From the IMG/VR virus record IMGVR_UViG_3300020205_001800, positions 36,627 to 100,626 of that record: a stretch of DNA of 64,000 nucleotides; one strand, written 5' to 3'. Numbering within the stretch: position 1 is the first letter of the stretch; each line of letters starts with the position of its first letter. The DNA is from a virus. Below the pieces are notes generated by a model that saw only the letters and a list, made by a program, of their open reading frames with translations, was not told the origin of the DNA and made no database searches. The translations under genes were made by a program, and so were the position numbers. Positions 1 to 64,000 of the stretch are shown piece after piece.

Positions 1-1
1 C

Positions 2-904
2 GCAAAAGGGCTATACGCATTTTTCTTGGAAATCGGTAGGGTTGCATCTGTAGATGAGATGTCTGCTGCACACCCTGAAAGTAAGTATGCAATGACAAAA
101 GCAATGAAAGAGTTAAAAGACAGCCACTACATTAAGGCTGTCCGATTTCAACAAAACGCCGGGCAATGGAATACGTTGCTCAAATTTTCTGACCCAAAAC
201 TAAACTTATATGTAACTGAAGCCGACACTCCAAATACGAGTGTTCTGTCTACTGTTAGTACTATAGATATAGACAATAGTACTAGTACAGCTAATAGCTC
301 TAATATAGATACAGTTACTAACGTAACTGTATCTATAGGGGCTGCGCCCCTTAAGAAGAAAGGTACTGTAATGACTTGGCCGACTTTTGATGAAGAGCAA
401 CCTGAACGCAAAAAGTACAGCTTCCGAGTTCAGGAAGAGTCCGACGCTACCCCAGGCGCTGTAGGTAAAGTTGAGGATAAGAAAGCACTCCGAAACCAGA
501 AATACAAAAAGAATAAGTTCATGGCTGTTCCTGAATCGATGCGTCGTAATGAACGGCCTGAAGATCAGTGGACTACCGCCGATCTTGTTGCTGAGTTCTA
601 TGATTTAAACCGCGACGCAGACCACGGCGCCCCAAGCCAAGTTAATGGCAAGCATTTAACAACTTGGATTAACAAGATGGTTGGAGAAGGCGTAACTCGG
701 CTAGCTTTACTAAAAGCAATCCGGATGTTCTTTGCTGATCCCCGACTCACCCGAGATGCGGGAATTGGAAGCCCTCTGTATAGTCGCTTTATTGCCTACT
801 ATCAATCCGTCCATGGAATCGTTTCTCGAGTTGCAGAAACTGTTTATGAAGACGAGGATATGAAGGCACACCAAGAAAAAATGCTTAAGTTATTGGAGGG
901 CTGA
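2..904 (+). CDS. Putative replication initiator (N-terminal HTH), 5'-truncated
   Basis: Frame is open to the window edge (..AKGLYAFFL..MKELKDSHYI, HTH-like); directly upstream of a DnaC-like ATPase; AT-rich palindromic interior. Confidence 0.6.
   Translation, partial: AKGLYAFFLEIGRVASVDEMSAAHPESKYAMTKAMKELKDSHYIKAVRFQQNAGQWNTLLKFSDPKLNLYVTEADTPNTSVLSTVSTIDIDNSTSTANSSNIDTVTNVTVSIGAAPLKKKGTVMTWPTFDEEQPERKKYSFRVQEESDATPGAVGKVEDKKALRNQKYKKNKFMAVPESMRRNERPEDQWTTADLVAEFYDLNRDADHGAPSQVNGKHLTTWINKMVGEGVTRLALLKAIRMFFADPRLTRDAGIGSPLYSRFIAYYQSVHGIVSRVAETVYEDEDMKAHQEKMLKLLEG
304..337. repeat. Perfect 15-bp inverted repeat, candidate replication origin element
   Basis: TATAGATACAGTTAC-taac-GTAACTGTATCTATA within an AT-rich stretch of the initiator gene. 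Confidence 0.6.
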
Positions 905-1581
905 TGTATAACATTGCGGAACTTCCCGGAAGCATTCGGGCACAGATTAATGCCGCGGGTCTCCCAATGAAAACCATTGGGTGGCAATTTGATGACCTAG
1001 AACAAAGCGAGTCTTTGGACAAAGTCCGGGATTGGGTGGAATTAGTCCGCTCAGGCAAAGTAATCCAAGCTGCTGGAGAACGCACCTGCGGCCTAGGATT
1101 GATGCTGGTAGGGGAACCTGGTCACGGTAAGACTACTCTCGCGTCTGTGGCCCTACAGGAGCTTTTAATGACCATGCCTAGGACTGTCTGGGGGGTTCCC
1201 GATTCAGCTCCTAAACGACCAGGGCTATTTATGGACTATCCCAAGCTTCTACGACTTCAGAAGGCTCAGTGGTCTGAGTTTGACGATTCAACAGAAACTA
1301 TGATCAATGGGATTTACGGAGAGGCTTCTAGGGAAAACATCGTTCGAACATTTGTTCTAGACGACCTAGGCAAGGAGTACAGAACTGCCAATGGTTGGGC
1401 TGAGAATACGTTTGACGCTCTTTTACGGGCTCGCTTTAATGCCGGCCTTCCCACTATTGTTACGACTAACGTTCCACTAAAAAACTGGGGCACAGTGTAC
1501 GGAGAGCCTATGGGTAGTTTTGCCCGTGAAGCTTTCATTCCACTTGCCATAATAGCTACGCAAGGAGACCGACGACGATGA
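904..1581 (+). CDS. DnaC/IstB-like AAA+ helicase loader
   Basis: Walker A GEPGHGKT, Walker B FVLDDLGKE, PTIVTTN motif. Confidence 0.85.
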   Translation: MYNIAELPGSIRAQINAAGLPMKTIGWQFDDLEQSESLDKVRDWVELVRSGKVIQAAGERTCGLGLMLVGEPGHGKTTLASVALQELLMTMPRTVWGVPDSAPKRPGLFMDYPKLLRLQKAQWSEFDDSTETMINGIYGEASRENIVRTFVLDDLGKEYRTANGWAENTFDALLRARFNAGLPTIVTTNVPLKNWGTVYGEPMGSFAREAFIPLAIIATQGDRRR

Positions 1582-1877
1582 GGACATCAATGACAAACGA
1601 TTGGCAAACCACTCAGATTTTTCTTTCTGACAATGGTGTTTTTGAGGTAGAAGTAAGCGCCTCTAGTTTTCGGCTTCGTTGTAAATGCAATGGTTACTCA
1701 ACTCGTTTAAGTTGCAAACATACACGATTTGTAAAACAACGCATGAATGCTAATAACGGCATTTACCCAACAGAGATTTCTACTAAGGCCTCAAAAGTAG
1801 ACACCCTTATTGCAAGTAAAGATCCAAAAGCTTTTAGAGAGCTTTTAATTCATTACGGCAAAATCGAGGTTATTTAA
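1578..1877 (+). CDS. SWIM zinc-finger protein
   Basis: CxC...CKH motif (CKCNGYSTRLSCKH). Confidence 0.7.
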   Translation: MRTSMTNDWQTTQIFLSDNGVFEVEVSASSFRLRCKCNGYSTRLSCKHTRFVKQRMNANNGIYPTEISTKASKVDTLIASKDPKAFRELLIHYGKIEVI

Positions 1878-2297
1878 ATGCGAGGGGGGGATATCTCAAA
1901 CGAGGTTCCTCTCCGAGTAGCTGTGACAGTTGATTGCGTCCTTTCCCGTAGACCAACAATCAAAAAAGTATTAGGTGTCACGGTGACTGGTCAAGAGGTT
2001 ACTTATAACCGTCAAGCACTTTCTTTGTTTTGGCGATTTGCAGATAAGCAGGGTTACACCCTAGAGTTGGTCGGGTTCGACTATTCACAAAAAGACATGG
2101 ACAGTGTCTTGGAAGATCTTGACAACTTAGGCACTAATCCGTTTAACTACGCACATTCTTATAACGTACCGGCAGATCTAGTTGCAGAACTTCCTTATAG
2201 ACCAGAATTAAAGTATGTTGTAGACATTCCAGCAAGAGCTGGTCGTTATGGATCTTGGTATTTAGACATGGAGGCGATTGCAAATGGCAGCAGATAA
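1878..2297 (+). CDS. Hypothetical protein, possibly degenerate HAD-like fold
   Basis: Coupled in operon; VTVDCVL resembles an altered HAD motif I. Confidence 0.45.
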   Translation: MRGGDISNEVPLRVAVTVDCVLSRRPTIKKVLGVTVTGQEVTYNRQALSLFWRFADKQGYTLELVGFDYSQKDMDSVLEDLDNLGTNPFNYAHSYNVPADLVAELPYRPELKYVVDIPARAGRYGSWYLDMEAIANGSR

Positions 2298-3522
2298 TGA
2301 GGTTCGTCTCTTATCTAGAGCAATACGTACTCGTGATATCACACCGCTACTTGAAGCTGGTGTAGAAGATAACTGGTTTTTTGTAGATGAAAATAAGCAA
2401 GTGTGGCGATTCCTACGTCAACATTGGACTAAGTACGCAGAAGTTCCAACAGCAGTAACAGTTAAAGATAATTTTCCCGCCTATCGTTTATTAGCTGTAG
2501 AAGATTCTGCTGAATACTTACTAGACCAGTTAATTGAGTATCGTAAACGTCAAAGCATTATTGAAGTAGTACAAACTTCCGCAGAAGCAATTGCTAGCGG
2601 GGATCACAACGCTGCCTTAGCTGTTATGAATCAGGGCATTGCCCGAATTGCAGACGATGGGCCATCAGAGTCTACGGATATCGATTTAACAGAAAATGCA
2701 ACACAACGTTTTGAGGAATATTTAAATATAAAGACTAGACCTAACGGTTTAATTGGTTTTGCTACAGGGTTTAAAACTATTGATCAGGCTACTGCCGGTT
2801 TACAGCCGGGACAGTTAGTGACAATTATTGCGCCACCTAAAACAGGTAAATCTGTTCTTGCAATGCAAATGGCAGTGAATGTACACCGAGACGGGTTTGT
2901 TCCGATGTTCCAATCTTTTGAAATGACAAACATGGAGCAACAGCATCGTCACGATTCCATGCGAGCTCAGATTGCACACTCTCGCCTTATTCGAGGAAAC
3001 CTTAACAAGGACGAAGAAGCTAGGTACATGAAGACGTTGGAAGAAATGGAGCAGATGCACAAGTTTTACTTAACTGATTCTGTTTCTGCTATGACCGTAA
3101 CTGGACTTGCGGCAAAGATTGAAAAGATTCGTCCAGACATTGTGTTTATTGACGGCGTCTATCTTATGACCGACGACGTTAGTGGGGAACAAAACACTCC
3201 ACAAGCATTAACCAGTATCACCCGTAATTTGAAGCATTTAGCTATGGCTAAGCAACTTCCTATTGTGGTTTCTACCCAGGTCTTGCTATGGAAGATGAAG
3301 AAACGCCAAGTGTCCGCGGATGCTATTGGTTACTCATCATCTTTTTATCAAGATTCAGATGTAATCCTTGGATTGCAAAGGCAAGATGAAGAAGACGACA
3401 GTTCTCGTGAACTTCGTATAGTTGCTAGCCGTAACTGCGGTCCAGCAACAAGTGATCTACTTTGGGACTGGGAAGAAGGGAAATTTGAAGAGTATGGATC
3501 TCCTCAATTTAAGTCCGTTTAA
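2278..3522 (+). CDS. dnaB: DnaB-like replicative helicase
   Basis: TGFKTID, APPKTGKS Walker A, SFEM, IVFIDGVYLM, QDSDVILGL. Confidence 0.92.
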   Translation: MQMAADNEVRLLSRAIRTRDITPLLEAGVEDNWFFVDENKQVWRFLRQHWTKYAEVPTAVTVKDNFPAYRLLAVEDSAEYLLDQLIEYRKRQSIIEVVQTSAEAIASGDHNAALAVMNQGIARIADDGPSESTDIDLTENATQRFEEYLNIKTRPNGLIGFATGFKTIDQATAGLQPGQLVTIIAPPKTGKSVLAMQMAVNVHRDGFVPMFQSFEMTNMEQQHRHDSMRAQIAHSRLIRGNLNKDEEARYMKTLEEMEQMHKFYLTDSVSAMTVTGLAAKIEKIRPDIVFIDGVYLMTDDVSGEQNTPQALTSITRNLKHLAMAKQLPIVVSTQVLLWKMKKRQVSADAIGYSSSFYQDSDVILGLQRQDEEDDSSRELRIVASRNCGPATSDLLWDWEEGKFEEYGSPQFKSV

Positions 3523-3745
3523 CGGAAGCCAGTTATGCGCCGAGGTTGATCCGGAGTTGTTCTTTCCCGAAGAGTATGAAAACAGACTGGCAGTGCTTAC
3601 TGCAAAGTCTGTTTGTAATGAATGCCCTCTAACCAGTGCATGTTTAACATACGCATTAGCTAACCCAGAACTTGACGGTATCTGGGGAGCTACAACTCCC
3701 AGAGAGCGACGTAATATGCGTCGCCGAAAGAAGGCATCAAGATGA
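3494..3745 (+). CDS. whiB: WhiB family Fe-S transcription factor (WhiB2-like)
   Basis: CAEVDPELFFP...CNECPLTSAC...GIWGATTPRER; ATG at 3494 preferred over 3422. Confidence 0.92.
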   Translation: MDLLNLSPFNGSQLCAEVDPELFFPEEYENRLAVLTAKSVCNECPLTSACLTYALANPELDGIWGATTPRERRNMRRRKKASR

Positions 3746-4005
3746 AAGAAATTAAAGATTTAAAGCCAAGTTATGAAAACGCTATGGACCTTAGAGGAGA
3801 ACCTACACACGTATGCGTTTGTGGATCTACCTTGTGGGATATAAAAGCTATGTTCCAAGATTACGAAATTTCTATGTACTTTTTAGACATGGAATGTTCT
3901 GAATGTGGCTCTATGGCTACGGCACCTACGTTAGTAGATATGCCAGAAGATTACGTAATGATGGATGACCGACCTAAGGAGGAATATGATGGGGAAGAAG
4001 AGTAA
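3742..4005 (+). CDS. Hypothetical Cys-containing (zinc-binding) protein
   Basis: CVCG...CSECG; ATGA overlap. Confidence 0.7.
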   Translation: MKEIKDLKPSYENAMDLRGEPTHVCVCGSTLWDIKAMFQDYEISMYFLDMECSECGSMATAPTLVDMPEDYVMMDDRPKEEYDGEEE

Positions 4006-4216
4006 CGAAGACGACCTACGTTCATATGGGTACATGACCCCAGGTGAATTTGTAGACGCTTTGGTTCCAGGACTTAAGGAATACTTACGACATAATTGGG
4101 GAGTTAAACCTGATGAGTTGTATCACCCAGAAGATTTGTTTTCTAACGCAGAGATCTATCTTCAAGTTGCTAGGCACGTAGCCGGTGATTTTATAGTCGC
4201 ACCAAAAAGGAAGTAA
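3965..4216 (+). CDS. Hypothetical protein
   Basis: Fills operon gap; stop abuts primase start. Confidence 0.6.
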   Translation: MTDLRRNMMGKKSNEDDLRSYGYMTPGEFVDALVPGLKEYLRHNWGVKPDELYHPEDLFSNAEIYLQVARHVAGDFIVAPKRK

Positions 4217-5194
4217 ATGTATAGAGAAGGGGATGTGCAGAAGGCTCTTCTGCGCTTGGGTATTCCGACCGATCAACGCAATAGTGAGTTGATCGGTATT
4301 TGCCCTATGCACTTAGAACGTACTGGGCGAGAAGACCATAACCCTTCATGGTCTATCAACCTAGAGACCGGTGTCCACCACTGCTTCTCCTGTGGATACA
4401 AAGGTACGCTCCTGACGCTTGTTGCGGAGGTTCAGGATTTTCAGACTAGCTGGGGACGTTTGGATTACGAAGCTGCTAAAACGTGGCTACGTAGTAATGT
4501 GGAGATTGATTTTGAGCTTCTATCAAAAGAACTTGAAGCATTAAAAGATTCTTACGTCTCGCCTCCTCGCCCCATTGAGATGGGCGAGGCACGGTTAGCT
4601 GTTTATTCTGAACCTCCCCAATGGGCGTTAGAGGCACGAGGCTTAACAGCGGAAGCTTGTGCTACTTATAGAGTTATGTGGGACGCTCGCGCAGAAACTT
4701 GGATTACCCCTATCCGTAACCCAGATACTGGGAAATTACTGGGGTGGCAAGAAAAAGGACAAACAAACAGAACATTTCGCAACCGCCCCACGGGTATAGC
4801 TAAATCTACAGCTCTATTTGGTTTAGAGGCTTGGGAACAAGGAACTATGCTTGTAGTTGAATCACCATTAGACGTAGTAAAAGTTTCTTCTGTTGGTTTT
4901 GGCCAACACACAGTGGCTACTTTTGGCGCTGTAGTGAGCGACGCTCAAGTAGAGCTTTTTCGTAAAGCTGATCGTTTAATTATGGCCTTTGATAACCCTA
5001 ATATCGATGCCGCTGGCAAAAAAGCCTCACTAGCGATCTTGGCAAAAGTTAGGACGCTGGGCATGGAATGTTCGTTTTTTAACTACGGAGATTCCGGAGT
5101 TAAAGATGTTGGCGATATGACCGCAGACCGTATAAGATACGGTATAGAAAATGCTAAACACTGCGTATTCGGAGAGTCCGCAATCTACGGTTAG
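4217..5194 (+). CDS. dnaG: DNA primase (CHC2 zinc finger + TOPRIM)
   Basis: CPMH..HHCFSC zinc finger; VVESPLD, FDN-D and KDVGD TOPRIM motifs. Confidence 0.9.
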   Translation: MYREGDVQKALLRLGIPTDQRNSELIGICPMHLERTGREDHNPSWSINLETGVHHCFSCGYKGTLLTLVAEVQDFQTSWGRLDYEAAKTWLRSNVEIDFELLSKELEALKDSYVSPPRPIEMGEARLAVYSEPPQWALEARGLTAEACATYRVMWDARAETWITPIRNPDTGKLLGWQEKGQTNRTFRNRPTGIAKSTALFGLEAWEQGTMLVVESPLDVVKVSSVGFGQHTVATFGAVVSDAQVELFRKADRLIMAFDNPNIDAAGKKASLAILAKVRTLGMECSFFNYGDSGVKDVGDMTADRIRYGIENAKHCVFGESAIYG

Positions 5195-5202
5195 GGGCAA
5201 AC

Positions 5203-5427
5203 ATGTTAGCTTATTGGTCCTGGATTCTTGTAGCTATTGGCGTATCTGGAATTTTTCTTGTAGGTCGTAAAACAATTTGGGGTTGGCTAATCCTTTGCGT
5301 TAACGAGTGCCTTTGGATTGTTTACGCAGTAACAACAGAGCAGCATGGGTTTATTGTAGGTGCCATTATTTATGGCATGGTTTACGTAAAGTCATTCTTG
5401 CATTGGAAACGAGACGAACTCGTATGA
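5203..5427 (+). CDS. Small PnuC-like membrane protein
   Basis: Three hydrophobic segments, RKTIWGW motif. Confidence 0.55.
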   Translation: MLAYWSWILVAIGVSGIFLVGRKTIWGWLILCVNECLWIVYAVTTEQHGFIVGAIIYGMVYVKSFLHWKRDELV

Positions 5428-6980
5428 CTTTTACAGGCACATTACTTCCGTACCAACCGGAAGCCGTCGACGCCATGGTCGAACGCGGAAAGATGTTGGT
5501 TGCTTATGATTTAGGGCTTGGAAAGACTGTATTGACTATTGCGGCTATCGAATCGCTGATGGACAGCGGTTCTATCCGGGAGCCTGGTATCATTATCTGT
5601 CTTTCCAGCCTTAAGTATCAGTGGGCGGAACAAATTAGAAAGTTTACCGATGGAACTTCAACACCTCTGGTTATCGATGGAACGCCGAAGCAACGAGCAG
5701 CGCAATACGCCGAAGCTTTTGACTGGGGGCATTCACTCGTGGATTACGTCATTATTAACTACGAGCAAGTTGTTAACGACTGGGAGTATGTACGACAGCT
5801 CGCTACGGGATTCGTTGTCTGCGACGAAGCAACCGCCATCAAAAGTTTTAGATCCAAACGATCTAAGTACGTAAAGAAACTTAGCAGCCCTTACAAGTTT
5901 GCTTTAACAGGCACCCCAGTAGAGAACGGCAAGCCTGAAGAACTATTTTCAATTATGCAGTTTGTAGATCCTAAAGTTCTTGGACGGTTTGATTTATTTG
6001 ACTCAACCTTTATTGTGCGCAATCGCTTTGGCGGTGTAGAGCGCTATCGCAATCTACCCGTACTAAATAAGACTCTTAGTAAAGCATGCGTTCGCAAGCG
6101 TCAAACAGATGCAGACGTCGCACCCTTCCTTCCCGAAACCATTTTTGCGGAGCCCATTTTGGTAGAATTTGATTCAGCAGGCGCTAAGTTGTATAAATCT
6201 ATTGCTAATGAGATTTTGACTGATCTTGATGAGGCGGTAGATTCTTATGGCGCAGCTTTTGATATATTCTCGCACTACGGCCAGGCAGACCAATGGGATG
6301 GGGCCGACGCGCTACGTGGCCGGATTATGTCAAAGCTAACTGCTCTACGTATGCTTTGCGACAATCCTGAGCTACTACAGTTCTCAATCTCTACATCGGG
6401 GTACGTTGAGGAACTATCTACTGCAGGACGCCTTGATAAGGTGAACAAAGCACCAAAGCTTTCCGCACTTAAGGAGTATGTCAACAACTTCTTAGAGTCG
6501 GATGATAGAAACAAAGTTGTTATCTTTACTAGTTATGTTCACATGGTTGATATGATTAGAGAAGCGCTAGATTATGAAAGCCGTCCGTATACAGGAGTAA
6601 TGAATGCTAAAGAAAAAGAAGAATCAAAAGTTGCTTTCCAAACCGAAGAGAGCATTCGCATCCTTGTCAGCTCTGACGCTGGGGGTTATGGTGTTGATTT
6701 ACCTCAAGCTAACCTTCTTATTAATTATGATCTCCCGTGGAACGCAGGACTCGCACTTCAACGTAATGGACGAATCCGAAGAGCCTCAAGCACCTGGCCA
6801 TCTATAGTCATTCAAGACTTCCTTATGGAGGGGTCAATTGAAGAACGTCAACACTCTATGCTGGTCCAAAAAATGGCTGTAGCTAACGCTGTAATCGACG
6901 GTGAGGGCATTAATGCGCAGGGTGGAGTAGAACTAAATGTAGGCACACTTAGGGCTTTCCTACAGAACATTACGGTTTAA
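5424..6980 (+). CDS. SNF2-family helicase
   Basis: LLPYQ, DLGLGKT, VCDEA, LTGTPVEN, GVDL, QRNGRIRR; ATGA-coupled start at 5424. Confidence 0.92.
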   Translation: MTFTGTLLPYQPEAVDAMVERGKMLVAYDLGLGKTVLTIAAIESLMDSGSIREPGIIICLSSLKYQWAEQIRKFTDGTSTPLVIDGTPKQRAAQYAEAFDWGHSLVDYVIINYEQVVNDWEYVRQLATGFVVCDEATAIKSFRSKRSKYVKKLSSPYKFALTGTPVENGKPEELFSIMQFVDPKVLGRFDLFDSTFIVRNRFGGVERYRNLPVLNKTLSKACVRKRQTDADVAPFLPETIFAEPILVEFDSAGAKLYKSIANEILTDLDEAVDSYGAAFDIFSHYGQADQWDGADALRGRIMSKLTALRMLCDNPELLQFSISTSGYVEELSTAGRLDKVNKAPKLSALKEYVNNFLESDDRNKVVIFTSYVHMVDMIREALDYESRPYTGVMNAKEKEESKVAFQTEESIRILVSSDAGGYGVDLPQANLLINYDLPWNAGLALQRNGRIRRASSTWPSIVIQDFLMEGSIEERQHSMLVQKMAVANAVIDGEGINAQGGVELNVGTLRAFLQNITV

Positions 6981-6989
6981 AATAGTTGA

Positions 6990-7133
6990 ATGCCTAACGC
7001 ACCTAAGACTCCGACACGTACGATCCGTGTCTCCGCAGACCTTTGGGCTGCCGTTAAAGAAAAGGCCGCCATTGAGGGCCGTACCGTAACAGATGTCATC
7101 ATTGAGGCGCTAAAGGCGTATATCTCGGAATAA
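6990..7133 (+). CDS. Ribbon-helix-helix DNA-binding protein (not in ORF track)
   Basis: MPNAPKTPTRTIRVSADLWAAVKEKAAIEGRTVTDVIIEALKAYISE; TAAAAT 6 nt upstream. Confidence 0.85.
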   Translation: MPNAPKTPTRTIRVSADLWAAVKEKAAIEGRTVTDVIIEALKAYISE

Positions 7134-7213
7134 AACCTGAGGTAGTATTGTTATACCCAAGCTTGCCCAACACCGGGGAGCTTATTTACTAGTTATCGTC
7201 TAAGGAGATAATT

Positions 7214-7708
7214 ATGGCTATGCCTGGAGGAAATAAGGGATACCCAGATCACGACTGGACCCGTAAAGAGCAGTTCCCAGCAACACCACCAAAACCAATT
7301 ACAATCCAAACTTTATTCCCAAATTTTGACCGTTGGGCTATTGGATTTGACCCTTTGCTTGAAACACTAAAAGCAATTTCATCAGACTCAAAGTTAACTT
7401 CATACCCCCCGTACAACATTTTTAAGACTAAGGACAACTATGTCTTGGAGATCGCTGCAGCTGGGTTTGCTAAAGAAGACATCAAAATCTCTGTTAAAGA
7501 ACTAACATTGACCGTAGAAGGCTCCGCCCTACCGTCTGTGGATAACTATGTTCATAAAGGCATTGCATCTAGAGACTTCAAGCAAGACTTTTGCTTAGCT
7601 GAGTACGTTGTAGTTGACGGCGCTGAGATGAAGGACGGTATGCTTAGGATCCTTCTACGTCAGGAACTTCCTGAAGAGAAGAAGCCGAAAGTAATTAAAA
7701 TCTCGTAA
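7214..7708 (+). CDS. Small heat-shock protein Hsp20/IbpA
   Basis: YPPYNI, LEIAAAGF, HKGIASRDF, DGML; SD AAGGAG. Confidence 0.93.
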   Translation: MAMPGGNKGYPDHDWTRKEQFPATPPKPITIQTLFPNFDRWAIGFDPLLETLKAISSDSKLTSYPPYNIFKTKDNYVLEIAAAGFAKEDIKISVKELTLTVEGSALPSVDNYVHKGIASRDFKQDFCLAEYVVVDGAEMKDGMLRILLRQELPEEKKPKVIKIS

Positions 7709-7716
7709 TTGGGATT

Positions 7717-7788
7717 TGGCCCTTAGCTCAGCGGCAGAGCGGGAAGCTGTTAACTTCTAGGTCCCTGGTTCGATCCCAGGAGGGCCAG
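7717..7788 (+). tRNA. tRNA-Asn(GTT)
   Basis: Acceptor TGGCCCT/AGGGCCA, D-arm, anticodon arm GGAAG-CTGTTAA-CTTCT, T-loop TTCGATC; CCA not encoded. Confidence 0.95.
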
Positions 7789-7844
7789 CAATTTGCATCA
7801 TGTCAGTGGTGTGGTATATGGTTTGATTCAAAGGAGGGCAAAAT

Positions 7845-8279
7845 ATGCCAAAAATTATTCCACCAGAACGCGTACCCGAAACAGGTCTTGTTGCAAAGGT
7901 GCGTAAGTTTATAACTCTTAAGCGTCAAATTGATGACTTAACAAAAGAACAAGGTGCAATTAAAACAGAGCTTTCTGATTTAGTTGATACTACCGGTGAA
8001 CCAGATGACAAAGGTCATCTATGGTTGCCACTACCCCAAGAGGTAGATGGTTATCGTTCTTTGCAGCGCCAAAAACGCATTTCACAACGCCTCGATTCAG
8101 ATGCAGCAGAAAAACTTCTTAAAGAAAAAGGGTTAGACTCTCGTTGCTATACACAACTTCCAGTACTGCAGGAAGATGAAGTAATGGCGTGTCTATACGA
8201 AGGCCTTCTCACAGAAGAAGAAGTTGACCTTATGTATCCAAAGAGCATTACATGGGCGTTCGTACCAAGTAAGAGCTAA
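7845..8279 (+). CDS. Hypothetical protein (coiled-coil N-terminus)
   Basis: Strong SD AAAGGAGG. Confidence 0.75.
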   Translation: MPKIIPPERVPETGLVAKVRKFITLKRQIDDLTKEQGAIKTELSDLVDTTGEPDDKGHLWLPLPQEVDGYRSLQRQKRISQRLDSDAAEKLLKEKGLDSRCYTQLPVLQEDEVMACLYEGLLTEEEVDLMYPKSITWAFVPSKS

Positions 8280-8280
8280 C

Positions 8281-8751
8281 ATGAACGACGACGCATTTGA
8301 CAAGCTATTCGGCGACCTGGAAGAGTACTACCCAGGTTCAAAGCGCAAACGTCGCGCACCGGATCCAAATGCAAAGAAAAAAGAAATTTCTACACCCGGT
8401 ATGTGGGATAAAGATCCCCAGGTAAAAACCTTACCTAACGGAAAGGTGCTAGAATTGTTTAGTGCGGGAGCTATGGCTCTTGCTCTAAATAGACCGTTAG
8501 TTACTTTGAGGCTTTGGGAACGAAAAGGTTATATACCACGTGCACCCTATCGCTTAAAGTCAATGATGGTAAATGGTGTAAAGAAGCCCGGATGGCGGAT
8601 GTACAGCAGAACTATCGTCGAAGAAACTATAAAGTCGTTTCAATCTAGAGGGCTCTTAGACGCTCCTCGGATTGATTGGAATCGAAATCCAGATCTCTCA
8701 TTTGAATTAATGGAGAAATGGACTAAGATTCATGATGAAGAAACAAACTAA
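8281..8751 (+). CDS. MerR-like HTH DNA-binding protein
   Basis: AGAMALALNRPLVTLRLWERKGYIP...GWRMYS. Confidence 0.75.
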   Translation: MNDDAFDKLFGDLEEYYPGSKRKRRAPDPNAKKKEISTPGMWDKDPQVKTLPNGKVLELFSAGAMALALNRPLVTLRLWERKGYIPRAPYRLKSMMVNGVKKPGWRMYSRTIVEETIKSFQSRGLLDAPRIDWNRNPDLSFELMEKWTKIHDEETN

Positions 8752-8790
8752 CTACTACCTATGGCTAATGGCTAAGAAAGGAACACTCGT

Positions 8791-9516
8791 ATGAGCGTTC
8801 AACAAACTAATCCGTTCAAGGTTGCAAAAGCAGCACCAAACCTTGATTCATACGTCGATACAACTCCTACAGTAGAAGCAGAAGAGCTTCTTGTAGAAGA
8901 ATTCGAAATCGAAAACGAGAACGAATCCGCTGAGCGTTCCTCATCGATTCAATCTGGTTGGGCAGCAGCAAAGAAAGCTGTAGCAAAGTCAAGCAAAACA
9001 TTTGCAACTGACTTTCGCTTTGATGAGGATGTTCAGCTTATTAAGTTCATTTCATCTGATCCGCTTTCCTTTATGCAACACTGGGTTAATCGCCCAGGCA
9101 AGAAATCATTTATCAGTACTGGCGAGGGCGATCCGCTTATCGCAGTTGGAAGCAAGCCTGATCAAAAGTTTGCATTCACAGTGCTTAATCTTTCAGACGA
9201 AGATCCACAACTTCAGCTAATGGTTGTTGGCGTCCGTCTATGTGGACAGCTAGAGAAGTTGGCTTCTGATAAGAAGACTGGCCCACTCAACCGTCAAGAT
9301 CTATACTGGGCTGTCAGCAAGTCTGGCACCGGTACAAAAACTTCATACTCAATCATGCCCGTAAAAGAGCGTGATTTGCTAGAGGATTGGGAAATTGATC
9401 CTGTCGCAGTAACAGCAGCAACTAAGGACATGAAGCCACTTGGACCTGAGGCACTTCACACCTCTACTAATGCGGAACTTGCCGAAATTGCACGCGAAAT
9501 TGCAGCAGCTAATTAG
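8791..9516 (+). CDS. Single-stranded DNA-binding protein (gp32-like)
   Basis: LIKFI...QHWV...VSKSGTGTKTSY pattern; immediately upstream of polymerase. Confidence 0.7.
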   Translation: MSVQQTNPFKVAKAAPNLDSYVDTTPTVEAEELLVEEFEIENENESAERSSSIQSGWAAAKKAVAKSSKTFATDFRFDEDVQLIKFISSDPLSFMQHWVNRPGKKSFISTGEGDPLIAVGSKPDQKFAFTVLNLSDEDPQLQLMVVGVRLCGQLEKLASDKKTGPLNRQDLYWAVSKSGTGTKTSYSIMPVKERDLLEDWEIDPVAVTAATKDMKPLGPEALHTSTNAELAEIAREIAAAN

Positions 9517-9527
9517 TTCCCATTAAT

Positions 9528-9575
9528 GTTGGAGGGCCAGGTTTTTTACCTCCTTTCTCTTCCTGGCCCTCCGAC
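9528..9575 (+). promoter_or_regulatory. 14-bp hairpin with anti-Shine-Dalgarno loop
   Basis: GTTGGAGGGCCAGG-ttttttACCTCCTTTCTctt-CCTGGCCCTCCGAC; G.U pair favours the + strand. Confidence 0.7.
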
Positions 9576-9595
9576 CCTTAGCATTTGGAGCACGC

Positions 9596-11572
9596 ATGAA
9601 TATTGTTACCACCAAAAAACAACTTGATGAACTTGTTGCCGCATACGATGCGGTAGATTCTTTTGCATATGACGTAGAAACCGTTGGAGATCATCGCGGA
9701 GACCCACGTCAAAATATTGTTGTATGGATTTCTATGGCTACTCATGGTCGAGTCGATGTGATTCCTATGGGCCACCCAAACGGTGAGTACACTCACACTG
9801 ATTATCCTCTTCTACCTTCTGCACATCTTCGTGCTGAAAAAGGTTTAGAACTTCGTTCATCTGATTACAGCAAGGACGAACGCAAGGCAACCCGCGTATT
9901 TACTGAGGCTCCAGACCAGCTAACTCCTGGTGAGGTTTTTAAAGCTTTGAAGCCTCTTCTAATGAGTGACAAGGTTAAGGTAGGGCATAACCTTAAGTTT
10001 GATCTACAAAGCGTTGCTAAGTACATTGGCGGGCTCCCTGCACAGCCTTACGCTTGCACGCTTAACGCATCTTTTATTATTGATAGCCAAAATAGAAACA
10101 ACCTTGGTCTTGATGACTGCCTTAAGCGTGAGTTTGGGTACGAGATGGTTAAGGGTGTTGGTAAGGAAGTGGAGAAGTACAGCTTTACTGAGGTAGCTAC
10201 TTATGCCGCACTTGACGCAGAGTGGACCTGGAAGCTTTGGCTTAAACTATCTGCTCAATTGGATACTGACGGTTTACGAGGAATCTTTAATCTCGAGATG
10301 GACGTCCTAGAAGTTATTTGCAGCATGGAACTCCGTGGGGCAGACATCGACGTTGTAGAACTTACTAAGCTCAAAACTGATCTTGAGATTCAACTGGAGA
10401 CTACAAAAGCTGACATTTATCGGGTAGCTGGTAAACCTTTTAACATTAACAGTGTCCCTGAAAAACAAAAGCTTTTGTTCTCTAAGAAGAGTGAAGGTGG
10501 TCGTGGGCTTCGTCCTAAGGTCCTTACTCCTGCAGGTCAAAAACGTGTTGACAGTGGCGTAGAACCTACTGTGTCTGACTTCTCTGTAGCAGAGCCTGCA
10601 TTGGCTATGTTTAGGGGTAAGGATGCTTTGGTTGATGCACTGTCTAATTACTCTGACCTTAATAAGCTCTTGACAACGTACGTGGTTCCATATCTAGGTG
10701 GGGATATAACACGTACGTTGTCAGGCAAATCTAAAACTGTTGCAAAGAAAAGCCTTTTGTTTAAGGGCCGTATCCATACGGACTTTGTACAGTATGGTGC
10801 GGAGACCGGCCGATTCTCGAGTCGTAATCCAAATTTGCAGAATGTGCCGGCTCCGCATACTGCTAATGGTAAAGCAATTCGTAACCTTTTTGTTGCTCCA
10901 GAAGGATATTCTTTAGTAGTAGCAGACTATTCTCAGATTGAACCTCGTGTAATTGCATCGTTTAGCCAAGACAGAATTATGTGCGGTGCATACATGAATG
11001 GTGAAGACATTTACACAACTATTGGTAATACTATGGGCGTAGATCGTAAAGCTGGAAAAGTTCTTGTACTTTCCCTAGCGTACGGTGTAGGACCTGATAA
11101 GATTGCGGACTCAATTGGCTGTACTCTTGCCGAAGCTCGTAATCTTTTAGACGAGTTTATTCGTAAATTTCCCGCTGTAGCTCGATATAAGCGACAGGTT
11201 GTTAGTGACTGCCGACGCCAAAGCCCTACACCTTTTGCTAGCACTCTACTCAAGCGTCGCCGGTACCTACCAGATCTTAGATCTAACGAGGTTTGGAAAC
11301 GCTCTAGGGCTGAACGGCAAGCATTTAATACCGTTATTCAGGGGTCGGCAGCAGACCTTATCAAAGTTGCTATGATTAGGGCACACAAGATGATCCCTGA
11401 CGAGGCTTCTCTTATCCTTACAATTCACGACGAACTTGTAACTGTAACTCCCACAGAGTTGGCAGAAGAGACTGCGGCACAGATTAAACTTGCTATGGAA
11501 GGTATCAATGCTCTCAGCATTCCGCTGCTTGCAGATATAACGATTGTTAAGCGTTGGGGAGAGGCAAAGTAA
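9596..11572 (+). CDS. polA: Family A DNA polymerase (3'-5' exonuclease + polymerase)
   Basis: ExoI YDVET, ExoII HNLKFD, ExoIII YAALD; TGRFSS, DYSQIE, QGSAAD, IHDE. Confidence 0.96.
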   Translation: MNIVTTKKQLDELVAAYDAVDSFAYDVETVGDHRGDPRQNIVVWISMATHGRVDVIPMGHPNGEYTHTDYPLLPSAHLRAEKGLELRSSDYSKDERKATRVFTEAPDQLTPGEVFKALKPLLMSDKVKVGHNLKFDLQSVAKYIGGLPAQPYACTLNASFIIDSQNRNNLGLDDCLKREFGYEMVKGVGKEVEKYSFTEVATYAALDAEWTWKLWLKLSAQLDTDGLRGIFNLEMDVLEVICSMELRGADIDVVELTKLKTDLEIQLETTKADIYRVAGKPFNINSVPEKQKLLFSKKSEGGRGLRPKVLTPAGQKRVDSGVEPTVSDFSVAEPALAMFRGKDALVDALSNYSDLNKLLTTYVVPYLGGDITRTLSGKSKTVAKKSLLFKGRIHTDFVQYGAETGRFSSRNPNLQNVPAPHTANGKAIRNLFVAPEGYSLVVADYSQIEPRVIASFSQDRIMCGAYMNGEDIYTTIGNTMGVDRKAGKVLVLSLAYGVGPDKIADSIGCTLAEARNLLDEFIRKFPAVARYKRQVVSDCRRQSPTPFASTLLKRRRYLPDLRSNEVWKRSRAERQAFNTVIQGSAADLIKVAMIRAHKMIPDEASLILTIHDELVTVTPTELAEETAAQIKLAMEGINALSIPLLADITIVKRWGEAK

Positions 11573-11991
11573 TGTTTTACAACTGGAAACGAAAGCGTAA
11601 ATTAAAACATATTACGCAGGTATCTTTGCCTGTTCTAATTAGACAAGTTATTTACGATTCAATGCTAACTCCTCCCGAGGGTATTGCTACTGCAATGGGC
11701 CTCCCACCAATCTCAGACGAAGTGTCTGAAATGGAAGAGCGTGCTAGCGAAGAGCGTTTGTCTAAGTTTTCTGCTTTGGTTCCTTTTATAGACTCTCACG
11801 CAGACATCGCAGCCCGTATAGCTACCGCTGCGTATGTTTTAGAAGACTCAGACGAAAATATTGATCAAGAAGAGCTAGATAGCATGACCAGATTATTTAG
11901 GCTTGTATCCCTTGCTTCTTCTCTATCTTGCGTATCAACATTAATTAGTTTAGGCTTAGTAGAATCAAAGGTGGTATCACATGAGCAATAA
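11572..11991 (+). CDS. Hypothetical protein
   Basis: TAATG coupling to polA. Confidence 0.7.
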   Translation: MFYNWKRKRKLKHITQVSLPVLIRQVIYDSMLTPPEGIATAMGLPPISDEVSEMEERASEERLSKFSALVPFIDSHADIAARIATAAYVLEDSDENIDQEELDSMTRLFRLVSLASSLSCVSTLISLGLVESKVVSHEQ

Positions 11992-12367
11992 TTGGTGGGC
12001 TAATAAATTAGGACAGCCTGCGTCAACTAGCAGTACTCCTCCCGTACGACAAGCGCCTAGTGAGGTTTATATACCTAGACCCGGAGATCCGAATACTCGC
12101 GTTTCATATAACCCGGATACCGATCAACTTGTATCTAAAGCAGTAAGTGCTAGAGATGCAGAACGTTGTCCAAACTGTATGTCAGGCAACTACATGGCTC
12201 AAGCAGGACAACGTAAACGTTGTTATGATTGCGGTTACCCAATTGTCCAAGCTGGTAGCGGGGCAGGAATGCCTAGTGGTGCTGGTGGCGGAGCAACAAT
12301 TGCAGCAAAACAAGTCAACCAAGGTGGCGGATTTAATCCAAACGTAATTGTAGATAGGATCGGATAA
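11981..12367 (+). CDS. Hypothetical zinc-ribbon protein
   Basis: CPNC...CYDCG. Confidence 0.7.
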   Translation: MSNNWWANKLGQPASTSSTPPVRQAPSEVYIPRPGDPNTRVSYNPDTDQLVSKAVSARDAERCPNCMSGNYMAQAGQRKRCYDCGYPIVQAGSGAGMPSGAGGGATIAAKQVNQGGGFNPNVIVDRIG

Positions 12368-13425
12368 TGACATTAAACCCAGAAGCATTAAAGATTGCGG
12401 CAAGTATTAATAAAAAACTCGGTGCAAATACAGTTGTTCTTGCAGGGGCAGCTCAACTTCCTACACGTATTCCTACTGGATCCTTGACTCTTGATGTAGT
12501 TTTAGGTGGAGGCTGGCCTATGAATCGCTGGGTAGAGCTTGTAGGTGAAGCTTCACACGGTAAAACAGCTATTGCTTTGCGAACTATTGCGGCAAATCAA
12601 GTAAGAGATCCAAATTTTGCTGCGGTATGGATTGCTGCAGAGGACTTTGATGCCAAGTATGCAGAGCTTTGTGGAGTAGACACCAGTCGTGTGTTACTTG
12701 TAGAAACTAACAGCATGGAGCATGCTTTTGATGCTGTAATCCAATTTATGGAAAGTAAAGCTATTGACATGGTAGTAGTTGACTCTTTACCTGCACTTGT
12801 TCCTGGCGCTGAAGACGATAAAACTATGGAAGAATTTACAGTAGGGCGCGGAGCACAGTTAACTAATAAATTTTTTAGAAAGGTTGCTGCTGCTACTAAG
12901 CGCGATCTTATTGATGCAGAGCGACCAGTACTTGGAATTATGATCAATCAGTATCGTATGAAGATTGGCGTAATGCACGGAGATCCCCGTACAACCCCAG
13001 GAGGCTTAGGTAAAGACTATGCCTACAGCATTCGCGCTGAAGTAAAGCGTGATGACTGGCTTGAGGTCGGAGTTGGTCAAGATAAGCGCCGTGTAGGTCA
13101 GACTATCCGTGTACGTACTATTAAGAACAAGACTTTCCCACCTCAGCAAACAGCTTACTTGGACTTCTACTTTGCTCCTGGTGGGGCTGTAGATGCCGGT
13201 AACTACGATACTGGTAAAGAAATTGTTGCTTTATCCATTCTTAACGGCATTGTTGAACGCCGTGGCGGATGGCTGTATTATGGTGACCGTAAGTGGCAAG
13301 GAGCTCAGGCTCTTATTGACTCCCTCCGGGAAGAGATTGATCTGCGTGAACAGATCAGCGCCGCGGTCATGGACACTCTCAAGTCTCACCCAGCAATTTT
13401 GCTGAATACAGACGATGAAGAGTGA
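12367..13425 (+). CDS. recA: RecA-like recombinase
   Basis: IPTGSLTLD, GEASHGKT, VVDSL, INQYRMKIG, TTPGG, KNK. Confidence 0.95.
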   Translation: MTLNPEALKIAASINKKLGANTVVLAGAAQLPTRIPTGSLTLDVVLGGGWPMNRWVELVGEASHGKTAIALRTIAANQVRDPNFAAVWIAAEDFDAKYAELCGVDTSRVLLVETNSMEHAFDAVIQFMESKAIDMVVVDSLPALVPGAEDDKTMEEFTVGRGAQLTNKFFRKVAAATKRDLIDAERPVLGIMINQYRMKIGVMHGDPRTTPGGLGKDYAYSIRAEVKRDDWLEVGVGQDKRRVGQTIRVRTIKNKTFPPQQTAYLDFYFAPGGAVDAGNYDTGKEIVALSILNGIVERRGGWLYYGDRKWQGAQALIDSLREEIDLREQISAAVMDTLKSHPAILLNTDDEE

Positions 13426-13732
13426 AGGACAAAAGCAATCGCTAAGTCATGAAAAGCGATTGGCAAAGAAGATTAACGGCTCGCGCACAGCTGCTTCTGG
13501 AGCCTTTTGGTCTCGTAAAGGTGATGTAAGAAACGACGAGCTTTTGATTGAACATAAGTGGACAGGTAAAAAATCTGTCACTATTAAATCAGAAGTCTTG
13601 AAGAAAATTACAACTGAAGCAATTCTTGATAGCCGTAAACCGGTATTAGGCTTGCACCTTGATGGTGAGAATTACGTAGTTCTATTAGAGGAGGACTTTT
13701 TCGAACTTCGAAATCTAATAAAAGGTGAGTGA
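13415..13732 (+). CDS. Holliday junction resolvase, PD-(D/E)XK
   Basis: SGA..KGDV...LIEHK. Confidence 0.75.
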   Translation: MKSEGQKQSLSHEKRLAKKINGSRTAASGAFWSRKGDVRNDELLIEHKWTGKKSVTIKSEVLKKITTEAILDSRKPVLGLHLDGENYVVLLEEDFFELRNLIKGE

Positions 13733-14074
13733 ATGAATCCAGACGATCCAGCATGGACGTGGAGATATGAAGCAAAGTGTCGTGGGGTAGATACAGAGAT
13801 ATTTTTTCCACCGCGAGACAGGGCTTTGTATAAGCCAATAGCTGATCAAGCTAAGGCAATTTGCTGGGGCAAGGACGGTAGTCCTCCGTGCCCGGTTCGC
13901 AAAGAGTGTCTAAAAGAGGCTATAGTTAATGATGAACTGCATGGGATATTCGGCGGCATGTCGCACCGAGAGAGAAATGCGGCTCAACGTAAATACAAAA
14001 AGCAAGGCCTAACGTTAGATGAATGGATAAACAAAGATGGCAAGTACAGAGAAACCTCGCATACTTCAGAGTAA
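13733..14074 (+). CDS. whiB: WhiB family transcription factor
   Basis: W..EAKCRGVDTEIFFP...C(8-aa spacer)CPVRKEC...GIFGGMSHRER. Confidence 0.9.
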   Translation: MNPDDPAWTWRYEAKCRGVDTEIFFPPRDRALYKPIADQAKAICWGKDGSPPCPVRKECLKEAIVNDELHGIFGGMSHRERNAAQRKYKKQGLTLDEWINKDGKYRETSHTSE

Positions 14075-14924
14075 AGAGCTTAAGACTTTTCTTAACGCTA
14101 ACAAGCGAGATACACGTTTGATGGGTTCAGTTGAGCGCCATCTTTTAGCAAAACCTTTTGACAATCGACGCATGGATATTATTCATCCGTCTGACATTAT
14201 TAAACCGGAGTGGTGTGCCTTGGCGCAGTATCACGCTATCCGTGGCAACTATATAGAGACTAGAGAAAAGCCTTCTCTACGTCTTGCTTCAATCTTTGCG
14301 GAAGGTCACACTATCCACGCTAAGTGGCAAACTTGGTTACAAGAGATGGGTGTACTTTACGGTTATTGGCAAAAAGGTAACAAGAGGGTTGGACCAAAGT
14401 TGTCGTCTAAAGTTTCTAGTACTCATACGTACGCAGAGTTTCCTTTAGTTAGCGCAAAGCATAAAATTGGTGGACACACCGATGGTTGGGTTAAAGGCCT
14501 GGGCGCAGACTTTTTAATTGAAATTAAGTCTATTGGTGCTGGAACTCTTCGCTTTGAAGCTCCAGCTTTACTTGCTCAAGCCGAGGGAGATCTAGATAAA
14601 GCTTGGCGTAACATTCGTGCGCCGTTTCGTACGCACCAGATGCAAGGGCAGGTTTACTTACACCTTTGTCATTTAATGGTTGAAGAGGGCCTACTAGAGT
14701 CAGCTCCAAAGGAGATTGTCTTTATCTATGAGCTTAAATCTAATCAAGATTACAAAGAGTTCACTGTCAAGTACAACCCAGAGTTCACAGCTGAGATCTT
14801 TGAGAAAGCTATGGATGTATCTTGGGCAGTTGACAACAATCGCCCACCCGTGTGTAGTATTGATCCTGTAAAGGGCTGTACTCGTTGCGAGCCTTATCGG
14901 GAGGTAGAAGATGCCAAAGTATGA
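14037..14924 (+). CDS. Cas4-like PD-(D/E)XK exonuclease
   Basis: PS...C, GHTIH, GHTDG, IEIKS, QGQVY, C-terminal C..CTRC. Confidence 0.8.
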   Translation: MASTEKPRILQSKELKTFLNANKRDTRLMGSVERHLLAKPFDNRRMDIIHPSDIIKPEWCALAQYHAIRGNYIETREKPSLRLASIFAEGHTIHAKWQTWLQEMGVLYGYWQKGNKRVGPKLSSKVSSTHTYAEFPLVSAKHKIGGHTDGWVKGLGADFLIEIKSIGAGTLRFEAPALLAQAEGDLDKAWRNIRAPFRTHQMQGQVYLHLCHLMVEEGLLESAPKEIVFIYELKSNQDYKEFTVKYNPEFTAEIFEKAMDVSWAVDNNRPPVCSIDPVKGCTRCEPYREVEDAKV

Positions 14925-15078
14925 TTTTGTATGTATGCCGTGCGACTCTACTGTAGAAATGCACATGACTATCGATTCAGTCGAACGTCCAGCTTGTGAT
15001 AGATGTGGCAACTTCATGACTAAAGTTTTTACACCACCGGCAGTTCATTTTAAAGGCGGAGGGTGGGGCGGACAGTGA
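14911..15078 (+). CDS. FmdB-family zinc-ribbon protein (not in ORF track)
   Basis: MPKYDFVCMPC...CDRCG...VHFKGGGW; SD GGAGG. Confidence 0.85.
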   Translation: MPKYDFVCMPCDSTVEMHMTIDSVERPACDRCGNFMTKVFTPPAVHFKGGGWGGQ

Positions 15079-15212
15079 GCAAGAAGAAAAAGAAAAGACG
15101 AGCCGGTAAATCGGTTATGAAAATTGGCGGTCGGCTACATCCGATTAAAATTAGGAAATATAATTTTCCTGTAACTGTTACAAAGGTGGGGGCAGATGAG
15201 CATCAGTCGTAA
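15075..15212 (+). CDS. Small basic hypothetical protein
   Basis: GTGA overlap; MSKKKKKRRAGK... Confidence 0.45.
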   Translation: MSKKKKKRRAGKSVMKIGGRLHPIKIRKYNFPVTVTKVGADEHQS

Positions 15213-15681
15213 AGTATTAGACTCTTTGGGAGAGTTAGGAATTAGCTTGTCAGCTAAACCTGGGTACGGCATTCCAGATCTTCCTCGTGACATTACTGAA
15301 CTAGATGATGAAGGTCTTATGGACTTATTCGTACAATTTACTCAGTGGAACGATCACCTTTCAGGTGCGCACGCTCTTGCTGTTATTAACGAACGTGAAG
15401 CTCAACGCAACGTAGATGTTGCAGAAGCTAGGGCAATGATGGCTAACTGGACCGGTGCTAAAGGCGGAGATAAAGTAACCGTTATCAAAGCACAGATTAC
15501 AGCTAGTCCCGAAGTAGATGAGTTGTATGATGATTTAAACACTAAGTATGCGTTTAGAAAACTATTGGAAACTCGCGCTAATAATGTAGAACGTGATTCG
15601 CAGGTAGTAAGCCGTGAATTAACCCGTCGTACATCAGACGGTGGCGGGATGCGATCTAGACAAAGGAAGTTTACAACATGA
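15196..15681 (+). CDS. Helical protein, possible UvsY-like recombination mediator
   Basis: Coiled-coil character; RecA neighbourhood. Confidence 0.45.
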   Translation: MSISRKVLDSLGELGISLSAKPGYGIPDLPRDITELDDEGLMDLFVQFTQWNDHLSGAHALAVINEREAQRNVDVAEARAMMANWTGAKGGDKVTVIKAQITASPEVDELYDDLNTKYAFRKLLETRANNVERDSQVVSRELTRRTSDGGGMRSRQRKFTT

Positions 15682-16220
15682 TCATTGGTCTTACAGGTTA
15701 CGCACAGTCTGGCAAAGATACGGTTGCTAACATTCTTGTAGAAAAATATGGCTATAAACGAGTCGCTTTTGCAGACAAGATTAGAGAATTTTTGTACGAA
15801 ATTAATCCTATGGTTGGGTGCAGCCCCTCAGGCTACTTACGTGATTTAGTAGACCTTAAAGGTTGGGACGAAGCTAAGCAAGAGCCTCAGGTACGCAGGT
15901 TGCTACAAGATTTAGGCGTTGGGGCTAGAAAGTTATTTGGCGATACATTTTGGATTATGGAAGCTCTAGGAGATGTATCTCCACAAGACAAAGTAGTAGT
16001 TTCTGATGTTAGGTTTGAAAATGAAGCCGAATGGATTCAAACATTTCGTGGTCAGATCTGGCGAATTAAAAGACCGGGTGTATCTGCGGTTAACGAACAC
16101 GAGTCCGAGTCACAAATGGACGGGCATAAAGTAGATCAAATTTTTGTAAACGGCGGGTCTATGGAAGATCTCAAAGTATTAATACAAACTAGGATGTCTG
16201 GTTATGCCAAGTCAGAGTAG
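15678..16220 (+). CDS. Deoxynucleoside monophosphate kinase
   Basis: IIGLTGYAQSGKDT, FADKIR, LLQDLG, SDVRFENE. Confidence 0.9.
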   Translation: MIIGLTGYAQSGKDTVANILVEKYGYKRVAFADKIREFLYEINPMVGCSPSGYLRDLVDLKGWDEAKQEPQVRRLLQDLGVGARKLFGDTFWIMEALGDVSPQDKVVVSDVRFENEAEWIQTFRGQIWRIKRPGVSAVNEHESESQMDGHKVDQIFVNGGSMEDLKVLIQTRMSGYAKSE

Positions 16221-16554
16221 AAAACATAGGGGATACAAGTCTCAAAAAATTGTAGCCAACTACCTTGCTGAAAATGGCTGGCCATATGCTGAATCTACTG
16301 GGGCTGGTCGTTCTGGTACTGACGTTACCGGAACTATAGGCATTGACTGGGAAGTAAAAGCACGTACAGGGTTCAACCCCAGCGCTGCTATAAAACAGCT
16401 TAAAGACCGCCATAATGGCAAAGACTTGCCAGTGGCCGTACTACGACTCAACGGCCAAGGAGAGGCTAGTATCGGGGAGTGGCCAGTAATTCTGCGCCTA
16501 GAAGACTTTGTCCAGTTATTAAAAGAAGCTGGATACGCTGACGGAACCACATAA
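16204..16554 (+). CDS. Second Holliday junction resolvase-like nuclease
   Basis: SRKHRG...GTDV...WEVKAR. Confidence 0.75.
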   Translation: MPSQSRKHRGYKSQKIVANYLAENGWPYAESTGAGRSGTDVTGTIGIDWEVKARTGFNPSAAIKQLKDRHNGKDLPVAVLRLNGQGEASIGEWPVILRLEDFVQLLKEAGYADGTT

Positions 16555-16613
16555 ATCACGTACCTTGTTCTTAGGCGGGCGAATCTAATTCGAACCTAAA
16601 GGACTACAAACTC

Positions 16614-16895
16614 GTGATTGATAAAGAAAATGAAGAACAGTTCCTGCGTGTAAGCGCCGGATCTAATGCACAATCCGTTGGATCAGCTATAGCGCATGCT
16701 CTATATGAACGCCCTCAAATTAAATTGAGAGCCGTAGGAGCTTCCGCTGTAAACCAGGCTGTAAAGGCAATCGCTATTGCTAGAGGTTATGTAGCCCCAA
16801 GAGGCTTAGACCTAACTTGCCGCCCAGGTTTTACTACAGTTGACTCCCGCGATGGACAAATTTCTGCAATAGTCTTTACTATTAATGTAAATTAA
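16614..16895 (+). CDS. spoVS: SpoVS family protein
   Basis: LRVSAGSNAQSVGSAIA...AVGASAVNQAVKAIAIARGYVAP.G. Confidence 0.92.
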   Translation: MIDKENEEQFLRVSAGSNAQSVGSAIAHALYERPQIKLRAVGASAVNQAVKAIAIARGYVAPRGLDLTCRPGFTTVDSRDGQISAIVFTINVN

Positions 16896-16940
16896 TATAG
16901 TCTTATCCCAAGAGATCTCTAATCATAGATAGGTACCCAT

Positions 16941-17306
16941 ATGGCACGCTCAACAATTCCTAGTCCTGACGAGGCACTAGCAGGCGCAGCACAGCAAGGC
17001 CGCTCAGTTATGGGCCGTGAAGGCGTAGCCTTTACAGCACCAGGAGCATCAGGAAATACAAACACAACATTGGTTCCCAAAAAGGGAGCACAAGCTGGAG
17101 ACCCAACAGCTGGAGGAAAAGGCACTCGTGCCAACGTTCCTTACACCGGCGAGCGCACAGGCGCTTCATACGGAGTCTCAGGCATGCGATACACAAAGAT
17201 AACAGATCCAGCAGCTGGTGAAACTCAGGCAAATGGAATCATTATCAAAACCGCAACGAACCGCGACCGCTTGAACTTCGATTCTGGAAGTGGCGCTTCG
17301 TACTAA
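16941..17306 (+). CDS. Hypothetical Gly/Thr-rich protein
   Basis: Biased codon use; followed by a terminator. Confidence 0.7.
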   Translation: MARSTIPSPDEALAGAAQQGRSVMGREGVAFTAPGASGNTNTTLVPKKGAQAGDPTAGGKGTRANVPYTGERTGASYGVSGMRYTKITDPAAGETQANGIIIKTATNRDRLNFDSGSGASY

Positions 17307-17321
17307 TTTCGTGTACAGTTT

Positions 17322-17358
17322 TAGGCCTTGGGAGTAATCCCGAGGCCTATTCTGTTTT
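17322..17358 (+). terminator. Intrinsic terminator
   Basis: TAGGCCTTGGGA-gtaa-TCCCGAGGCCTA + TTCTGTTTT. Confidence 0.75.
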
Positions 17359-17370
17359 ACGGAGGTATAC

Positions 17371-17604
17371 GTGTTAGAGAGCTTATATACAGAAGCTAAA
17401 GAACAAGCTAAAGTCAGTAGTTATTGTTTAGTTGGGCAGTGGGCTATGTCCTTAACAGGAAATGATAAAGCAGCGTTTGACGCATCAATTGATGATGTAG
17501 ACTTCTCTACAAGAAGTTTATTTAAGCTATATAAAAAAGCTGGGGCCACCTTCGGGTTAACGTCTTTGCTCACACACCGAAACGGAGAATGCGGATGTCC
17601 TTAG
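17371..17604 (+). CDS. Hypothetical protein
   Basis: SD GGAGG; C..HR..C.C pattern. Confidence 0.7.
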   Translation: MLESLYTEAKEQAKVSSYCLVGQWAMSLTGNDKAAFDASIDDVDFSTRSLFKLYKKAGATFGLTSLLTHRNGECGCP

Positions 17605-18776
17605 CGGATGACTACGATGCAATAATTCAAACAAGTAATCAAGGTTCCGATAAAGCAAATAAAAATATTCCAGAAGCATGGCGTCCACGTTCTGAAATTG
17701 GAACAGACGGTGGCTTTGTTGTTTCAACACCGCGCCCAGATGGCAATACACCTGGTGCTGAAGAAATCTTGCGTGAAGCAAATTTAGATCCTGCAGAGTG
17801 GGCAGTAGTATCACATCGTCGCTCACGTTGGCAGAAGTATGACGGGGACTGGTTAGAATCATTTAGAATCAACGTTGTTCCAGTAAATAGTTCTATAGAA
17901 AAAGATTACGATCTTACAGAATTGCTTCAAACTATTACTAAATGGAAACCTGGCAAGGTTGCAGAAAACAAAGGCGAACTTACTGCGGTGTATAGCATTG
18001 GTGATACCCAATACGGAAAAGACGATACTCCTGCAATCATAGATAGAGTGCTACGTTCTTTAGACGAAGCTGTAGAGCATCATAAGTATTTAACAAAGAA
18101 GTACAACATTGGACAGATTGCATTGCCACAACTTGGTGATTGCATTGAAGGTATGACAAGTCAAAAGGGCAAGGTTATGGGTCGCCACGACATTGGCGTA
18201 TCAGAACAAGTACGAGTGGGGCGTCGCATGCTTCTTGCTCAAATTAAAGCCTTTGCACCATTAGCTGAGAAGATTATTGTTCCAGTGGTTCCAGGTAACC
18301 ACGACGAAGTTCAACGTTTCTTGGTTGGACGGCCAGAAGACTCTTGGCAAATTGATGTAGTTGCATCAGTAGAAGACATTTGTAAAGAAAACGATTTCTT
18401 GCGAGATCGCGTTGAGTTCCGGTATCCGGCTTCAGACGACAGCACTCTTACTATTAACTTAAGTGGAGTTATGTACGGTATGGCTCATGGACACCAAGCA
18501 CGTGACATGGTTAAGTGGTGGGCTGGACAAGCTATGGGCCGTTGTTCTGTAGCACAGGCCGACATACTTAATGTTGGTCACTATCACCATTATCGTTCAC
18601 AAAACGTAGGGCCAAGGTTGTTTATTCAAAACCCAGCAATGGACAACGGTTCCGCATGGTTCCGTGATAAGTCTGGCCTTGAAAGCGCACCAGGAATTAT
18701 TTCTTTAGTGCTTGGCGAAGGTATGGATCCACGCCGTGAGTTGGTAGTACTTGGAGGTGTTAACGATCGTGGATAA
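17589..18776 (+). CDS. Calcineurin-like metallophosphoesterase
   Basis: GDTQ, LGDCIEG, GNHD, HGH, GHYHH. Confidence 0.88.
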   Translation: MRMSLADDYDAIIQTSNQGSDKANKNIPEAWRPRSEIGTDGGFVVSTPRPDGNTPGAEEILREANLDPAEWAVVSHRRSRWQKYDGDWLESFRINVVPVNSSIEKDYDLTELLQTITKWKPGKVAENKGELTAVYSIGDTQYGKDDTPAIIDRVLRSLDEAVEHHKYLTKKYNIGQIALPQLGDCIEGMTSQKGKVMGRHDIGVSEQVRVGRRMLLAQIKAFAPLAEKIIVPVVPGNHDEVQRFLVGRPEDSWQIDVVASVEDICKENDFLRDRVEFRYPASDDSTLTINLSGVMYGMAHGHQARDMVKWWAGQAMGRCSVAQADILNVGHYHHYRSQNVGPRLFIQNPAMDNGSAWFRDKSGLESAPGIISLVLGEGMDPRRELVVLGGVNDRG

Positions 18777-19491
18777 AAAGATTATTTTTAAAGCGCGAGA
18801 TAAGTACGGATTTGACACGCAACCTCGTCCTTACCCAGCAGCACAAAACCTACCTGACTGGTGGAAAGACGCTGCTCCGTATATGAAGTCACCTAAAAAC
18901 CCAGATGGAAAAAAGCTAATTGTTAGCCAAAGAGTTTCTAACGCTGGGTTTAAGAAGTGCTACCCAATGCTCGATGCAATGTTGTCAGGTTACATTATTC
19001 CTCTATGGGCAGATGTTCAAGTATCTTGGGATGAAAAAGGTAACCCCCTAATTAACTCTAGAACCCATGCCCAAGTATTCTCAATGCACGGGCACTCGGC
19101 TAGGGATGTGCATCCTCCGGTTGGTTACACTAATTTTGTATACAAGTATATTAATACTTGGATTCCTATTACTCCGCCAGGGTATTCTGTACTGGTTACA
19201 CCGCCCTTTGGTCATAGAAACTTACCTTTTCAAGCTATTCCAGCAATTGTAGATAGCGATAAGTCCAGTTTAGAGATTGTTCCTCCCATGTGGCTTAAAG
19301 AAGGTTTTGAAGGCATTATAGAAAAAGGAACGCCTTTAGTTCAGATTACTCCGTTTAAGAGAACTTCTTGGAAAGCTGAGTTTGAGTACTACGATGGTCA
19401 TGACTATCAGACTCTTCAGGAACGAAACTTTAACGCAAATATAGTTAACCATTATGTTAGAAACGCGTGGTCTAAAAAAGACTACAAGTAA
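18751..19491 (+). CDS. Conserved phage hypothetical protein (beta-rich)
   Basis: KKCYPMLDA...TPPGYSVL..P...GTPLVQITPFKR. Confidence 0.7.
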   Translation: MEVLTIVDKKIIFKARDKYGFDTQPRPYPAAQNLPDWWKDAAPYMKSPKNPDGKKLIVSQRVSNAGFKKCYPMLDAMLSGYIIPLWADVQVSWDEKGNPLINSRTHAQVFSMHGHSARDVHPPVGYTNFVYKYINTWIPITPPGYSVLVTPPFGHRNLPFQAIPAIVDSDKSSLEIVPPMWLKEGFEGIIEKGTPLVQITPFKRTSWKAEFEYYDGHDYQTLQERNFNANIVNHYVRNAWSKKDYK

Positions 19492-19492
19492 T

Positions 19493-19526
19493 AAAAAAAC
19501 CCCCGGCTAATAACCGGGGGTTTTTT
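19493..19526. terminator. Bidirectional intrinsic terminator
   Basis: A7-CCCCCGG-ctaataa-CCGGGGG-T6 between convergent genes. Confidence 0.9.
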
Positions 19527-19527
19527 A

Positions 19528-19623
19528 TTAATCTTTATCTGCCCACCAACAACCTATTACGGTTGCTAGTACTAACGTAACAAGGAATATTCCTTGAAAG
19601 GTTATATGGGTTAGGTAGTACAT
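19528..19623 (-). CDS. 31-aa single-TM protein (not in ORF track)
   Basis: MYYLTHITFQGIFLVTLVLATVIGCWWADKD; TAATG-coupled to the amidase. Confidence 0.55.
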   Translation of the reverse strand: MYYLTHITFQGIFLVTLVLATVIGCWWADKD

Positions 19624-20174
19624 TACTTACCGCAGGTTGGGCACTTGTTAGAAGAAGTTTTCTTTGCTGGTGCTTTCCCAAATTTAGGGCGACCAAAGCC
19701 AACAATTGAAATCATTACGCCAGCTTTGTTCTTTTTAAAAGCACGAAGTTGTTTGCAAACTTCTCCGCCATTTCTTTGGCTTCCAGACTTCTTTGAAGAT
19801 GTATTTCCTTCAATACACCAAACGGTTCCATCTTCATTGTCTTTTACAACAATACCTACGTGAGAAATTCTATCAACACCATCTGAGGGGAAATCAAAAT
19901 AAACGATATCTCCTGGTTCTGGGTCTGCGATGTCTCCATCAATCCAAGCGCCAGCTTTTTTAAAAGCCTGCGCTCCGCCTGGTGTGTAAACAGTGTTAGG
20001 AATTTTTACGCCAGCTTCGTTCCCGCACCAGTTAATGAAACTTCCGCACCATGGTTGGAAGTTAGCCTTTGTATAAGCACCGTACTTTGTCTCGTTGTCC
20101 TTAGGACCCTCGATAGTACCTAGCTCTGCTGTAGCAACTTCAATAAGGCGTGCCGCTGTTCCTTGATCTGCCAT
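19623..20174 (-). CDS. CHAP-domain peptidoglycan amidase / endolysin
   Basis: PWCGSF catalytic Cys, PGDIVYFD, SHVGIV catalytic His, IEGNT. Confidence 0.9.
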   Translation of the reverse strand: MADQGTAARLIEVATAELGTIEGPKDNETKYGAYTKANFQPWCGSFINWCGNEAGVKIPNTVYTPGGAQAFKKAGAWIDGDIADPEPGDIVYFDFPSDGVDRISHVGIVVKDNEDGTVWCIEGNTSSKKSGSQRNGGEVCKQLRAFKKNKAGVMISIVGFGRPKFGKAPAKKTSSNKCPTCGK

Positions 20175-20584
20175 TAGTCTTTATCCCAATCTGTATCAAC
20201 TGGCTGTGGTTCTGGCATAGCACCGTCTGGCTTTGCTGCTAAACGAGCAGCTGTGGCATCGATCTCTGCTTCAAGTTTCTTATCCGCCTGTGTGTTCTTT
20301 GCGTCCATCTCTTTGTTGGACAACTGTGCTGCCATAATGTCTTTAGCACCAGATTGACCAATAAGAATACCCGCAAGAGTTCCTGTAATAAAAGTAGCAA
20401 TGCTGCCTAACACGTTAAAGAACATCTTGTCATTCTCTGACTGCGCTCCGATAGGCTGGGTTACGAATAAAAGACCGTAAAGAATACCTAGAGATGTGCA
20501 CAGTAGAATAGTTCCTAGTGTTATGCCTAGAATGAACTTTAATCTAGCGTCTAGGTCTTGTGGTGTTAGTTTTTCTCTACTCAT
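20174..20584 (-). CDS. Two-TM membrane protein
   Basis: Two hydrophobic helices and a charged C-terminal tail. Confidence 0.8.
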   Translation of the reverse strand: MSREKLTPQDLDARLKFILGITLGTILLCTSLGILYGLLFVTQPIGAQSENDKMFFNVLGSIATFITGTLAGILIGQSGAKDIMAAQLSNKEMDAKNTQADKKLEAEIDATAARLAAKPDGAMPEPQPVDTDWDKD

Positions 20585-20783
20585 TTGGTGTTCCTTCTGG
20601 TTGCGGGGTCTTAACTAAGTCTACCGGACAAGTCTGTGTTGCAGTGCAAATAGGTGGTTTACACTCTTCTACTTCCCAGTTTTTTGGGTCTTGACATGGA
20701 TATCTGAAGAAACCGTCATAACCACAACTGGTTAATGACAGTGTCAACAGTAGTGTGGCTAGTCCGCAGGTAATTTTTTTCAT
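20577..20783 (-). CDS. Small Cys-rich lipoprotein
   Basis: Signal peptide with lipobox LTSC; RYPCQDP..W...C.PP.C....C. Confidence 0.8.
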   Translation of the reverse strand: MKKITCGLATLLLTLSLTSCGYDGFFRYPCQDPKNWEVEECKPPICTATQTCPVDLVKTPQPEGTPNE

Positions 20784-20950
20784 TCATCATCCTTTGGGTT
20801 ACGTAGTGGATAAGTAACCGCCCATGCAAATAACGTTCCAATAATTGCGTACCCCACAATGGTCTTTGCAGATCCATCAAGGACTACCCAAGCAATGAAC
20901 ATGCCTAGCAGAGTCCATAGTTGATCAATCATGTCTCTTATTACTCTCAT
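20780..20950 (-). CDS. 56-aa two-TM protein (not in ORF track)
   Basis: MRVIRDMIDQLWTLLGMFIAWVVLDGSAKTIVGYAIIGTLFAWAVTYPLRNPKDDE; ATGA overlaps on both sides. Confidence 0.8.
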   Translation of the reverse strand: MRVIRDMIDQLWTLLGMFIAWVVLDGSAKTIVGYAIIGTLFAWAVTYPLRNPKDDE

Positions 20951-23637
20951 GGCTTACGTCTCCTGACTCCCTTTGATTCTCCAGAAGCGCCTCCGCCTCC
21001 AGAACTTCCTCCTCCACCAGAACCACCAGTGGATGAACTACCTGCAGCACCAGCGGCAGCTCCTACAGCGTTCATAGCAGCACCTGCGGCTACAACCGTT
21101 GCAACAACCATGTCAGTTGCTTCTTCGCGTTCTTCAGTGGACATATCAGCACCGATACTTCCTAGTGCTTGTAGTGCCTGCCCAGGGTCGCTAAATATTG
21201 CGCCAATTAATTCGGAAGGGCTCTCTAGTAAAACTAGGGCCGCAGCTACGTCTGCTGTAATTATAACTTCATTACCGTTTTCATCCTGCCTAACCTCGAC
21301 CGGAGTATCTTCTGGTAGGTCCTTATACTCAATGCCTGCGTCTTGAATTTGCTCTGATGTAAGGGTTTCTCCAGGGGCTACTGATTCAATAAGTGCTTCT
21401 GCTACCAATTCTTTTTCAGCGGTAGTTAACTTGCCGTCTTCTGATAAAGCTTCAGATAGGGCGCTTACTTCCTCCGCAGTAACTTCTCCGTCTGCATTTA
21501 GAGCATCCATAACAGCCTCGGCATCGGCAACAGTAAGCGTGCCGTCAGATATAACATCCTCTACGGCAGCCGTAACCTCTTCAGTTTCTGTGATAGGCTC
21601 TGGTTCTGGCTCTGGAGCAGGTTCCGGAGCAGTTTCTTCAATAGGAGGTTCTAATGGTTCTGTGGACGGATTTTCTGGCTCTGGCTCTGGTGTCACTGGT
21701 TCTGGTGTTGTTTCCTCGGGTGTGGAAGGTTCAACAGGCGCCTCGGGCTCTACGGGTGGCGTTTCGGGCTCTACCGGTTCTGGTAGGGGCTCTATGGGTG
21801 GTAATGGCTCTTCTGTGGCAGGTTCAGTAGGTGGCTCTACAGGAGTTGGTTCGGGCTCTACAGGCTCAACAGGAGGCTGTTCTGGCTCAGGCACAGGTTC
21901 AGGCTCGACTTCTGGGGTTGGTGGCAGAGGTTCTACAGGATTTGGAGAAATAGGCGATGGATCAGGAGTCACAGGATTTTCAGAAGGTGTGGGATCTGGA
22001 GTTGGAGCGGGCGCGACAGGCTGTGGATCAGTGGTTGGCTCAGGGTTCTGAGGAACTACTGGTGGAACAACTTCTGGAGCAGGAGGATTTGGAACGGGAT
22101 CAACTACAGGAGTCGGTTCGCTCGGCTGTTGAGGTTGCGGTTCAAGCACTGGAGGTGCTGGGGGCACATAAGTTTGAACAGCTGCCACAGCCTGAACCAC
22201 AAGTTGAGTTGCTGAATCCGCCAATTGATCAGCAACAGCAATAGTTGCTGTTGCGCTATCTGTAAGAGTAATTAATGTAGCAACTTCAGTTGCTTTAACC
22301 TCTGTTTTATCTACTACTACTACTTGAGCAGCGGCAATAGTTTCCGTGCTTACCTCAGTCATTGGCTTTACAGGTTGCCCTGCAGCCTCACGAACACCAA
22401 TACGAGGACCATTATGAAGAGCGGTAGTATTTCCTGCAACGGTTCCTACACCAGTCCATTCCCCTGTTGTTGGATTGACTGTCATCTTCCAATTTACATT
22501 TGTAATAGGACTATTTGGTTGTGCAAATTTGTGCAAATTCCAATCGACTTCTAAAGTAGTTTCGGTAGTTTTTACAACAGTTGAAGAGCCATTTGCGTTA
22601 TCGTTCATAAAGTCGCTACCAAAGACTGAGATGTGTGCTCCAGCAGGAAAATCCCACCAGTTATAGTCGCCATTACCAAAGGTAATAGTTGCTTTTGAAG
22701 TTACGTAAATTTGGCTAGCTGTTCCTTGGCCCTCATAAATTGTGTTGCCCATCTTAATATCAAACGGGGTTTGAATTTTAGTCGCACCGTCGTACATAAC
22801 TGGCAAAGTAGTTGTGGTAACTGTTGGAGTTTCAGGGGTAACAGGAGCAACGTATCCGGTTGTTGTGTACACCTTAGTATTCTCTGTTGCGGTTGTTAGC
22901 ACCTCTAAAGCAGTCTGGGCGTTAGTTAAATTTGTAGTGGCTGTAGCTACAACAGCTGTCTGAGAGTCCACAGCCTGCACAGCTATTACAGCTACGGCTG
23001 TAGCGCTCTCGGCAACAGCAAGGGCTGTAGTGGCAGCTGTGATTTCAGGGGCTGCTGAGGAAACTGCTGCTGCAGTTGCCGTCTCAACAGCTGCTGTCAA
23101 TGTTACAGTTGCGCTTTCAATTTTTTCTTGAACGGAGGCTATTGATGGAGTTTCTGGAGTCGTGGCAGGGGTTGTTGTGGTCGTTGTACCTTCTGTTGAC
23201 TGGGTGGATTGTTGGGTGGATTCAGACGAGGGAGCCGTTGATTCGGAAGGTGAAGGCTCTGGAGTCGGGGTTGGAGTTGGACTCGGTTCAGAAGATGGAG
23301 CGGATTCTGATGTTGGAAGAGGAGTTGCGCTGGTCGAAGGCGAAGGTTCAGGCGCAGGAGTCGGACTTGGATCGGATGCAGAAGAAGTTGGTGTGGAGCT
23401 CGGGGATGGACTTGCCTCAGCAGAATATGTCGTACTGGAGGTTTGAGGGTCCGAAGTTGCAGAAGAGGGTTGTGGACTTGGAGATGGAGTTGGAGTCGCT
23501 TCGTTCGAAGACGGTGTGGAAGCAGGACTAACTGCAACCGTATCTACAGTCGGATCTGTTGCTTCTGCTGAATTTTGTCCCAATATAAGCAGGAATAGTG
23601 CGAGGATTAGTGCTGCGAATATGCGCAGTGCGATTAT
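20947..23637 (-). CDS. Large Pro/Glu/Thr-rich secreted, C-terminally anchored surface protein; probable ATA/ATC start
   Basis: In-frame signal peptide IIALRIFAALILALFLLILGQNSAEA extends upstream of the TTG at 23583; SD AAGGAG at 23649-23644; C-terminal hydrophobic stretch and RRRKP. Confidence 0.75.
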   Translation of the reverse strand: MIALRIFAALILALFLLILGQNSAEATDPTVDTVAVSPASTPSSNEATPTPSPSPQPSSATSDPQTSSTTYSAEASPSPSSTPTSSASDPSPTPAPEPSPSTSATPLPTSESAPSSEPSPTPTPTPEPSPSESTAPSSESTQQSTQSTEGTTTTTTPATTPETPSIASVQEKIESATVTLTAAVETATAAAVSSAAPEITAATTALAVAESATAVAVIAVQAVDSQTAVVATATTNLTNAQTALEVLTTATENTKVYTTTGYVAPVTPETPTVTTTTLPVMYDGATKIQTPFDIKMGNTIYEGQGTASQIYVTSKATITFGNGDYNWWDFPAGAHISVFGSDFMNDNANGSSTVVKTTETTLEVDWNLHKFAQPNSPITNVNWKMTVNPTTGEWTGVGTVAGNTTALHNGPRIGVREAAGQPVKPMTEVSTETIAAAQVVVVDKTEVKATEVATLITLTDSATATIAVADQLADSATQLVVQAVAAVQTYVPPAPPVLEPQPQQPSEPTPVVDPVPNPPAPEVVPPVVPQNPEPTTDPQPVAPAPTPDPTPSENPVTPDPSPISPNPVEPLPPTPEVEPEPVPEPEQPPVEPVEPEPTPVEPPTEPATEEPLPPIEPLPEPVEPETPPVEPEAPVEPSTPEETTPEPVTPEPEPENPSTEPLEPPIEETAPEPAPEPEPEPITETEEVTAAVEDVISDGTLTVADAEAVMDALNADGEVTAEEVSALSEALSEDGKLTTAEKELVAEALIESVAPGETLTSEQIQDAGIEYKDLPEDTPVEVRQDENGNEVIITADVAAALVLLESPSELIGAIFSDPGQALQALGSIGADMSTEEREEATDMVVATVVAAGAAMNAVGAAAGAAGSSSTGGSGGGGSSGGGGASGESKGVRRRKP

Positions 23638-23731
23638 TTATCTCTCCTTAAGAACTATGCTCATACTTTAACATGACACGGTGTATTTTGTGTATCATAG
23701 TTACCCTTACAACTTGATTTTTGGAGACTTA

Positions 23732-23938
23732 ATGACACCTCAAGACTGGGCAGCGTTTGCGCTCTCAATAACTTCTTTAATCGGCGCATTTGCAATAATG
23801 ATTCGGTGGATGGTTAAACATTACTTATCCGAACTTAAACCTAATTCTGGCAGCAGTTTAAAAGACGCCGTTAATAGGTTGGAATCAAGAATTGACGACC
23901 TATACTTTATGCTCGCAGATCGAAACAACAAGGAGTAA
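23732..23938 (+). CDS. Single-TM holin-like protein
   Basis: TM helix, then ELKPNSGSSLKDAVNRLE; SD GGAG. Confidence 0.65.
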   Translation: MTPQDWAAFALSITSLIGAFAIMIRWMVKHYLSELKPNSGSSLKDAVNRLESRIDDLYFMLADRNNKE

Positions 23939-23940
23939 TT

Positions 23941-24228
23941 ATGAAACTAGATCCAAAATTAACAGCAGCACTTTCATCTTATGGCCGCGCATTTTTAGCA
24001 GCGGCGCTCGCAGTATGGAGCACAGGAAATCATGACCTTAAGGGTCTAGCCGCAGCAGGAGCTGCAGCAGTTCTTCCTGTAGTACTTCGTGCTTTGAATC
24101 CAAAGGACCCAGCATTTGGCCTAGTAAAGCTTGCTTTGCCAGAAGTTGAGAAGCAATTGGCGTCTATTTTGGCAGATTCAAACAAGAAAGCTGCAACTAA
24201 GAAAGCCACAGCCAAGAAGACGAAGTAA
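23941..24228 (+). CDS. Putative holin
   Basis: SYGRAFLAA, two TM segments, LRALNPKD, basic tail. Confidence 0.7.
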   Translation: MKLDPKLTAALSSYGRAFLAAALAVWSTGNHDLKGLAAAGAAAVLPVVLRALNPKDPAFGLVKLALPEVEKQLASILADSNKKAATKKATAKKTK

Positions 24229-24237
24229 ACTTTAGGC

Positions 24238-24771
24238 ATGCCTCAATCACATCAAAACTGGCAATACCTAGGAGCTAGCGGTTACATTGGTGCCTACACC
24301 ACTACAGGTGGTGGCGGTACTCCAATCGTACCTCGCAGCTCTATGGATTTCTTGCGTCTTGGTGTAGGTCGAACCCCTTCCGCAGAGTATCCAGACGGTT
24401 ACTTGGGAACAATTCGTTCTCGACGTGATGATAAGGGCAACGGTTCAGACACCGTCCTAGATTCTTTGAAGTCTAGACAGACTCAACGAGGCTACCAACG
24501 AGGTGTGCACAAAGGTGAGCGTATTGATCCAGGTCAATATATGTGGCCCGATAACTTAAAGCCAGATCGCAGACTTAATCTACGAGTAAAAGAAGTAGAT
24601 TTAGATGGTGGACTAACTATGAACGTAGTTCGTGATGCCCCTAAGTTTGACTTAGCCCCAGCTCCACACTTAGTTAATGATGGTAAAGCAAACGTTTCAG
24701 CAAACGTACCGGCTGAGTTTAACCCTAGAGTGGCCCATCAGTTTACCCACTTAAAGCCACGGTGGAACTAA
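24238..24771 (+). CDS. Hypothetical protein
   Basis: TAAACT 6 nt before ATG. Confidence 0.75.
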   Translation: MPQSHQNWQYLGASGYIGAYTTTGGGGTPIVPRSSMDFLRLGVGRTPSAEYPDGYLGTIRSRRDDKGNGSDTVLDSLKSRQTQRGYQRGVHKGERIDPGQYMWPDNLKPDRRLNLRVKEVDLDGGLTMNVVRDAPKFDLAPAPHLVNDGKANVSANVPAEFNPRVAHQFTHLKPRWN

Positions 24772-25031
24772 TGTCAGAGTTATACGATCAAAATCAAGAT
24801 CCTAAAGAGGATAAGCCTTTTACATTTAGAGATGCCCACCATCTTGCAGGTCGCATGACCATCATGTCTCGCAGCGGTGTGGGGCCTCCTAGAAAAAATA
24901 TGGGGCACGGAGCAGAGTGCCACGAATGTAGCCAAGGTATTTTTGAAGATACTGAAAAAGAATTAAGTAGAGACAGTCATTTTAAAAAGGCTATGAGCAA
25001 ACATAACGATAATTTAGGGGAGGGTAACTAA
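24771..25031 (+). CDS. Hypothetical protein
   Basis: TAATG coupling. Confidence 0.65.
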   Translation: MSELYDQNQDPKEDKPFTFRDAHHLAGRMTIMSRSGVGPPRKNMGHGAECHECSQGIFEDTEKELSRDSHFKKAMSKHNDNLGEGN

Positions 25032-25843
25032 TGGCTACAGAAAGACCTGCCGTCCCTATGCCTACTTTTACTAACGTAGACTCTACTCCAAGTCGGTCAT
25101 CTAACTTTGAAAGCTCGACAGCTCCAAAAGGAGAAATAGTTAACTCTGCTGCAGTAGCTCCACGAGCTGCCAAAGCAACTGACGAAACTCCAATTACTCG
25201 CGCAAACTTGTCTATGAAACCAGAGCCTCGTGCTTCTGAGAAGTCACCAACACCTGTAGATGAAGATGGCATTCCCTTTTTAACCAACGAAGGTCCAGAA
25301 GGAACATCTTTAAAGCATGCATTGGGTATCACCGGAAACACCGATGCGCGTAGATCAAGCTATAGCCCAATCCCGCAGTATATAACTATAACTAAGCCCT
25401 CTTCTGGACCCGCTACTAAACCAGGTCGAGCAAAGAAATTAGACACTACGACTGTTGATAATAAATATGGCGGTACAAGAGAAGATGTAGGCAACAGCCG
25501 TACTTACTATAAGCTTAGCGATATTGTAAATCACCTTGCTTCACGTAAGCATATGTCAGATAAAGATGCCGCCCTTCACCAAGAGTATTCAGCCCGTTTA
25601 GAAGGTCATCAAAAGAAAATTGAAGCTCTTAAAGCCGCGGGAGAAACTGTACCTACGCTTAAAGATAACCGTACATTTATTAATAGCACATATCATTTGC
25701 CTAAAGGCCGAGCACATTCTTCGTTTATCACAACCGGTGGTGGCCGTAAAAAGGTTCAATTTACAACTCAAAATATTGCTGATGCAATTAAAAAAGCTGG
25801 TGGTGTTCACCTAGCTACACGCTACCCTTACACAGAGGAGTAA
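25031..25843 (+). CDS. Hypothetical protein
   Basis: TAATG coupling. Confidence 0.7.
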   Translation: MATERPAVPMPTFTNVDSTPSRSSNFESSTAPKGEIVNSAAVAPRAAKATDETPITRANLSMKPEPRASEKSPTPVDEDGIPFLTNEGPEGTSLKHALGITGNTDARRSSYSPIPQYITITKPSSGPATKPGRAKKLDTTTVDNKYGGTREDVGNSRTYYKLSDIVNHLASRKHMSDKDAALHQEYSARLEGHQKKIEALKAAGETVPTLKDNRTFINSTYHLPKGRAHSSFITTGGGRKKVQFTTQNIADAIKKAGGVHLATRYPYTEE

Positions 25844-25846
25844 CCT

Positions 25847-26200
25847 ATGCCAGGATCACAAGATAGTGTTTATGACCACAGTAAGCCTCGTGACATTGTC
25901 GATAACGGCCCTAAGATCCGTTACGACTACATGGGACCTTTTGCTAGTACAACCGAAGCTTTATTAACTAGAGCTGTTCGTTCTGTAACTTTGCCTAAAG
26001 AGATGGTTCAAGACATTGTTCGTCCACCCCTACCTCAAATTCAACTGTTCCCGCCACGGTTTGGGTACAGAACCCGTCAACTAGGAATCATGGACGTAAT
26101 GAATGTAGACGAACAGTTTGAGCCTACTCGCGTAGATTTTTCTGGATCACCTACATCTATGCAAGGTACTTCACGAAATATGACTGAAGGAATCTGGTAA
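25847..26200 (+). CDS. Hypothetical protein
   Basis: SD GAGGAG. Confidence 0.7.
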   Translation: MPGSQDSVYDHSKPRDIVDNGPKIRYDYMGPFASTTEALLTRAVRSVTLPKEMVQDIVRPPLPQIQLFPPRFGYRTRQLGIMDVMNVDEQFEPTRVDFSGSPTSMQGTSRNMTEGIW

Positions 26201-26370
26201 TGGAAGAGGAATACACTACTGAAACTATCTATGACGGTAGTGTTCTTTGTCCCAAATGCGGAATGTTTATGAATCCTTTGGAAGCAATGTACACAGATGG
26301 TAAAATGTGTCCAGCCTGCCGTAATGATCTTTATGGCAAACATATGAGGAGTCGGATGAATGGCGACTAA
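26200..26370 (+). CDS. Small zinc-finger protein (not in ORF track)
   Basis: CPKCG...CPAC; TAATG coupling. Confidence 0.7.
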   Translation: MEEEYTTETIYDGSVLCPKCGMFMNPLEAMYTDGKMCPACRNDLYGKHMRSRMNGD

Positions 26371-26656
26371 AGCGAATTCTGGGGGCAAAGCCCCACGTCC
26401 TAAATCTATGGGCCCTAAGATGACAAAGTCTGGGGCACCTAAGCCTAGGATTACTAAACCAAAGGGTGAGACTAAAACCTTTGCATCAGTAGAGAGCTGG
26501 GAAAAGAAATCTACCGGCCATTGGACATCCGGCCAGTCCAGTGCCCTTAACCCCGGGTCAACCGCAGCCATAACCCGACGTCGAAGCTCTAAGAAGTATC
26601 AAGCAATGAACAAGAAGGTTATTAGGCCTAGAGTTCGTAAACAGGCAGACAGATAA
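26360..26656 (+). CDS. Basic hypothetical protein
   Basis: SD GAGGAG; Lys/Arg-rich. Confidence 0.65.
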   Translation: MATKANSGGKAPRPKSMGPKMTKSGAPKPRITKPKGETKTFASVESWEKKSTGHWTSGQSSALNPGSTAAITRRRSSKKYQAMNKKVIRPRVRKQADR

Positions 26657-26680
26657 TAAAACTAGAGAGATACTGTGCTT

Positions 26681-26809
26681 ATGGGAAAACTAGTAGACCA
26701 CGAAGGCAAGCCTGCCAAGTATAAGGTCGCGCCCTTAAAGATTAAAACTGCTGCCCAGGCAGCAAAAGAAAAAGAAGCTGCAAAAGCTAAGAAAGCGGTG
26801 AAGAAATGA
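26681..26809 (+). CDS. 42-aa Lys/Ala-rich protein (not in ORF track)
   Basis: GATACT 6 nt before ATG; ATGA overlap with the next gene. Confidence 0.6.
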   Translation: MGKLVDHEGKPAKYKVAPLKIKTAAQAAKEKEAAKAKKAVKK

Positions 26810-27363
26810 AGTTTGTACCTCGTCGTGAAACTGGGCGCAAAGCTTTTAAGTTTGGTAATTTAGGCGTTTTAGGTGGAAAGAACGGCGCATCAGTAAGTCT
26901 GTGGGATGCAGCAGACGGTCAGCGTCCTGGTCCACAACCAGCTGATGGCTTTGATAGAGCAAGTTATTCTAAAACATCGCCAAAATCAAAGAGAGAAGAA
27001 GGCGCACCTGATTACCATCCAAAGAAGGAACACGCTTGGGAAGGCGACGTAGATAGCTACGGTCGCAAGGGTGCTATGAAAGATAAGCCTAGTTATGGAC
27101 CAACTGATCGAGCAGAAACTCCAGAAGAAGAAACAGCTCGCGGAGCGCGTATGGAAGTAAGTGATACTGTAACACTTCTTGGCAGCACAAAAAATGGTCC
27201 TTATAAAACTCGTGCCCCTATTGATGCAGACACACGTAGTAGAGGCAAAGCAATTGTTAAACAAAATAAAGATAGAGGAAAGCCTAAGTCGCTACCAACT
27301 AGAGACGATGTTGATAAAGCTACGGCAAAGCCTAAAAAGAGTACAAGTTTGTGGGATGACTAA
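26806..27363 (+). CDS. Hypothetical protein
   Basis: ORF track; operon coupling. Confidence 0.65.
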   Translation: MKFVPRRETGRKAFKFGNLGVLGGKNGASVSLWDAADGQRPGPQPADGFDRASYSKTSPKSKREEGAPDYHPKKEHAWEGDVDSYGRKGAMKDKPSYGPTDRAETPEEETARGARMEVSDTVTLLGSTKNGPYKTRAPIDADTRSRGKAIVKQNKDRGKPKSLPTRDDVDKATAKPKKSTSLWDD

Positions 27364-27391
27364 TGTATGACCAAGCAAAGGATAAAAAATA

Positions 27392-27673
27392 ATGGCAACT
27401 AACGAATCACGTTCACTAAATACCTCTATGAACGAGGGAGCAACTGACGGCAAGTACCGTAAAGTTCGTCCTAATACAACTGTTGCACCAGGAACCGGCG
27501 AAGATCTAACTCTTGCTAACCGTCGTGGACTACACCCATACTGGAACTATGACTTTATTGACCAGGAAGCGCCTTCCAAGGTTTCTCCAGGATCAATAAC
27601 AGCAAACTCAAAGCCACGTTCACCAATGCCAGTTGCTGATATCAGCAACAATCAAATGGGTGCTAACTACTAA
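27392..27673 (+). CDS. Hypothetical protein
   Basis: SD AAAGGA. Confidence 0.7.
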   Translation: MATNESRSLNTSMNEGATDGKYRKVRPNTTVAPGTGEDLTLANRRGLHPYWNYDFIDQEAPSKVSPGSITANSKPRSPMPVADISNNQMGANY

Positions 27674-27687
27674 GTTAGGACTTAATT

Positions 27688-28581
27688 ATGGCAAAAGTCT
27701 CACTTGAAGACTTGGGTGATGGCAATCACGAAGATGGATCAAGAGCTACGGTGTTCTCACCCGAAGCCACTACACTTGACCCAGAAACTAATACTTTAAC
27801 CGCAGAAGCTGTTGGCCGTCGTACGTTTGAGTACAAAGGCAACTTAGTAGCAAGCAAAAACAATAGAGGAAAAGATAGCGCCGTATCTTGCGAATACGGT
27901 GGGGTACATCATTCCGGCTATGCTACGACCGTTTTACGCCCTGCTGGTCAAGACCCTATTGCTACTTGCGATATGCATGCAAAGCATCACCTAACAAAAG
28001 TAGACCCATCTACTTACGCAGAAAAACTTACTGATCACGAAACCTATAGAGTAGAGCGTGCTAATCTTCAAGATGAGGGCTTGTTTAGAACAGAGAATTG
28101 GGTTAATCAACAAGTTGGCAAAGATTTTCCTTTCACAACTCGTAACAAAGAGACTAGAGGTCCAGGCGCACCTACAGGTAGCCGTGAGGGTTTAATAGAT
28201 TCAACTACTGTTATGCCCCCAAAGCACCATATTCGTGCAGCGCACAATGCTATGGAGTTTGCTGTTGATAACGGAGATCATACCGGTCCTAATTTTGAGG
28301 CTTATTTACACCACGCTATGACCATAGGTGGCCTCACCGTTCCAGAAGCTAAAAATGCTTTGATCCACGGCGTAAGAAGTTACGAAAAACAACAAGGAAT
28401 TATGAGCGTAGTTCCACGTACGCGTAACAAAGTTGCAGAAGTTGCAGATCAAGCGGCTAAAGATTCTGGCCCTACAGACCAACGAGACGCTATTTTTAGA
28501 GAGTCTGCTGGAATGATGGAAGACATTGGCACCAGCACCGGTAGAGAGTCCAAGAGAGCCCAGGCACCGGCCGCAGAATAA
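27688..28581 (+). CDS. Hypothetical protein
   Basis: Long ORF with SD. Confidence 0.7.
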   Translation: MAKVSLEDLGDGNHEDGSRATVFSPEATTLDPETNTLTAEAVGRRTFEYKGNLVASKNNRGKDSAVSCEYGGVHHSGYATTVLRPAGQDPIATCDMHAKHHLTKVDPSTYAEKLTDHETYRVERANLQDEGLFRTENWVNQQVGKDFPFTTRNKETRGPGAPTGSREGLIDSTTVMPPKHHIRAAHNAMEFAVDNGDHTGPNFEAYLHHAMTIGGLTVPEAKNALIHGVRSYEKQQGIMSVVPRTRNKVAEVADQAAKDSGPTDQRDAIFRESAGMMEDIGTSTGRESKRAQAPAAE

Positions 28582-28619
28582 TATTGTGCTAGGATTCCTT
28601 CATAACAAATGGAGGATCT

Positions 28620-29198
28620 ATGGACATTCCTATTTTAGGTGGCGGACTACCCGCTGACCAAGGCAGCTATACAGAAGTTAAAGACGATGGCCCACGCATT
28701 CGTTTACTGTACTGCTATAACTGCAAGACAATCGAGGAATTACCTGACTTTAAAGGTAATCCAGACGACGACGTAACTCTTCAAGTTCTTATTGATCGCC
28801 ACGAATCTGCTGGAATTCCGCACAACGGGTTTTTGTCAGATATTGGGGTAAAAACTTGGTCTCAAGAAAAATTTAGAAAAGAGATCATTAAGAATTTGCG
28901 TAATAAAGTTGGCGGTGGACTTGCCGATTTAGATCCCGATTACTACACGACTAAAGCAACGTTCTACGATGACGCGATGAAGTGTTATTCAGATCATTTG
29001 CGTCCCAAAGGAGCTTGTGGGGATTGGCGTGCAAAGAATAAACGCTTAGTACCAAAGAACACAGCAGATCTTCGCAAAGAGATTGGGTTAGTTTCGGCAG
29101 AGAAGTCTGCAGGAACTAAAGTTTTCTTGTGCGATTTTTGTCCAGTAAAAACATTCTACGCAACCCAGCAGCGCAAGGCCGCTGGCTTATACGACTAG
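28620..29198 (+). CDS. Hypothetical Cys-containing protein
   Basis: CYNC, CDFCP; SD GGAGG. Confidence 0.75.
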   Translation: MDIPILGGGLPADQGSYTEVKDDGPRIRLLYCYNCKTIEELPDFKGNPDDDVTLQVLIDRHESAGIPHNGFLSDIGVKTWSQEKFRKEIIKNLRNKVGGGLADLDPDYYTTKATFYDDAMKCYSDHLRPKGACGDWRAKNKRLVPKNTADLRKEIGLVSAEKSAGTKVFLCDFCPVKTFYATQQRKAAGLYD

Positions 29199-29205
29199 GA
29201 GCATC

Positions 29206-29463
29206 ATGTCAGAGGAAACAACAACACCGGACTCACCAAAACTAACTACAGGTTTTGCAGTTTTAATTGATCACGACGGAAACGTTTTTATTGAACGTAC
29301 TATGGGAGTACTTACTGTAGAGGTAGGGCGTGAGGCAACTCTTATTGAAGTTCGCCGCTATTGCTCAGAGATCCTTATGGACATTCAGGCACAGTCTGCG
29401 GCCGAGTACACGGTGATGCGTTTAGCGCAAGCAAACAAGCCTAAAGAAGCTGAACAAGAATAG
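29206..29463 (+). CDS. Hypothetical protein
   Basis: SD AGGAG. Confidence 0.7.
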   Translation: MSEETTTPDSPKLTTGFAVLIDHDGNVFIERTMGVLTVEVGREATLIEVRRYCSEILMDIQAQSAAEYTVMRLAQANKPKEAEQE

Positions 29464-29516
29464 TCTTTCCCGTTGTTTGGGGAGACGTAACGACGAAGAC
29501 AATGAAGAATAGGAGT

Positions 29517-30431
29517 ATGAACTTCTTAGACGCTCCGATGCCGGAAATAACACCGGGCGCTACGTCATACTTCAGTGCACCCTCTCAAGAACTAGACCCA
29601 CGACTATTTGAAGGCACCCACCTTCAGTCGTGGGTTCGTTCTGGGGTATTAGGGCTATTGTTTGAACACTTAGCTTTAAATTATTCTAATCCCCATACTT
29701 GGACTAAAGCTTGGCTTGCAGGTTCTGGAGTCTCGTATCAATGGGAAGCAGCAAGAGAACCTGGCGACTTGGATTGCTTAATAGGAATAGATTACGTAAC
29801 TTTTCGCAGAGCAAACCCAGAATTTGTTGCGCTATCAGATCAAGAAATAGCATCTACTTTTAATGAACGATTTAATGCTGAGCTAACACCTAATACTCGT
29901 AACTGGGAAAGCTATGAGCTTACATTCTATGTAAACCCACAGTCAGACATACGAGACATCAACCCTTACGCAGCTTACGACCTTGTTGGCGATGTATGGA
30001 CAGTAGAACCTGATCAAAATCCACAACCACCGTATAGCCGTGATTGGGAACAAAGAACAGAACGAGATCGAGCAAACGCTCAAGAATTATTAGGCCGCTA
30101 CAACTCTGCTCTTAGAGAGGTTCGCTCAGCCACTAATCCAGCTCATCGGGTAAATGCTGACAGAAAGCTGCAGCTTGCAACAGAACAGGTTTCTAATTTC
30201 TATGACGATATTCATGCGGGACGTAAAGTAGCTTTTAGTAAAATTGGGGCAGGGTACTCCGACTATAACAATTATCGATGGCAAGCCGGTAAACGTTCCG
30301 GTGCAATACAGGCTCTTAGAACTATTAAAGAGTACAAAACAGCCACCACACTTAAGGAACAGCAAGAAAAGTATGGGGTGGAATTACCTGACGCGGACAC
30401 ATTACTACGGAGATCAATAAGAGGAAGTTAA
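29517..30431 (+). CDS. Pol-beta superfamily nucleotidyltransferase
   Basis: LAGSGVSYQW...GDLDCLI motif. Confidence 0.78.
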   Translation: MNFLDAPMPEITPGATSYFSAPSQELDPRLFEGTHLQSWVRSGVLGLLFEHLALNYSNPHTWTKAWLAGSGVSYQWEAAREPGDLDCLIGIDYVTFRRANPEFVALSDQEIASTFNERFNAELTPNTRNWESYELTFYVNPQSDIRDINPYAAYDLVGDVWTVEPDQNPQPPYSRDWEQRTERDRANAQELLGRYNSALREVRSATNPAHRVNADRKLQLATEQVSNFYDDIHAGRKVAFSKIGAGYSDYNNYRWQAGKRSGAIQALRTIKEYKTATTLKEQQEKYGVELPDADTLLRRSIRGS

Positions 30432-30896
30432 ATGGCTACAGCACTCGTTGCATTAGAAGGCGTACTTAAAACGGAAACAGGCGATCCAATCCCAGAAGGA
30501 ATAAAGCTTTATAGAATCCTCGCCGAACATTACCGTGTCGTCATTACGTCAGACATGTCCTGGCAAGCTACAGATCATTGGCTACGCTCTAACCTGATAG
30601 TTGGGTACGGAGATATCTATGATGATAGATACTTCTTTGAAGGACAAAACTTGCGCTCCAGGCACTTAGCTATAGCTAGGGCCCAAGGACGGGTTGATTT
30701 GTTCGTAGATGTTGATGCGGACTTCTGCGCTGAAGCGGCTTCTATGGGCATAACTACCCTATTATTTGCAAGCCCTAAATTTATACGTATGTCCCGCGAA
30801 GTCAAGCCTTGGCAAGAACTTACGGATGAAATTGACCGCCAACGCCAGGCTCTTCTAAATGCGTATCTCGGTAGCAATGAAAAGCGTTTTGAATGA
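30432..30896 (+). CDS. HAD-like protein with degenerate motif I
   Basis: VALEGVL...PIPEGIKLY...LFVDVD. Confidence 0.55.
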   Translation: MATALVALEGVLKTETGDPIPEGIKLYRILAEHYRVVITSDMSWQATDHWLRSNLIVGYGDIYDDRYFFEGQNLRSRHLAIARAQGRVDLFVDVDADFCAEAASMGITTLLFASPKFIRMSREVKPWQELTDEIDRQRQALLNAYLGSNEKRFE

Positions 30897-32404
30897 GCAT
30901 CGTATTTATGGGCGGAGAAGTACCGTCCCACAGACTACTTCTTATTGATGCCGGTGTCAAGAACATCAGCGTCAGCTACACGGGCCTAACTAAGCGTGGT
31001 CTGCCAAAGACCAAAGACTATCTATTATCAGAGAAGTACCCAGATGACGTGAAAATTTACGTTACTGCAGGAACCGCCGCCACATCCACCACCCTAAGTA
31101 CCAGGGAGCTCGAGGATCTAGCGGCTGGTTATGATGACTTTATTGCTATGAACTATGACCGTATTGAAGCGGCCGTAGAGTTCGACTCAGCAACCCTGGG
31201 GCAAACTTGGATTGCAGAGCAGCGACGCACGATTGGGTTTGAATTAGGCGATAAATACTGGCCGGTATGGCACGCCGATTCCAGTCATACGGGGCTTTTT
31301 GCGCTCTCTGAGCAATGGAAGAACGTAGCCATACTAGGAGAGACCATAGAAGCTGACGTTACGTTAGCCGGGCGTACAAGGGCCCTACAGAGTCAATTTG
31401 GAACTACCTTTCACGGGCTAGGTTGCGCTAAACCCGATAACCTTCGCCAGGTTCCCCTGGCAACTGCCAGCACATTATCGTGGCTTAGCCCAATGATGCG
31501 AGGCGAAACAATTGTATGGGATGGGACTAGACTAGTCCGATACCAAAAGAAACAAAAAGACCAAGCTCGTCCCCGTTATAAAGCTGTTATAGAAAAAGCA
31601 GGCTTGGACTTTGACAAGATTATGAATGATGATAGTAACGAGGTAACCCGCCTCGCTATTTGGAGCTACCTGCAGTTGGAGAAATCATTGGACAAGAAGA
31701 AGCCCGGCCATCTAACTATCGTTAATGAAGAGAAGTTATCTGATAACAGTGCAAACATAGATAGTCCAGGAGATGCGGAAACCCTAGGTGTAGATCCTGA
31801 TAACAGAGGGGTTGAGGTGCGGAAAGAATCTGGACTGGAACCTTCAAAAGTGACTCAAAGAGACCCGTCTGAAATGCTCAACTTACCAGTTTTCTCTATT
31901 TCCACTAAGACAATTGTTGACAAAGACGAGTCCGGCAGAGACGTTGTAAAAGATGTTTCAATTATGCAAAGTAACTCTACGTCATTACGACAATGCGACA
32001 CTTGCTTCGTAGCGGCTAATTGCCCAGCGTTTAAACCTTCTAACACATGTGCATTTAATTTGCCAGTTGAGGTAAAGACTAAAGATCAACTTAAGGGTTT
32101 ATTGAACGCAATCATCGAGATGCAGGGTGCTAGAGTCGCTTTTGCACGATTTGCAGAAGAATTGAACGGTGGTTATCCTGATCCAAATACAGGTCAAGAA
32201 ATTGATAGACTCTTTAAATTGGTAAAGAATGTTAAAGAACTTGAAGAAAATAAAGAGTTCGTAAGAATGACCGTAGAACGTCAAACCTCGGGTGGTGTAA
32301 TGTCAGCGCTGTTTGGAGATAGGGCAAATACTTTAAGAGAGATTCCAAACGGGGGCCTTTCTGAAGAAGAAACCACTAGAATTATCTCCGATCAACTCGA
32401 ATAG
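30893..32404 (+). CDS. TGT/DpdA-like TIM-barrel protein (degenerate) with C-terminal Cys cluster
   Basis: YWPVWH, FHGLG, VPLATASTLSW; CDTC..C..C. Confidence 0.55.
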   Translation: MSIVFMGGEVPSHRLLLIDAGVKNISVSYTGLTKRGLPKTKDYLLSEKYPDDVKIYVTAGTAATSTTLSTRELEDLAAGYDDFIAMNYDRIEAAVEFDSATLGQTWIAEQRRTIGFELGDKYWPVWHADSSHTGLFALSEQWKNVAILGETIEADVTLAGRTRALQSQFGTTFHGLGCAKPDNLRQVPLATASTLSWLSPMMRGETIVWDGTRLVRYQKKQKDQARPRYKAVIEKAGLDFDKIMNDDSNEVTRLAIWSYLQLEKSLDKKKPGHLTIVNEEKLSDNSANIDSPGDAETLGVDPDNRGVEVRKESGLEPSKVTQRDPSEMLNLPVFSISTKTIVDKDESGRDVVKDVSIMQSNSTSLRQCDTCFVAANCPAFKPSNTCAFNLPVEVKTKDQLKGLLNAIIEMQGARVAFARFAEELNGGYPDPNTGQEIDRLFKLVKNVKELEENKEFVRMTVERQTSGGVMSALFGDRANTLREIPNGGLSEEETTRIISDQLE

Positions 32405-32448
32405 CCTTACCTGATAACAGTCAATTTTTCTAGAGAAATGGGTACTTT

Positions 32449-34479
32449 GTGTTTTCGTTTAAACTTACAGAAGATTTCGTCAATTCCTACAAGGAAAAGA
32501 AAGTTCCTTGGGGCTATACAGATGCTGCCGGAAATTCTGTAGGGGAGATTACTTTTCTTCGCACCTACTCTCGTCTTAAAGAGGACGGAACCAAGGAAAC
32601 TTGGGCAGAAGTGTGCGAACGCGTAATCAACGGAATGTATTCCCTTCAAAAGGATCACGCTAAATCCCAGCGACTACCTTGGTCAGACTCAAAGGCACAG
32701 GCTTCAGCCAAAGAAGCCTACGATCGCCTGTTCCAACTTAAGTGGACTCCACCTGGTCGTGGACTATGGGTAATGGGAACTAATATCGTCAATGTTCAGA
32801 AGAATTCAGCCGCACTCCAAAACTGCAGCTTCGTGTCTACTAATGCGATGACAAAGATCGATCCATCCAAGCCTTTTGCCTTCCTAATGGAAGCCTCTAT
32901 GCTGGGAGTTGGGGTCGGCTTTGACGACAAGGGCGCAGACAAAGATTTTGTCATCTACAAACCACAACAAGGAGAAGAATATGTCATCCCCGACACCCGA
33001 GAAGGATGGGTCGAAAGCACATCCGCTCTCATCAATGCTTACCTACGAGCAGATACAAAGGCTCCAGTATTTCGTTACGAAGAAATTAGACCAGCAGGAA
33101 CGCCAATCAAAACCTTCGGCGGAACCGCTGCCGGAGCAGAACCTTTAATCAAACTTCACAACTATATCTCTAAGATCTTTGATAATAGAGAGGGCCAAAA
33201 ACTTACCCGCCGCGACATCGCGGATCTAGGAAATCTCATTGGCGTATGCGTTGTTTCCGGAAACGTTCGCCGCTCAGCAGAGCTCTTAATTGGCCGTATT
33301 GACGATGAGGACTTTCTGAACTTAAAGAATTCAGAGGTTTACCCAGAACGCAACAGTTACGATCCGGCCGCACCGGGCTGGGGATGGATGTCAAACAATT
33401 CTGTCGAGGTATCTGTGGGTCAAGACCTAACTCCCATCATTGATGGCATTGCCCGCAACGGTGAACCTGGCGTAATCTGGATGGACGTTACTCGTCAGTA
33501 CGGACGCCTGGCAGACCCAATCAACAACAAAGACTGGAGAGCCGCTGGATACAACCCTTGCGCTGAACAATCATTAGAGTCTATGGAATGTTGCACTTTG
33601 GTAGAGACATACCTTGGCCGTCACGATTCATTGGACGATTTTAAAAGAACCCTTAAATTTGCATATCTCTATGCCAAGACTGTAACTCTTCTTCCTACTC
33701 ACTGGGAGGAGACAAATGCGATCATGCAGCGCAACCGTCGTATTGGAACATCTATGAGCGGAGTTGCTAACTTTGCGGACAACAAAGGTCTGCCAATGCT
33801 CCGGAGCTGGATGGATGCTGGATACGAAACTGTAAAGAACTATGATAAGAGTTACTCTGAATGGTTGGGTATTCGTGAGTCCATCAAGATGACAACAGTG
33901 AAGCCTTCAGGCACCGTGTCAATCTTGGCGGGAGAATCTCCCGGAGTTCATTGGCCAGTAGGTGGACAATTCTTTATGAGAGCAATTCGCTTTGGTAATG
34001 ATGACCCTATGCTCCCATTGTTCAAAATGGCTAAATACAGAGTTGAGAAGGCATCTGAATCGCCCAAGACTACGTCGGTTGTATTCTTTCCGGTAAAGTC
34101 TGACGCCGTACGTTCCGAAAAGGACGTAACTATCTATGAGAAGATGGCTTTGGCTGCCACAGCACAGCGTTATTGGTCTGATAACTCGGTATCTGTAACT
34201 ATAAGCTTTGATCCCGAGACTGAGGCTCAACATGTTGGCACCGTACTGCATATGTACGACGGACAACTGAAGACCGTTTCATTCCTACCATCAGGTAACG
34301 CGGTATACCCACAAATGCCGTATACCCAAATTACCGAGGAAGAGTATGAAAAGGCAACTATGACTTTATTCCCTATTGACTTTACTGGAGTGTATGCTGG
34401 TATGGCGGCGGATGCGGTTGGTGAGGCGTACTGCACCACAGATGCCTGCGAAGTTAGATTGATCAAAGATAATAGATAA
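32449..34479 (+). CDS. nrdJ: Class II (B12-dependent) ribonucleotide reductase
   Basis: RTYSR, PPGRGLW, NC, GNVRRSA, NPCAEQ, TVKPSGT, C-terminal CTTDAC. Confidence 0.95.
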   Translation: MFSFKLTEDFVNSYKEKKVPWGYTDAAGNSVGEITFLRTYSRLKEDGTKETWAEVCERVINGMYSLQKDHAKSQRLPWSDSKAQASAKEAYDRLFQLKWTPPGRGLWVMGTNIVNVQKNSAALQNCSFVSTNAMTKIDPSKPFAFLMEASMLGVGVGFDDKGADKDFVIYKPQQGEEYVIPDTREGWVESTSALINAYLRADTKAPVFRYEEIRPAGTPIKTFGGTAAGAEPLIKLHNYISKIFDNREGQKLTRRDIADLGNLIGVCVVSGNVRRSAELLIGRIDDEDFLNLKNSEVYPERNSYDPAAPGWGWMSNNSVEVSVGQDLTPIIDGIARNGEPGVIWMDVTRQYGRLADPINNKDWRAAGYNPCAEQSLESMECCTLVETYLGRHDSLDDFKRTLKFAYLYAKTVTLLPTHWEETNAIMQRNRRIGTSMSGVANFADNKGLPMLRSWMDAGYETVKNYDKSYSEWLGIRESIKMTTVKPSGTVSILAGESPGVHWPVGGQFFMRAIRFGNDDPMLPLFKMAKYRVEKASESPKTTSVVFFPVKSDAVRSEKDVTIYEKMALAATAQRYWSDNSVSVTISFDPETEAQHVGTVLHMYDGQLKTVSFLPSGNAVYPQMPYTQITEEEYEKATMTLFPIDFTGVYAGMAADAVGEAYCTTDACEVRLIKDNR

Positions 34480-34519
34480 TAGTGTACGATTTCTACACCT
34501 ACTAGTACCGGGAGTTGCT

Positions 34520-34654
34520 ATGGAAGATCTAAACCCAGATCTATTTGATGAAGATTTCGAAGATGAGTTTGATGAACTTGACTTGGATGAGGATGACCTC
34601 GAAGATATAGAGGGTATGTTCCTCGAAGATGAAATTGAAGTTGGCGAAGGTTAG
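34520..34654 (+). CDS. 44-aa hyperacidic peptide (not in ORF track)
   Basis: 24 of 44 residues D/E, no K/R; SD GGGAG; TACGAT -10-like box upstream. Confidence 0.65.
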   Translation: MEDLNPDLFDEDFEDEFDELDLDEDDLEDIEGMFLEDEIEVGEG

Positions 34655-34681
34655 ACTACGCCCCACCCAACACAAACAATA

Positions 34682-34716
34682 AGCCCCCCACCGTAAGGTG
34701 AGGGGCTATTGTTTTA
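34682..34716. terminator. Terminator at the convergence of + and - transcription
   Basis: AGCCCC-cCACC-gtaa-GGTG-aGGGGCT + T-rich tail. Confidence 0.75.
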
Positions 34717-34830
34717 TTTACAAGTGCAGTTTCCGCAACCGCATTCAGTTTTAGGTGTTTCTTCAGTTTCTTTGATTTCTTTTAGGACATCACTAATTGT
34801 TTTAATTGGTAATACTGTTTCAAAGTCCAT
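34714..34830 (-). CDS. 38-aa protein with C-terminal CGCGNCTC (not in ORF track)
   Basis: MDFETVLPIKTISDVLKEIKETEETPKTECGCGNCTCK. Confidence 0.55.
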   Translation of the reverse strand: MDFETVLPIKTISDVLKEIKETEETPKTECGCGNCTCK

Positions 34831-34832
34831 AG

Positions 34833-35075
34833 TTATTCGTCCTTTGGTTCTTTGAATTGTGCAACTGCGGTCATAGATTTACCATCTTCAGACACTTCCC
34901 ATGGTAAACGACTGCGATCAATTTGCTCAGCTGCCCAACGTTTTGCTGGAGCTGCGCTAGAGAATGCGGCTGCTTTTAGAATAGGGCCGTTAATCTCATC
35001 ACTAACAATTGCTAGCCATGCCCCACCCTTATTTAAATTCTTGCGTACTGCAAAGAAGTAATTTACTTTTGCCAT
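34833..35075 (-). CDS. Hypothetical protein
   Basis: SD AAGGA. Confidence 0.7.
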   Translation of the reverse strand: MAKVNYFFAVRKNLNKGGAWLAIVSDEINGPILKAAAFSSAAPAKRWAAEQIDRSRLPWEVSEDGKSMTAVAQFKEPKDE

Positions 35076-35084
35076 ATTGTTTCC

Positions 35085-35342
35085 TTATCCTAGTTTGATA
35101 CCGTGCTCGGATAGGTCAAACCCTACCATCTTTAAGTCACGTTTGATATTTTTGCCTGCTCTGAAGTCTCCAAGCGATTGGCTACCGAAGAAGACGATCT
35201 TGCCTGTTTCTGGGTTACGTACCCGGATGTGTTTCTTGCCGGGGGTAACGCTTACCTCTAAACCTGCACCCTCAAGTGCAGATACTAGCTTTCTTATATG
35301 TTTATCACGTAGTTTTATACTTACCATAGCCAATATGACCAT
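35085..35342 (-). CDS. HicA-like toxin-fold protein
   Basis: LEGAGLEV...KKHIRV.NP.TG...DFRAGKNIKRDL. Confidence 0.6.
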   Translation of the reverse strand: MVILAMVSIKLRDKHIRKLVSALEGAGLEVSVTPGKKHIRVRNPETGKIVFFGSQSLGDFRAGKNIKRDLKMVGFDLSEHGIKLG

Positions 35343-35452
35343 AGTTGTTCCTTTCCCTAATTTATGAGGATATACTTATGCCGTAATCTCTTTTAGAACT
35401 AAGAGTTCACACCATTGATGGTGCCTCCGGAGTGCGTCCGGAGGCCTCACCA

Positions 35453-35647
35453 TTATTTCTTTAAGAACGTAATGTCTACGATAGCCGCATCTTCACCTGG
35501 GCGATTAAGGTCTGTGGTGGGGATCCACTCGCCTAGATTTTTATCGTATACCCATAGACACCAGTCGTTATCTTCCTTATCTATACGCCACTTAGCTATA
35601 TCAACTTCGTACGTAATCTGGACTTTATAGATTAGGTCATCTGCCAT
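35453..35647 (-). CDS. Hypothetical protein
   Basis: ATG at 35647 with GGGG SD preferred over 35704. Confidence 0.55.
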   Translation of the reverse strand: MADDLIYKVQITYEVDIAKWRIDKEDNDWCLWVYDKNLGEWIPTTDLNRPGEDAAIVDITFLKK

Positions 35648-35675
35648 GTATACCCCGATTGTTTGTGTTGGTGGG

Positions 35676-35900
35676 TTAGTGATTGTGTCCTTCGTAGTCT
35701 TCAATGACTGCCATTACGGCGTCATCTAGGTCGGTAACGAGCATTTCAATTTCATCGTCACTCCACCCCTCTACCATTTCTTTTGTTACGATGGATTTCC
35801 AGATTACAGTACTTGGGCCTCCTCCGCAACATCCGCATCCGTTGCCGCATGCTTCGTCACCAAACACTGTGCATTTGCATTCTTCGCACATTGTTGACAT
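35676..35900 (-). CDS. Hypothetical Cys-rich acidic protein
   Basis: SD AAGGAGG. Confidence 0.7.
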   Translation of the reverse strand: MSTMCEECKCTVFGDEACGNGCGCCGGGPSTVIWKSIVTKEMVEGWSDDEIEMLVTDLDDAVMAVIEDYEGHNH

Positions 35901-36061
35901 TATTCCTCCTTAGATGTAATGGAGATTCCAGTTTCTGTACGTATAGCCGTAATGCTGGGGAACCGGCTTTCAACAGCTTCTTTTGTTTCTTCGAAGGTAT
36001 TGAATTTACTCATGAGCTCATTGAGCTCCGCCATATCTGCTAAAGATATACCGCCTTTCAT
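35900..36061 (-). CDS. 53-aa hypothetical protein (not in ORF track)
   Basis: SD AAGGAGG; TAATG coupling at both ends. Confidence 0.65.
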   Translation of the reverse strand: MKGGISLADMAELNELMSKFNTFEETKEAVESRFPSITAIRTETGISITSKEE

Positions 36062-36531
36062 TATTCCTCCTTACTTTGTAGTTGGATAACTTCATCACCT
36101 TCTGGGCTATAGCAGGATGCCATAACTTTGAGGTGAAGTTCTTCACGCATCTTCTTGAAGGCTTCTTTAGGCCAACCAGATGCCATTACTTTCATCAACA
36201 GGGTGGTTAATGTATACGTTGGGTTGACGTTAAAGGCAAAAGATAGGGAATCTTTAACAGTCTGGTGGTCTTCCATTTCATATGCATACGCAGCAAGAAT
36301 TGTTGCAAAAGGAACAGCTTCTTGTGGGTCTGCTATATCTACAAGGCGTTTTAAGAGTGTTGCGCATTCCACCATTGAATAGTGAACAGGAATGCCTAAC
36401 AAGAAGTCTCTTACTTGTATATCATTGTTAACAGCAAATATAATCCGCTTGGCATCTTCTTCAAGCAGGTTATTTTTACCTACAGATTCACGCACTAATT
36501 CGCACGCTTCTCTTCTGGTTATTGTTGTCAT
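36061..36531 (-). CDS. DUF4192-like helical protein
   Basis: DIQVRDFLLG...ATILAAYAY...P.Y.L..LL...GWP. Confidence 0.6.
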   Translation of the reverse strand: MTTITRREACELVRESVGKNNLLEEDAKRIIFAVNNDIQVRDFLLGIPVHYSMVECATLLKRLVDIADPQEAVPFATILAAYAYEMEDHQTVKDSLSFAFNVNPTYTLTTLLMKVMASGWPKEAFKKMREELHLKVMASCYSPEGDEVIQLQSKEE

Positions 36532-36686
36532 TTTTCTTCCTCCTCTTTATCGAGTCCTAGCATTTCTAGGATATCTTCTGCACCCTTTGCAATTAGAAGG
36601 GCTTTTGCTTTTGCTTTATCCTCCGCCTTTAATGCCATGTCTAGGCGTAGGAGTTCTTCGCTGTATTTCAGCTCTTGCTTGGCCAT
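36528..36686 (-). CDS. 52-aa hypothetical protein (not in ORF track)
   Basis: TAATG and ATGA coupling. Confidence 0.6.
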   Translation of the reverse strand: MAKQELKYSEELLRLDMALKAEDKAKAKALLIAKGAEDILEMLGLDKEEEEK

Positions 36687-36877
36687 TACAAAGACGCCAT
36701 TAGTCCTGGGGCGTTATCTTGAGCCCATTCAGCCGGCTCAGAGATAGGCTCAATGGTTAGGTTTGCACCACCATCTGCTAACTCATCAGATGCGTAAAGT
36801 AAGAACATTTGCGCTGTCTCATAGTCGTTGTATGGACCAAATAGTGTTTCTGTTAGGCTATCGAATATAACGTACAT
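36686..36877 (-). CDS. Hypothetical protein
   Basis: SD AAAGGAG. Confidence 0.7.
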   Translation of the reverse strand: MYVIFDSLTETLFGPYNDYETAQMFLLYASDELADGGANLTIEPISEPAEWAQDNAPGLMASL

Positions 36878-36908
36878 TTTGTTGCTCCTTTGTCTTTGTT
36901 TGTGTTGG

Positions 36909-38843
36909 TTAGCGTCGCCCGCGCTTTTTGATTGCTGATGTAACTACCTGCTTTGCAAACGGTAGTAAATCAGAGGCGTTGTTGATACGAGCAAACACCT
37001 CAGCACCGTGATGGAATTGCTTTGGATCTTGCCCGCGATCGTCGACGAAGTAACTGTAATCACTGTCGTTCATAATCAGTGTCATGGCTGTAAGGATGCC
37101 ACGCTTGCCGATACGCTCAATGATTGCGTCATTTTTCTGTGAGTCAAACACACCGTCAGTTACCATGAACAGCATTTTGTTCTTCTTGCGAGAAGACATG
37201 AGTAACTGCTCTGCAACTAACAGCGTTGGGTATGGCTCGGTACCACCGTTGCCGTAGATGAACTTGTACTGAGTCTTGTCGGCTAACTCTTTGCGGGAGT
37301 AAGCAACCTCAGCTGAGTCATCGAAGGCATAGACAGTAACGGGCGCTTGAATTGACTCAAGAGCACGCTTGATAGTCCAGCAGGCGATGGAAGCCTTCTT
37401 ATCGTTCTGTTGACTGGACATTGATCCTGATCGATCCACTAGGATGACGGCCTCAATATCACATCCATCGTCGCCCTCATCCCAACGATCAAAGGCTGTA
37501 TCAATCTCACAGCCTCTGATTACACGTTGAACATTGAGTCTGCCGGTGGGTGTTTCTTTCTCCCACGTAGGCTCCATGTCATCGCGTAAACGTTGGAGTT
37601 CTTGAGCGAACTTACGGTAAGCAACGATTGATTCACTGGGGACAGAGGTCTTATCGAACTTGCCCTTCTTGGTAATGTCGTCGTGCTTACCATCTCCACC
37701 AACAATAACTTTCTGCTTGGCTTTGATGTCTGCTTGAACATCCTTGCGTGCAAGGACGTTGTCGATAGCTGTATTGAGCATGTCATTGATATTCTTAGGA
37801 ATACCGCCGACGCTATCAACGTGACCAGAACCTGGCGTTGTTTGAGGTGTCTGGTTGACACCCTTGTCACGCAGGTCTAGTGCTTGTTCTGGTGTGGTTG
37901 GTTGTAATGGAGCACCGTCTGCAGGCTTGTCACTGTTGCCATTACCATCAGCATCGTCAGCTTTGTCGGTTGGAGTACCGCATCCGCCGGGATGTGTTTG
38001 TGTTGGTGCAGGCTTGGGCTTTGGATGCCACGGTGCTTCTGCTGTACCCATACCCTTGGCACGATCAGAGTCTTTCTCTTGAGCCTTGCCAGGTTCAGGT
38101 CGTCCCTTGCCTACCGGCATGCGATGACCGCAACCGTTGGGACCACCTTGATGAGATATATCATCATAGATACCCATAGGTGCTAAGACTTCATCATTGA
38201 ATCGTTTAACTAATACCTTAGCTGTGTCGTAGTCGCGTGGGAACGCAAGCAAACGATACTGATCAATGATGTCGATGGCTGCTGGGATTACTTCAGGGAA
38301 TACGAACTCGTCGCGGAACGCCTGACGAATCTCAACAGGTAGGTAACGACGTCCGCGAATGCAGATGTAATTACCACGCATGTTGTCTGCATCTTTACCA
38401 AGCCACCTGGATACTGTGGCTGTGAGATAAGACGCAACGGCTGGATAACGTGCAACGAATAACGTCTCGATACGTTGATCTTCGAGGATATTAGTTGCTT
38501 GTATATAACCATTCTCTACAACCCACTGCATGAACGTCGTACCCTTGCGGGGCGAGTACAAGTGGTGGCTTAGCTCATGATAGTTAAGACCTGTAACTTG
38601 AGTTAATGTCTCAAGGTCCATGTCTTCAATCTGATCTAAGTTAATGTAGATGGATTGCCCGTCTGACCACGCTGGTGCGGGGCCGTCTGGCATCACATTA
38701 ACGATGACGGGGTCGCCAGTTAATACACGGTCACCTTGTTCGTAAACACGGCACAGTGCATTGAGTCGGACAGCACGTTCTTGTGCTTCTTCATCTCTGG
38801 CTTCCCTGTAACGATAACCATCGTCTAACTCTTCGTTATACAT
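36909..38843 (-). CDS. vWA (MIDAS) protein with N-terminal HExxH metallopeptidase-like domain
   Basis: HELSH...NILEDQRIE; DRSGSM, GGT, VTDG. Confidence 0.88.
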   Translation of the reverse strand: MYNEELDDGYRYREARDEEAQERAVRLNALCRVYEQGDRVLTGDPVIVNVMPDGPAPAWSDGQSIYINLDQIEDMDLETLTQVTGLNYHELSHHLYSPRKGTTFMQWVVENGYIQATNILEDQRIETLFVARYPAVASYLTATVSRWLGKDADNMRGNYICIRGRRYLPVEIRQAFRDEFVFPEVIPAAIDIIDQYRLLAFPRDYDTAKVLVKRFNDEVLAPMGIYDDISHQGGPNGCGHRMPVGKGRPEPGKAQEKDSDRAKGMGTAEAPWHPKPKPAPTQTHPGGCGTPTDKADDADGNGNSDKPADGAPLQPTTPEQALDLRDKGVNQTPQTTPGSGHVDSVGGIPKNINDMLNTAIDNVLARKDVQADIKAKQKVIVGGDGKHDDITKKGKFDKTSVPSESIVAYRKFAQELQRLRDDMEPTWEKETPTGRLNVQRVIRGCEIDTAFDRWDEGDDGCDIEAVILVDRSGSMSSQQNDKKASIACWTIKRALESIQAPVTVYAFDDSAEVAYSRKELADKTQYKFIYGNGGTEPYPTLLVAEQLLMSSRKKNKMLFMVTDGVFDSQKNDAIIERIGKRGILTAMTLIMNDSDYSYFVDDRGQDPKQFHHGAEVFARINNASDLLPFAKQVVTSAIKKRGRR

Positions 38844-38855
38844 GGTTTACCTTTC

Positions 38856-40295
38856 TTATAGTTGGCTAGCGAGGTTGCCGGCCCACTCAGTCAACTTTTC
38901 TTCAATTGACTGTCCTTCTGTTCCTTGCGCAGGCATAGGAATCTCAATACCAAAGTCACCCTTGATATTGTATTCATGTGTCTGGAAGACCAAGCGAACA
39001 CTTGGCTGTTCGTCCGAAGAGAAGTGAGCGATGAAGTTCTCAACTGCGAACTCATAACCCAATGCATCTACGAAGTGATGAAACTCCATCAACATATTGG
39101 TTGAGATTGGAGTTTCGTACTGACCCTTGGCTGCTTCAGTACGTAACTGCTTCGATAGCACACGAAGAGACTTGGATGGAACCAACTTCTCTTCTACTTT
39201 GTCATCGTAATCCCATGGGATTTGGATGTCGAAGCGATTGCGGAATGCGAAGTTCAACGACGTTGTGCCGATGTAATCCGGATTCATAGTAGCGAAGATA
39301 GTGAGGTCAGGATGAGCCTCAATGGTCTCGCCATGATGATCAAGCAATGTGATCATGCGACGTCCGTCAAGTAATGAGTACAAGACGGTATAGATTTTAG
39401 GACTGATGAAGTTAACCTCATCAAGAAGCAAGACACCACCGTTACGGACTACGTCAGTAACAGGGCCATCAATCCATGCGAATGAACCGTTGCCGTCAGA
39501 TACGAACTTACCGGTCATCTGGCTTGGCTCCATAGAAGCATTACCAGATACGGTAGCCATACGCAGGCCACGTTCAGCAGCCCATGCCTCAACAGACGTT
39601 GTCTTACCTGGACCAGTAGGGCCGTAGATAAGCACGTTGATGCTGTTGGCACGAGCATGATCGAACACCTTGAAGTCTTCTACTTCGAAGACTTTGCGGT
39701 GAACATAGCGCTTGGCTAGCTCAATGCGGGGCACTGATGCTAATGACGCCATGATTACCGCACCGTTGTTGGTATTAGATTCCATTTGAATTTCAAACTT
39801 ATCTAATACTGCTTGGTTGAGTTGTGGTGCTGGAGTTGTTTGTGTTGGCATAGTTACCAAAGGCACAGTAGAACCAGAACCACGACGGTTGTCGATGATG
39901 TACTCACTCAACGCTACATCTTGCGATGTAACTTGCTCATACAATTCGCACACGCGTTCCAAGAATGAACTTGGATCCGCATTGGGTGCAGCCTTGGTAT
40001 GTGCTTGACATGCTTTGGTGCCGAGTACTGGGGAATAGCCCTTAGCAGTCATAGCTTCTTCATCTGTTGCTGTAACGTACACAGCAACAGGCGTACGAGT
40101 GAGTTGCTCGTCGCTGTCAATCTGTCCAGTGAGACCATCGAAGTCTGTTTCTTCCCACTTATTGTGGGGACCTTTGGTCCCATCTGTCTCACGTGAGTAG
40201 ATGCGCACATCATCACCATGCGGTGTTATTAGTACCTGACGACGCTTAGCGCCCATGGCTGGTGTGTATGACTCTGTGAATATTGCGATATCCAT
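38856..40295 (-). CDS. MoxR/CbbQ/CobS-type AAA+ ATPase
   Basis: GPTGPGKT, WIDGPV, LLLDEVN, ATMNPDY.GT..LN.AFRNRF. Confidence 0.9.
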   Translation of the reverse strand: MDIAIFTESYTPAMGAKRRQVLITPHGDDVRIYSRETDGTKGPHNKWEETDFDGLTGQIDSDEQLTRTPVAVYVTATDEEAMTAKGYSPVLGTKACQAHTKAAPNADPSSFLERVCELYEQVTSQDVALSEYIIDNRRGSGSTVPLVTMPTQTTPAPQLNQAVLDKFEIQMESNTNNGAVIMASLASVPRIELAKRYVHRKVFEVEDFKVFDHARANSINVLIYGPTGPGKTTSVEAWAAERGLRMATVSGNASMEPSQMTGKFVSDGNGSFAWIDGPVTDVVRNGGVLLLDEVNFISPKIYTVLYSLLDGRRMITLLDHHGETIEAHPDLTIFATMNPDYIGTTSLNFAFRNRFDIQIPWDYDDKVEEKLVPSKSLRVLSKQLRTEAAKGQYETPISTNMLMEFHHFVDALGYEFAVENFIAHFSSDEQPSVRLVFQTHEYNIKGDFGIEIPMPAQGTEGQSIEEKLTEWAGNLASQL

Positions 40296-40392
40296 ATAAC
40301 TTACCCCTTCTAGGTATTGGAATCGTTGTTGTCTTGCGACAACTACTACCGACTATCGGTAGCATCCCCCTGCAGATGCAGAGGAAACTTGG

Positions 40393-40647
40393 TTAATCGT
40401 CATCGTCGTCATTTAAAACGCGATTCTCTAATACGGTAGCCATCTCGAATGCTACTACCTTGCCTCGAGGCCACTCGGTGATTAGGTCAAACAACACGCC
40501 GTGTGATTCGGCTTTATCTATAACGAGGTTCATCTGTTTACTGATGTACTCAAAGAACTCTTCTTTTTCTTCATCATTAAGATTATTGAAATCAAAATCT
40601 TGGGCTGTGAAGTCTTCGTCATCATTGTTCTCACATGCTTCGCACAT
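40393..40647 (-). CDS. Acidic hypothetical protein
   Basis: SD AAAGGAG. Confidence 0.7.
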   Translation of the reverse strand: MCEACENNDDEDFTAQDFDFNNLNDEEKEEFFEYISKQMNLVIDKAESHGVLFDLITEWPRGKVVAFEMATVLENRVLNDDDDD

Positions 40648-40699
40648 GTCTATCTCCTTTATCTAGTGGGTAAAACCGAGGGGCATGCCAATATGACAC

Positions 40700-40984
40700 G
40701 CCCCTCGGGGCTGTTTTGAACACATTACGTAGGAAGTGTTACAGGGACTGGAACATTAGCGACTACGGGCGACTCAGGTCCGACTGGCAGGTGGCGGTTG
40801 GTGGGACTAACTGGTCCTGTTTAACCATCCACTCGTGCTGGTGCCGTCTTGTTTCCGGCTTGGGTTTGATCAAGTATGGTGCAGACTACTTCTCTGTGTT
40901 CTGCAGCATTACCAACGACTCTCCAGTTCTTAGGATGGCAGTTTTCGTCATGAATGGCTCCCGCTGACCGTCTAATAGGCTGGT
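40700..40984 (-). ncRNA. Candidate structured non-coding RNA
   Basis: ~285-nt gap with no credible ORF; several helices (GCCATCC/GGATGGT, TGCAGA/TCTGCA). Confidence 0.4.
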
Positions 40985-40997
40985 TTGTTTGTGTTGG

Positions 40998-41504
40998 TTA
41001 TTGAGGGAAGTGGGAAGATCGTTCTTGTTCCCATTGAGCCAATGCGTTAGGGCCTTGAGACACTAACAGGCTTAAGTAGAACGGGCTAGGCATTTGCTTA
41101 GTGATGGCAGATACAATGCTCATAGTATGATTTGATACTGCAGCATACTCAGGCTTGCTACGCATAATTGCAGCGCCTGCTAGTTCTTTGTCACCCCAAG
41201 CAAAAGCTAAGGCTGCAAGATACTCTGTGTATACCTGCAGATCAACGCTTCCATCTTGTGATGAACGAACACCGCTTCGCAGTGCATCTAATATACTGGC
41301 TGAAGACAATGAGCCAGGCTCAACGTTAACAAGTATGTCTGCTAACACTGCGTCCCTGTAGTTTTTGCTTGCTCTTGATGTCTCTACGAAGTTAACAGGA
41401 ATACCTCCTACAACTAACATTCGTCGTGCTGTTCCAGGAACCTCTGCAATATCTGATCGCATAATGGTTACTGAACTGTCATACTCAACTGTTGGGTTTG
41501 ACAT
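40998..41504 (-). CDS. Second DUF4192-like helical protein
   Basis: YRDAVL...YLAALAFAWGD..LA. Confidence 0.5.
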   Translation of the reverse strand: MSNPTVEYDSSVTIMRSDIAEVPGTARRMLVVGGIPVNFVETSRASKNYRDAVLADILVNVEPGSLSSASILDALRSGVRSSQDGSVDLQVYTEYLAALAFAWGDKELAGAAIMRSKPEYAAVSNHTMSIVSAITKQMPSPFYLSLLVSQGPNALAQWEQERSSHFPQ

Positions 41505-42180
41505 AGTTTGCTATCCTCTTTTCTAGTTCGGTTGGTTCTTGCTTTATTACCTTGCCTTCTCTCAATCGGACTGGGAAACCATCCCATTGAAGAGAAATTA
41601 ATTTACTACCGTAGTCGCGTTTGCCTGTGCCACTACAGTAATAACATTCATGTGCTTTGTAAAGCGTGTGCTTGGAAGCTTTACCGTGAACGCATTGGTC
41701 TGCTTCATGCCAACGTGCATGGGGACGTTGAGGATCAACCTGTGCTGTTGGGTGCAGATCACAAGGTAACTCTCTGTAACAACTAGTAGGTCCCCAACAT
41801 TGCTCGTCTTGCCTGCCAGATGATTTACAGATTCTGCAACCTTGAATCTTTGCTGGTGTGCGTGAGGGGTTGGCTTCTACAATGAACCACTTACTATTGC
41901 GTTGGTGCACATCGTGTACGCCGGAGAAGTCGCGGATAATTCCTCTAACTCCTTGACTCCACAAAGGGTTCCAATGACCATTGGGTGATACTGATTGAAT
42001 AGTTGTAGTGCCGTCGGGGTAATAAAGCACTACGTCATATGAGTTAGCCCAACCAAGGCCTACAGCAATGTGATCGGCTCGTTGAAATAACCTAGCACCG
42101 CGTGTGTATAGAGGTCGTTCTGTTTTCTTCTTGCCACCTTTGAGCCATAACTCTGCGGTGACGTAGTCGTAGACGCGCAC
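41485..42180 (-). CDS. Hypothetical protein with DnaJ-type CxxCxGxG motifs
   Basis: CRICKSSG, CYYCSGTG. Confidence 0.7.
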   Translation of the reverse strand: MRVYDYVTAELWLKGGKKKTERPLYTRGARLFQRADHIAVGLGWANSYDVVLYYPDGTTTIQSVSPNGHWNPLWSQGVRGIIRDFSGVHDVHQRNSKWFIVEANPSRTPAKIQGCRICKSSGRQDEQCWGPTSCYRELPCDLHPTAQVDPQRPHARWHEADQCVHGKASKHTLYKAHECYYCSGTGKRDYGSKLISLQWDGFPVRLREGKVIKQEPTELEKRIANYVKPNS

Positions 42181-42482
42181 TATTTTGCCTCTACTGTGTC
42201 AAACAAGCCTGCATAGCACATGTCGAAAGCTTCTTCGCGGTCTTGTTCTGTGCGGCGGTGTTTGTGTTGGGGCACATCGTAATCTTCATCAAACCATACG
42301 ATACTGATTGGATTACGTCGTGCACGTTCTGGTGCAATGATGAACAGGGCTTGACCTAAGCCGTCAATGACTCCGGTGTGATATGCCCTGCCATGCTGTG
42401 AATCAAGATCGTGAAGTTCAAGTTCTTCTTCAACCATCTTGCGTTCTATGAGCTTAGCTAACTTGCGATGTCTCAATCGCAT
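42180..42482 (-). CDS. Hypothetical protein
   Basis: SD GGAGG. Confidence 0.65.
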   Translation of the reverse strand: MRLRHRKLAKLIERKMVEEELELHDLDSQHGRAYHTGVIDGLGQALFIIAPERARRNPISIVWFDEDYDVPQHKHRRTEQDREEAFDMCYAGLFDTVEAK

Positions 42483-42804
42483 TTGTTTCCTCCATTTCTA
42501 CTCTAACTACTTCAACAGGATACTCAGGCACACTACGAAGCTTGTGCCCACGCATTGTTGGTGTAGTCCCACCCTGGATAGAGTGGGTGTCGTTTCTGTC
42601 CATAGCGTCTTGCAGACATGCTGCTATGACTGGGCAGGTCTTGCATACAGCGAGCGCGTTACGCTCTCTGCTTTCTCTTTCTTCACCACGCTCATTATGA
42701 TCGTAGTAAAACATGCTTACGGGGAATTCTTTGCATGCGGCACTATCTTGCCACTTAAAGTTGTCTGGATTGTATACGGATAGGTTGTTGAGACTATTTA
42801 ACAT
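42454..42804 (-). CDS. whiB: WhiB family transcription factor (WhiB3-like)
   Basis: WQDSAAC...MFY..NERGEERESRE..A..VCKTCPVIAAC...SIQGG. Confidence 0.85.
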   Translation of the reverse strand: MLNSLNNLSVYNPDNFKWQDSAACKEFPVSMFYYDHNERGEERESRERNALAVCKTCPVIAACLQDAMDRNDTHSIQGGTTPTMRGHKLRSVPEYPVEVVRVEMEETNAIETSQVS

Positions 42805-42931
42805 TCTTTGAGTCCAACCTACGCAGATACATGCGCGTCTCCTCCGCGTCCCAGTATCGTTCACGCCAATAGAGGGCTGACCAAATAGATATTACATTGG
42901 TGATTAACCCAAGTATTAAGAATACTTTCAT
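42794..42931 (-). CDS. 45-aa single-TM protein (not in ORF track)
   Basis: MKVFLILGLITNVISIWSALYW...; SD GAGG. Confidence 0.55.
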   Translation of the reverse strand: MKVFLILGLITNVISIWSALYWRERYWDAEETRMYLRRLDSKNVK

Positions 42932-43077
42932 AGTTTTTCCTCACTTACTGTGTCGTAGAGAGTATCGATGCCGTCATTCCACAACATCAATGCTTCTTTT
43001 CTAGTGCAACCGTGAAACAACTGTGCTTCTAATAAGAACAACAGCTTTGCTACGGTGTCTACTTTAGTCTTTGACAT
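42928..43077 (-). CDS. 49-aa hypothetical protein (not in ORF track)
   Basis: SD GAGG; ATGA overlap. Confidence 0.55.
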   Translation of the reverse strand: MSKTKVDTVAKLLFLLEAQLFHGCTRKEALMLWNDGIDTLYDTVSEEKL

Positions 43078-43345
43078 CGTCTTCCTCAGTTTCTTCTTCA
43101 TATACCCAACCTACACTTTCGGCTACTGACATCATTACTTCATCAATATTGGCTTGATGATATTTCCAATAATCTTCGTGTGTATCCATGATAGTTGCTA
43201 TCTTGACCCACTGTTCAAGAGGTATTGGTCGCTCATCGTTAAAGAAGAGTTCAAAGTCTTCTTTACCAAATATGCTGTATATGGTAACTTCGTCATCAGG
43301 CTTGAAGTTATCTTGTAAATCTTTGATGACTTCTGATACTTTCAT
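43064..43345 (-). CDS. Acidic hypothetical protein
   Basis: ORF track. Confidence 0.7.
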   Translation of the reverse strand: MKVSEVIKDLQDNFKPDDEVTIYSIFGKEDFELFFNDERPIPLEQWVKIATIMDTHEDYWKYHQANIDEVMMSVAESVGWVYEEETEEDDVKD

Positions 43346-43466
43346 TTTGTTATCCGTTCTGTTAAGTTGTTTGTGTTGGTGAGTGGTTTAGCCTTGTCAC
43401 ACTCAGGACAGGAGTTCTTTTACCTCAGGAAGAACTATAGAAACCAACTGTCTTATCTCCTTTCTC

Positions 43467-43756
43467 TGTTGATAAGACAGGGGACACACGCATTACTATC
43501 TGAATTACCGTGAGGCTCACTCTGTGACCTCTCTTGCGTTGTTGCACTCTGTATGTAAGCACAGTCGCGTCTTTTCTTACATACTTCACTCTTACTACGG
43601 GAGGACTAACATGCCCCACTGGGTACCTCTGACCCCATAGTCCGTATCACATCAGCTTCTTCACGCTCCCTGTATGCAAGACTTAGCCTCCCCCATACAT
43701 TCTTCGTCCTCGGTGATAATAGATAACCTATGCGTGTGTCTCCTGCCTTATCGACA
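43467..43756 (-). ncRNA. Candidate ~290-nt structured RNA closed by a 27-bp stem
   Basis: Arms 43467-43493 and 43730-43756 (24/27 Watson-Crick); internal helices GTATGTAAG/CTTACATAC and GGGAGG/CCTCCC; strand inferred from flanking genes. Confidence 0.65.
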
Positions 43757-43760
43757 TGTG

Positions 43761-43859
43761 TTACTTACGAATGATCTTGAAGATAACTATTACGCACACT
43801 GCAATTACAATCAACATGATTGTATCTACAGGTATGTCTAACTCAGCTGAGAGATACAT
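43761..43859 (-). CDS. 32-aa single-TM protein (not in ORF track)
   Basis: MYLSAELDIPVDTIMLIVIAVCVIVIFKIIRK; SD AAAGGA. Confidence 0.55.
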   Translation of the reverse strand: MYLSAELDIPVDTIMLIVIAVCVIVIFKIIRK

Positions 43860-44316
43860 AGTCTTTTATCCTTTCTGTTTGTAGTTGAATTATTTCTTCT
43901 AACGCTGCTTTCTTATCTTTGTAATCATCAAAGGGAACTATCATTGTGTGTTCGTTGATGTATACAAGGTCATAGAGTTTTTGTTTGAGTAGTTCTAACT
44001 CACGCTCCATGCTCTCTAATATTGTCCAACCATGACAGAATTCATCATCTGTTTTGGGGTGCCAGTTGGTAACTGTTTTCTCTGGGATGTTCATGAATTG
44101 GGTGAACTCATGCGCACACTTGTGACACAGCGTGAATTGCAGGGGGTTTTCTTCACCTACATAGTAGATGTTGTCTACGAACATTGCGTAGCCACCATCT
44201 AGGGATAGTTCTAGTGCTACGGGTATGTCTGAGTCCATGTATCCAGGTGCTGTCTTGAATACTTGGGGGTCTTGACATCGTGAGCATTCAATTATTCTTG
44301 TTTTAATATTTTCCAT
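43843..44316 (-). CDS. Hypothetical Cys-containing protein
   Basis: CSRC, LCHKC. Confidence 0.65.
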   Translation of the reverse strand: MENIKTRIIECSRCQDPQVFKTAPGYMDSDIPVALELSLDGGYAMFVDNIYYVGEENPLQFTLCHKCAHEFTQFMNIPEKTVTNWHPKTDDEFCHGWTILESMERELELLKQKLYDLVYINEHTMIVPFDDYKDKKAALEEIIQLQTERIKDYVSLS

Positions 44317-44524
44317 TGGTTCCGTCCAGTTTGAGGAATACGAGGATGCTATCGATCCAGTATTGCCATCGTGGGTATTTGATGCGGTTGGGGTCTTCAA
44401 GGTCTGTCAGTAAGCGATGTATGTGGATGGTGGTTTGTTTGTGTTGGGGAATGTCACACACAGCGAGGTGCTCTTGGAAGCGGGCTTCTTGCTTATCGTT
44501 GATGTAATCACAGAACAGTTTCAT
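44303..44524 (-). CDS. Hypothetical protein
   Basis: TAATG coupling. Confidence 0.6.
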   Translation of the reverse strand: MKLFCDYINDKQEARFQEHLAVCDIPQHKQTTIHIHRLLTDLEDPNRIKYPRWQYWIDSILVFLKLDGTNGKY

Positions 44525-45024
44525 TAGAGTGCACTCAGCGCATCGTTGAACATCTGAGCCTTGACTTCTTCATCATTAGACATATTGAGAACAGCAATGG
44601 CTTGGTAAACAGATTCATAGATTGATGGACACTCGTCCGACCAACTACGACCTCTGCGAGTCTGTAAGAAAATTGGACGATCAGGTGATACAGGTCGTTC
44701 AGGATACTTGCCTACGGCTCGTATTACCTGTGCTTCAGTTACTGTAACAGCGGCTTGGGCTGTAACTTGATAGTCTGAACCACTGTATCGACTACGTCGA
44801 ATGTCGTACTCAACTCTGTCTAACTTGCACATACTGTATAAGTAGGTGTGTACATCTTTTTCGTATTGCGCTACTGCTATGTCGTACTCAGCGTCATCGT
44901 AGTACCATTTGGCTAACGCCTTGTCGTACTTGTCCTTCTCTGCTGTCATAAAGACGTAGCGTTCCTGTAGTTGTTCTAACAGGTCTACCCTACGAACTTT
45001 TAATGAGTTCATGGTTGTTGCCAT
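44524..45024 (-). CDS. Hypothetical protein
   Basis: SD AGAAGGGG. Confidence 0.75.
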   Translation of the reverse strand: MATTMNSLKVRRVDLLEQLQERYVFMTAEKDKYDKALAKWYYDDAEYDIAVAQYEKDVHTYLYSMCKLDRVEYDIRRSRYSGSDYQVTAQAAVTVTEAQVIRAVGKYPERPVSPDRPIFLQTRRGRSWSDECPSIYESVYQAIAVLNMSNDEEVKAQMFNDALSAL

Positions 45025-45119
45025 TTGTATCCCCTTCTAGGATGTGCATAGGCATGGTAGTTCCATGCACGATGCGGGTTGTTTTTGTGGTTATTGTGGT
45101 TGTTATTGTGATTGTGGTG

Positions 45120-45341
45120 CTACAGGTTCCAGATGAGACCATATGGATCCTGCTCCTTTGCCTTAGTGATGCAGTCCGTGCAGGTTTGGCCTGTTGGTTC
45201 TGCAGTTTGATAGTCGTAGTGACTAAGCTTGATTTCGGGATTGCATACTGCGTGCCACCAAGTGTCGGGGCTGATGACAATCTCTTCATCAGTGCCGCCG
45301 TCTTCGGGGTCGTATAGGTGCGTTTTGTTTGTGTTGGGCAT
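45120..45341 (-). CDS. Hypothetical protein
   Basis: ORF track; 13-mer motif begins in codon 2. Confidence 0.6.
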   Translation of the reverse strand: MPNTNKTHLYDPEDGGTDEEIVISPDTWWHAVCNPEIKLSHYDYQTAEPTGQTCTDCITKAKEQDPYGLIWNL

Positions 45342-45342
45342 G

Positions 45343-45585
45343 TCAGCCTATTCTCTTGTTGTAGTAGATGATTGCTTCTTCCAATGTCCACGCGTATTCA
45401 CCTTGGATACAGATTCCTGGACCCTCGATATATGTATGGACAACGAAAGGTGTTACTTTATTGTGGGACAGGAAGCACAGCACGATTGTCGTGCCGGGGG
45501 TTGCTCCGGGCTTACAGGCTAATACATCTCCTCCATTGCCCTCGATGTGTGTCCCCACACTGATGACTGTTACTTCATCAGGCAT
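45343..45585 (-). CDS. Hypothetical protein
   Basis: SD GAGGAG; TAATG coupling. Confidence 0.65.
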   Translation of the reverse strand: MPDEVTVISVGTHIEGNGGDVLACKPGATPGTTIVLCFLSHNKVTPFVVHTYIEGPGICIQGEYAWTLEEAIIYYNKRIG

Positions 45586-45752
45586 TAGTCTTTCTCCTCA
45601 AGGTCGAAGTCTGCAGAGGTCATCTCTACATACTTATCGTCGTCAACTTCCTTCTTATGGGTGTAGATAATAATCTGCCCATAGTTATCCTTGTCAAGAG
45701 CGTAGTTAGGTGCAACTAGCGCAATCAACGATCTGAATAGATAACCTCTCAT
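45585..45752 (-). CDS. Hypothetical protein
   Basis: TAATG-coupled start at 45752. Confidence 0.6.
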   Translation of the reverse strand: MRGYLFRSLIALVAPNYALDKDNYGQIIIYTHKKEVDDDKYVEMTSADFDLEEKD

Positions 45753-46024
45753 TAGTATCCTTTCTTCCTTAGTAGTCGGAATATGTAGCGTGGCCACCAC
45801 GCATAGGTGCGGAATAGCCAGTCTTTAGTGTCATCAATGGCTACATCACAGATAGTTGTATTGGGGTTGTGTTCTTGCATGACGATTTCAATAGCATCAT
45901 TGAGGAATAGCCAATCGGGGTTATCCATGTCGTCATACCAAGTGATGGGCTTGTCGCCCGTGTAATAGACTGATACAAGAAGAGTCTTACGCTGCCTCAT
46001 GGGCAGTTCTTCAATATCACTCAT
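45752..46024 (-). CDS. Hypothetical protein
   Basis: ORF track, start adjusted. Confidence 0.6.
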   Translation of the reverse strand: MSDIEELPMRQRKTLLVSVYYTGDKPITWYDDMDNPDWLFLNDAIEIVMQEHNPNTTICDVAIDDTKDWLFRTYAWWPRYIFRLLRKKGY

Positions 46025-46187
46025 TGTCAGCCTTTGCCATCTGCTCACCAATGAAATACGCCATGCATGTATCGCATGACGAACGGTGAACCAGATCGTT
46101 GTAGTGATTGATGAGGTGCTTACGAACCTTCAAGGCGTGGTTGCGAATGTAGTCCCAGTCCGGCGTGTTTGTGTTGGGCTCATCCAT
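46017..46187 (-). CDS. 56-aa hypothetical protein (not in ORF track)
   Basis: MDEPNTNTPDWDYIRNH...CDTC; overlaps neighbours at both ends. Confidence 0.55.
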   Translation of the reverse strand: MDEPNTNTPDWDYIRNHALKVRKHLINHYNDLVHRSSCDTCMAYFIGEQMAKADNE

Positions 46188-46338
46188 GGAGCGCCTTCAT
46201 ATCTTGTGTGATGACGGTGTATGCAATAGCACAGGGACGACAGTAAGTCTCGGTTGGGATACCGCCTAACTGGAATGCGTCAGTGCCACTGTAGACAAGG
46301 TCTGTGTTTTCACAGTGTATTACTTTGCATGTTGCCAT
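46180..46338 (-). CDS. Small Cys-containing protein
   Basis: SD AAAGGAG before MATCKVIHC. Confidence 0.65.
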   Translation of the reverse strand: MATCKVIHCENTDLVYSGTDAFQLGGIPTETYCRPCAIAYTVITQDMKALHG

Positions 46339-46365
46339 GCTCTTCTCCTTTGTCTTTACTCTTCT

Positions 46366-46481
46366 TGTGAAGAGTGAGAGATACATAAGTCTTTTAGGCT
46401 CGCAGTTTATAGCGTCCGCCGACGACATGGGCTTTTCGCACCCCGTCCTAAATACTACTTATGTATCTTCCACCTTCCACA
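46366..46481 (-). ncRNA. Long stem topped by a multi-branch junction
   Basis: AGATACATAAGT/ACTTATGTATCT 12-bp perfect core; TTTAGG/CCTAAA; three small hairpins. Confidence 0.55.
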
Positions 46482-46511
46482 CGGTAAAATTTCGCGGGGG
46501 ATTTTGGTGTA

Positions 46512-46808
46512 TTACTTCATAGGATGTAGATATCCATTGGTCTTACGATAGGCATAGACACGTTGTCTAATAGCGCGGGGGTTTGGATACTCTATGGCTA
46601 TTGCTATGTGCTTTATCATGATGCCATCATCTACAAGGGATACCAATAGGCTATCGAACTCTTGGTCTTTGCTATCTCTCTTGCCATGATTGCCTTTGAC
46701 TGTGGATATGTGAGGCATCAGCTCTCTAAGCCTATCTACATGCTGGCGGTGTATTGTTTTCATCGCTTGACCATGAGATAGAAGATAGAGGCAGAGATAG
46801 TCAGCCAC
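46512..46808 (-). CDS. Hypothetical protein, possible HTH
   Basis: IKHIAIAIEY.NPRAIRQRV. Confidence 0.5.
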   Translation of the reverse strand: MADYLCLYLLSHGQAMKTIHRQHVDRLRELMPHISTVKGNHGKRDSKDQEFDSLLVSLVDDGIMIKHIAIAIEYPNPRAIRQRVYAYRKTNGYLHPMK

Positions 46809-46860
46809 AGAAGAGTGATAGGCAGACCGGACTGCATAGGGTCTAGGTAATCTAATAGGC

Positions 46861-47076
46861 TCATACTGCTACCTGCTTTCCATCACATTGCTCATTGAAC
46901 ATAGTAGAGTGCCCACACTCTGTGCATCGGCATCTCCATACACGGACGAACTGATCATCGTAGTCAGCCACCTTCTCCACATAGTCCTCGTTGATACGAG
47001 GTGTCATTGCGTAGGTCATTACGTTCGGTGCCTGGCAATTACTACACGTGAACTTGAACCAAGCTGGTGCTCCCAT
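46861..47076 (-). CDS. Zinc-ribbon hypothetical protein
   Basis: CSNC...CTECG. Confidence 0.6.
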   Translation of the reverse strand: MGAPAWFKFTCSNCQAPNVMTYAMTPRINEDYVEKVADYDDQFVRVWRCRCTECGHSTMFNEQCDGKQVAV

Positions 47077-47327
47077 TACTTTTCCCATCCTTTCTGATAG
47101 GCGAACTCGTTGTAGCAGCCTGCGCACACATAGGCGCGGGCATTCTTTTCATACTGACTGTGCATAGTGCCACCACACTCAGAGCAGGGCTTATCACCGT
47201 GCCAGAGGATAGATGACATAAGGGCTAGTGCTAGGGTGTTGGCGTTTGTTTGTGTTGGCACGACAACCTGCTTTCTACTCTCCAGATAGAGAGTGAGAGA
47301 TACATAGTGGTATTCCATACTCGCCAC
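47076..47327 (-). CDS. Zinc-ribbon hypothetical protein
   Basis: CSECG...CAGC. Confidence 0.55.
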   Translation of the reverse strand: MASMEYHYVSLTLYLESRKQVVVPTQTNANTLALALMSSILWHGDKPCSECGGTMHSQYEKNARAYVCAGCYNEFAYQKGWEK

Positions 47328-47801
47328 CCATTTACAGGCATAGAGCCCATGGTGGTATCTAGTAACAACAGGAGTATTCTGCCCACTATGTATCTTCCAC
47401 CGACTATCTGATAACAGCAGGCCGAGCCTAGCCCAGACCTGGTTGGTCTCTCAATGCTCATAGTTGTGGAGTTTGTAGTAGCCAAACTATCTATGATGTG
47501 AGTTATGTCTCAGTATGTGGAAAGAGACCCTAGCCAGAACTAACTGAAGGGCTGACTAGGGTCTCTCGACAGAAGACACGATTTCTTTCTCTTACGGGGG
47601 CGGGCTAACGATTGGCTTGCGCACTTCCATAGCTCTGCGAGCATAGGTCTGACTGCTACCTATACCGATACTCTCGTATCTACCGAGTTGATTCGGATTC
47701 CCCTCTTACCATAGGGCTAGTAACTCCCTATCTACGCCCATAGTTATGTATGGACATAGATAGGGGCGGGGACATAAGCCCCCGCCACTACCCATTACCG
47801 A

Positions 47802-48302
47802 TTACAAAGCAGCGATGATAGCCTGCTTTTCCTCTTCGGTGAATGTAACACCCTTGGTTTTGAGATTACCAAGGGACTTGACCAACGCAGCAGACTTAGC
47901 CTGCGCTAGTGAACCGTCTGCAATAGATGCAAGCAGAGCGGTCTTAGCCTCGTCAGCAAGACGAGACTTGAGTGCGACGAGACGACCGAACATGAGTTCC
48001 TTGTCGCCTGTTGCATCGAACGTGCGCCATACCTGTGCAAGGTCATCTTGCATAGGCACGAGGAACGAGATAGGCACGCCTGAGCGTGCTGAGATGAGAC
48101 CAGACAGAACAGCAGCACCTGCTGCGTCTGACTGCTTCGTGATGTGGTCATACACATCATCGAAGGTTGCCTCAGGAAAAGCCACGAATACCTTCTTGGC
48201 TTGACCTATCCCGTAGGGTGTAGCACCCTCGTTGATTACTGCCAACTCGATAGCCACGATAGGCGCGAGTTGTTCCTTCATACTTAGTGTCGTTGTGGAC
48301 AT
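47802..48302 (-). CDS. Hypothetical protein, first gene of the leftward region
   Basis: SD AAAGGA; flanked by structured leader and trailer. Confidence 0.8.
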   Translation of the reverse strand: MSTTTLSMKEQLAPIVAIELAVINEGATPYGIGQAKKVFVAFPEATFDDVYDHITKQSDAAGAAVLSGLISARSGVPISFLVPMQDDLAQVWRTFDATGDKELMFGRLVALKSRLADEAKTALLASIADGSLAQAKSAALVKSLGNLKTKGVTFTEEEKQAIIAAL

Positions 48303-48346
48303 TTAGTATCCTTTGAACATAGAGACAGGACTATCCTGTCTCTAGC

Positions 48347-48409
48347 CTTACGGCGTGCCGACCTAGCGAGTCGAACGCTAGCGAAGCACCGTGCGTCGGC
48401 GACCGTAAG
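48347..48409 (-). ncRNA. tRNA-like T-loop minihelix element
   Basis: GCCGAC..CTAGCG-TTCGACT-CGCTAG-GTCGGC-A, enclosed by CTTACGG/CCGTAAG. Confidence 0.5.
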
Positions 48410-48614
48410 AGGAAAGAAATCTTCCTTTTCTTCTTGCTCCCTTTGGGATTACACCTCTAGCAAATCAAACAGACACCCCCCACCCTTAAGACACAGGAAA
48501 CACAGGAATTCGGCAGGTGAGACGGATGGTTGGACCTATATTTCATATGACAGTGGCCAAAAATCGGGGGGTATTGAGCGTTACAGGGCAGTAGCCAGGC
48601 TCTAAACTGACCAA

Positions 48615-49064
48615 ATGGCGGATAACTTGGGCAATAGAGGCGGAATTTGGTCTCAGAACGCCGATGAAGAGGAAATTAGAGCGTTTCAGAGCGGTAGATC
48701 AGCTGCTGATTACGACGAAACCGGTCCTAAAGACGGAAAAATGCCTTATTCAGATGAATTTGGCTCTGAATACGAAGCAATCGATGCAGCAACTACTAAT
48801 TTGAACCGTCCTCGAGCTCGAAAACTGGGCTACAACGCTAGAACTAAGACATTGGTAATCATTTTCTGGGATTTCACATGGTGTGTGTATACAGATGTGC
48901 CATATGTCATTTGGAAAGATCTAAAACAAACTGACTCCACAGGGAAGTACCTAAAGATATCTGGATTAGATGATTGGGACTACTATACATTGGACAGTAA
49001 AGATGCAAATGCGTTACCTAGAACCAAAGACGGAGAGTTCCGTCAAGCTCTATCACAGCATTAG
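48615..49064 (+). CDS. KTSC domain protein
   Basis: GYNARTKTLVIIF...Y.DVP..IW..L...DSTGKY. Confidence 0.78.
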   Translation: MADNLGNRGGIWSQNADEEEIRAFQSGRSAADYDETGPKDGKMPYSDEFGSEYEAIDAATTNLNRPRARKLGYNARTKTLVIIFWDFTWCVYTDVPYVIWKDLKQTDSTGKYLKISGLDDWDYYTLDSKDANALPRTKDGEFRQALSQH

Positions 49065-49103
49065 ACTTACTCTGCTACGCTTTACACCTACGAGAGGGAT
49101 CGA

Positions 49104-49670
49104 ATGACAACGCTTGCAGCAATACAAGGAGATGGTTGGTCAGTAATTGGCTGTGACTCTCGTGCATCGGATGAAGACGGCCGATATATGGAACTTGCTA
49201 CATCTAAGGTTGTCAACAACAACGGAATACTCATTGCAGTCTCTGGAGCTTCCCGCGGTGGAAACATTACACAGTTTGGTTGGAAGCCACCAAAGCCTCG
49301 TAATGCAGAAGACTTAGATTTATTTATGACTAAGCGCTTCATACCTAGCATGCGTAAAGCTTTTCAAGAAGCTGGCTATGAAGGTAAGGAAGACGGCGAT
49401 GCAGCATGGCAAGACTCCAATTTACTCGTTTCAGTACGTGGAGTGATTTACCCAATCTTTAATGATTACTCATGGGATAGAGAAGCACGTAACGTCTACT
49501 ACGCTGGTAGTGGAGGAGACATTGCACTAGGAGCACTAGAGGCTCTCAACTTCTCGAAGATAAATACACCCGAGGCCGCCGAAAAAGCTTTGAGGCGTGC
49601 GATCGAGGCCGCTGTAAAGCACGACATCTATTCAGGTGGAGAGATCCATACATACGTACAAGAGGCTTAA
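49104..49670 (+). CDS. Ntn-hydrolase, HslV/proteasome beta-subunit-like protease
   Basis: N-terminal MTT, GCDSRAS, K, GSGGDIALGAL, DIYSGG. Confidence 0.85.
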   Translation: MTTLAAIQGDGWSVIGCDSRASDEDGRYMELATSKVVNNNGILIAVSGASRGGNITQFGWKPPKPRNAEDLDLFMTKRFIPSMRKAFQEAGYEGKEDGDAAWQDSNLLVSVRGVIYPIFNDYSWDREARNVYYAGSGGDIALGALEALNFSKINTPEAAEKALRRAIEAAVKHDIYSGGEIHTYVQEA

Positions 49671-49730
49671 ATCCTGCCATCATATGGGGGTTCGAACGAA
49701 CAATCACATTGATCAGTGAGGAAAATATAA

Positions 49731-50792
49731 ATGTCAAGTTACAACCTACCCGCGGCCGTTGGGTCTGCTAATGCTACTGGAGCAGAATCCGTAGCTATTG
49801 CAGCACAACCAGGCGGAACTAACAACAACGGTAATGCTACCGATTCAGCAGGAAACCTCCGTGTAGATTTTGTTTGGGGATCTCGCCCAGCTCTACCAAA
49901 TGACGAGCGTGCTGACGGAACACCTACTATTACTACAGCTTACGGCGCAGCGCAGAACGCACAGTGGACTACATCTAGCACAATTGCTAGCGCACGCCTA
50001 AACCCAGCACTTGGAAACCATTCAGATATCGAAGCTGAGTGGGCTGACTTCCCTTCATTTACAGAAGCAGCAGGTAACTACATGGTTACAGACGCTTCAG
50101 GTAACGGAACAACTGTTACTTACACATCGCAGAACAAGCTTGCTGCAGGAGATGTTGTAAACATCACTGGCCTTACAGCTTCAGCTTACAACCTATCTTC
50201 AGCAACAGTTGCTACAGCTGATAAGCTAAAGTTCACTGTTACTAACGCAGCTAACGCTGGTCTTATCACAGGACAGTGGTACGGCAAGGTAGAAAAGACA
50301 ACAGCTCGTTCAGCAGCTGACGGTGCAGGCGTACCTTACATCGTAGTACCTTCAGTAGTTGGTAACACTACAGCAGTAGCCCTTGACACACTTAAGGATG
50401 CTGGTTACGAAGCAGCTAACATCACTACAGCTTCAGCAGCTACAAACGCAGCTATCTCAGTAACTGCAGCAGCTCGTACAGCTGGTTCAACAACTGCAAC
50501 TCTTACAGCAACCGGAGCAGGCGCAGCCTTCCCAGTTGGCACAAAGATTACAGTTGCATCACTAACTGGTGATGGAGCAGCTCTTAACGGAACTTACACA
50601 GTTACAGCTAATGCAACTAACACAGTTTCATTCGTATCTTCTGCTTCAACCGTACTTGCCCTTACAGGCTTGTCTGCTGGAACAGTCGTGGGCGTTGCTG
50701 GAACAATCAAGTCTCAGACAGTTGCAGCTGGAACAGCTTCAGTTGCCTCAACAGCTACAATCTCAGTTACACCATTCGCAACAGCTTCATAA
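49731..50792 (+). CDS. Ala/Thr-rich virion structural protein with split PASTA-like domain
   Basis: VPSVVG..A...L.DAG and GTIKSQTVAAG halves; repeated beta domains. Confidence 0.6.
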   Translation: MSSYNLPAAVGSANATGAESVAIAAQPGGTNNNGNATDSAGNLRVDFVWGSRPALPNDERADGTPTITTAYGAAQNAQWTTSSTIASARLNPALGNHSDIEAEWADFPSFTEAAGNYMVTDASGNGTTVTYTSQNKLAAGDVVNITGLTASAYNLSSATVATADKLKFTVTNAANAGLITGQWYGKVEKTTARSAADGAGVPYIVVPSVVGNTTAVALDTLKDAGYEAANITTASAATNAAISVTAAARTAGSTTATLTATGAGAAFPVGTKITVASLTGDGAALNGTYTVTANATNTVSFVSSASTVLALTGLSAGTVVGVAGTIKSQTVAAGTASVASTATISVTPFATAS

Positions 50793-50818
50793 TCAACACA
50801 AACAACTTAATAGCGCAG

Positions 50819-50842
50819 AGGCCGGGAGAAATCCCGGCCTTT
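50819..50842 (+). terminator. Intrinsic terminator-like hairpin
   Basis: AGGCCGGGA-gaaa-TCCCGGCCT-TT. Confidence 0.7.
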
Positions 50843-50880
50843 GGCATTTATGTGCCACATAATGATGAGATGATTACCTT

Positions 50881-51165
50881 ATGGCCAAAGAACATCAAGA
50901 CTTTGAATTTACAAATGTCGATGGCTACCGCACTGCCGATAGGCGAAATCGCCACCCAGTTAGCGGCCTTCCCTGGTATTCCTATTTTTATGGCATAGGC
51001 TTCGGCGCACCGGGCGCGTATCCTTACACTGGATATGGCTGGGACAAGAGCCCAAACGAAACATCCCAAAACAACTACGGCGAAGGAGACTACAGTGGTA
51101 TCGGAAACGCTTCAGATGGATCAGGAGTTGGTACTGGTACGGCCGATGGAGCGGGTCCAGTGTGA
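50881..51165 (+). CDS. Gly/Tyr-rich hypothetical protein
   Basis: GATGAT 6 nt before ATG. Confidence 0.6.
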   Translation: MAKEHQDFEFTNVDGYRTADRRNRHPVSGLPWYSYFYGIGFGAPGAYPYTGYGWDKSPNETSQNNYGEGDYSGIGNASDGSGVGTGTADGAGPV

Positions 51166-51307
51166 CCAATGCCCTGCACGAGCTTATGCCCTAGTGACTT
51201 TATCCACGGGAGATTTGGCTTTTTGCCACCATCATTACAATAAAAGTGCTCAAGCCCTTACAGAACGAGGCGCGGTTGCTAAACTTTTGGACATATCGCA
51301 AGATTAA
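51146..51307 (+). CDS. Small actinobacterial-type zinc-finger protein
   Basis: CDQCPARAY...L.FCHHH. Confidence 0.7.
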   Translation: MERVQCDQCPARAYALVTLSTGDLAFCHHHYNKSAQALTERGAVAKLLDISQD

Positions 51308-51323
51308 AGGAACGGACATATAA

Positions 51324-52031
51324 ATGCCAGGACAACAAGGCGGATGGAATCTTCCACAAGCCAACTCTAATTTTAGTGGTGCTAGAGCCGCAAATCCTCT
51401 TCTTGCATTATTCGCAGGCCGTAGAGCTAACATAGACAAGCTTAATGAGCTTGAGATGGTTACCAAAGCTGGAGTGTGGGGCGCGGATCAAAAAGCCGGC
51501 AACGAAGTAAAGCATGCAAAGAAACACACAGACTTTATGGCTAACTATCAAGTTGGCGACACAATTGATGACGACGGAAACATTACAGGAAAAGCTACTG
51601 ACCCTAAAACAGGTCAGCCTATTGCAAACACAAATCATGGTTTGCCTATTTCTAAAGTTTTATCTGGTGTTCGTGTAGGACAGACCAGCACAACATTTCA
51701 GAAACTTGGAAACGAAGGTAGAGATAGTAAAGCAAATAAAAAGCGTCAAAGAGATCCGGGTGGAAAAAATCGCGGAGGCGGAAAAGGACGCGGTGGATCT
51801 ATTGCTGCAACTGTTGCTGCTGTAAAAGCTGGACACGTTGACTTTGAGCAAGCTACTGGTGGCGAGTTTGGTGATGAACACGGTATTAGTCCAAAGCTAA
51901 CCGCAGACTTTGGTGCACACGTAGCTGGAGGCGGAAATCAAGAATCATACTTAAATCAATTTGGAGATAGCGGTCGCCGTCGTCGTACAAAAAACACACC
52001 GCCACCAGGCAATAACGGAGGAAATTCATAA
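51324..52031 (+). CDS. Gly-rich hypothetical protein
   Basis: ORF track with SD. Confidence 0.7.
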   Translation: MPGQQGGWNLPQANSNFSGARAANPLLALFAGRRANIDKLNELEMVTKAGVWGADQKAGNEVKHAKKHTDFMANYQVGDTIDDDGNITGKATDPKTGQPIANTNHGLPISKVLSGVRVGQTSTTFQKLGNEGRDSKANKKRQRDPGGKNRGGGKGRGGSIAATVAAVKAGHVDFEQATGGEFGDEHGISPKLTADFGAHVAGGGNQESYLNQFGDSGRRRRTKNTPPPGNNGGNS

Positions 52032-54964
52032 TGGCTAGATTAAGTCAAGGTTACGTTGATGATTTTGGACAAGAAGACGTCGATCGTGCAGCTGCAACAG
52101 CGAAGATGGATAGAGAAACTAAGCCATCTCTTCGTCGTGTAGCGTTAGATCCTAACGCTCCAAAAAAAGCTCGTCGCCTCAAAGCTCAAGCTCGTCTAGC
52201 TAAAATAAAAGCTTTAAACCAACCTGTAGTAAAACGTGTAGACACTCCAGCTCCACAACCAGAGCCAACTTACGGTGGACGTCCAGCACCTGCTGGATCT
52301 CGAATTGATGAGTTCCACATCTCAGATCAAGACCTTGCAAAGTCAAAAGTAAAAATTCCTAAGAACCCTGCTGAACCAGGTAAAGATCAAGTTTTAGATG
52401 CTTACGCGTCAACAAAGAAAAGAAATTTAAAAGAGTACGGTCAAGAGACTGAACCGCTAACGGTTGTTAAACAAAGATTAGATTCAGCTAATCAACCAAA
52501 GTTAAACGGCAAGCCTGTAATGGGTCCTAAGACTGAAGAAGAAGCTTCACGTAAGCCATTCTCATCTGAAGATTTAACGTATGCACTAGCTACAGCAGAA
52601 TCTGATGGAGACAAGGGCCAGATCGCTAGCGTTCGTGGGCAACTTACTGAAGCTACTGAAAGAGAATCAAATACAGCTGGAAGAATTGATGCTATTAAAA
52701 CTAGAGCCGAAGCTGGTCAAAAAAACAAAAAGGATGCACAAAACCCCGGCATGCCATCTTACGTATGGGATTCTAAAGCAGATAAGTTTGGTACACGTGG
52801 ATCACGTGGGAAGATTACTCACGTTAGTGATGAACAAGACGACCTCATTCGTGCAGAACTAACACGAAAAGCAGATCAACCAACTCTTGGTAAAGGTGAA
52901 GTCGGTCGTGATGGAAATAAATTTGAACCTTCTACAACAGACTGGCAAGGACAAAAACCTTCTCGCGCTGAAGTAGAGGAAGGTGCAGCAGGACGCGCTC
53001 AACGCGGACCTCGCACTAGTGCTGGAGAAGTTACTGGCAACCGTATTACTAACGAGGGCGGACCAAAAGCGGGTAAGCGCTTCCGTCAAGCTCAGTCGCA
53101 GCAAGATCAGTATGATCGGTTTACCAATACTGAAGAAGGCTATGTAGACAAAGACACGCCTGAAGTATTAGAAAAGCAAGCTCAACTTCTTGGTTCAGAT
53201 GTAAACGACCCAACCTACAAAGCCCCAGGCTCTGCTACAGAGCACCGTGCACGAGCTCGTATTGTTGTACATGGTGGGGTTAAAGAAGAAGTTGTAAAAG
53301 AAATCAAGGGGCAGGAGCTACTTGATCTTCATGACACAATAATGGATAAAAAGCGTTTTGAAGAAAGCCGAGTTGGATCGGGAAATGAAGATGTGTTTAG
53401 CCATGAAAGCGGACACATTAAACCTGGCGACCTTATGGAAACTGGAAATAAACTTAACGGCGTAAATGAAGAGCGACCAGTACCAATTGGTACTGTATTT
53501 AAGCGTAGTAAGGCTGAACTTGGTTCTGGTGCTGGAGAACTTGTAACTTCAAATGCCCCAGGATCAGATTACACTGCTGGAGAAATCCGCCCACTAAGTG
53601 GTTTTGAAGGCCACACACGCGAACGCAGAATGAACGCAGATGGTTCGTTCCGTCACGTATGGGTAGAAAACAAGCTTCCTGCAGATATCCAACACGCTTC
53701 AGATAGAATTGTTGAGAGCGTCAATAAGTTTGGTGGATTTAAACCTAAGAGAGCTGACAAGCTACGTCGTAAAACACGTGCTGAGGCTGATAAGCAAAAC
53801 GCAATAGCAGGCGAGACAGAAGAGTATGGTGTTGACAAGCGTACTCGTAACCGTGCTGCTGGCGGCGGTACCGGAGCAAATGTAGATCTTTCAGCTAAGA
53901 ACCAAGCAGAGATGCGTGCTCGTGGCAAATTTGCTTTTGGTGAAGTAGAAGATGCAGCAACTATTGAGCAAGCTCAACCTACTACAAGCGATTCAATACT
54001 ATCTAGAGCAACACATGCTAAGAAAGCTAAGCGTCTTACAAAGGTACTGGCATCTGCTAACGTGCACTTGGGAGAACCTCCTAAGGCATCAGAAGGATTA
54101 GTTCGTGACGAGAAGTTAGAAACAGCTCCTGGAGCAACTCCTCAGGTTGAGGATGGAGAGCGTTTCAGAGCAGCGGTAGCAGCGGCACCTACTTGGTCAC
54201 GTAAGTCACGACAATTTACTGGAGCAGTTGGACCTACTATTCCTGGTACAGGAAGATCTACTCGCGTATCCCTAAGAACTCTAGAGACTCCGGTAGAAGA
54301 AGGTGGTCTTGGAAAATCTACAACTTCTGGCGCAACCGCAGCACAAGAAATTCAAGATGGTCCCGTAGACCGTTCACGTGGAGATAACAATCCATTTACT
54401 GGCCGCGTTGGGACTGAAGGAACTAGTTTTGTTCCTGCCATGGACACAGTAGTAGTTCGAGGTGGAGAACGACCTGTTCTTAGCCAACAAATGCAACGCG
54501 CAGCGTTAGCATCTACACCCGTTGCCGCTACTCCAGCTGCACCACGCAAAATAGTGTCTACTAAACGTAAGTTGAGTTCTAAAGAGAAAGCTGCTGTTGA
54601 TGCTACAAAGGCAGATGACTCTAAGATGCTAGTAACTCGTGGTGGTGGTGGTGGCCGCGGTAAGGGGCCTATCAAGCTTTATAACCAAGGAGATCGCGTA
54701 GTTCACGCTGTACTGGGCGCTGGAAAGGTTTACGGACAAGATAGCGATGGCGGTCTTTCAATTCACTTTGATCAAGATCCAACAGTACGTATGGACAACA
54801 TTTCTCATAAAGAAGTGAAACAAGAAAACAGCGGACCTGTTGAAATACCAACTAGAGGACGTCGTGCAAGCCAACCTATTAAAGAAACAGCGGAACCTTC
54901 AGAAGGCCCGCTAGATCTTAAGGACGATGGCACAACCCCACTAGATAAACGTTTTGAGAGATAA
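52031..54964 (+). CDS. 977-aa low-complexity protein with C-terminal Tudor-like module
   Basis: Hydrophilic, Cys-free; GDRVVHAVLGAGKV...IHFD. Confidence 0.7.
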   Translation: MARLSQGYVDDFGQEDVDRAAATAKMDRETKPSLRRVALDPNAPKKARRLKAQARLAKIKALNQPVVKRVDTPAPQPEPTYGGRPAPAGSRIDEFHISDQDLAKSKVKIPKNPAEPGKDQVLDAYASTKKRNLKEYGQETEPLTVVKQRLDSANQPKLNGKPVMGPKTEEEASRKPFSSEDLTYALATAESDGDKGQIASVRGQLTEATERESNTAGRIDAIKTRAEAGQKNKKDAQNPGMPSYVWDSKADKFGTRGSRGKITHVSDEQDDLIRAELTRKADQPTLGKGEVGRDGNKFEPSTTDWQGQKPSRAEVEEGAAGRAQRGPRTSAGEVTGNRITNEGGPKAGKRFRQAQSQQDQYDRFTNTEEGYVDKDTPEVLEKQAQLLGSDVNDPTYKAPGSATEHRARARIVVHGGVKEEVVKEIKGQELLDLHDTIMDKKRFEESRVGSGNEDVFSHESGHIKPGDLMETGNKLNGVNEERPVPIGTVFKRSKAELGSGAGELVTSNAPGSDYTAGEIRPLSGFEGHTRERRMNADGSFRHVWVENKLPADIQHASDRIVESVNKFGGFKPKRADKLRRKTRAEADKQNAIAGETEEYGVDKRTRNRAAGGGTGANVDLSAKNQAEMRARGKFAFGEVEDAATIEQAQPTTSDSILSRATHAKKAKRLTKVLASANVHLGEPPKASEGLVRDEKLETAPGATPQVEDGERFRAAVAAAPTWSRKSRQFTGAVGPTIPGTGRSTRVSLRTLETPVEEGGLGKSTTSGATAAQEIQDGPVDRSRGDNNPFTGRVGTEGTSFVPAMDTVVVRGGERPVLSQQMQRAALASTPVAATPAAPRKIVSTKRKLSSKEKAAVDATKADDSKMLVTRGGGGGRGKGPIKLYNQGDRVVHAVLGAGKVYGQDSDGGLSIHFDQDPTVRMDNISHKEVKQENSGPVEIPTRGRRASQPIKETAEPSEGPLDLKDDGTTPLDKRFER

Positions 54965-55146
54965 TGCCAAGGAATTTCGACTCTTTCCTAGTAGATAGAG
55001 GCGAAGAGAACCCTTACAAGTCATTGCGGCATAACGCTAGGGAATACCGAGAAACAATGACTCAGCAAGTGTACGAGAGCCACGAGCCTAGTGGGCTACC
55101 CCTTCCTAAGCCTGGAAGAGGCGCTAGCGGAGAGTCTAGTAACTAA
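54964..55146 (+). CDS. Hypothetical protein
   Basis: TAATG coupling. Confidence 0.6.
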   Translation: MPRNFDSFLVDRGEENPYKSLRHNAREYRETMTQQVYESHEPSGLPLPKPGRGASGESSN

Positions 55147-55415
55147 TGCGCTCTAGCCCTGGTCGTCCACGTAAACGTGCTCCTAGAAAGCCTTCACAGC
55201 AACCTACAAATGCTAATGTACGTCGCTTTGTAGAAGAAGGCAAAGGACCAGGCAACACAAACATTTTTGGGTATCATTGTCAAGATTGCGACAAGTACGA
55301 AACCATGATTGGCAACGCTCAACAAAAAAGAGCTATTGACAAGATGGCGCTTAGCCACAAATGCGGTAAGCCTGGGCTTCATGAAGTCCCTAAACGAAAG
55401 GACATTGATGGATAA
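55146..55415 (+). CDS. Basic zinc-binding hypothetical protein
   Basis: CQDC...HKC. Confidence 0.6.
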   Translation: MRSSPGRPRKRAPRKPSQQPTNANVRRFVEEGKGPGNTNIFGYHCQDCDKYETMIGNAQQKRAIDKMALSHKCGKPGLHEVPKRKDIDG

Positions 55416-55590
55416 CAACTTTGAGTTCTCTATAGGTGCTATTCACCAAACCCCTACGCCCGGCATGTCTAAGGAAAGCCGCATAGTACATTCAAAAAAA
55501 ATTTCTCATTCTGGTGGAGAAGAATACAAGTTTGGGTATGTTAACGACATAATCCCCTGTCCTAAGTGTAAGGATGCAACCCATGGCTAA
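55408..55590 (+). CDS. Hypothetical protein
   Basis: SD AAAGGA; CPKC. Confidence 0.5.
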   Translation: MDNNFEFSIGAIHQTPTPGMSKESRIVHSKKISHSGGEEYKFGYVNDIIPCPKCKDATHG

Positions 55591-55846
55591 AACAGCAGCT
55601 TGGCAACGTAAAGAAGGACAAAACCCTAATGGCGGACTTAACGCTAAAGGACGTGCTTCTGCTAAAAAAGAAGGTCACAACCTAAAGCCTCCTGTAAAGA
55701 AGGAAGAAGCTGCTAGGTCTGAGAAGTCTGCGGCACGTCGTAAGTCTTACTGTGCTCGCTCAGCAGGTCAAGCAAAGAAGTTCCCTAAGGCAGCAAAGGA
55801 TCCAGACAGCCGCCTAAACAAAGCCCGTAGAGCTTGGGACTGCTAA
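55583..55846 (+). CDS. Basic conserved phage protein (DUF6321-like)
   Basis: EGQNPNGGLNAKGR...RRKSYCARS...W.C. Confidence 0.7.
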   Translation: MAKTAAWQRKEGQNPNGGLNAKGRASAKKEGHNLKPPVKKEEAARSEKSAARRKSYCARSAGQAKKFPKAAKDPDSRLNKARRAWDC

Positions 55847-56247
55847 TGCCATTTGAATATCGAGTTAAGAAGCTACTTACCGTAGTTGATGGTGACACTA
55901 TTGATGTTGAAATTGATTTAGGTTTTAGCCTATCTTACACTTCTCGAGTTCGCCTTGCAGGAATAGACACCCCGGAATCTCGTACAAAAGACCTTGAAGA
56001 AAAAAAACTAGGCCTTGAAGTTAAAGAGTATTTAAAACACCGTATTGAAAACGCAAAAAACCTCATTATTCAAACAGAAAAACCAGACAGCTCTGAAAAG
56101 TATGGGCGTATCCTTGGGACTTTGTTCTCCGAAGGGGTAAACCTAAACCAGGAACTTGTTGATAAAGGGTATGCTTGGGGCTACGATGGTGGAACTAAAG
56201 CAAAAGACTTTGAAACTTTAAAGACTAAAAGAGGGCTGGTTATTTAA
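55846..56247 (+). CDS. Thermonuclease (SNase-like)
   Basis: VVDGDTI, RVRLAGIDTPE, KYGRILG. Confidence 0.9.
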   Translation: MPFEYRVKKLLTVVDGDTIDVEIDLGFSLSYTSRVRLAGIDTPESRTKDLEEKKLGLEVKEYLKHRIENAKNLIIQTEKPDSSEKYGRILGTLFSEGVNLNQELVDKGYAWGYDGGTKAKDFETLKTKRGLVI

Positions 56248-56453
56248 TGGCTAAGATAAAAGCCGGTGGAGCAGACCACGTCGTAAAGAAAAATAAAAAG
56301 GGCGAAATCATCGTTGATCACGCTGCCAGTGCTAAAGCTGGTAAGTACGATAAAATTAATCTAACTAAAAAAGCTGGAGCTAAAACTGTTAAAGATGGCG
56401 AAAAAGCCACTAAAGAATGGCACAAAAAGAATCCGCATAAGAAGGGCAAATAA
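56247..56453 (+). CDS. Basic hypothetical protein
   Basis: TAATG coupling. Confidence 0.65.
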   Translation: MAKIKAGGADHVVKKNKKGEIIVDHAASAKAGKYDKINLTKKAGAKTVKDGEKATKEWHKKNPHKKGK

Positions 56454-56737
56454 TGTCTGAGACAAAGAAGTTCGGCCCTTACAAGGGCTCTGACGCTAAT
56501 GGTGGTCGCCCTATCTACGTCTACAAGAAAAAGGTAGGCGGTAAGTGGGTTACTACATCTAAGAACAAAGCCCGTGCTGATTATGAATCAAAAAACGGAA
56601 AGCTACCTCGAGATACTGACGTTGACCACAAAGATAACAATAAGAAGAATGACTCAAAGGGTAACCTACGAGCACTCTCTCACAGCAAGAACGTAGGTAA
56701 AGAAAACAAGCGCAGAGCTGGAAAGAAGGCTAAGTAA
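56453..56737 (+). CDS. HNH endonuclease
   Basis: DVDHKDNNKKND..GNL.....SKN. Confidence 0.8.
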   Translation: MSETKKFGPYKGSDANGGRPIYVYKKKVGGKWVTTSKNKARADYESKNGKLPRDTDVDHKDNNKKNDSKGNLRALSHSKNVGKENKRRAGKKAK

Positions 56738-56928
56738 TGGCTATTGAATTTTTTGATCGACGTGGCAATGAAACTGATCCTAATGGCAACGAGATTATTC
56801 GCGGCTTGTCTAGTTCCCCCGGAAACAGGGCCAGTGGATACTCAGTTGTGTATAAGAAGAAACCTCAAGCTGCGGCAGCTGGGTCTCCTCCCCCACCACC
56901 ACCAAAGAACCCGAATAAAAAAAAGTAA
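56737..56928 (+). CDS. Hypothetical protein
   Basis: TAATG coupling. Confidence 0.6.
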   Translation: MAIEFFDRRGNETDPNGNEIIRGLSSSPGNRASGYSVVYKKKPQAAAAGSPPPPPPKNPNKKK

Positions 56929-56929
56929 T

Positions 56930-56960
56930 AAAAAAGGCCCCTCTCGGGGCCTTTTCTATT
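56930..56960. terminator. Bidirectional terminator
   Basis: AAAAGGCCCC-tctc-GGGGCCTTTT between convergent genes. Confidence 0.85.
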
Positions 56961-57496
56961 TACTTTGGAAAGTCATCCAACCATTTTGTGATACTCGGCT
57001 CTTCTGGAGAACCATCGTAAGCGTCAGGACCTAGTCCCCAAGAACCCCAATTCGTTCCACCAGCCGTCATATAGAAGGCCGCTTTGGCATTGGTTACTGG
57101 ATCAAATAGATCGCTGTTTTTTTCGATGTTAAATTTTTCCCGACGAACGTCCCCCAAAGTACCAATCATGTTAATTTGGAATAGTCCGTAGGAATTGTCC
57201 CCAGTTGCGGGAGTATTGTTCCGGGATGTTGGGTGTCCCCTTGATTCCCTCATAACTACCGCCCAGGCTGTTTTCAAGGCTTTACCTTCAAAACCTACCA
57301 AACGAAGCATATCTACCAACTCTGTTGGAGAAAGCTCTGTGGCGCCTACGTAGACGTCCAGCCCAACCTTTACAGGCTGGACTACTTCGGTAGTTGCTGT
57401 TGCCCCTTCATTTTGGGCGAAAGCTGCGCTAGCCATAAAAGGCAAGTATGCCGCTAATACTATAATTGCTGATTTCTGATATACATTAAATTGCAC
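56960..57496 (-). CDS. Secreted lysozyme-like lytic transglycosylase
   Basis: Signal peptide (AFA); AVVMRESRG catalytic Glu; SYGLFQIN; DPVTNAKAA; WGSW. Confidence 0.85.
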   Translation of the reverse strand: MQFNVYQKSAIIVLAAYLPFMASAAFAQNEGATATTEVVQPVKVGLDVYVGATELSPTELVDMLRLVGFEGKALKTAWAVVMRESRGHPTSRNNTPATGDNSYGLFQINMIGTLGDVRREKFNIEKNSDLFDPVTNAKAAFYMTAGGTNWGSWGLGPDAYDGSPEEPSITKWLDDFPK

Positions 57497-57646
57497 GTCA
57501 TCCCCTGTGTCTAGAAGGCCATCCCTAACTCCTGGTAGTCTTTCACCCTACCCGAGCAGCGCGGTCTATGTCTACCGCACTGGTCTGCAACCTTTTTTGC
57601 TTCGAGGTTTGCTATCCAATTTCTTGAATAGACCACTACCCTAACA
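57497..57646 (-). promoter_or_regulatory. Extended -10 promoter and ~135-nt structured 5' leader
   Basis: TGtTAGGGT at 57646-57638; three-way junction plus hairpins before SD AGGGG. Confidence 0.5.
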
Positions 57647-57701
57647 GTAAATACAGGGGTAGGACAACCCACAACCCCTTTTTATTTGAGAGGAACATCA
57701 C

Positions 57702-57905
57702 ATGGGCTATTCAGCACCTTGGAACGCTCCAAAACGTCGTGTAATCGATACAGACGTAGTTGGACTGACAACACCACCTGTAACACACGCTGTAATGGAA
57801 AAAGCGGAGCCTGTAGCTCCTAAGAAGGAAGTTAAGGCCGCAGCAACGCCTAAGCCTGTAGAACCGGTTGTAGAGCCTGTAGAAGAGCCTGAAGTAGAAG
57901 AATGA
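57702..57905 (+). CDS. Hypothetical protein
   Basis: SD GAGG. Confidence 0.65.
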   Translation: MGYSAPWNAPKRRVIDTDVVGLTTPPVTHAVMEKAEPVAPKKEVKAAATPKPVEPVVEPVEEPEVEE

Positions 57906-58165
57906 GAATAGAGCGCATCGCTACGAGGCAAGGGCACCCCGTACCAGCGACAGCGCACTCGCCTAAGGGACCATTTCCCCCAGAGCTATTTGCCTCTGGA
58001 CCAATTGTATCTGACTACGTACCGCAAGGCGATAATGGTGGAGAATCCATGCCACTTGGCGCCACAGCGCAGAATAACTTTCAACCATTAAATTGGTTTA
58101 CGTGTAAGGTATGCGATGAAACAATTGCAGAACACGAGATCCCATCACATCTTTGCGAGGAATAA
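57902..58165 (+). CDS. Hypothetical protein with C-terminal zinc finger
   Basis: CKVC...H.C. Confidence 0.65.
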   Translation: MRIERIATRQGHPVPATAHSPKGPFPPELFASGPIVSDYVPQGDNGGESMPLGATAQNNFQPLNWFTCKVCDETIAEHEIPSHLCEE

Positions 58166-58168
58166 TTA

Positions 58169-58462
58169 ATGGCGGAACCAAAAGACTTTGGTCCCATCTA
58201 TTGGCACACTATCGTTTATCCAGTAAAACCTAAAGAGTTTTGGGAACGATCAGAAACTCAAGAAATTGAGGGCCAATATAGGGGTGGAGTAGGCATTGCC
58301 CTACGTTTACCACTTACTAGGCTTGGACTAGTATTGGGCCGTTGGAAAACACGATATGAAGAAAGCCAAGCCCTAACTCACGCAATTGGTGGAAGAGCAA
58401 TGGCTCAAACAGAGGTAGACTGGGACACAGTTAGATTCGGCGTATTAGACGAGGACTCATGA
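58169..58462 (+). CDS. Hypothetical protein
   Basis: SD GAGG. Confidence 0.65.
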   Translation: MAEPKDFGPIYWHTIVYPVKPKEFWERSETQEIEGQYRGGVGIALRLPLTRLGLVLGRWKTRYEESQALTHAIGGRAMAQTEVDWDTVRFGVLDEDS

Positions 58463-58692
58463 TTAAGTTTAAGAATAAGAAAGAACGGGAACTATCTCGT
58501 ATAGAGAAGCGGGTAAACATGCTTCCTGTTGGAGATCTTATTGCTTGGGCAGAACAATCGATGTATACGATCGGAAGAAGTCTTGCTCAATGGCAACGTC
58601 ACGATAGCGCTGCTGCTTTAGAAGAAGCACGGATCCACGCAGAAGTTCTGCATACTATTACAGAGACATTGACTCGGAGAACAACTAAGTGA
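58459..58692 (+). CDS. Hypothetical protein upstream of terminase
   Basis: ATGA and GTGA overlaps. Confidence 0.65.
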   Translation: MIKFKNKKERELSRIEKRVNMLPVGDLIAWAEQSMYTIGRSLAQWQRHDSAAALEEARIHAEVLHTITETLTRRTTK

Positions 58693-60272
58693 CCTATGAT
58701 GACGAAGATTACGAAGAGGTAGACCTCGAACCAGCAGGCACTGAAGACGAAGAGCTACCGGACGAGAACCCCGAGATACAGTTAGACGAACTATCTAAAG
58801 AGTTTGTGTCGGCATTGATAGATAAAATTATGGCTTTTATGAAGCTTTTAGTGGGGCATGAGCTACACGCGTATCAAGAGCCGTTAGCTAGGCGAATCAT
58901 TGAATCAGTAATTATTAACGATGGTGAAGAAGTAACCGCGCTGGCTTCTCGTCAGTCCGGCAAGTCTGAAACTATTGCTAATACCGTAGCAACCTTAATG
59001 GTTATTCTTCCACGCCTTGCACGTATGTATCCAGACCTACTTGGTAAGTTTGGCGATGGTATATGGGTGGGCATGTTTGCCCCTATCCAATCACAGGTAG
59101 AAACACTGTACGGACGTACAGTTTCACGATTGACCTCAGAGCGAGCGCTAGAAGTACTTGGTGATCCTGAGATTGACGATATGGCCACAAAGACTCCGGG
59201 AGTTGTAAGAAACATCAAACTTAAGAACTCTGGATCAACTCTTATGATGATGACAGCTAACCCAAGAGCTAAGATTGAATCTAAGTCTTTCCATTTAATT
59301 ATTATTGATGAGTGTCAAGAAGCAGACGACTATGTAGTCTCTAAGTCTATTTCTCCTATGGGTGCGTATTACAACGCTACTATTGTTAAAACTGGCACAC
59401 CCACAACTTTTAAGAACAACTTCTATCGAGCTATTCAACTAAACAAGCGCAGACAGACTGAGCGTGGGAAACGTCAGAACCACTTCCAATGGGATTGGCG
59501 TGACGTTGCCAAGTTCAACGTTAACTATGAAAAGTTCATTAGAAAAGAGATGCTCCGTATTGGTGAGGACTCTGATGAGTTTCAGCTCTCCTATAACTGT
59601 AAGTGGTTACTAGAACGCGGTATGTTTGTTACATCCTCTATTATGGAAGAGCTTGGCGATACTTCTCAAGAAATTGTAAAAAGCTGGCACAGATCCCCAG
59701 TTGTTGTGGGAATTGACCCGGCCCGTAAAATTGACTCGACTGTTGTAACTGTCGTGTGGGTTGACTGGGATAGACCGGATGAGTTTGGCTACTACGATCA
59801 TAGAGTGTTAAATTGGCTTGAAATTCAGGGAGATGACTGGGAAGAGCAATACTTCCAAATTGTTAACTTCCTAGGCAATTATGACGTCTTGGCTATTGGA
59901 GTCGACTCTAACGGAGTGGGAGATGCCGTAGCTGGTCGTCTAAAGGTTCTAATGCCTAGGGCAGAAGTTATCGCTATTACGTCTAGTCCAACAGAGCAAT
60001 CCAAACGTTGGAAACACCTTCAAGCTCTAATTCAACGTCAAATGGTTTCTTGGCCAGCCCATGCTAAAACACGACGACTGCGTCTTTGGAAGAAGTTTTT
60101 TCAACAAATGACGGACGCAGAAGTTAAATATAAAGGTCCAAACTTTTTAGTGGCTGCGCCTGACGAAGCCCATGCTCACGACGATTTTGTGGACTCTTTA
60201 GCCATTGCGTGTTCTCTAACCCAAGATATGGTTATGCCAACGGTTGAGGTCAGCTCCTCCCCATTTTTTTAA
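58689..60272 (+). CDS. terL: Terminase large subunit
   Basis: SRQSGKS, IIIDECQ, TGTP, GIDPAR, HDDFVDS. Confidence 0.93.
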   Translation: MTYDDEDYEEVDLEPAGTEDEELPDENPEIQLDELSKEFVSALIDKIMAFMKLLVGHELHAYQEPLARRIIESVIINDGEEVTALASRQSGKSETIANTVATLMVILPRLARMYPDLLGKFGDGIWVGMFAPIQSQVETLYGRTVSRLTSERALEVLGDPEIDDMATKTPGVVRNIKLKNSGSTLMMMTANPRAKIESKSFHLIIIDECQEADDYVVSKSISPMGAYYNATIVKTGTPTTFKNNFYRAIQLNKRRQTERGKRQNHFQWDWRDVAKFNVNYEKFIRKEMLRIGEDSDEFQLSYNCKWLLERGMFVTSSIMEELGDTSQEIVKSWHRSPVVVGIDPARKIDSTVVTVVWVDWDRPDEFGYYDHRVLNWLEIQGDDWEEQYFQIVNFLGNYDVLAIGVDSNGVGDAVAGRLKVLMPRAEVIAITSSPTEQSKRWKHLQALIQRQMVSWPAHAKTRRLRLWKKFFQQMTDAEVKYKGPNFLVAAPDEAHAHDDFVDSLAIACSLTQDMVMPTVEVSSSPFF

Positions 60273-60353
60273 GGTTTAGGTACCTAAAGATCTTAAATAG
60301 GTCGATACTTTTACCTGAGGACCCTCAATCCCTATGCATAGGAGAAATAAAAC

Positions 60354-60761
60354 ATGGCAGTAGAGAATATCGCCCCAACCCCATCTTTTCCTGAAAAGGT
60401 TGGCGCAACATACGAGCGCAAAATGTCACCTGCAAGTCCAGGACTTCGCGGTCCACTTCGTTTTGAAGAAGGCATTGCAACAGACACAGATGTACCGAAC
60501 GACTTCCAACTAGGTCTTGACCAGGGTTACGATACCCCAGCAGGCCGACCAAACCACAACAACAATGTTATGGAGAAGTACCCAGAAGAAACAATGAAGC
60601 AGCGTGCACACGTTGGTTCAGCAGCTTGGGTCGAAGCACCAACATACCTAAGTGAGTATTCACTAGGTAACTTTGGAGATCACTCTGAGGTTGTTATTGA
60701 GGAAGTTGTTCGCTCAGGAGCACGCTACCAGCGTATGAATCCTGCATCTGTAGCTGACTAA
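60354..60761 (+). CDS. Hypothetical protein (head module)
   Basis: SD AGGAG. Confidence 0.75.
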   Translation: MAVENIAPTPSFPEKVGATYERKMSPASPGLRGPLRFEEGIATDTDVPNDFQLGLDQGYDTPAGRPNHNNNVMEKYPEETMKQRAHVGSAAWVEAPTYLSEYSLGNFGDHSEVVIEEVVRSGARYQRMNPASVAD

Positions 60762-60779
60762 ATGTACTAGACTGTGAGA

Positions 60780-60816
60780 GTACTCAGCCCCGTACCCCTT
60801 CTCCGGGGCTGAGTGC
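60780..60816 (+). promoter_or_regulatory. 13-bp hairpin with pyrimidine-rich (anti-SD-like) loop at a predicted TSS
   Basis: TAGACT at 60768-60773; GTACTCAGCCCCG-TACCCCTTCTC-CGGGGCTGAGTGC. Confidence 0.6.
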
Positions 60817-60834
60817 CTTACTTCAGGAGGATCT

Positions 60835-61104
60835 ATGGGAAAGCCGATACCAGAGAATCAAAAACTCTGGAGCTTGTTGCTTGGTCAAGCAAAAGCAAAG
60901 TATCCGTCCCACGGAGATAATGTAAGCTTTCCTGGAGCTAAGTGGTTAAGTTCTGAATATGCTCGTCAAGGGGGAAAGTACGTTGGCTCTAAGCACGACA
61001 TTCCTGAGAATCTACGCGACAAAAGAAAAGAAGCGGAAGATGCTAAGAAAAGAAAACTTGCTGAAGCTAAAAAGAAAAACAGAGATCGCGGATTTATTAA
61101 CTAA
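60835..61104 (+). CDS. Basic hypothetical protein
   Basis: SD AGGAGG. Confidence 0.7.
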   Translation: MGKPIPENQKLWSLLLGQAKAKYPSHGDNVSFPGAKWLSSEYARQGGKYVGSKHDIPENLRDKRKEAEDAKKRKLAEAKKKNRDRGFIN

Positions 61105-61146
61105 TCGAATTGGTGGGGCGCATATGAAGTCAGGGAGTAACAACCT

Positions 61147-62856
61147 GTGAGTGGTGGTATGGATTTTAGTCCTCCGTCGTATAGGGCTGCCTCATCTGAT
61201 TTAACAATCTCCATCTCTCCACTAGGTTTAGTTGAACTAGCGGATGAAGAATTTGAAGTACACGGTCCACGACTAAACCGTTACTCACTTAACTGGGCTA
61301 TGTACCTAGGACACCACTGGTCTTATCGCCGTGAAATTGGCGAGTCACAGATGGTCTACAACTATTATCGTGCTTTTACCGATTACATCATTAACTTTAC
61401 ATTTGGTCGCGGAGCTTCTTTCCGCAGCCCATCAGCTACAGAAGCTATCGTCCCAGACGTTCTAAAACGTGTGTGGGAGATTGACAACGACAAGCACTCT
61501 GTTATGTGGGAAATGGGCCAGCAAGGCGGAGTATCAGGCGATTGCTTTGTAAAAGTTGCCTATGAAGAAGGTTACGAAGACTCTGTCGGGCGTGTACATC
61601 CTGGTCGTGTTCGTATTCTCCCACTTAACTCTTCTTTTGCATTTCCAGAGTTCCACCCGCACGATCGTTCACGTCTAATCCGTTTTAAACTTAAGTACCG
61701 TTTTTGGGGAACTTCAGCCGAAGGAACTCGACAGGTGTACACCTACACAGAAATCCTTACTGATGATCGTATTGAGGAGTATATCAATGACGAAATTATT
61801 GACAGCCGTCCTAACCCTATTGGCGTTGTTCCCATTATCCATATTCCTAACGTTCGCGTTTCTGGGTCTCCTTGGGGTCTCAGTGACTGTCACGATATTA
61901 TCGTTCTCAATCGTAACTACAACGAAGTTGCTACAGATATTGCAGACATTGTCAACTACCATGCGGCGCCGGTTACAGTAATCACAGGTGCTAAGGCCTC
62001 TTCCCTTGAAAAAGGTCCGAAGAAGGTCTGGGGCGGGCTACCAAAAGACGCCCAAGTCTTTAACCTAGAGGGCGGCGGTCAAGGCCTCGTAGGTGCAATG
62101 GAGTACCTAAAGATAATCAAGACTGCTATGCACGAGATGGTCGGTGTTCCTGAGACTGCTCTTGGTCAAGTACAGCCAGTATCAAATACTTCAGGTGTTG
62201 CACTTTCTATCCAATTCCAACCTTTGATGAACCGATACCAACAAAAAACAATTCAGTACGGCGAAGGTTTGCAACGCATTAACGAGCTAGTACTACTAAC
62301 CCTTGCATTTAAAGAACCAGAAGTATTTACTTATAATCCTGTAGTTAACGGCCCTATTAAGATGGGCGTACAGCTAGAACAGCTGGATCCTAATAGCCCT
62401 ATGACTTACGAGTCTTCCGTTCATTTTCCACCTCCACTCCCCCTAGATAAGCTCATTGTTTTGAACGAAATTCAGACAAAAATGGGTATGGGCCTAGAAA
62501 GTCGTGAGGGAGCACTTCGTCAGCTTGGCGAAGAATTCCCCGATGAAAAGCTTGAAGAAATTCGTTCTGAGCTTATAGCCGATGCTAAGGCTGACGGGGC
62601 TCTACAATTGATCAAGAACCAAATTGCAGCTTCTATAACTTCTCTAACGGGAATGCTCCCAGACGGCACTGTGCCTCCAGGAGCTGTTCCGGGAGATGGA
62701 ACTGGCCCAGGACCATTTGGCCAGCCAGGAGTAATTACTCCTATGGAAGAGGGAGTTCTTATGGAACTTCAGCAAACACAGGTAGATCTAGTTACTGGGG
62801 CGTACGGAACAAAAATTCCTCAACGTCGAACACCAGACGAAGATAAGCCAGAATAA
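61147..62856 (+). CDS. Portal protein (SPP1 gp6-like)
   Basis: Position after terL; NYY, GD.FVKV, PNPIG.VPIIH.PN, SGVAL. Confidence 0.88.
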   Translation: MSGGMDFSPPSYRAASSDLTISISPLGLVELADEEFEVHGPRLNRYSLNWAMYLGHHWSYRREIGESQMVYNYYRAFTDYIINFTFGRGASFRSPSATEAIVPDVLKRVWEIDNDKHSVMWEMGQQGGVSGDCFVKVAYEEGYEDSVGRVHPGRVRILPLNSSFAFPEFHPHDRSRLIRFKLKYRFWGTSAEGTRQVYTYTEILTDDRIEEYINDEIIDSRPNPIGVVPIIHIPNVRVSGSPWGLSDCHDIIVLNRNYNEVATDIADIVNYHAAPVTVITGAKASSLEKGPKKVWGGLPKDAQVFNLEGGGQGLVGAMEYLKIIKTAMHEMVGVPETALGQVQPVSNTSGVALSIQFQPLMNRYQQKTIQYGEGLQRINELVLLTLAFKEPEVFTYNPVVNGPIKMGVQLEQLDPNSPMTYESSVHFPPPLPLDKLIVLNEIQTKMGMGLESREGALRQLGEEFPDEKLEEIRSELIADAKADGALQLIKNQIAASITSLTGMLPDGTVPPGAVPGDGTGPGPFGQPGVITPMEEGVLMELQQTQVDLVTGAYGTKIPQRRTPDEDKPE

Positions 62857-62961
62857 ATTTAGCCAGACAAACCCTTAAAAGTTTGTAAGGCTATTACCAC
62901 ATATCCGCAGGTCATCGTGGCATTAATTCGGACAACGACCTCTTACACCTAAGGAATACAC

Positions 62962-63741
62962 ATGTCAGAATCAAGTACAGTTGTAGACAGCGCTGCTGCA
63001 CAAGAAGCTTTTGCTTCTGAAACAGCACCTCAAACAACAAAAGCAGCACCATCACCACTAGTAACACCAGTTACTAATGAAAAGTCTTACACAGAAGACG
63101 ATCTTAAGAAAGTTCGTGAGCAAGAGAAATCAAAACTCTACCCACAGATTGACTCTCTAAAAGATGAATTGAATTTGCTCAAGAAAGAACGAGAAGAGCG
63201 TATTGCCGAAGCTCAAGCAGCTAAGGACATAGCAGAAGCAGAAGCCCGTAAAAAGGCCGAATCTGAAATGGATGTACGAGCACTTCTTGAGACTAAAGAA
63301 CAAGAATGGGCTCAGAAGTTAGAAGTAGAACGCGGAGAACGCGAACGTGCTTTTACTCTTCTAGAGCGTGAGCGTCAATACGCGGAACTAAACGAGTTTC
63401 GTAATCGTCGCTTAGGTGAAGAGCAGGACAACATTATGCCCGAGCTCTTAGACCTAATTTCAGGAAATACTCCTGAAGAGATCGAACAAAGTATTACAGG
63501 ACTACGCGAGCGCAGCTCACGGATCTTGGAATCGGCACAATCTGCTATGCAGACTGCACGTAAAGAAATGAAGGGGACGAGCGTAACAACTCCCCCTAGC
63601 GGACCTATGGACACCAATTCGGATCAACAACAGTTCACGGCGGATCAAATTTCTGCTATGTCGGTTACCGAGTACGCAAAATATCGTGGGAAGTTGTTGG
63701 GTAAAGCCGCATCTGACCGCGGTAAAGGAATCTTCGGGTAA
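62962..63741 (+). CDS. Capsid scaffolding protein
   Basis: Acidic coiled coil between portal and MCP; MSVTEYAKYR C-terminus. Confidence 0.8.
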   Translation: MSESSTVVDSAAAQEAFASETAPQTTKAAPSPLVTPVTNEKSYTEDDLKKVREQEKSKLYPQIDSLKDELNLLKKEREERIAEAQAAKDIAEAEARKKAESEMDVRALLETKEQEWAQKLEVERGERERAFTLLERERQYAELNEFRNRRLGEEQDNIMPELLDLISGNTPEEIEQSITGLRERSSRILESAQSAMQTARKEMKGTSVTTPPSGPMDTNSDQQQFTADQISAMSVTEYAKYRGKLLGKAASDRGKGIFG

Positions 63742-63787
63742 TAAAAATTACCTATTCAATTAAAACTAACTAAGGAGTAACACCGAC

Positions 63788-64000
63788 ATGGCATCAGCCG
63801 TAACAGGTACCGGCAATCTCGCCGCAGCACCTACAGCGTATTCTGGCGCAAACAGCCAGCTTACACAAGCAATTCAGACCATCTGGTCTAAGGAAATTCT
63901 ATTCCAGTCAATGCCTATCCTTCGCTTCGAACAGTTCGCTGTTAAGAAGACAGAACTAGGCGTCGCACCTGGTCTCCAGATCAACTTCATGCGTTACAAC
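63788..64000 (+). CDS. Major capsid protein, 3'-truncated
   Basis: SD AAGGAG; IWSKEIL..MPILRFEQFA...PG.QI.F.RY (N4-gp56-like start). Confidence 0.85.
   Translation, partial: MASAVTGTGNLAAAPTAYSGANSQLTQAIQTIWSKEILFQSMPILRFEQFAVKKTELGVAPGLQINFMRYN

Follow-up and report, generated by a model that had tools for sequence, protein, structure and literature searches.

An exact 12-letter word, oriented with transcription and evenly spaced, recurs through a single operon of fast-changing small genes in an uncultured family of actinobacterial phages

Results

An uncultured family of about 100-kb phages of actinobacteria carries one exact 12-letter word, CCAACACAAACA, always pointing with transcription, about every kilobase through a single operon of fast-changing small genes, even inside protein-coding sequence. 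The word is a real, selected control signal, whereas its reader and mode of action can only be inferred from sequence. It was analysed in IMG/VR virus record IMGVR_UViG_3300020205_001800, a circularly assembled genome of 100.6 kb with three WhiB genes. The window is the 64,000-nt stretch covering positions 36,627 to 100,626 of this record, and all coordinates below refer to it.

47264-47415, minus strand: conserved structured leader of the operon, with a covarying long stem and an alternative local hairpin; a TTGAGA-18-TAGGCT promoter-like pair, spotted by eye, lies just upstream at about 47420-47455.
47247-47258, minus strand: copy 1, in the operon leader, 19 nt after the conserved leader hairpin and directly after a GTG.
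46166-46177, minus strand: copy 2, 2 nt after the TGA of ORF 46180-46428 (ATGA overlap with the next ORF).
45326-45337, minus strand: copy 3, 5 nt after the TGA of ORF 45343-45585, reading PNTN at the start of the next ORF.
44436-44447, minus strand: copy 4, inside small ORF 44303-44524, reading QHK.
43368-43379, minus strand: copy 5, intergenic, 22 nt before the ATG of ORF 43064-43345.
42259-42270, minus strand: copy 6, in the lineage-specific C-terminal tail of the 100-aa ORF 42180-42482; in most relatives the copy sits 30-67 nt upstream of this gene instead.
40986-40997, minus strand: copy 7, directly after the TAA of ORF 40998-41504.
39837-39848, minus strand: copy 8, in the hypervariable linker of the CobS-like AAA_5 ATPase gene (38856-40295).
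37995-38006, minus strand: copy 9, in the linker of the VWA-domain gene (36909-38843).
36897-36908, minus strand: copy 10, directly after the TAA of the VWA gene and 20 nt before the ATG of the conserved 63-aa gene.
35660-35671, minus strand: copy 11, 4 nt after a TAA and 12 nt before the next ATG; the last copy, about 950 nt before the terminator.
34833-47258, minus strand: body of the leftward operon that carries the array, with about 30 small ORFs, most of them variable between relatives.
34682-34707: G+C-rich hairpin with T-rich tails on both strands, the terminator shared by the two convergent operons.
34667-34678, plus strand: single inverted copy in the 3' untranslated end of the convergent ribonucleotide-reductase operon, 12 nt after the TAG stop codon and 3 nt before the shared terminator hairpin.
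50793-50804, plus strand: one-mismatch copy TCAACACAAACA, directly after the TAA of the 353-aa gene and 11 nt before terminator hairpin 50816-50843.

Copy number, spacing and orientation

The exact 12-mer occurs 12 times in the window, 11 times on the minus strand and once on the plus strand, while dinucleotide-preserving shuffles gave 0.03 expected copies with a maximum of 1. The array described in the first-pass annotation was thus confirmed, although its minus-strand start coordinates were each 1 nt too low. The gaps between minus-strand copies matched those listed there (1237, 1098, 1842, 1149, 1273, 1109, 1068, 890, 840 and 1081 nt). Their CV of 0.225 is far lower than expected by chance (P about 2e-5 for uniform placement between the end sites). 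In the whole genome only one more exact copy is present, and the 10-mer core occurs 18 times, always co-oriented with genes. Loose near-matches outside the operon, in this genome and three complete relatives (G000-G003), were found in both orientations (13 co-oriented, 7 anti) and are close to the number that chance would give. The other leftward operon of the window (19.5-23.6 kb) contains no copy, and the array is a property of one operon and not, as had been suggested, of leftward transcription. The description of this region as early is an assumption.

As had been noted, the plus-strand copies at 34667 and 50793 each lie between a stop codon and a G+C-rich hairpin with a T tract, and in-gene copies read PTQT, PNTN or QHK, that is, in all three frames. 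Five copies in the window lie 0-5 nt after a stop codon. Overall, 22% of copies lie 0-5 nt after a stop codon (random positions: 3%), and 27% lie 11-40 nt before an SD-led start (random: 7%). Roughly two thirds of copies do not lie within 60 nt downstream of an ORF's stop codon and so appear to sit inside ORFs. No extended flanking consensus was found, only a weak A/C-rich, T-poor stretch of 10-15 nt on the 3' side.

The placement before start codons could indicate phage-specific promoters, used by a redirected host polymerase or an unrecognised phage polymerase and giving many restart points along the operon. Exact, oriented, class-specific repeats in phage genomes are most often promoters. 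Moreover, a hairpin-word-SD-start module occurs in the relative G010, and the relative G002 carries the same word and SD at position 1186. However, no phage RNA polymerase or sigma factor was found in the window's proteins, the 977-aa ORF being a disordered charged protein, and no conserved -10-like element lies downstream in the T-poor flank. The most conserved copies lie mid-gene, about 1 kb from the next start, copies just before terminators would fire straight into a hairpin, and in several cases the SD starts 2 nt after the word. We consider this reading improbable.

Site-specific nick sites in virion DNA, as in T5, phiKMV-like phages and tf, share with the word a short, exact, strand-biased consensus that is unevenly distributed over the genome and evolves with the lineage (PMC3517423), and an HNH_3 gene is present. 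Yet known nick sites lie on a single DNA strand whatever the direction of transcription (PMC3517423), whereas here the orientation follows one transcription unit and a conserved copy lies on the opposite strand. Positional turnover with kept spacing has no known rationale for nicks. Of the four mechanisms offered in the first-pass annotation this one fits worst and is very unlikely. Docking sites for a DNA-organising or sliding protein (ParB/KorB-like or other) that covers the operon are even less likely. The single convergent copy at the operon boundary does look like a domain border, but the site is strongly asymmetric and not palindromic, no ParB-type domain was found in the window's proteins, and restriction to one operon with strict sense orientation points to transcription.

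Conservation among relatives and selection on the nucleotides

Thirty-four of 35 related loci, whose CobS-like protein is 54-97% identical, keep the exact word on the gene strand, often at conserved positions. The 35th (L032) uses a transition variant; its lineage (L032/G007, G007 being a complete relative) carries CCAAC(G/A)TAAACA. The A/C-only composition pointed out in the first-pass annotation is therefore not essential, and the argument that the RNA cannot self-pair is weakened by this G/T-containing variant. The family consensus is YCRACRYAAACA, followed by A or C. In complete relatives the word is confined to the operon plus one inverted copy (G006, G008) or nearly so (G007 has one further match, G009 two).

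Spacing was even in all 20 related loci tested (mean 1.0-2.1 kb, CV 0.12-0.45, each with P < 0.05), although some lineages manage with only 2-3 copies over the same operon. This evenness persists although gene content differs between relatives and copies shift relative to orthologous genes, which fits a site with a limited range of action, or selection to minimise the longest uncut piece. The core genes of the operon are the CobS-like ATPase, the VWA protein, a 231-aa Cys/His-rich protein, and the 100-aa and 63-aa ORFs; one WhiB gene was detected in only 9 of 35 related loci.

Selection acts on the nucleotides. In the disordered linker of the ATPase gene, whose flanks vary and carry indels, the codons CCA ACA CAA ACA, including their synonymous sites, are invariant in 24 of 28 distinct relatives. 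In the orthologous VWA linker the same 12-mer appears in different reading frames and at different positions in different lineages. Presence in relatives, regularity of spacing and synonymous-site conservation had been named beforehand as checks on the idea of a selected, transcription-oriented ruler of sites, and on each of them this idea held.

As the operon is the most variable part of the region, the word might instead be a recombination linker, serving as microhomology or as a recombinase site at which related phages swap cassettes of about 1 kb. Several homology breakpoints end within about 15-20 nt of a copy, and the word is identical across very divergent genomes. However, most breakpoints between the closest pair (G000 and G001) do not coincide with copies, no dedicated recombinase was found, and there is no paralogy or duplication between units. 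Strong purifying selection inside two conserved genes and the inverted copy at the terminator would also remain unexplained, making this reading very unlikely.

Placement next to hairpins and accessibility

All 27 related loci that reach the convergent junction keep one inverted copy in the order stop, word, then 2-7 nt, then terminator. A second stop-word-terminator module follows the 353-aa gene, and the same module, with an exact copy, follows the same C-terminal coding sequence in G009. Furthermore, the first copy of the array lies 2-30 nt after the conserved leader hairpin in five lineages, and in the hairpin-word-SD-start module of G010 the word again follows a hairpin. The adjacency to hairpins could simply reflect how short the intergenic spaces are, and the operon's own message has no copy near its 3' hairpin. 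Weak signs of single-strand reading were obtained: the word is more unpaired in its native context than when transplanted (0.75 against 0.70, p = 0.01), the downstream 50 nt are less structured than background, and the A/C-rich, T-poor 3' flank is found on one strand. These accessibility effects are small, and the instances are related by descent.

Candidate readers among the window's proteins

No integrase, repressor-type HTH, partition gene, sigma factor, RNA polymerase or NusG/KOW-type gene was found among the proteins of the window, a scan that left out genome positions 1-36,626. Of the binders proposed in the first-pass annotation, SpoVS and KTSC were confirmed by Pfam, RHH only weakly, and no MerR family was reported; no evidence was found that links any of the proposed binders to the sites. 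The HicA-like ORF 35085-35342 is a weak Pfam match (E = 0.0017) and is undetected in about a third of the relatives that carry arrays.

Discussion

The interpretation given in the first-pass annotation is partly supported: a selected ruler of sites read at the nucleotide level is borne out, but it left the choice open between a polar repressor roadblock, reloaded antitermination, RNase processing and nicking. Our analysis establishes the existence of the word, its orientation, its restriction to one operon, its even spacing, nucleotide-level selection, positional turnover and placement next to hairpins. That it is read at the RNA level, that its effect is negative, and what reads it are inferences.

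In actinophages the only experimentally established oriented site arrays are DNA-level stoperators, and a stoperator-like polar roadblock is the closest, though doubtful, alternative. In this view a sequence-specific DNA-binding protein would stop RNA polymerase travelling in the sense direction and silence the accessory operon piece by piece, late in infection or in a carrier state, while the inverted copy would stop polymerases of the convergent operon at the boundary. Like the stoperators of Cluster A, CA and R4-type actinophages (L5 gp71 sites; PMC5559632, PMC13313380, PMC10276819), the word is an asymmetric site of 12-13 bp (12-14 bp in stoperators) with many copies co-oriented with transcription, often intergenic or overlapping gene termini, and with lineage-specific variants at a few positions. 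The host group is the same, as indicated by the three WhiB genes, the first copy lies in the leader soon after the likely promoter, and even spacing would cap the length of any spurious transcript. However, the absence of an integrase, repressor-type HTH, sigma factor or RNA polymerase from the window's proteins argues against a lysogenic repressor system, and the sites are confined to one operon plus one inverted copy rather than spread genome-wide. Many copies are written inside genes, and no operator was found on the promoter-like site upstream of the leader. L5 stoperators scanned in the same way are not evenly spaced (CV 0.8-2.0), which bears out the remark in the first-pass annotation that near-periodic spacing is not a stoperator feature. 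Moreover, the word is far more conserved across deep phage divergence than stoperator consensus sequences are between Cluster A subclusters, a roadblock just before an operon's own terminator achieves little, and a one-strand A/C-rich flank is not expected for a duplex site. Oriented intergenic direct repeats of T1-like phages (TLS; PMC11447400), whose function is unknown and which their authors also compared to stoperators, likewise lie in the direction of transcription between genes. They are longer and composite, lie up to 76 nt upstream of start codons, and are described without mention of in-gene copies or regular spacing.

A reloadable elongation signal, working like ops/RfaH or rrn boxA, is less likely still. 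The word, read in the non-template strand or in nascent RNA, would load a factor making RNA polymerase resistant to Rho or to pausing over a short range, and would have to be met again about every kilobase along a long operon of foreign, poorly adapted genes. ops and boxA are also oriented elements of 12 nt in leaders of long operons, read in single-stranded form, and boxA occurs twice in rrn operons. The sense orientation, the first copy next to a conserved structured leader RNA, and a long accessory operon in which no strong internal terminators were found would suit this reading. A limited range gives a natural reason for a maximum gap and for in-gene copies, and deep conservation of the word fits a conserved host partner. 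Against it stand the lack of a NusG paralogue among the window's proteins, the lineages with only 2-3 copies, and the copies 2-7 nt before terminators at operon ends, which make little sense for an anti-terminator. Up to 12 copies at regular steps also set the array apart from ops and boxA, and there is no real sequence similarity, the resemblance to E. coli boxA appearing limited to the AACAA end.

We tentatively favour, with a probability of about 0.35, a distributed off-switch read in the transcript. The word is a cis-acting signal on the sense strand of one leftward operon of about 12.7 kb, which runs from a leader at about 47.4 kb to a terminator at 34.7 kb and holds small, rapidly exchanged accessory genes. 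Selection keeps the nucleotides themselves and also keeps the copies spread out, so that no part of the operon is more than about 1-2 kb from one; in this view, where a long gene would leave a gap, the word is written into a disordered protein linker. This proposal rests on sequence alone, without observed RNA ends, cleavage products or binding. A reader with 12-nt specificity for single-stranded RNA is unusual for a nuclease, no candidate was identified, and the two most conserved copies lie inside translated genes, where ribosomes would hinder access. A parallel is provided by the RegB endoribonuclease sites (GGAG) and RegA translational operators of phage T4, which are short sense-strand signals concentrated in one temporal class of polycistronic messages, largely at gene junctions, and serve to switch those messages off. 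RegB reads 4 nt within Shine-Dalgarno sequences and RegA sites overlap start codons, whereas the word is an exact 12-mer placed after stop codons, in linkers and next to end hairpins at even intervals, and no homologue of RegB or RegA was detected. We propose that one sequence-specific factor reads the word in the mRNA at what would be cleavage, decay-entry or repressor-binding sites. These sit just inside the protective end structures, after the 5' leader hairpin and before the 3' terminator hairpin of the neighbouring operon, and recur at regular steps along the polycistronic RNA. The whole message could then be inactivated quickly, in a manner like the shut-off of T4 early messages by RegB and RegA.

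Copy number, orientation and spacing of the word

The exact word CCAACACAAACA occurs 12 times in the window, compared to 0.03 copies expected from dinucleotide-preserving shuffles. Eleven copies lie on the minus strand, at 35660, 36897, 37995, 39837, 40986, 42259, 43368, 44436, 45326, 46166 and 47247, and a single copy lies on the plus strand at 34667. This confirms the observation made in the first-pass annotation, except that the minus-strand starts recorded there are each one base low. All 11 operon copies are in sense orientation. Alignment of the copies revealed no extended consensus: the word is 12 bp long, its 13th position is A or C, and the 3’ side carries only a weak A/C-rich, T-poor stretch of 10-15 nt. 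The gaps between copies have a CV of 0.225, and only 2 in 100,000 random placements between the same end points were as even. Nevertheless, the period is not a strict lattice, the pattern being one of a minimum gap (840 nt) and a maximum gap (1842 nt).

Genomic context and the transcription unit carrying the array

The window comprises bases 36627-100626 of a 100,626-bp IMG/VR virus record, for which a 94-bp end overlap indicates a circular assembly. It encodes a terminase, portal, DnaB, primase, family A DNA polymerase, a UvsX-like recombinase, a class II ribonucleotide reductase, three WhiB proteins and a DUF4192 protein, a gene set that points to a phage of actinobacteria. No near match to cultured phages was found. 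A search with the portal protein for prophages or hosts returned only three MAG contigs, two of them (L044, JBBRXZ010000018.1, and L046, CAYUUT010000003.1) in bins labelled Saccharimonadales/Saccharibacteria and one short contig in a bin labelled Proteobacteria. These are probably phage contigs swept into the bins, and none was an integrated prophage. The 115-kb contig is a distant, tRNA-rich phage of 56% G+C that lacks this operon and the word.

The genome is transcribed rightward, except for a 4-kb envelope/lysis-like operon and the block that carries the word. This block holds about 30 small ORFs on the minus strand between 34.8 and 47.3 kb and ends at a G+C-rich hairpin shared with the convergent reductase operon. 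The features of the array operon and its surroundings are as follows.

3530-3718 (+), WhiB-family gene
13760-13981 (+), WhiB-family gene
34667 (+), single plus-strand copy of the word
34682-34707, G+C-rich hairpin shared by the array operon and the convergent reductase operon
35085-35342 (-), small basic ORF (pI 10.3) with weak HicA-toxin likeness (E = 0.0017), near the 3’ end of the operon
36909-38843 (-), VWA protein
38856-40295 (-), CobS-like AAA_5 ATPase
41485-42180 (-), basic 231-aa Cys/His protein
42550-42753 (-), WhiB-family gene inside the array operon, with a long C-terminal extension
47264-47415 (-), conserved structured leader element
47486-47801 (-), non-coding stretch after the 166-aa gene, with two further terminator-like or structured hairpins at about 47770-47790 and 47525-47575, ahead of the leader element
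49104-49670 (+), 188-aa Ntn-hydrolase or proteasome-beta-like protein (Pfam Proteasome, E = 5.6e-7; begins MTT)
50793 (+), second stop-word-terminator module, following the 353-aa gene
52031-54964 (+), 977-aa ORF without an assigned family, between the divergent region and the terminase

Upstream of the first copy lies a 545-nt non-coding stretch that contains the strongly conserved element at 47264-47415, which is also present in related loci (L013:4272-4386, L014:5250-5384, L018:3801-3918, L020:3951-4063, L034:4693-4794 and others) and in two tandem copies in the related locus L025. Across 13 relatives this element is predicted to fold into a long stem in which nine pairs show compensatory double changes, while its 3’ part can alternatively form a mutually exclusive local hairpin that also covaries. 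It resembles an attenuator or riboswitch. The only hit at gathering score to an Rfam family in the window is tRNA-Asn, and nothing significant was found at 47150-48650. A promoter-like TTGAGA-18-TAGGCT pair, identified by eye, lies just before the element. The operon therefore most likely starts near 47.42 kb, which places the first copy of the word in its leader.

Conservation of the word in related loci

The CobS-like ATPase of the block retrieved 35 related IMG/VR loci (54-97% identity), many of them from complete genomes of about 100 kb. All but one keep the exact word several times on the gene strand, and copy number per operon ranges from 2 to 12 by lineage. With one mismatch allowed, the family consensus becomes YCRACRYAAACA. 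The recurrent variants are TCAAC..., CCGAC..., ...ACAT... and, in the locus L032 and the complete relative G007, CCAAC(G/A)TAAACA, all of which are transitions apart from the last position. In complete relatives this degenerate pattern is confined to the operon plus one inverted copy (G006, G008) or nearly so, G007 having one further match and G009 two, whereas the reversed-pattern control gave 0-1 hits. Looser near-matches outside the operon, in this genome and three complete relatives (G000-G003), are few, near chance level, and occur in both orientations (13 co-oriented, 7 anti). The strict orientation rule therefore applies to the operon array, and also to a few special sites. The confinement contrasts with the stoperators of Cluster A type phages, which are distributed through the genome in both arms, although an asymmetric site, a length close to their 13-14 bp (here 12 bp plus the 13th A/C position) and a single orientation relative to transcription are shared with them.

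Gene content of the operon turns over heavily. Only the CobS-like, VWA, 231-aa Cys/His, 100-aa and 63-aa genes are widespread, and the CobS-like ATPase and the VWA protein are the only genes detected in all 35 related loci, which were themselves retrieved with the CobS-like protein. Both have long N-terminal regions of unknown function, joined by hypervariable linkers that host the word. The most conserved protein of the neighbourhood is the 188-aa proteasome-beta-like protein, with a median identity of 86% in 24 relatives, which is higher than for the CobS-like ATPase.

Selection on nucleotides and on spacing

In the CobS-like gene the word lies in a hypervariable linker whose flanking codons vary and carry indels, while CCA ACA CAA ACA is unchanged at every synonymous site in 24 of 28 distinct sequences. 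Moreover, in the VWA gene the orthologous linker carries the word in frame 0 (PTQT) in some lineages, whereas in others it is shifted by one base (PNTN/ANTN) or sits at another position. The word is therefore conserved while the peptide is not.

Copies also move relative to orthologous genes. Even so, all 20 relatives tested have under-dispersed gaps (CV 0.12-0.45, each P < 0.05, mean gap 1.0-2.1 kb). No paralogues and no DNA self-similarity beyond the 12-mer were found between units, which excludes that the period is a relic of tandem duplication. In contrast, L5 stoperators scanned in the same manner gave CV values of 0.8-2.0, which is not regular.

Placement next to stop codons, start codons and hairpins

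In all 27 related loci that reach the convergent junction, the reductase operon ends in the same order: a stop codon, 6-20 nt, the inverted copy of the word, 2-7 A/T bases, a strong hairpin whose sequence covaries, and a T tract. One relative has two such word-hairpin units in tandem. The stop-word-terminator module at 50793 recurs in G009 with a different hairpin. However, other strong terminators of the genome lack the word, ruling out a general link between the two, and no consistent hairpin follows the reverse complement of the word, as would be expected of antisense terminators. At the 5’ end, the first operon copy follows the leader hairpin by 2 nt (L020), 4 nt (L025), 19 nt (window) or about 30 nt (L018, L040). 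In G010 a hairpin is followed directly by the word, an SD and a start codon, and G002 carries the same word and SD at position 1186.

Over 195 distinct copy contexts, 22% lie 0-5 nt after an ORF stop, compared to 3% of random positions, and 27% lie 11-40 nt before an SD-led start, compared to 7% of random positions. About a third of the copies lie at junctions, while the rest appear to lie within ORFs, including the two conserved linker copies.

The conserved plus-strand copy and the plus-strand module at 50793 speak against localised nick sites of the T5, phiKMV and tf kind, since known examples lie on one DNA strand irrespective of the direction of transcription (PMC3517423). Likewise, promoters recognised by a single-subunit polymerase or a phage sigma factor are unlikely. 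Pfam and PHROG scans of the window’s proteins, which did not cover those of genome positions 1-36,626, found neither an RNA polymerase nor a sigma factor. The largest unassigned ORF of the window, the 977-aa ORF, is predicted to be a disordered, low-complexity and highly charged protein with a poor Atlas model (pLDDT 0.42) and no DFDxD-type motif. In addition, there is no downstream -10 element, and the best-conserved copies lie mid-gene or 2-7 nt before terminators, where promoters would fire into hairpins, rather than upstream of transcription units.

Reading of the word and candidate readers

Indirect signs lean weakly towards reading of the word in single-stranded form. The word is slightly more unpaired in its native RNA context than when transplanted (0.75 against 0.70, p = 0.01), the following 50 nt are less structured than background, and the A/C-rich flank is a one-strand property. 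Furthermore, the word sits on the message side of terminal hairpins at both 5’ and 3’ ends, as one would design for a site whose cutting or occupation exposes a message to exonucleases, although short intergenic spaces could produce the same adjacency by themselves. Against reading at the RNA level, the two best-conserved copies lie in translated regions, and no reader with 12-nt RNA specificity was found. A classical stoperator system, on the other hand, is opposed by the restriction of the sites to one operon, the many copies inside genes, the even spacing, and the copies just before an operon’s own terminator. The same Pfam and PHROG scans of the window’s proteins detected no repressor-type HTH, integrase or ParA/B, and no sign of lysogeny was found, although many ORFs have no family and absence is thus not proven. 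With regard to a loading site of the ops/RfaH type, a leader copy is present in five lineages and no KOW/NusG family appears among the proteins scanned, but a host factor cannot be excluded.

Across relatives with 54% CobS identity the word is more conserved than any protein of the region, which points to a very conserved reader, either a host core factor or a conserved phage protein. Lineage-specific variant usage (L032, L037) shows that the specificity can drift. A guide RNA was considered; the transition-only variants would be wobble-compatible with a G/U partner, but no partner was found. Neither the complement TGTTTGTGTTGG nor any 8-mer of it occurs on a sense strand in a plausible non-coding RNA of the phage. 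A possible likeness to the NusA-bound boxC RNA of M. tuberculosis was given no weight.

Two proteins of the operon were examined as candidate readers. The 231-aa protein, detected in 30 of the 35 related loci, has an invariant pattern of CxxC, three further Cys, His, CxH, His and CxxC, and its AlphaFold model is confident (pLDDT 87). As neither sequence profile nor Foldseek searches returned a PDB match, it may represent a new zinc-binding fold. The HicA-like ORF is conserved in 22 relatives with an invariant His, but is only weakly assigned, has no PDB relative and is not universal. No candidate can be named with evidence.

Interpretation

Altogether, these data establish that the word is real, family-wide and under selection for both sequence and spacing. 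The level at which it is read, its effect, binding by a protein that blocks elongation in a polar way, and an interruption of one strand of virion DNA are in contrast matters of inference from sequence alone. The first-pass interpretation of the array as a ruler of binding sites is partly supported. We tentatively favour a distributed mRNA off-switch read in the transcript (probability about 0.35). A polar roadblock at the DNA level ranks second and remains doubtful, and a reloadable antitermination signal is less likely still. Promoters, nick sites, recombination linkers and DNA-organising sites are each very unlikely. In behaviour the array most closely resembles stoperators, but it fails several of their defining features and we do not assign it to them. 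Literature searches for the word itself and for evenly spaced oriented phage motifs found no description of this word or of an operon-confined, evenly spaced, oriented array in the papers searched.

A possible, more far-reaching reading, held no more than tentatively, is that the array constitutes a measured ruler for a short-range, sequence-specific reader of the sense strand, either nascent RNA or the displaced DNA strand, that must be met again every 1-2 kb. This would be an operon-wide control of elongation or message life that has not been described, used by lytic actinophages to govern a cassette-swapping accessory operon. In this view, the phage would restore coverage by writing the word into protein linkers whenever gene gain stretches a gap.

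The array gives a clean natural example of selection on spacing itself, as the same word is re-created in different frames and places so that gaps stay short. Being exact, short and family-wide, the word offers a direct handle, by oligo pull-down or reporter insertion, for finding a new sequence-specific RNA- or DNA-reading factor in phages of abundant but hard-to-culture freshwater actinobacteria, and provides a marker for recognising this phage family and its accessory operon in metagenomes. If the array is a distributed off-switch or a reloadable elongation signal, it shows a way for a virus to control a long, constantly reshuffled operon as one unit without depending on any single gene junction.
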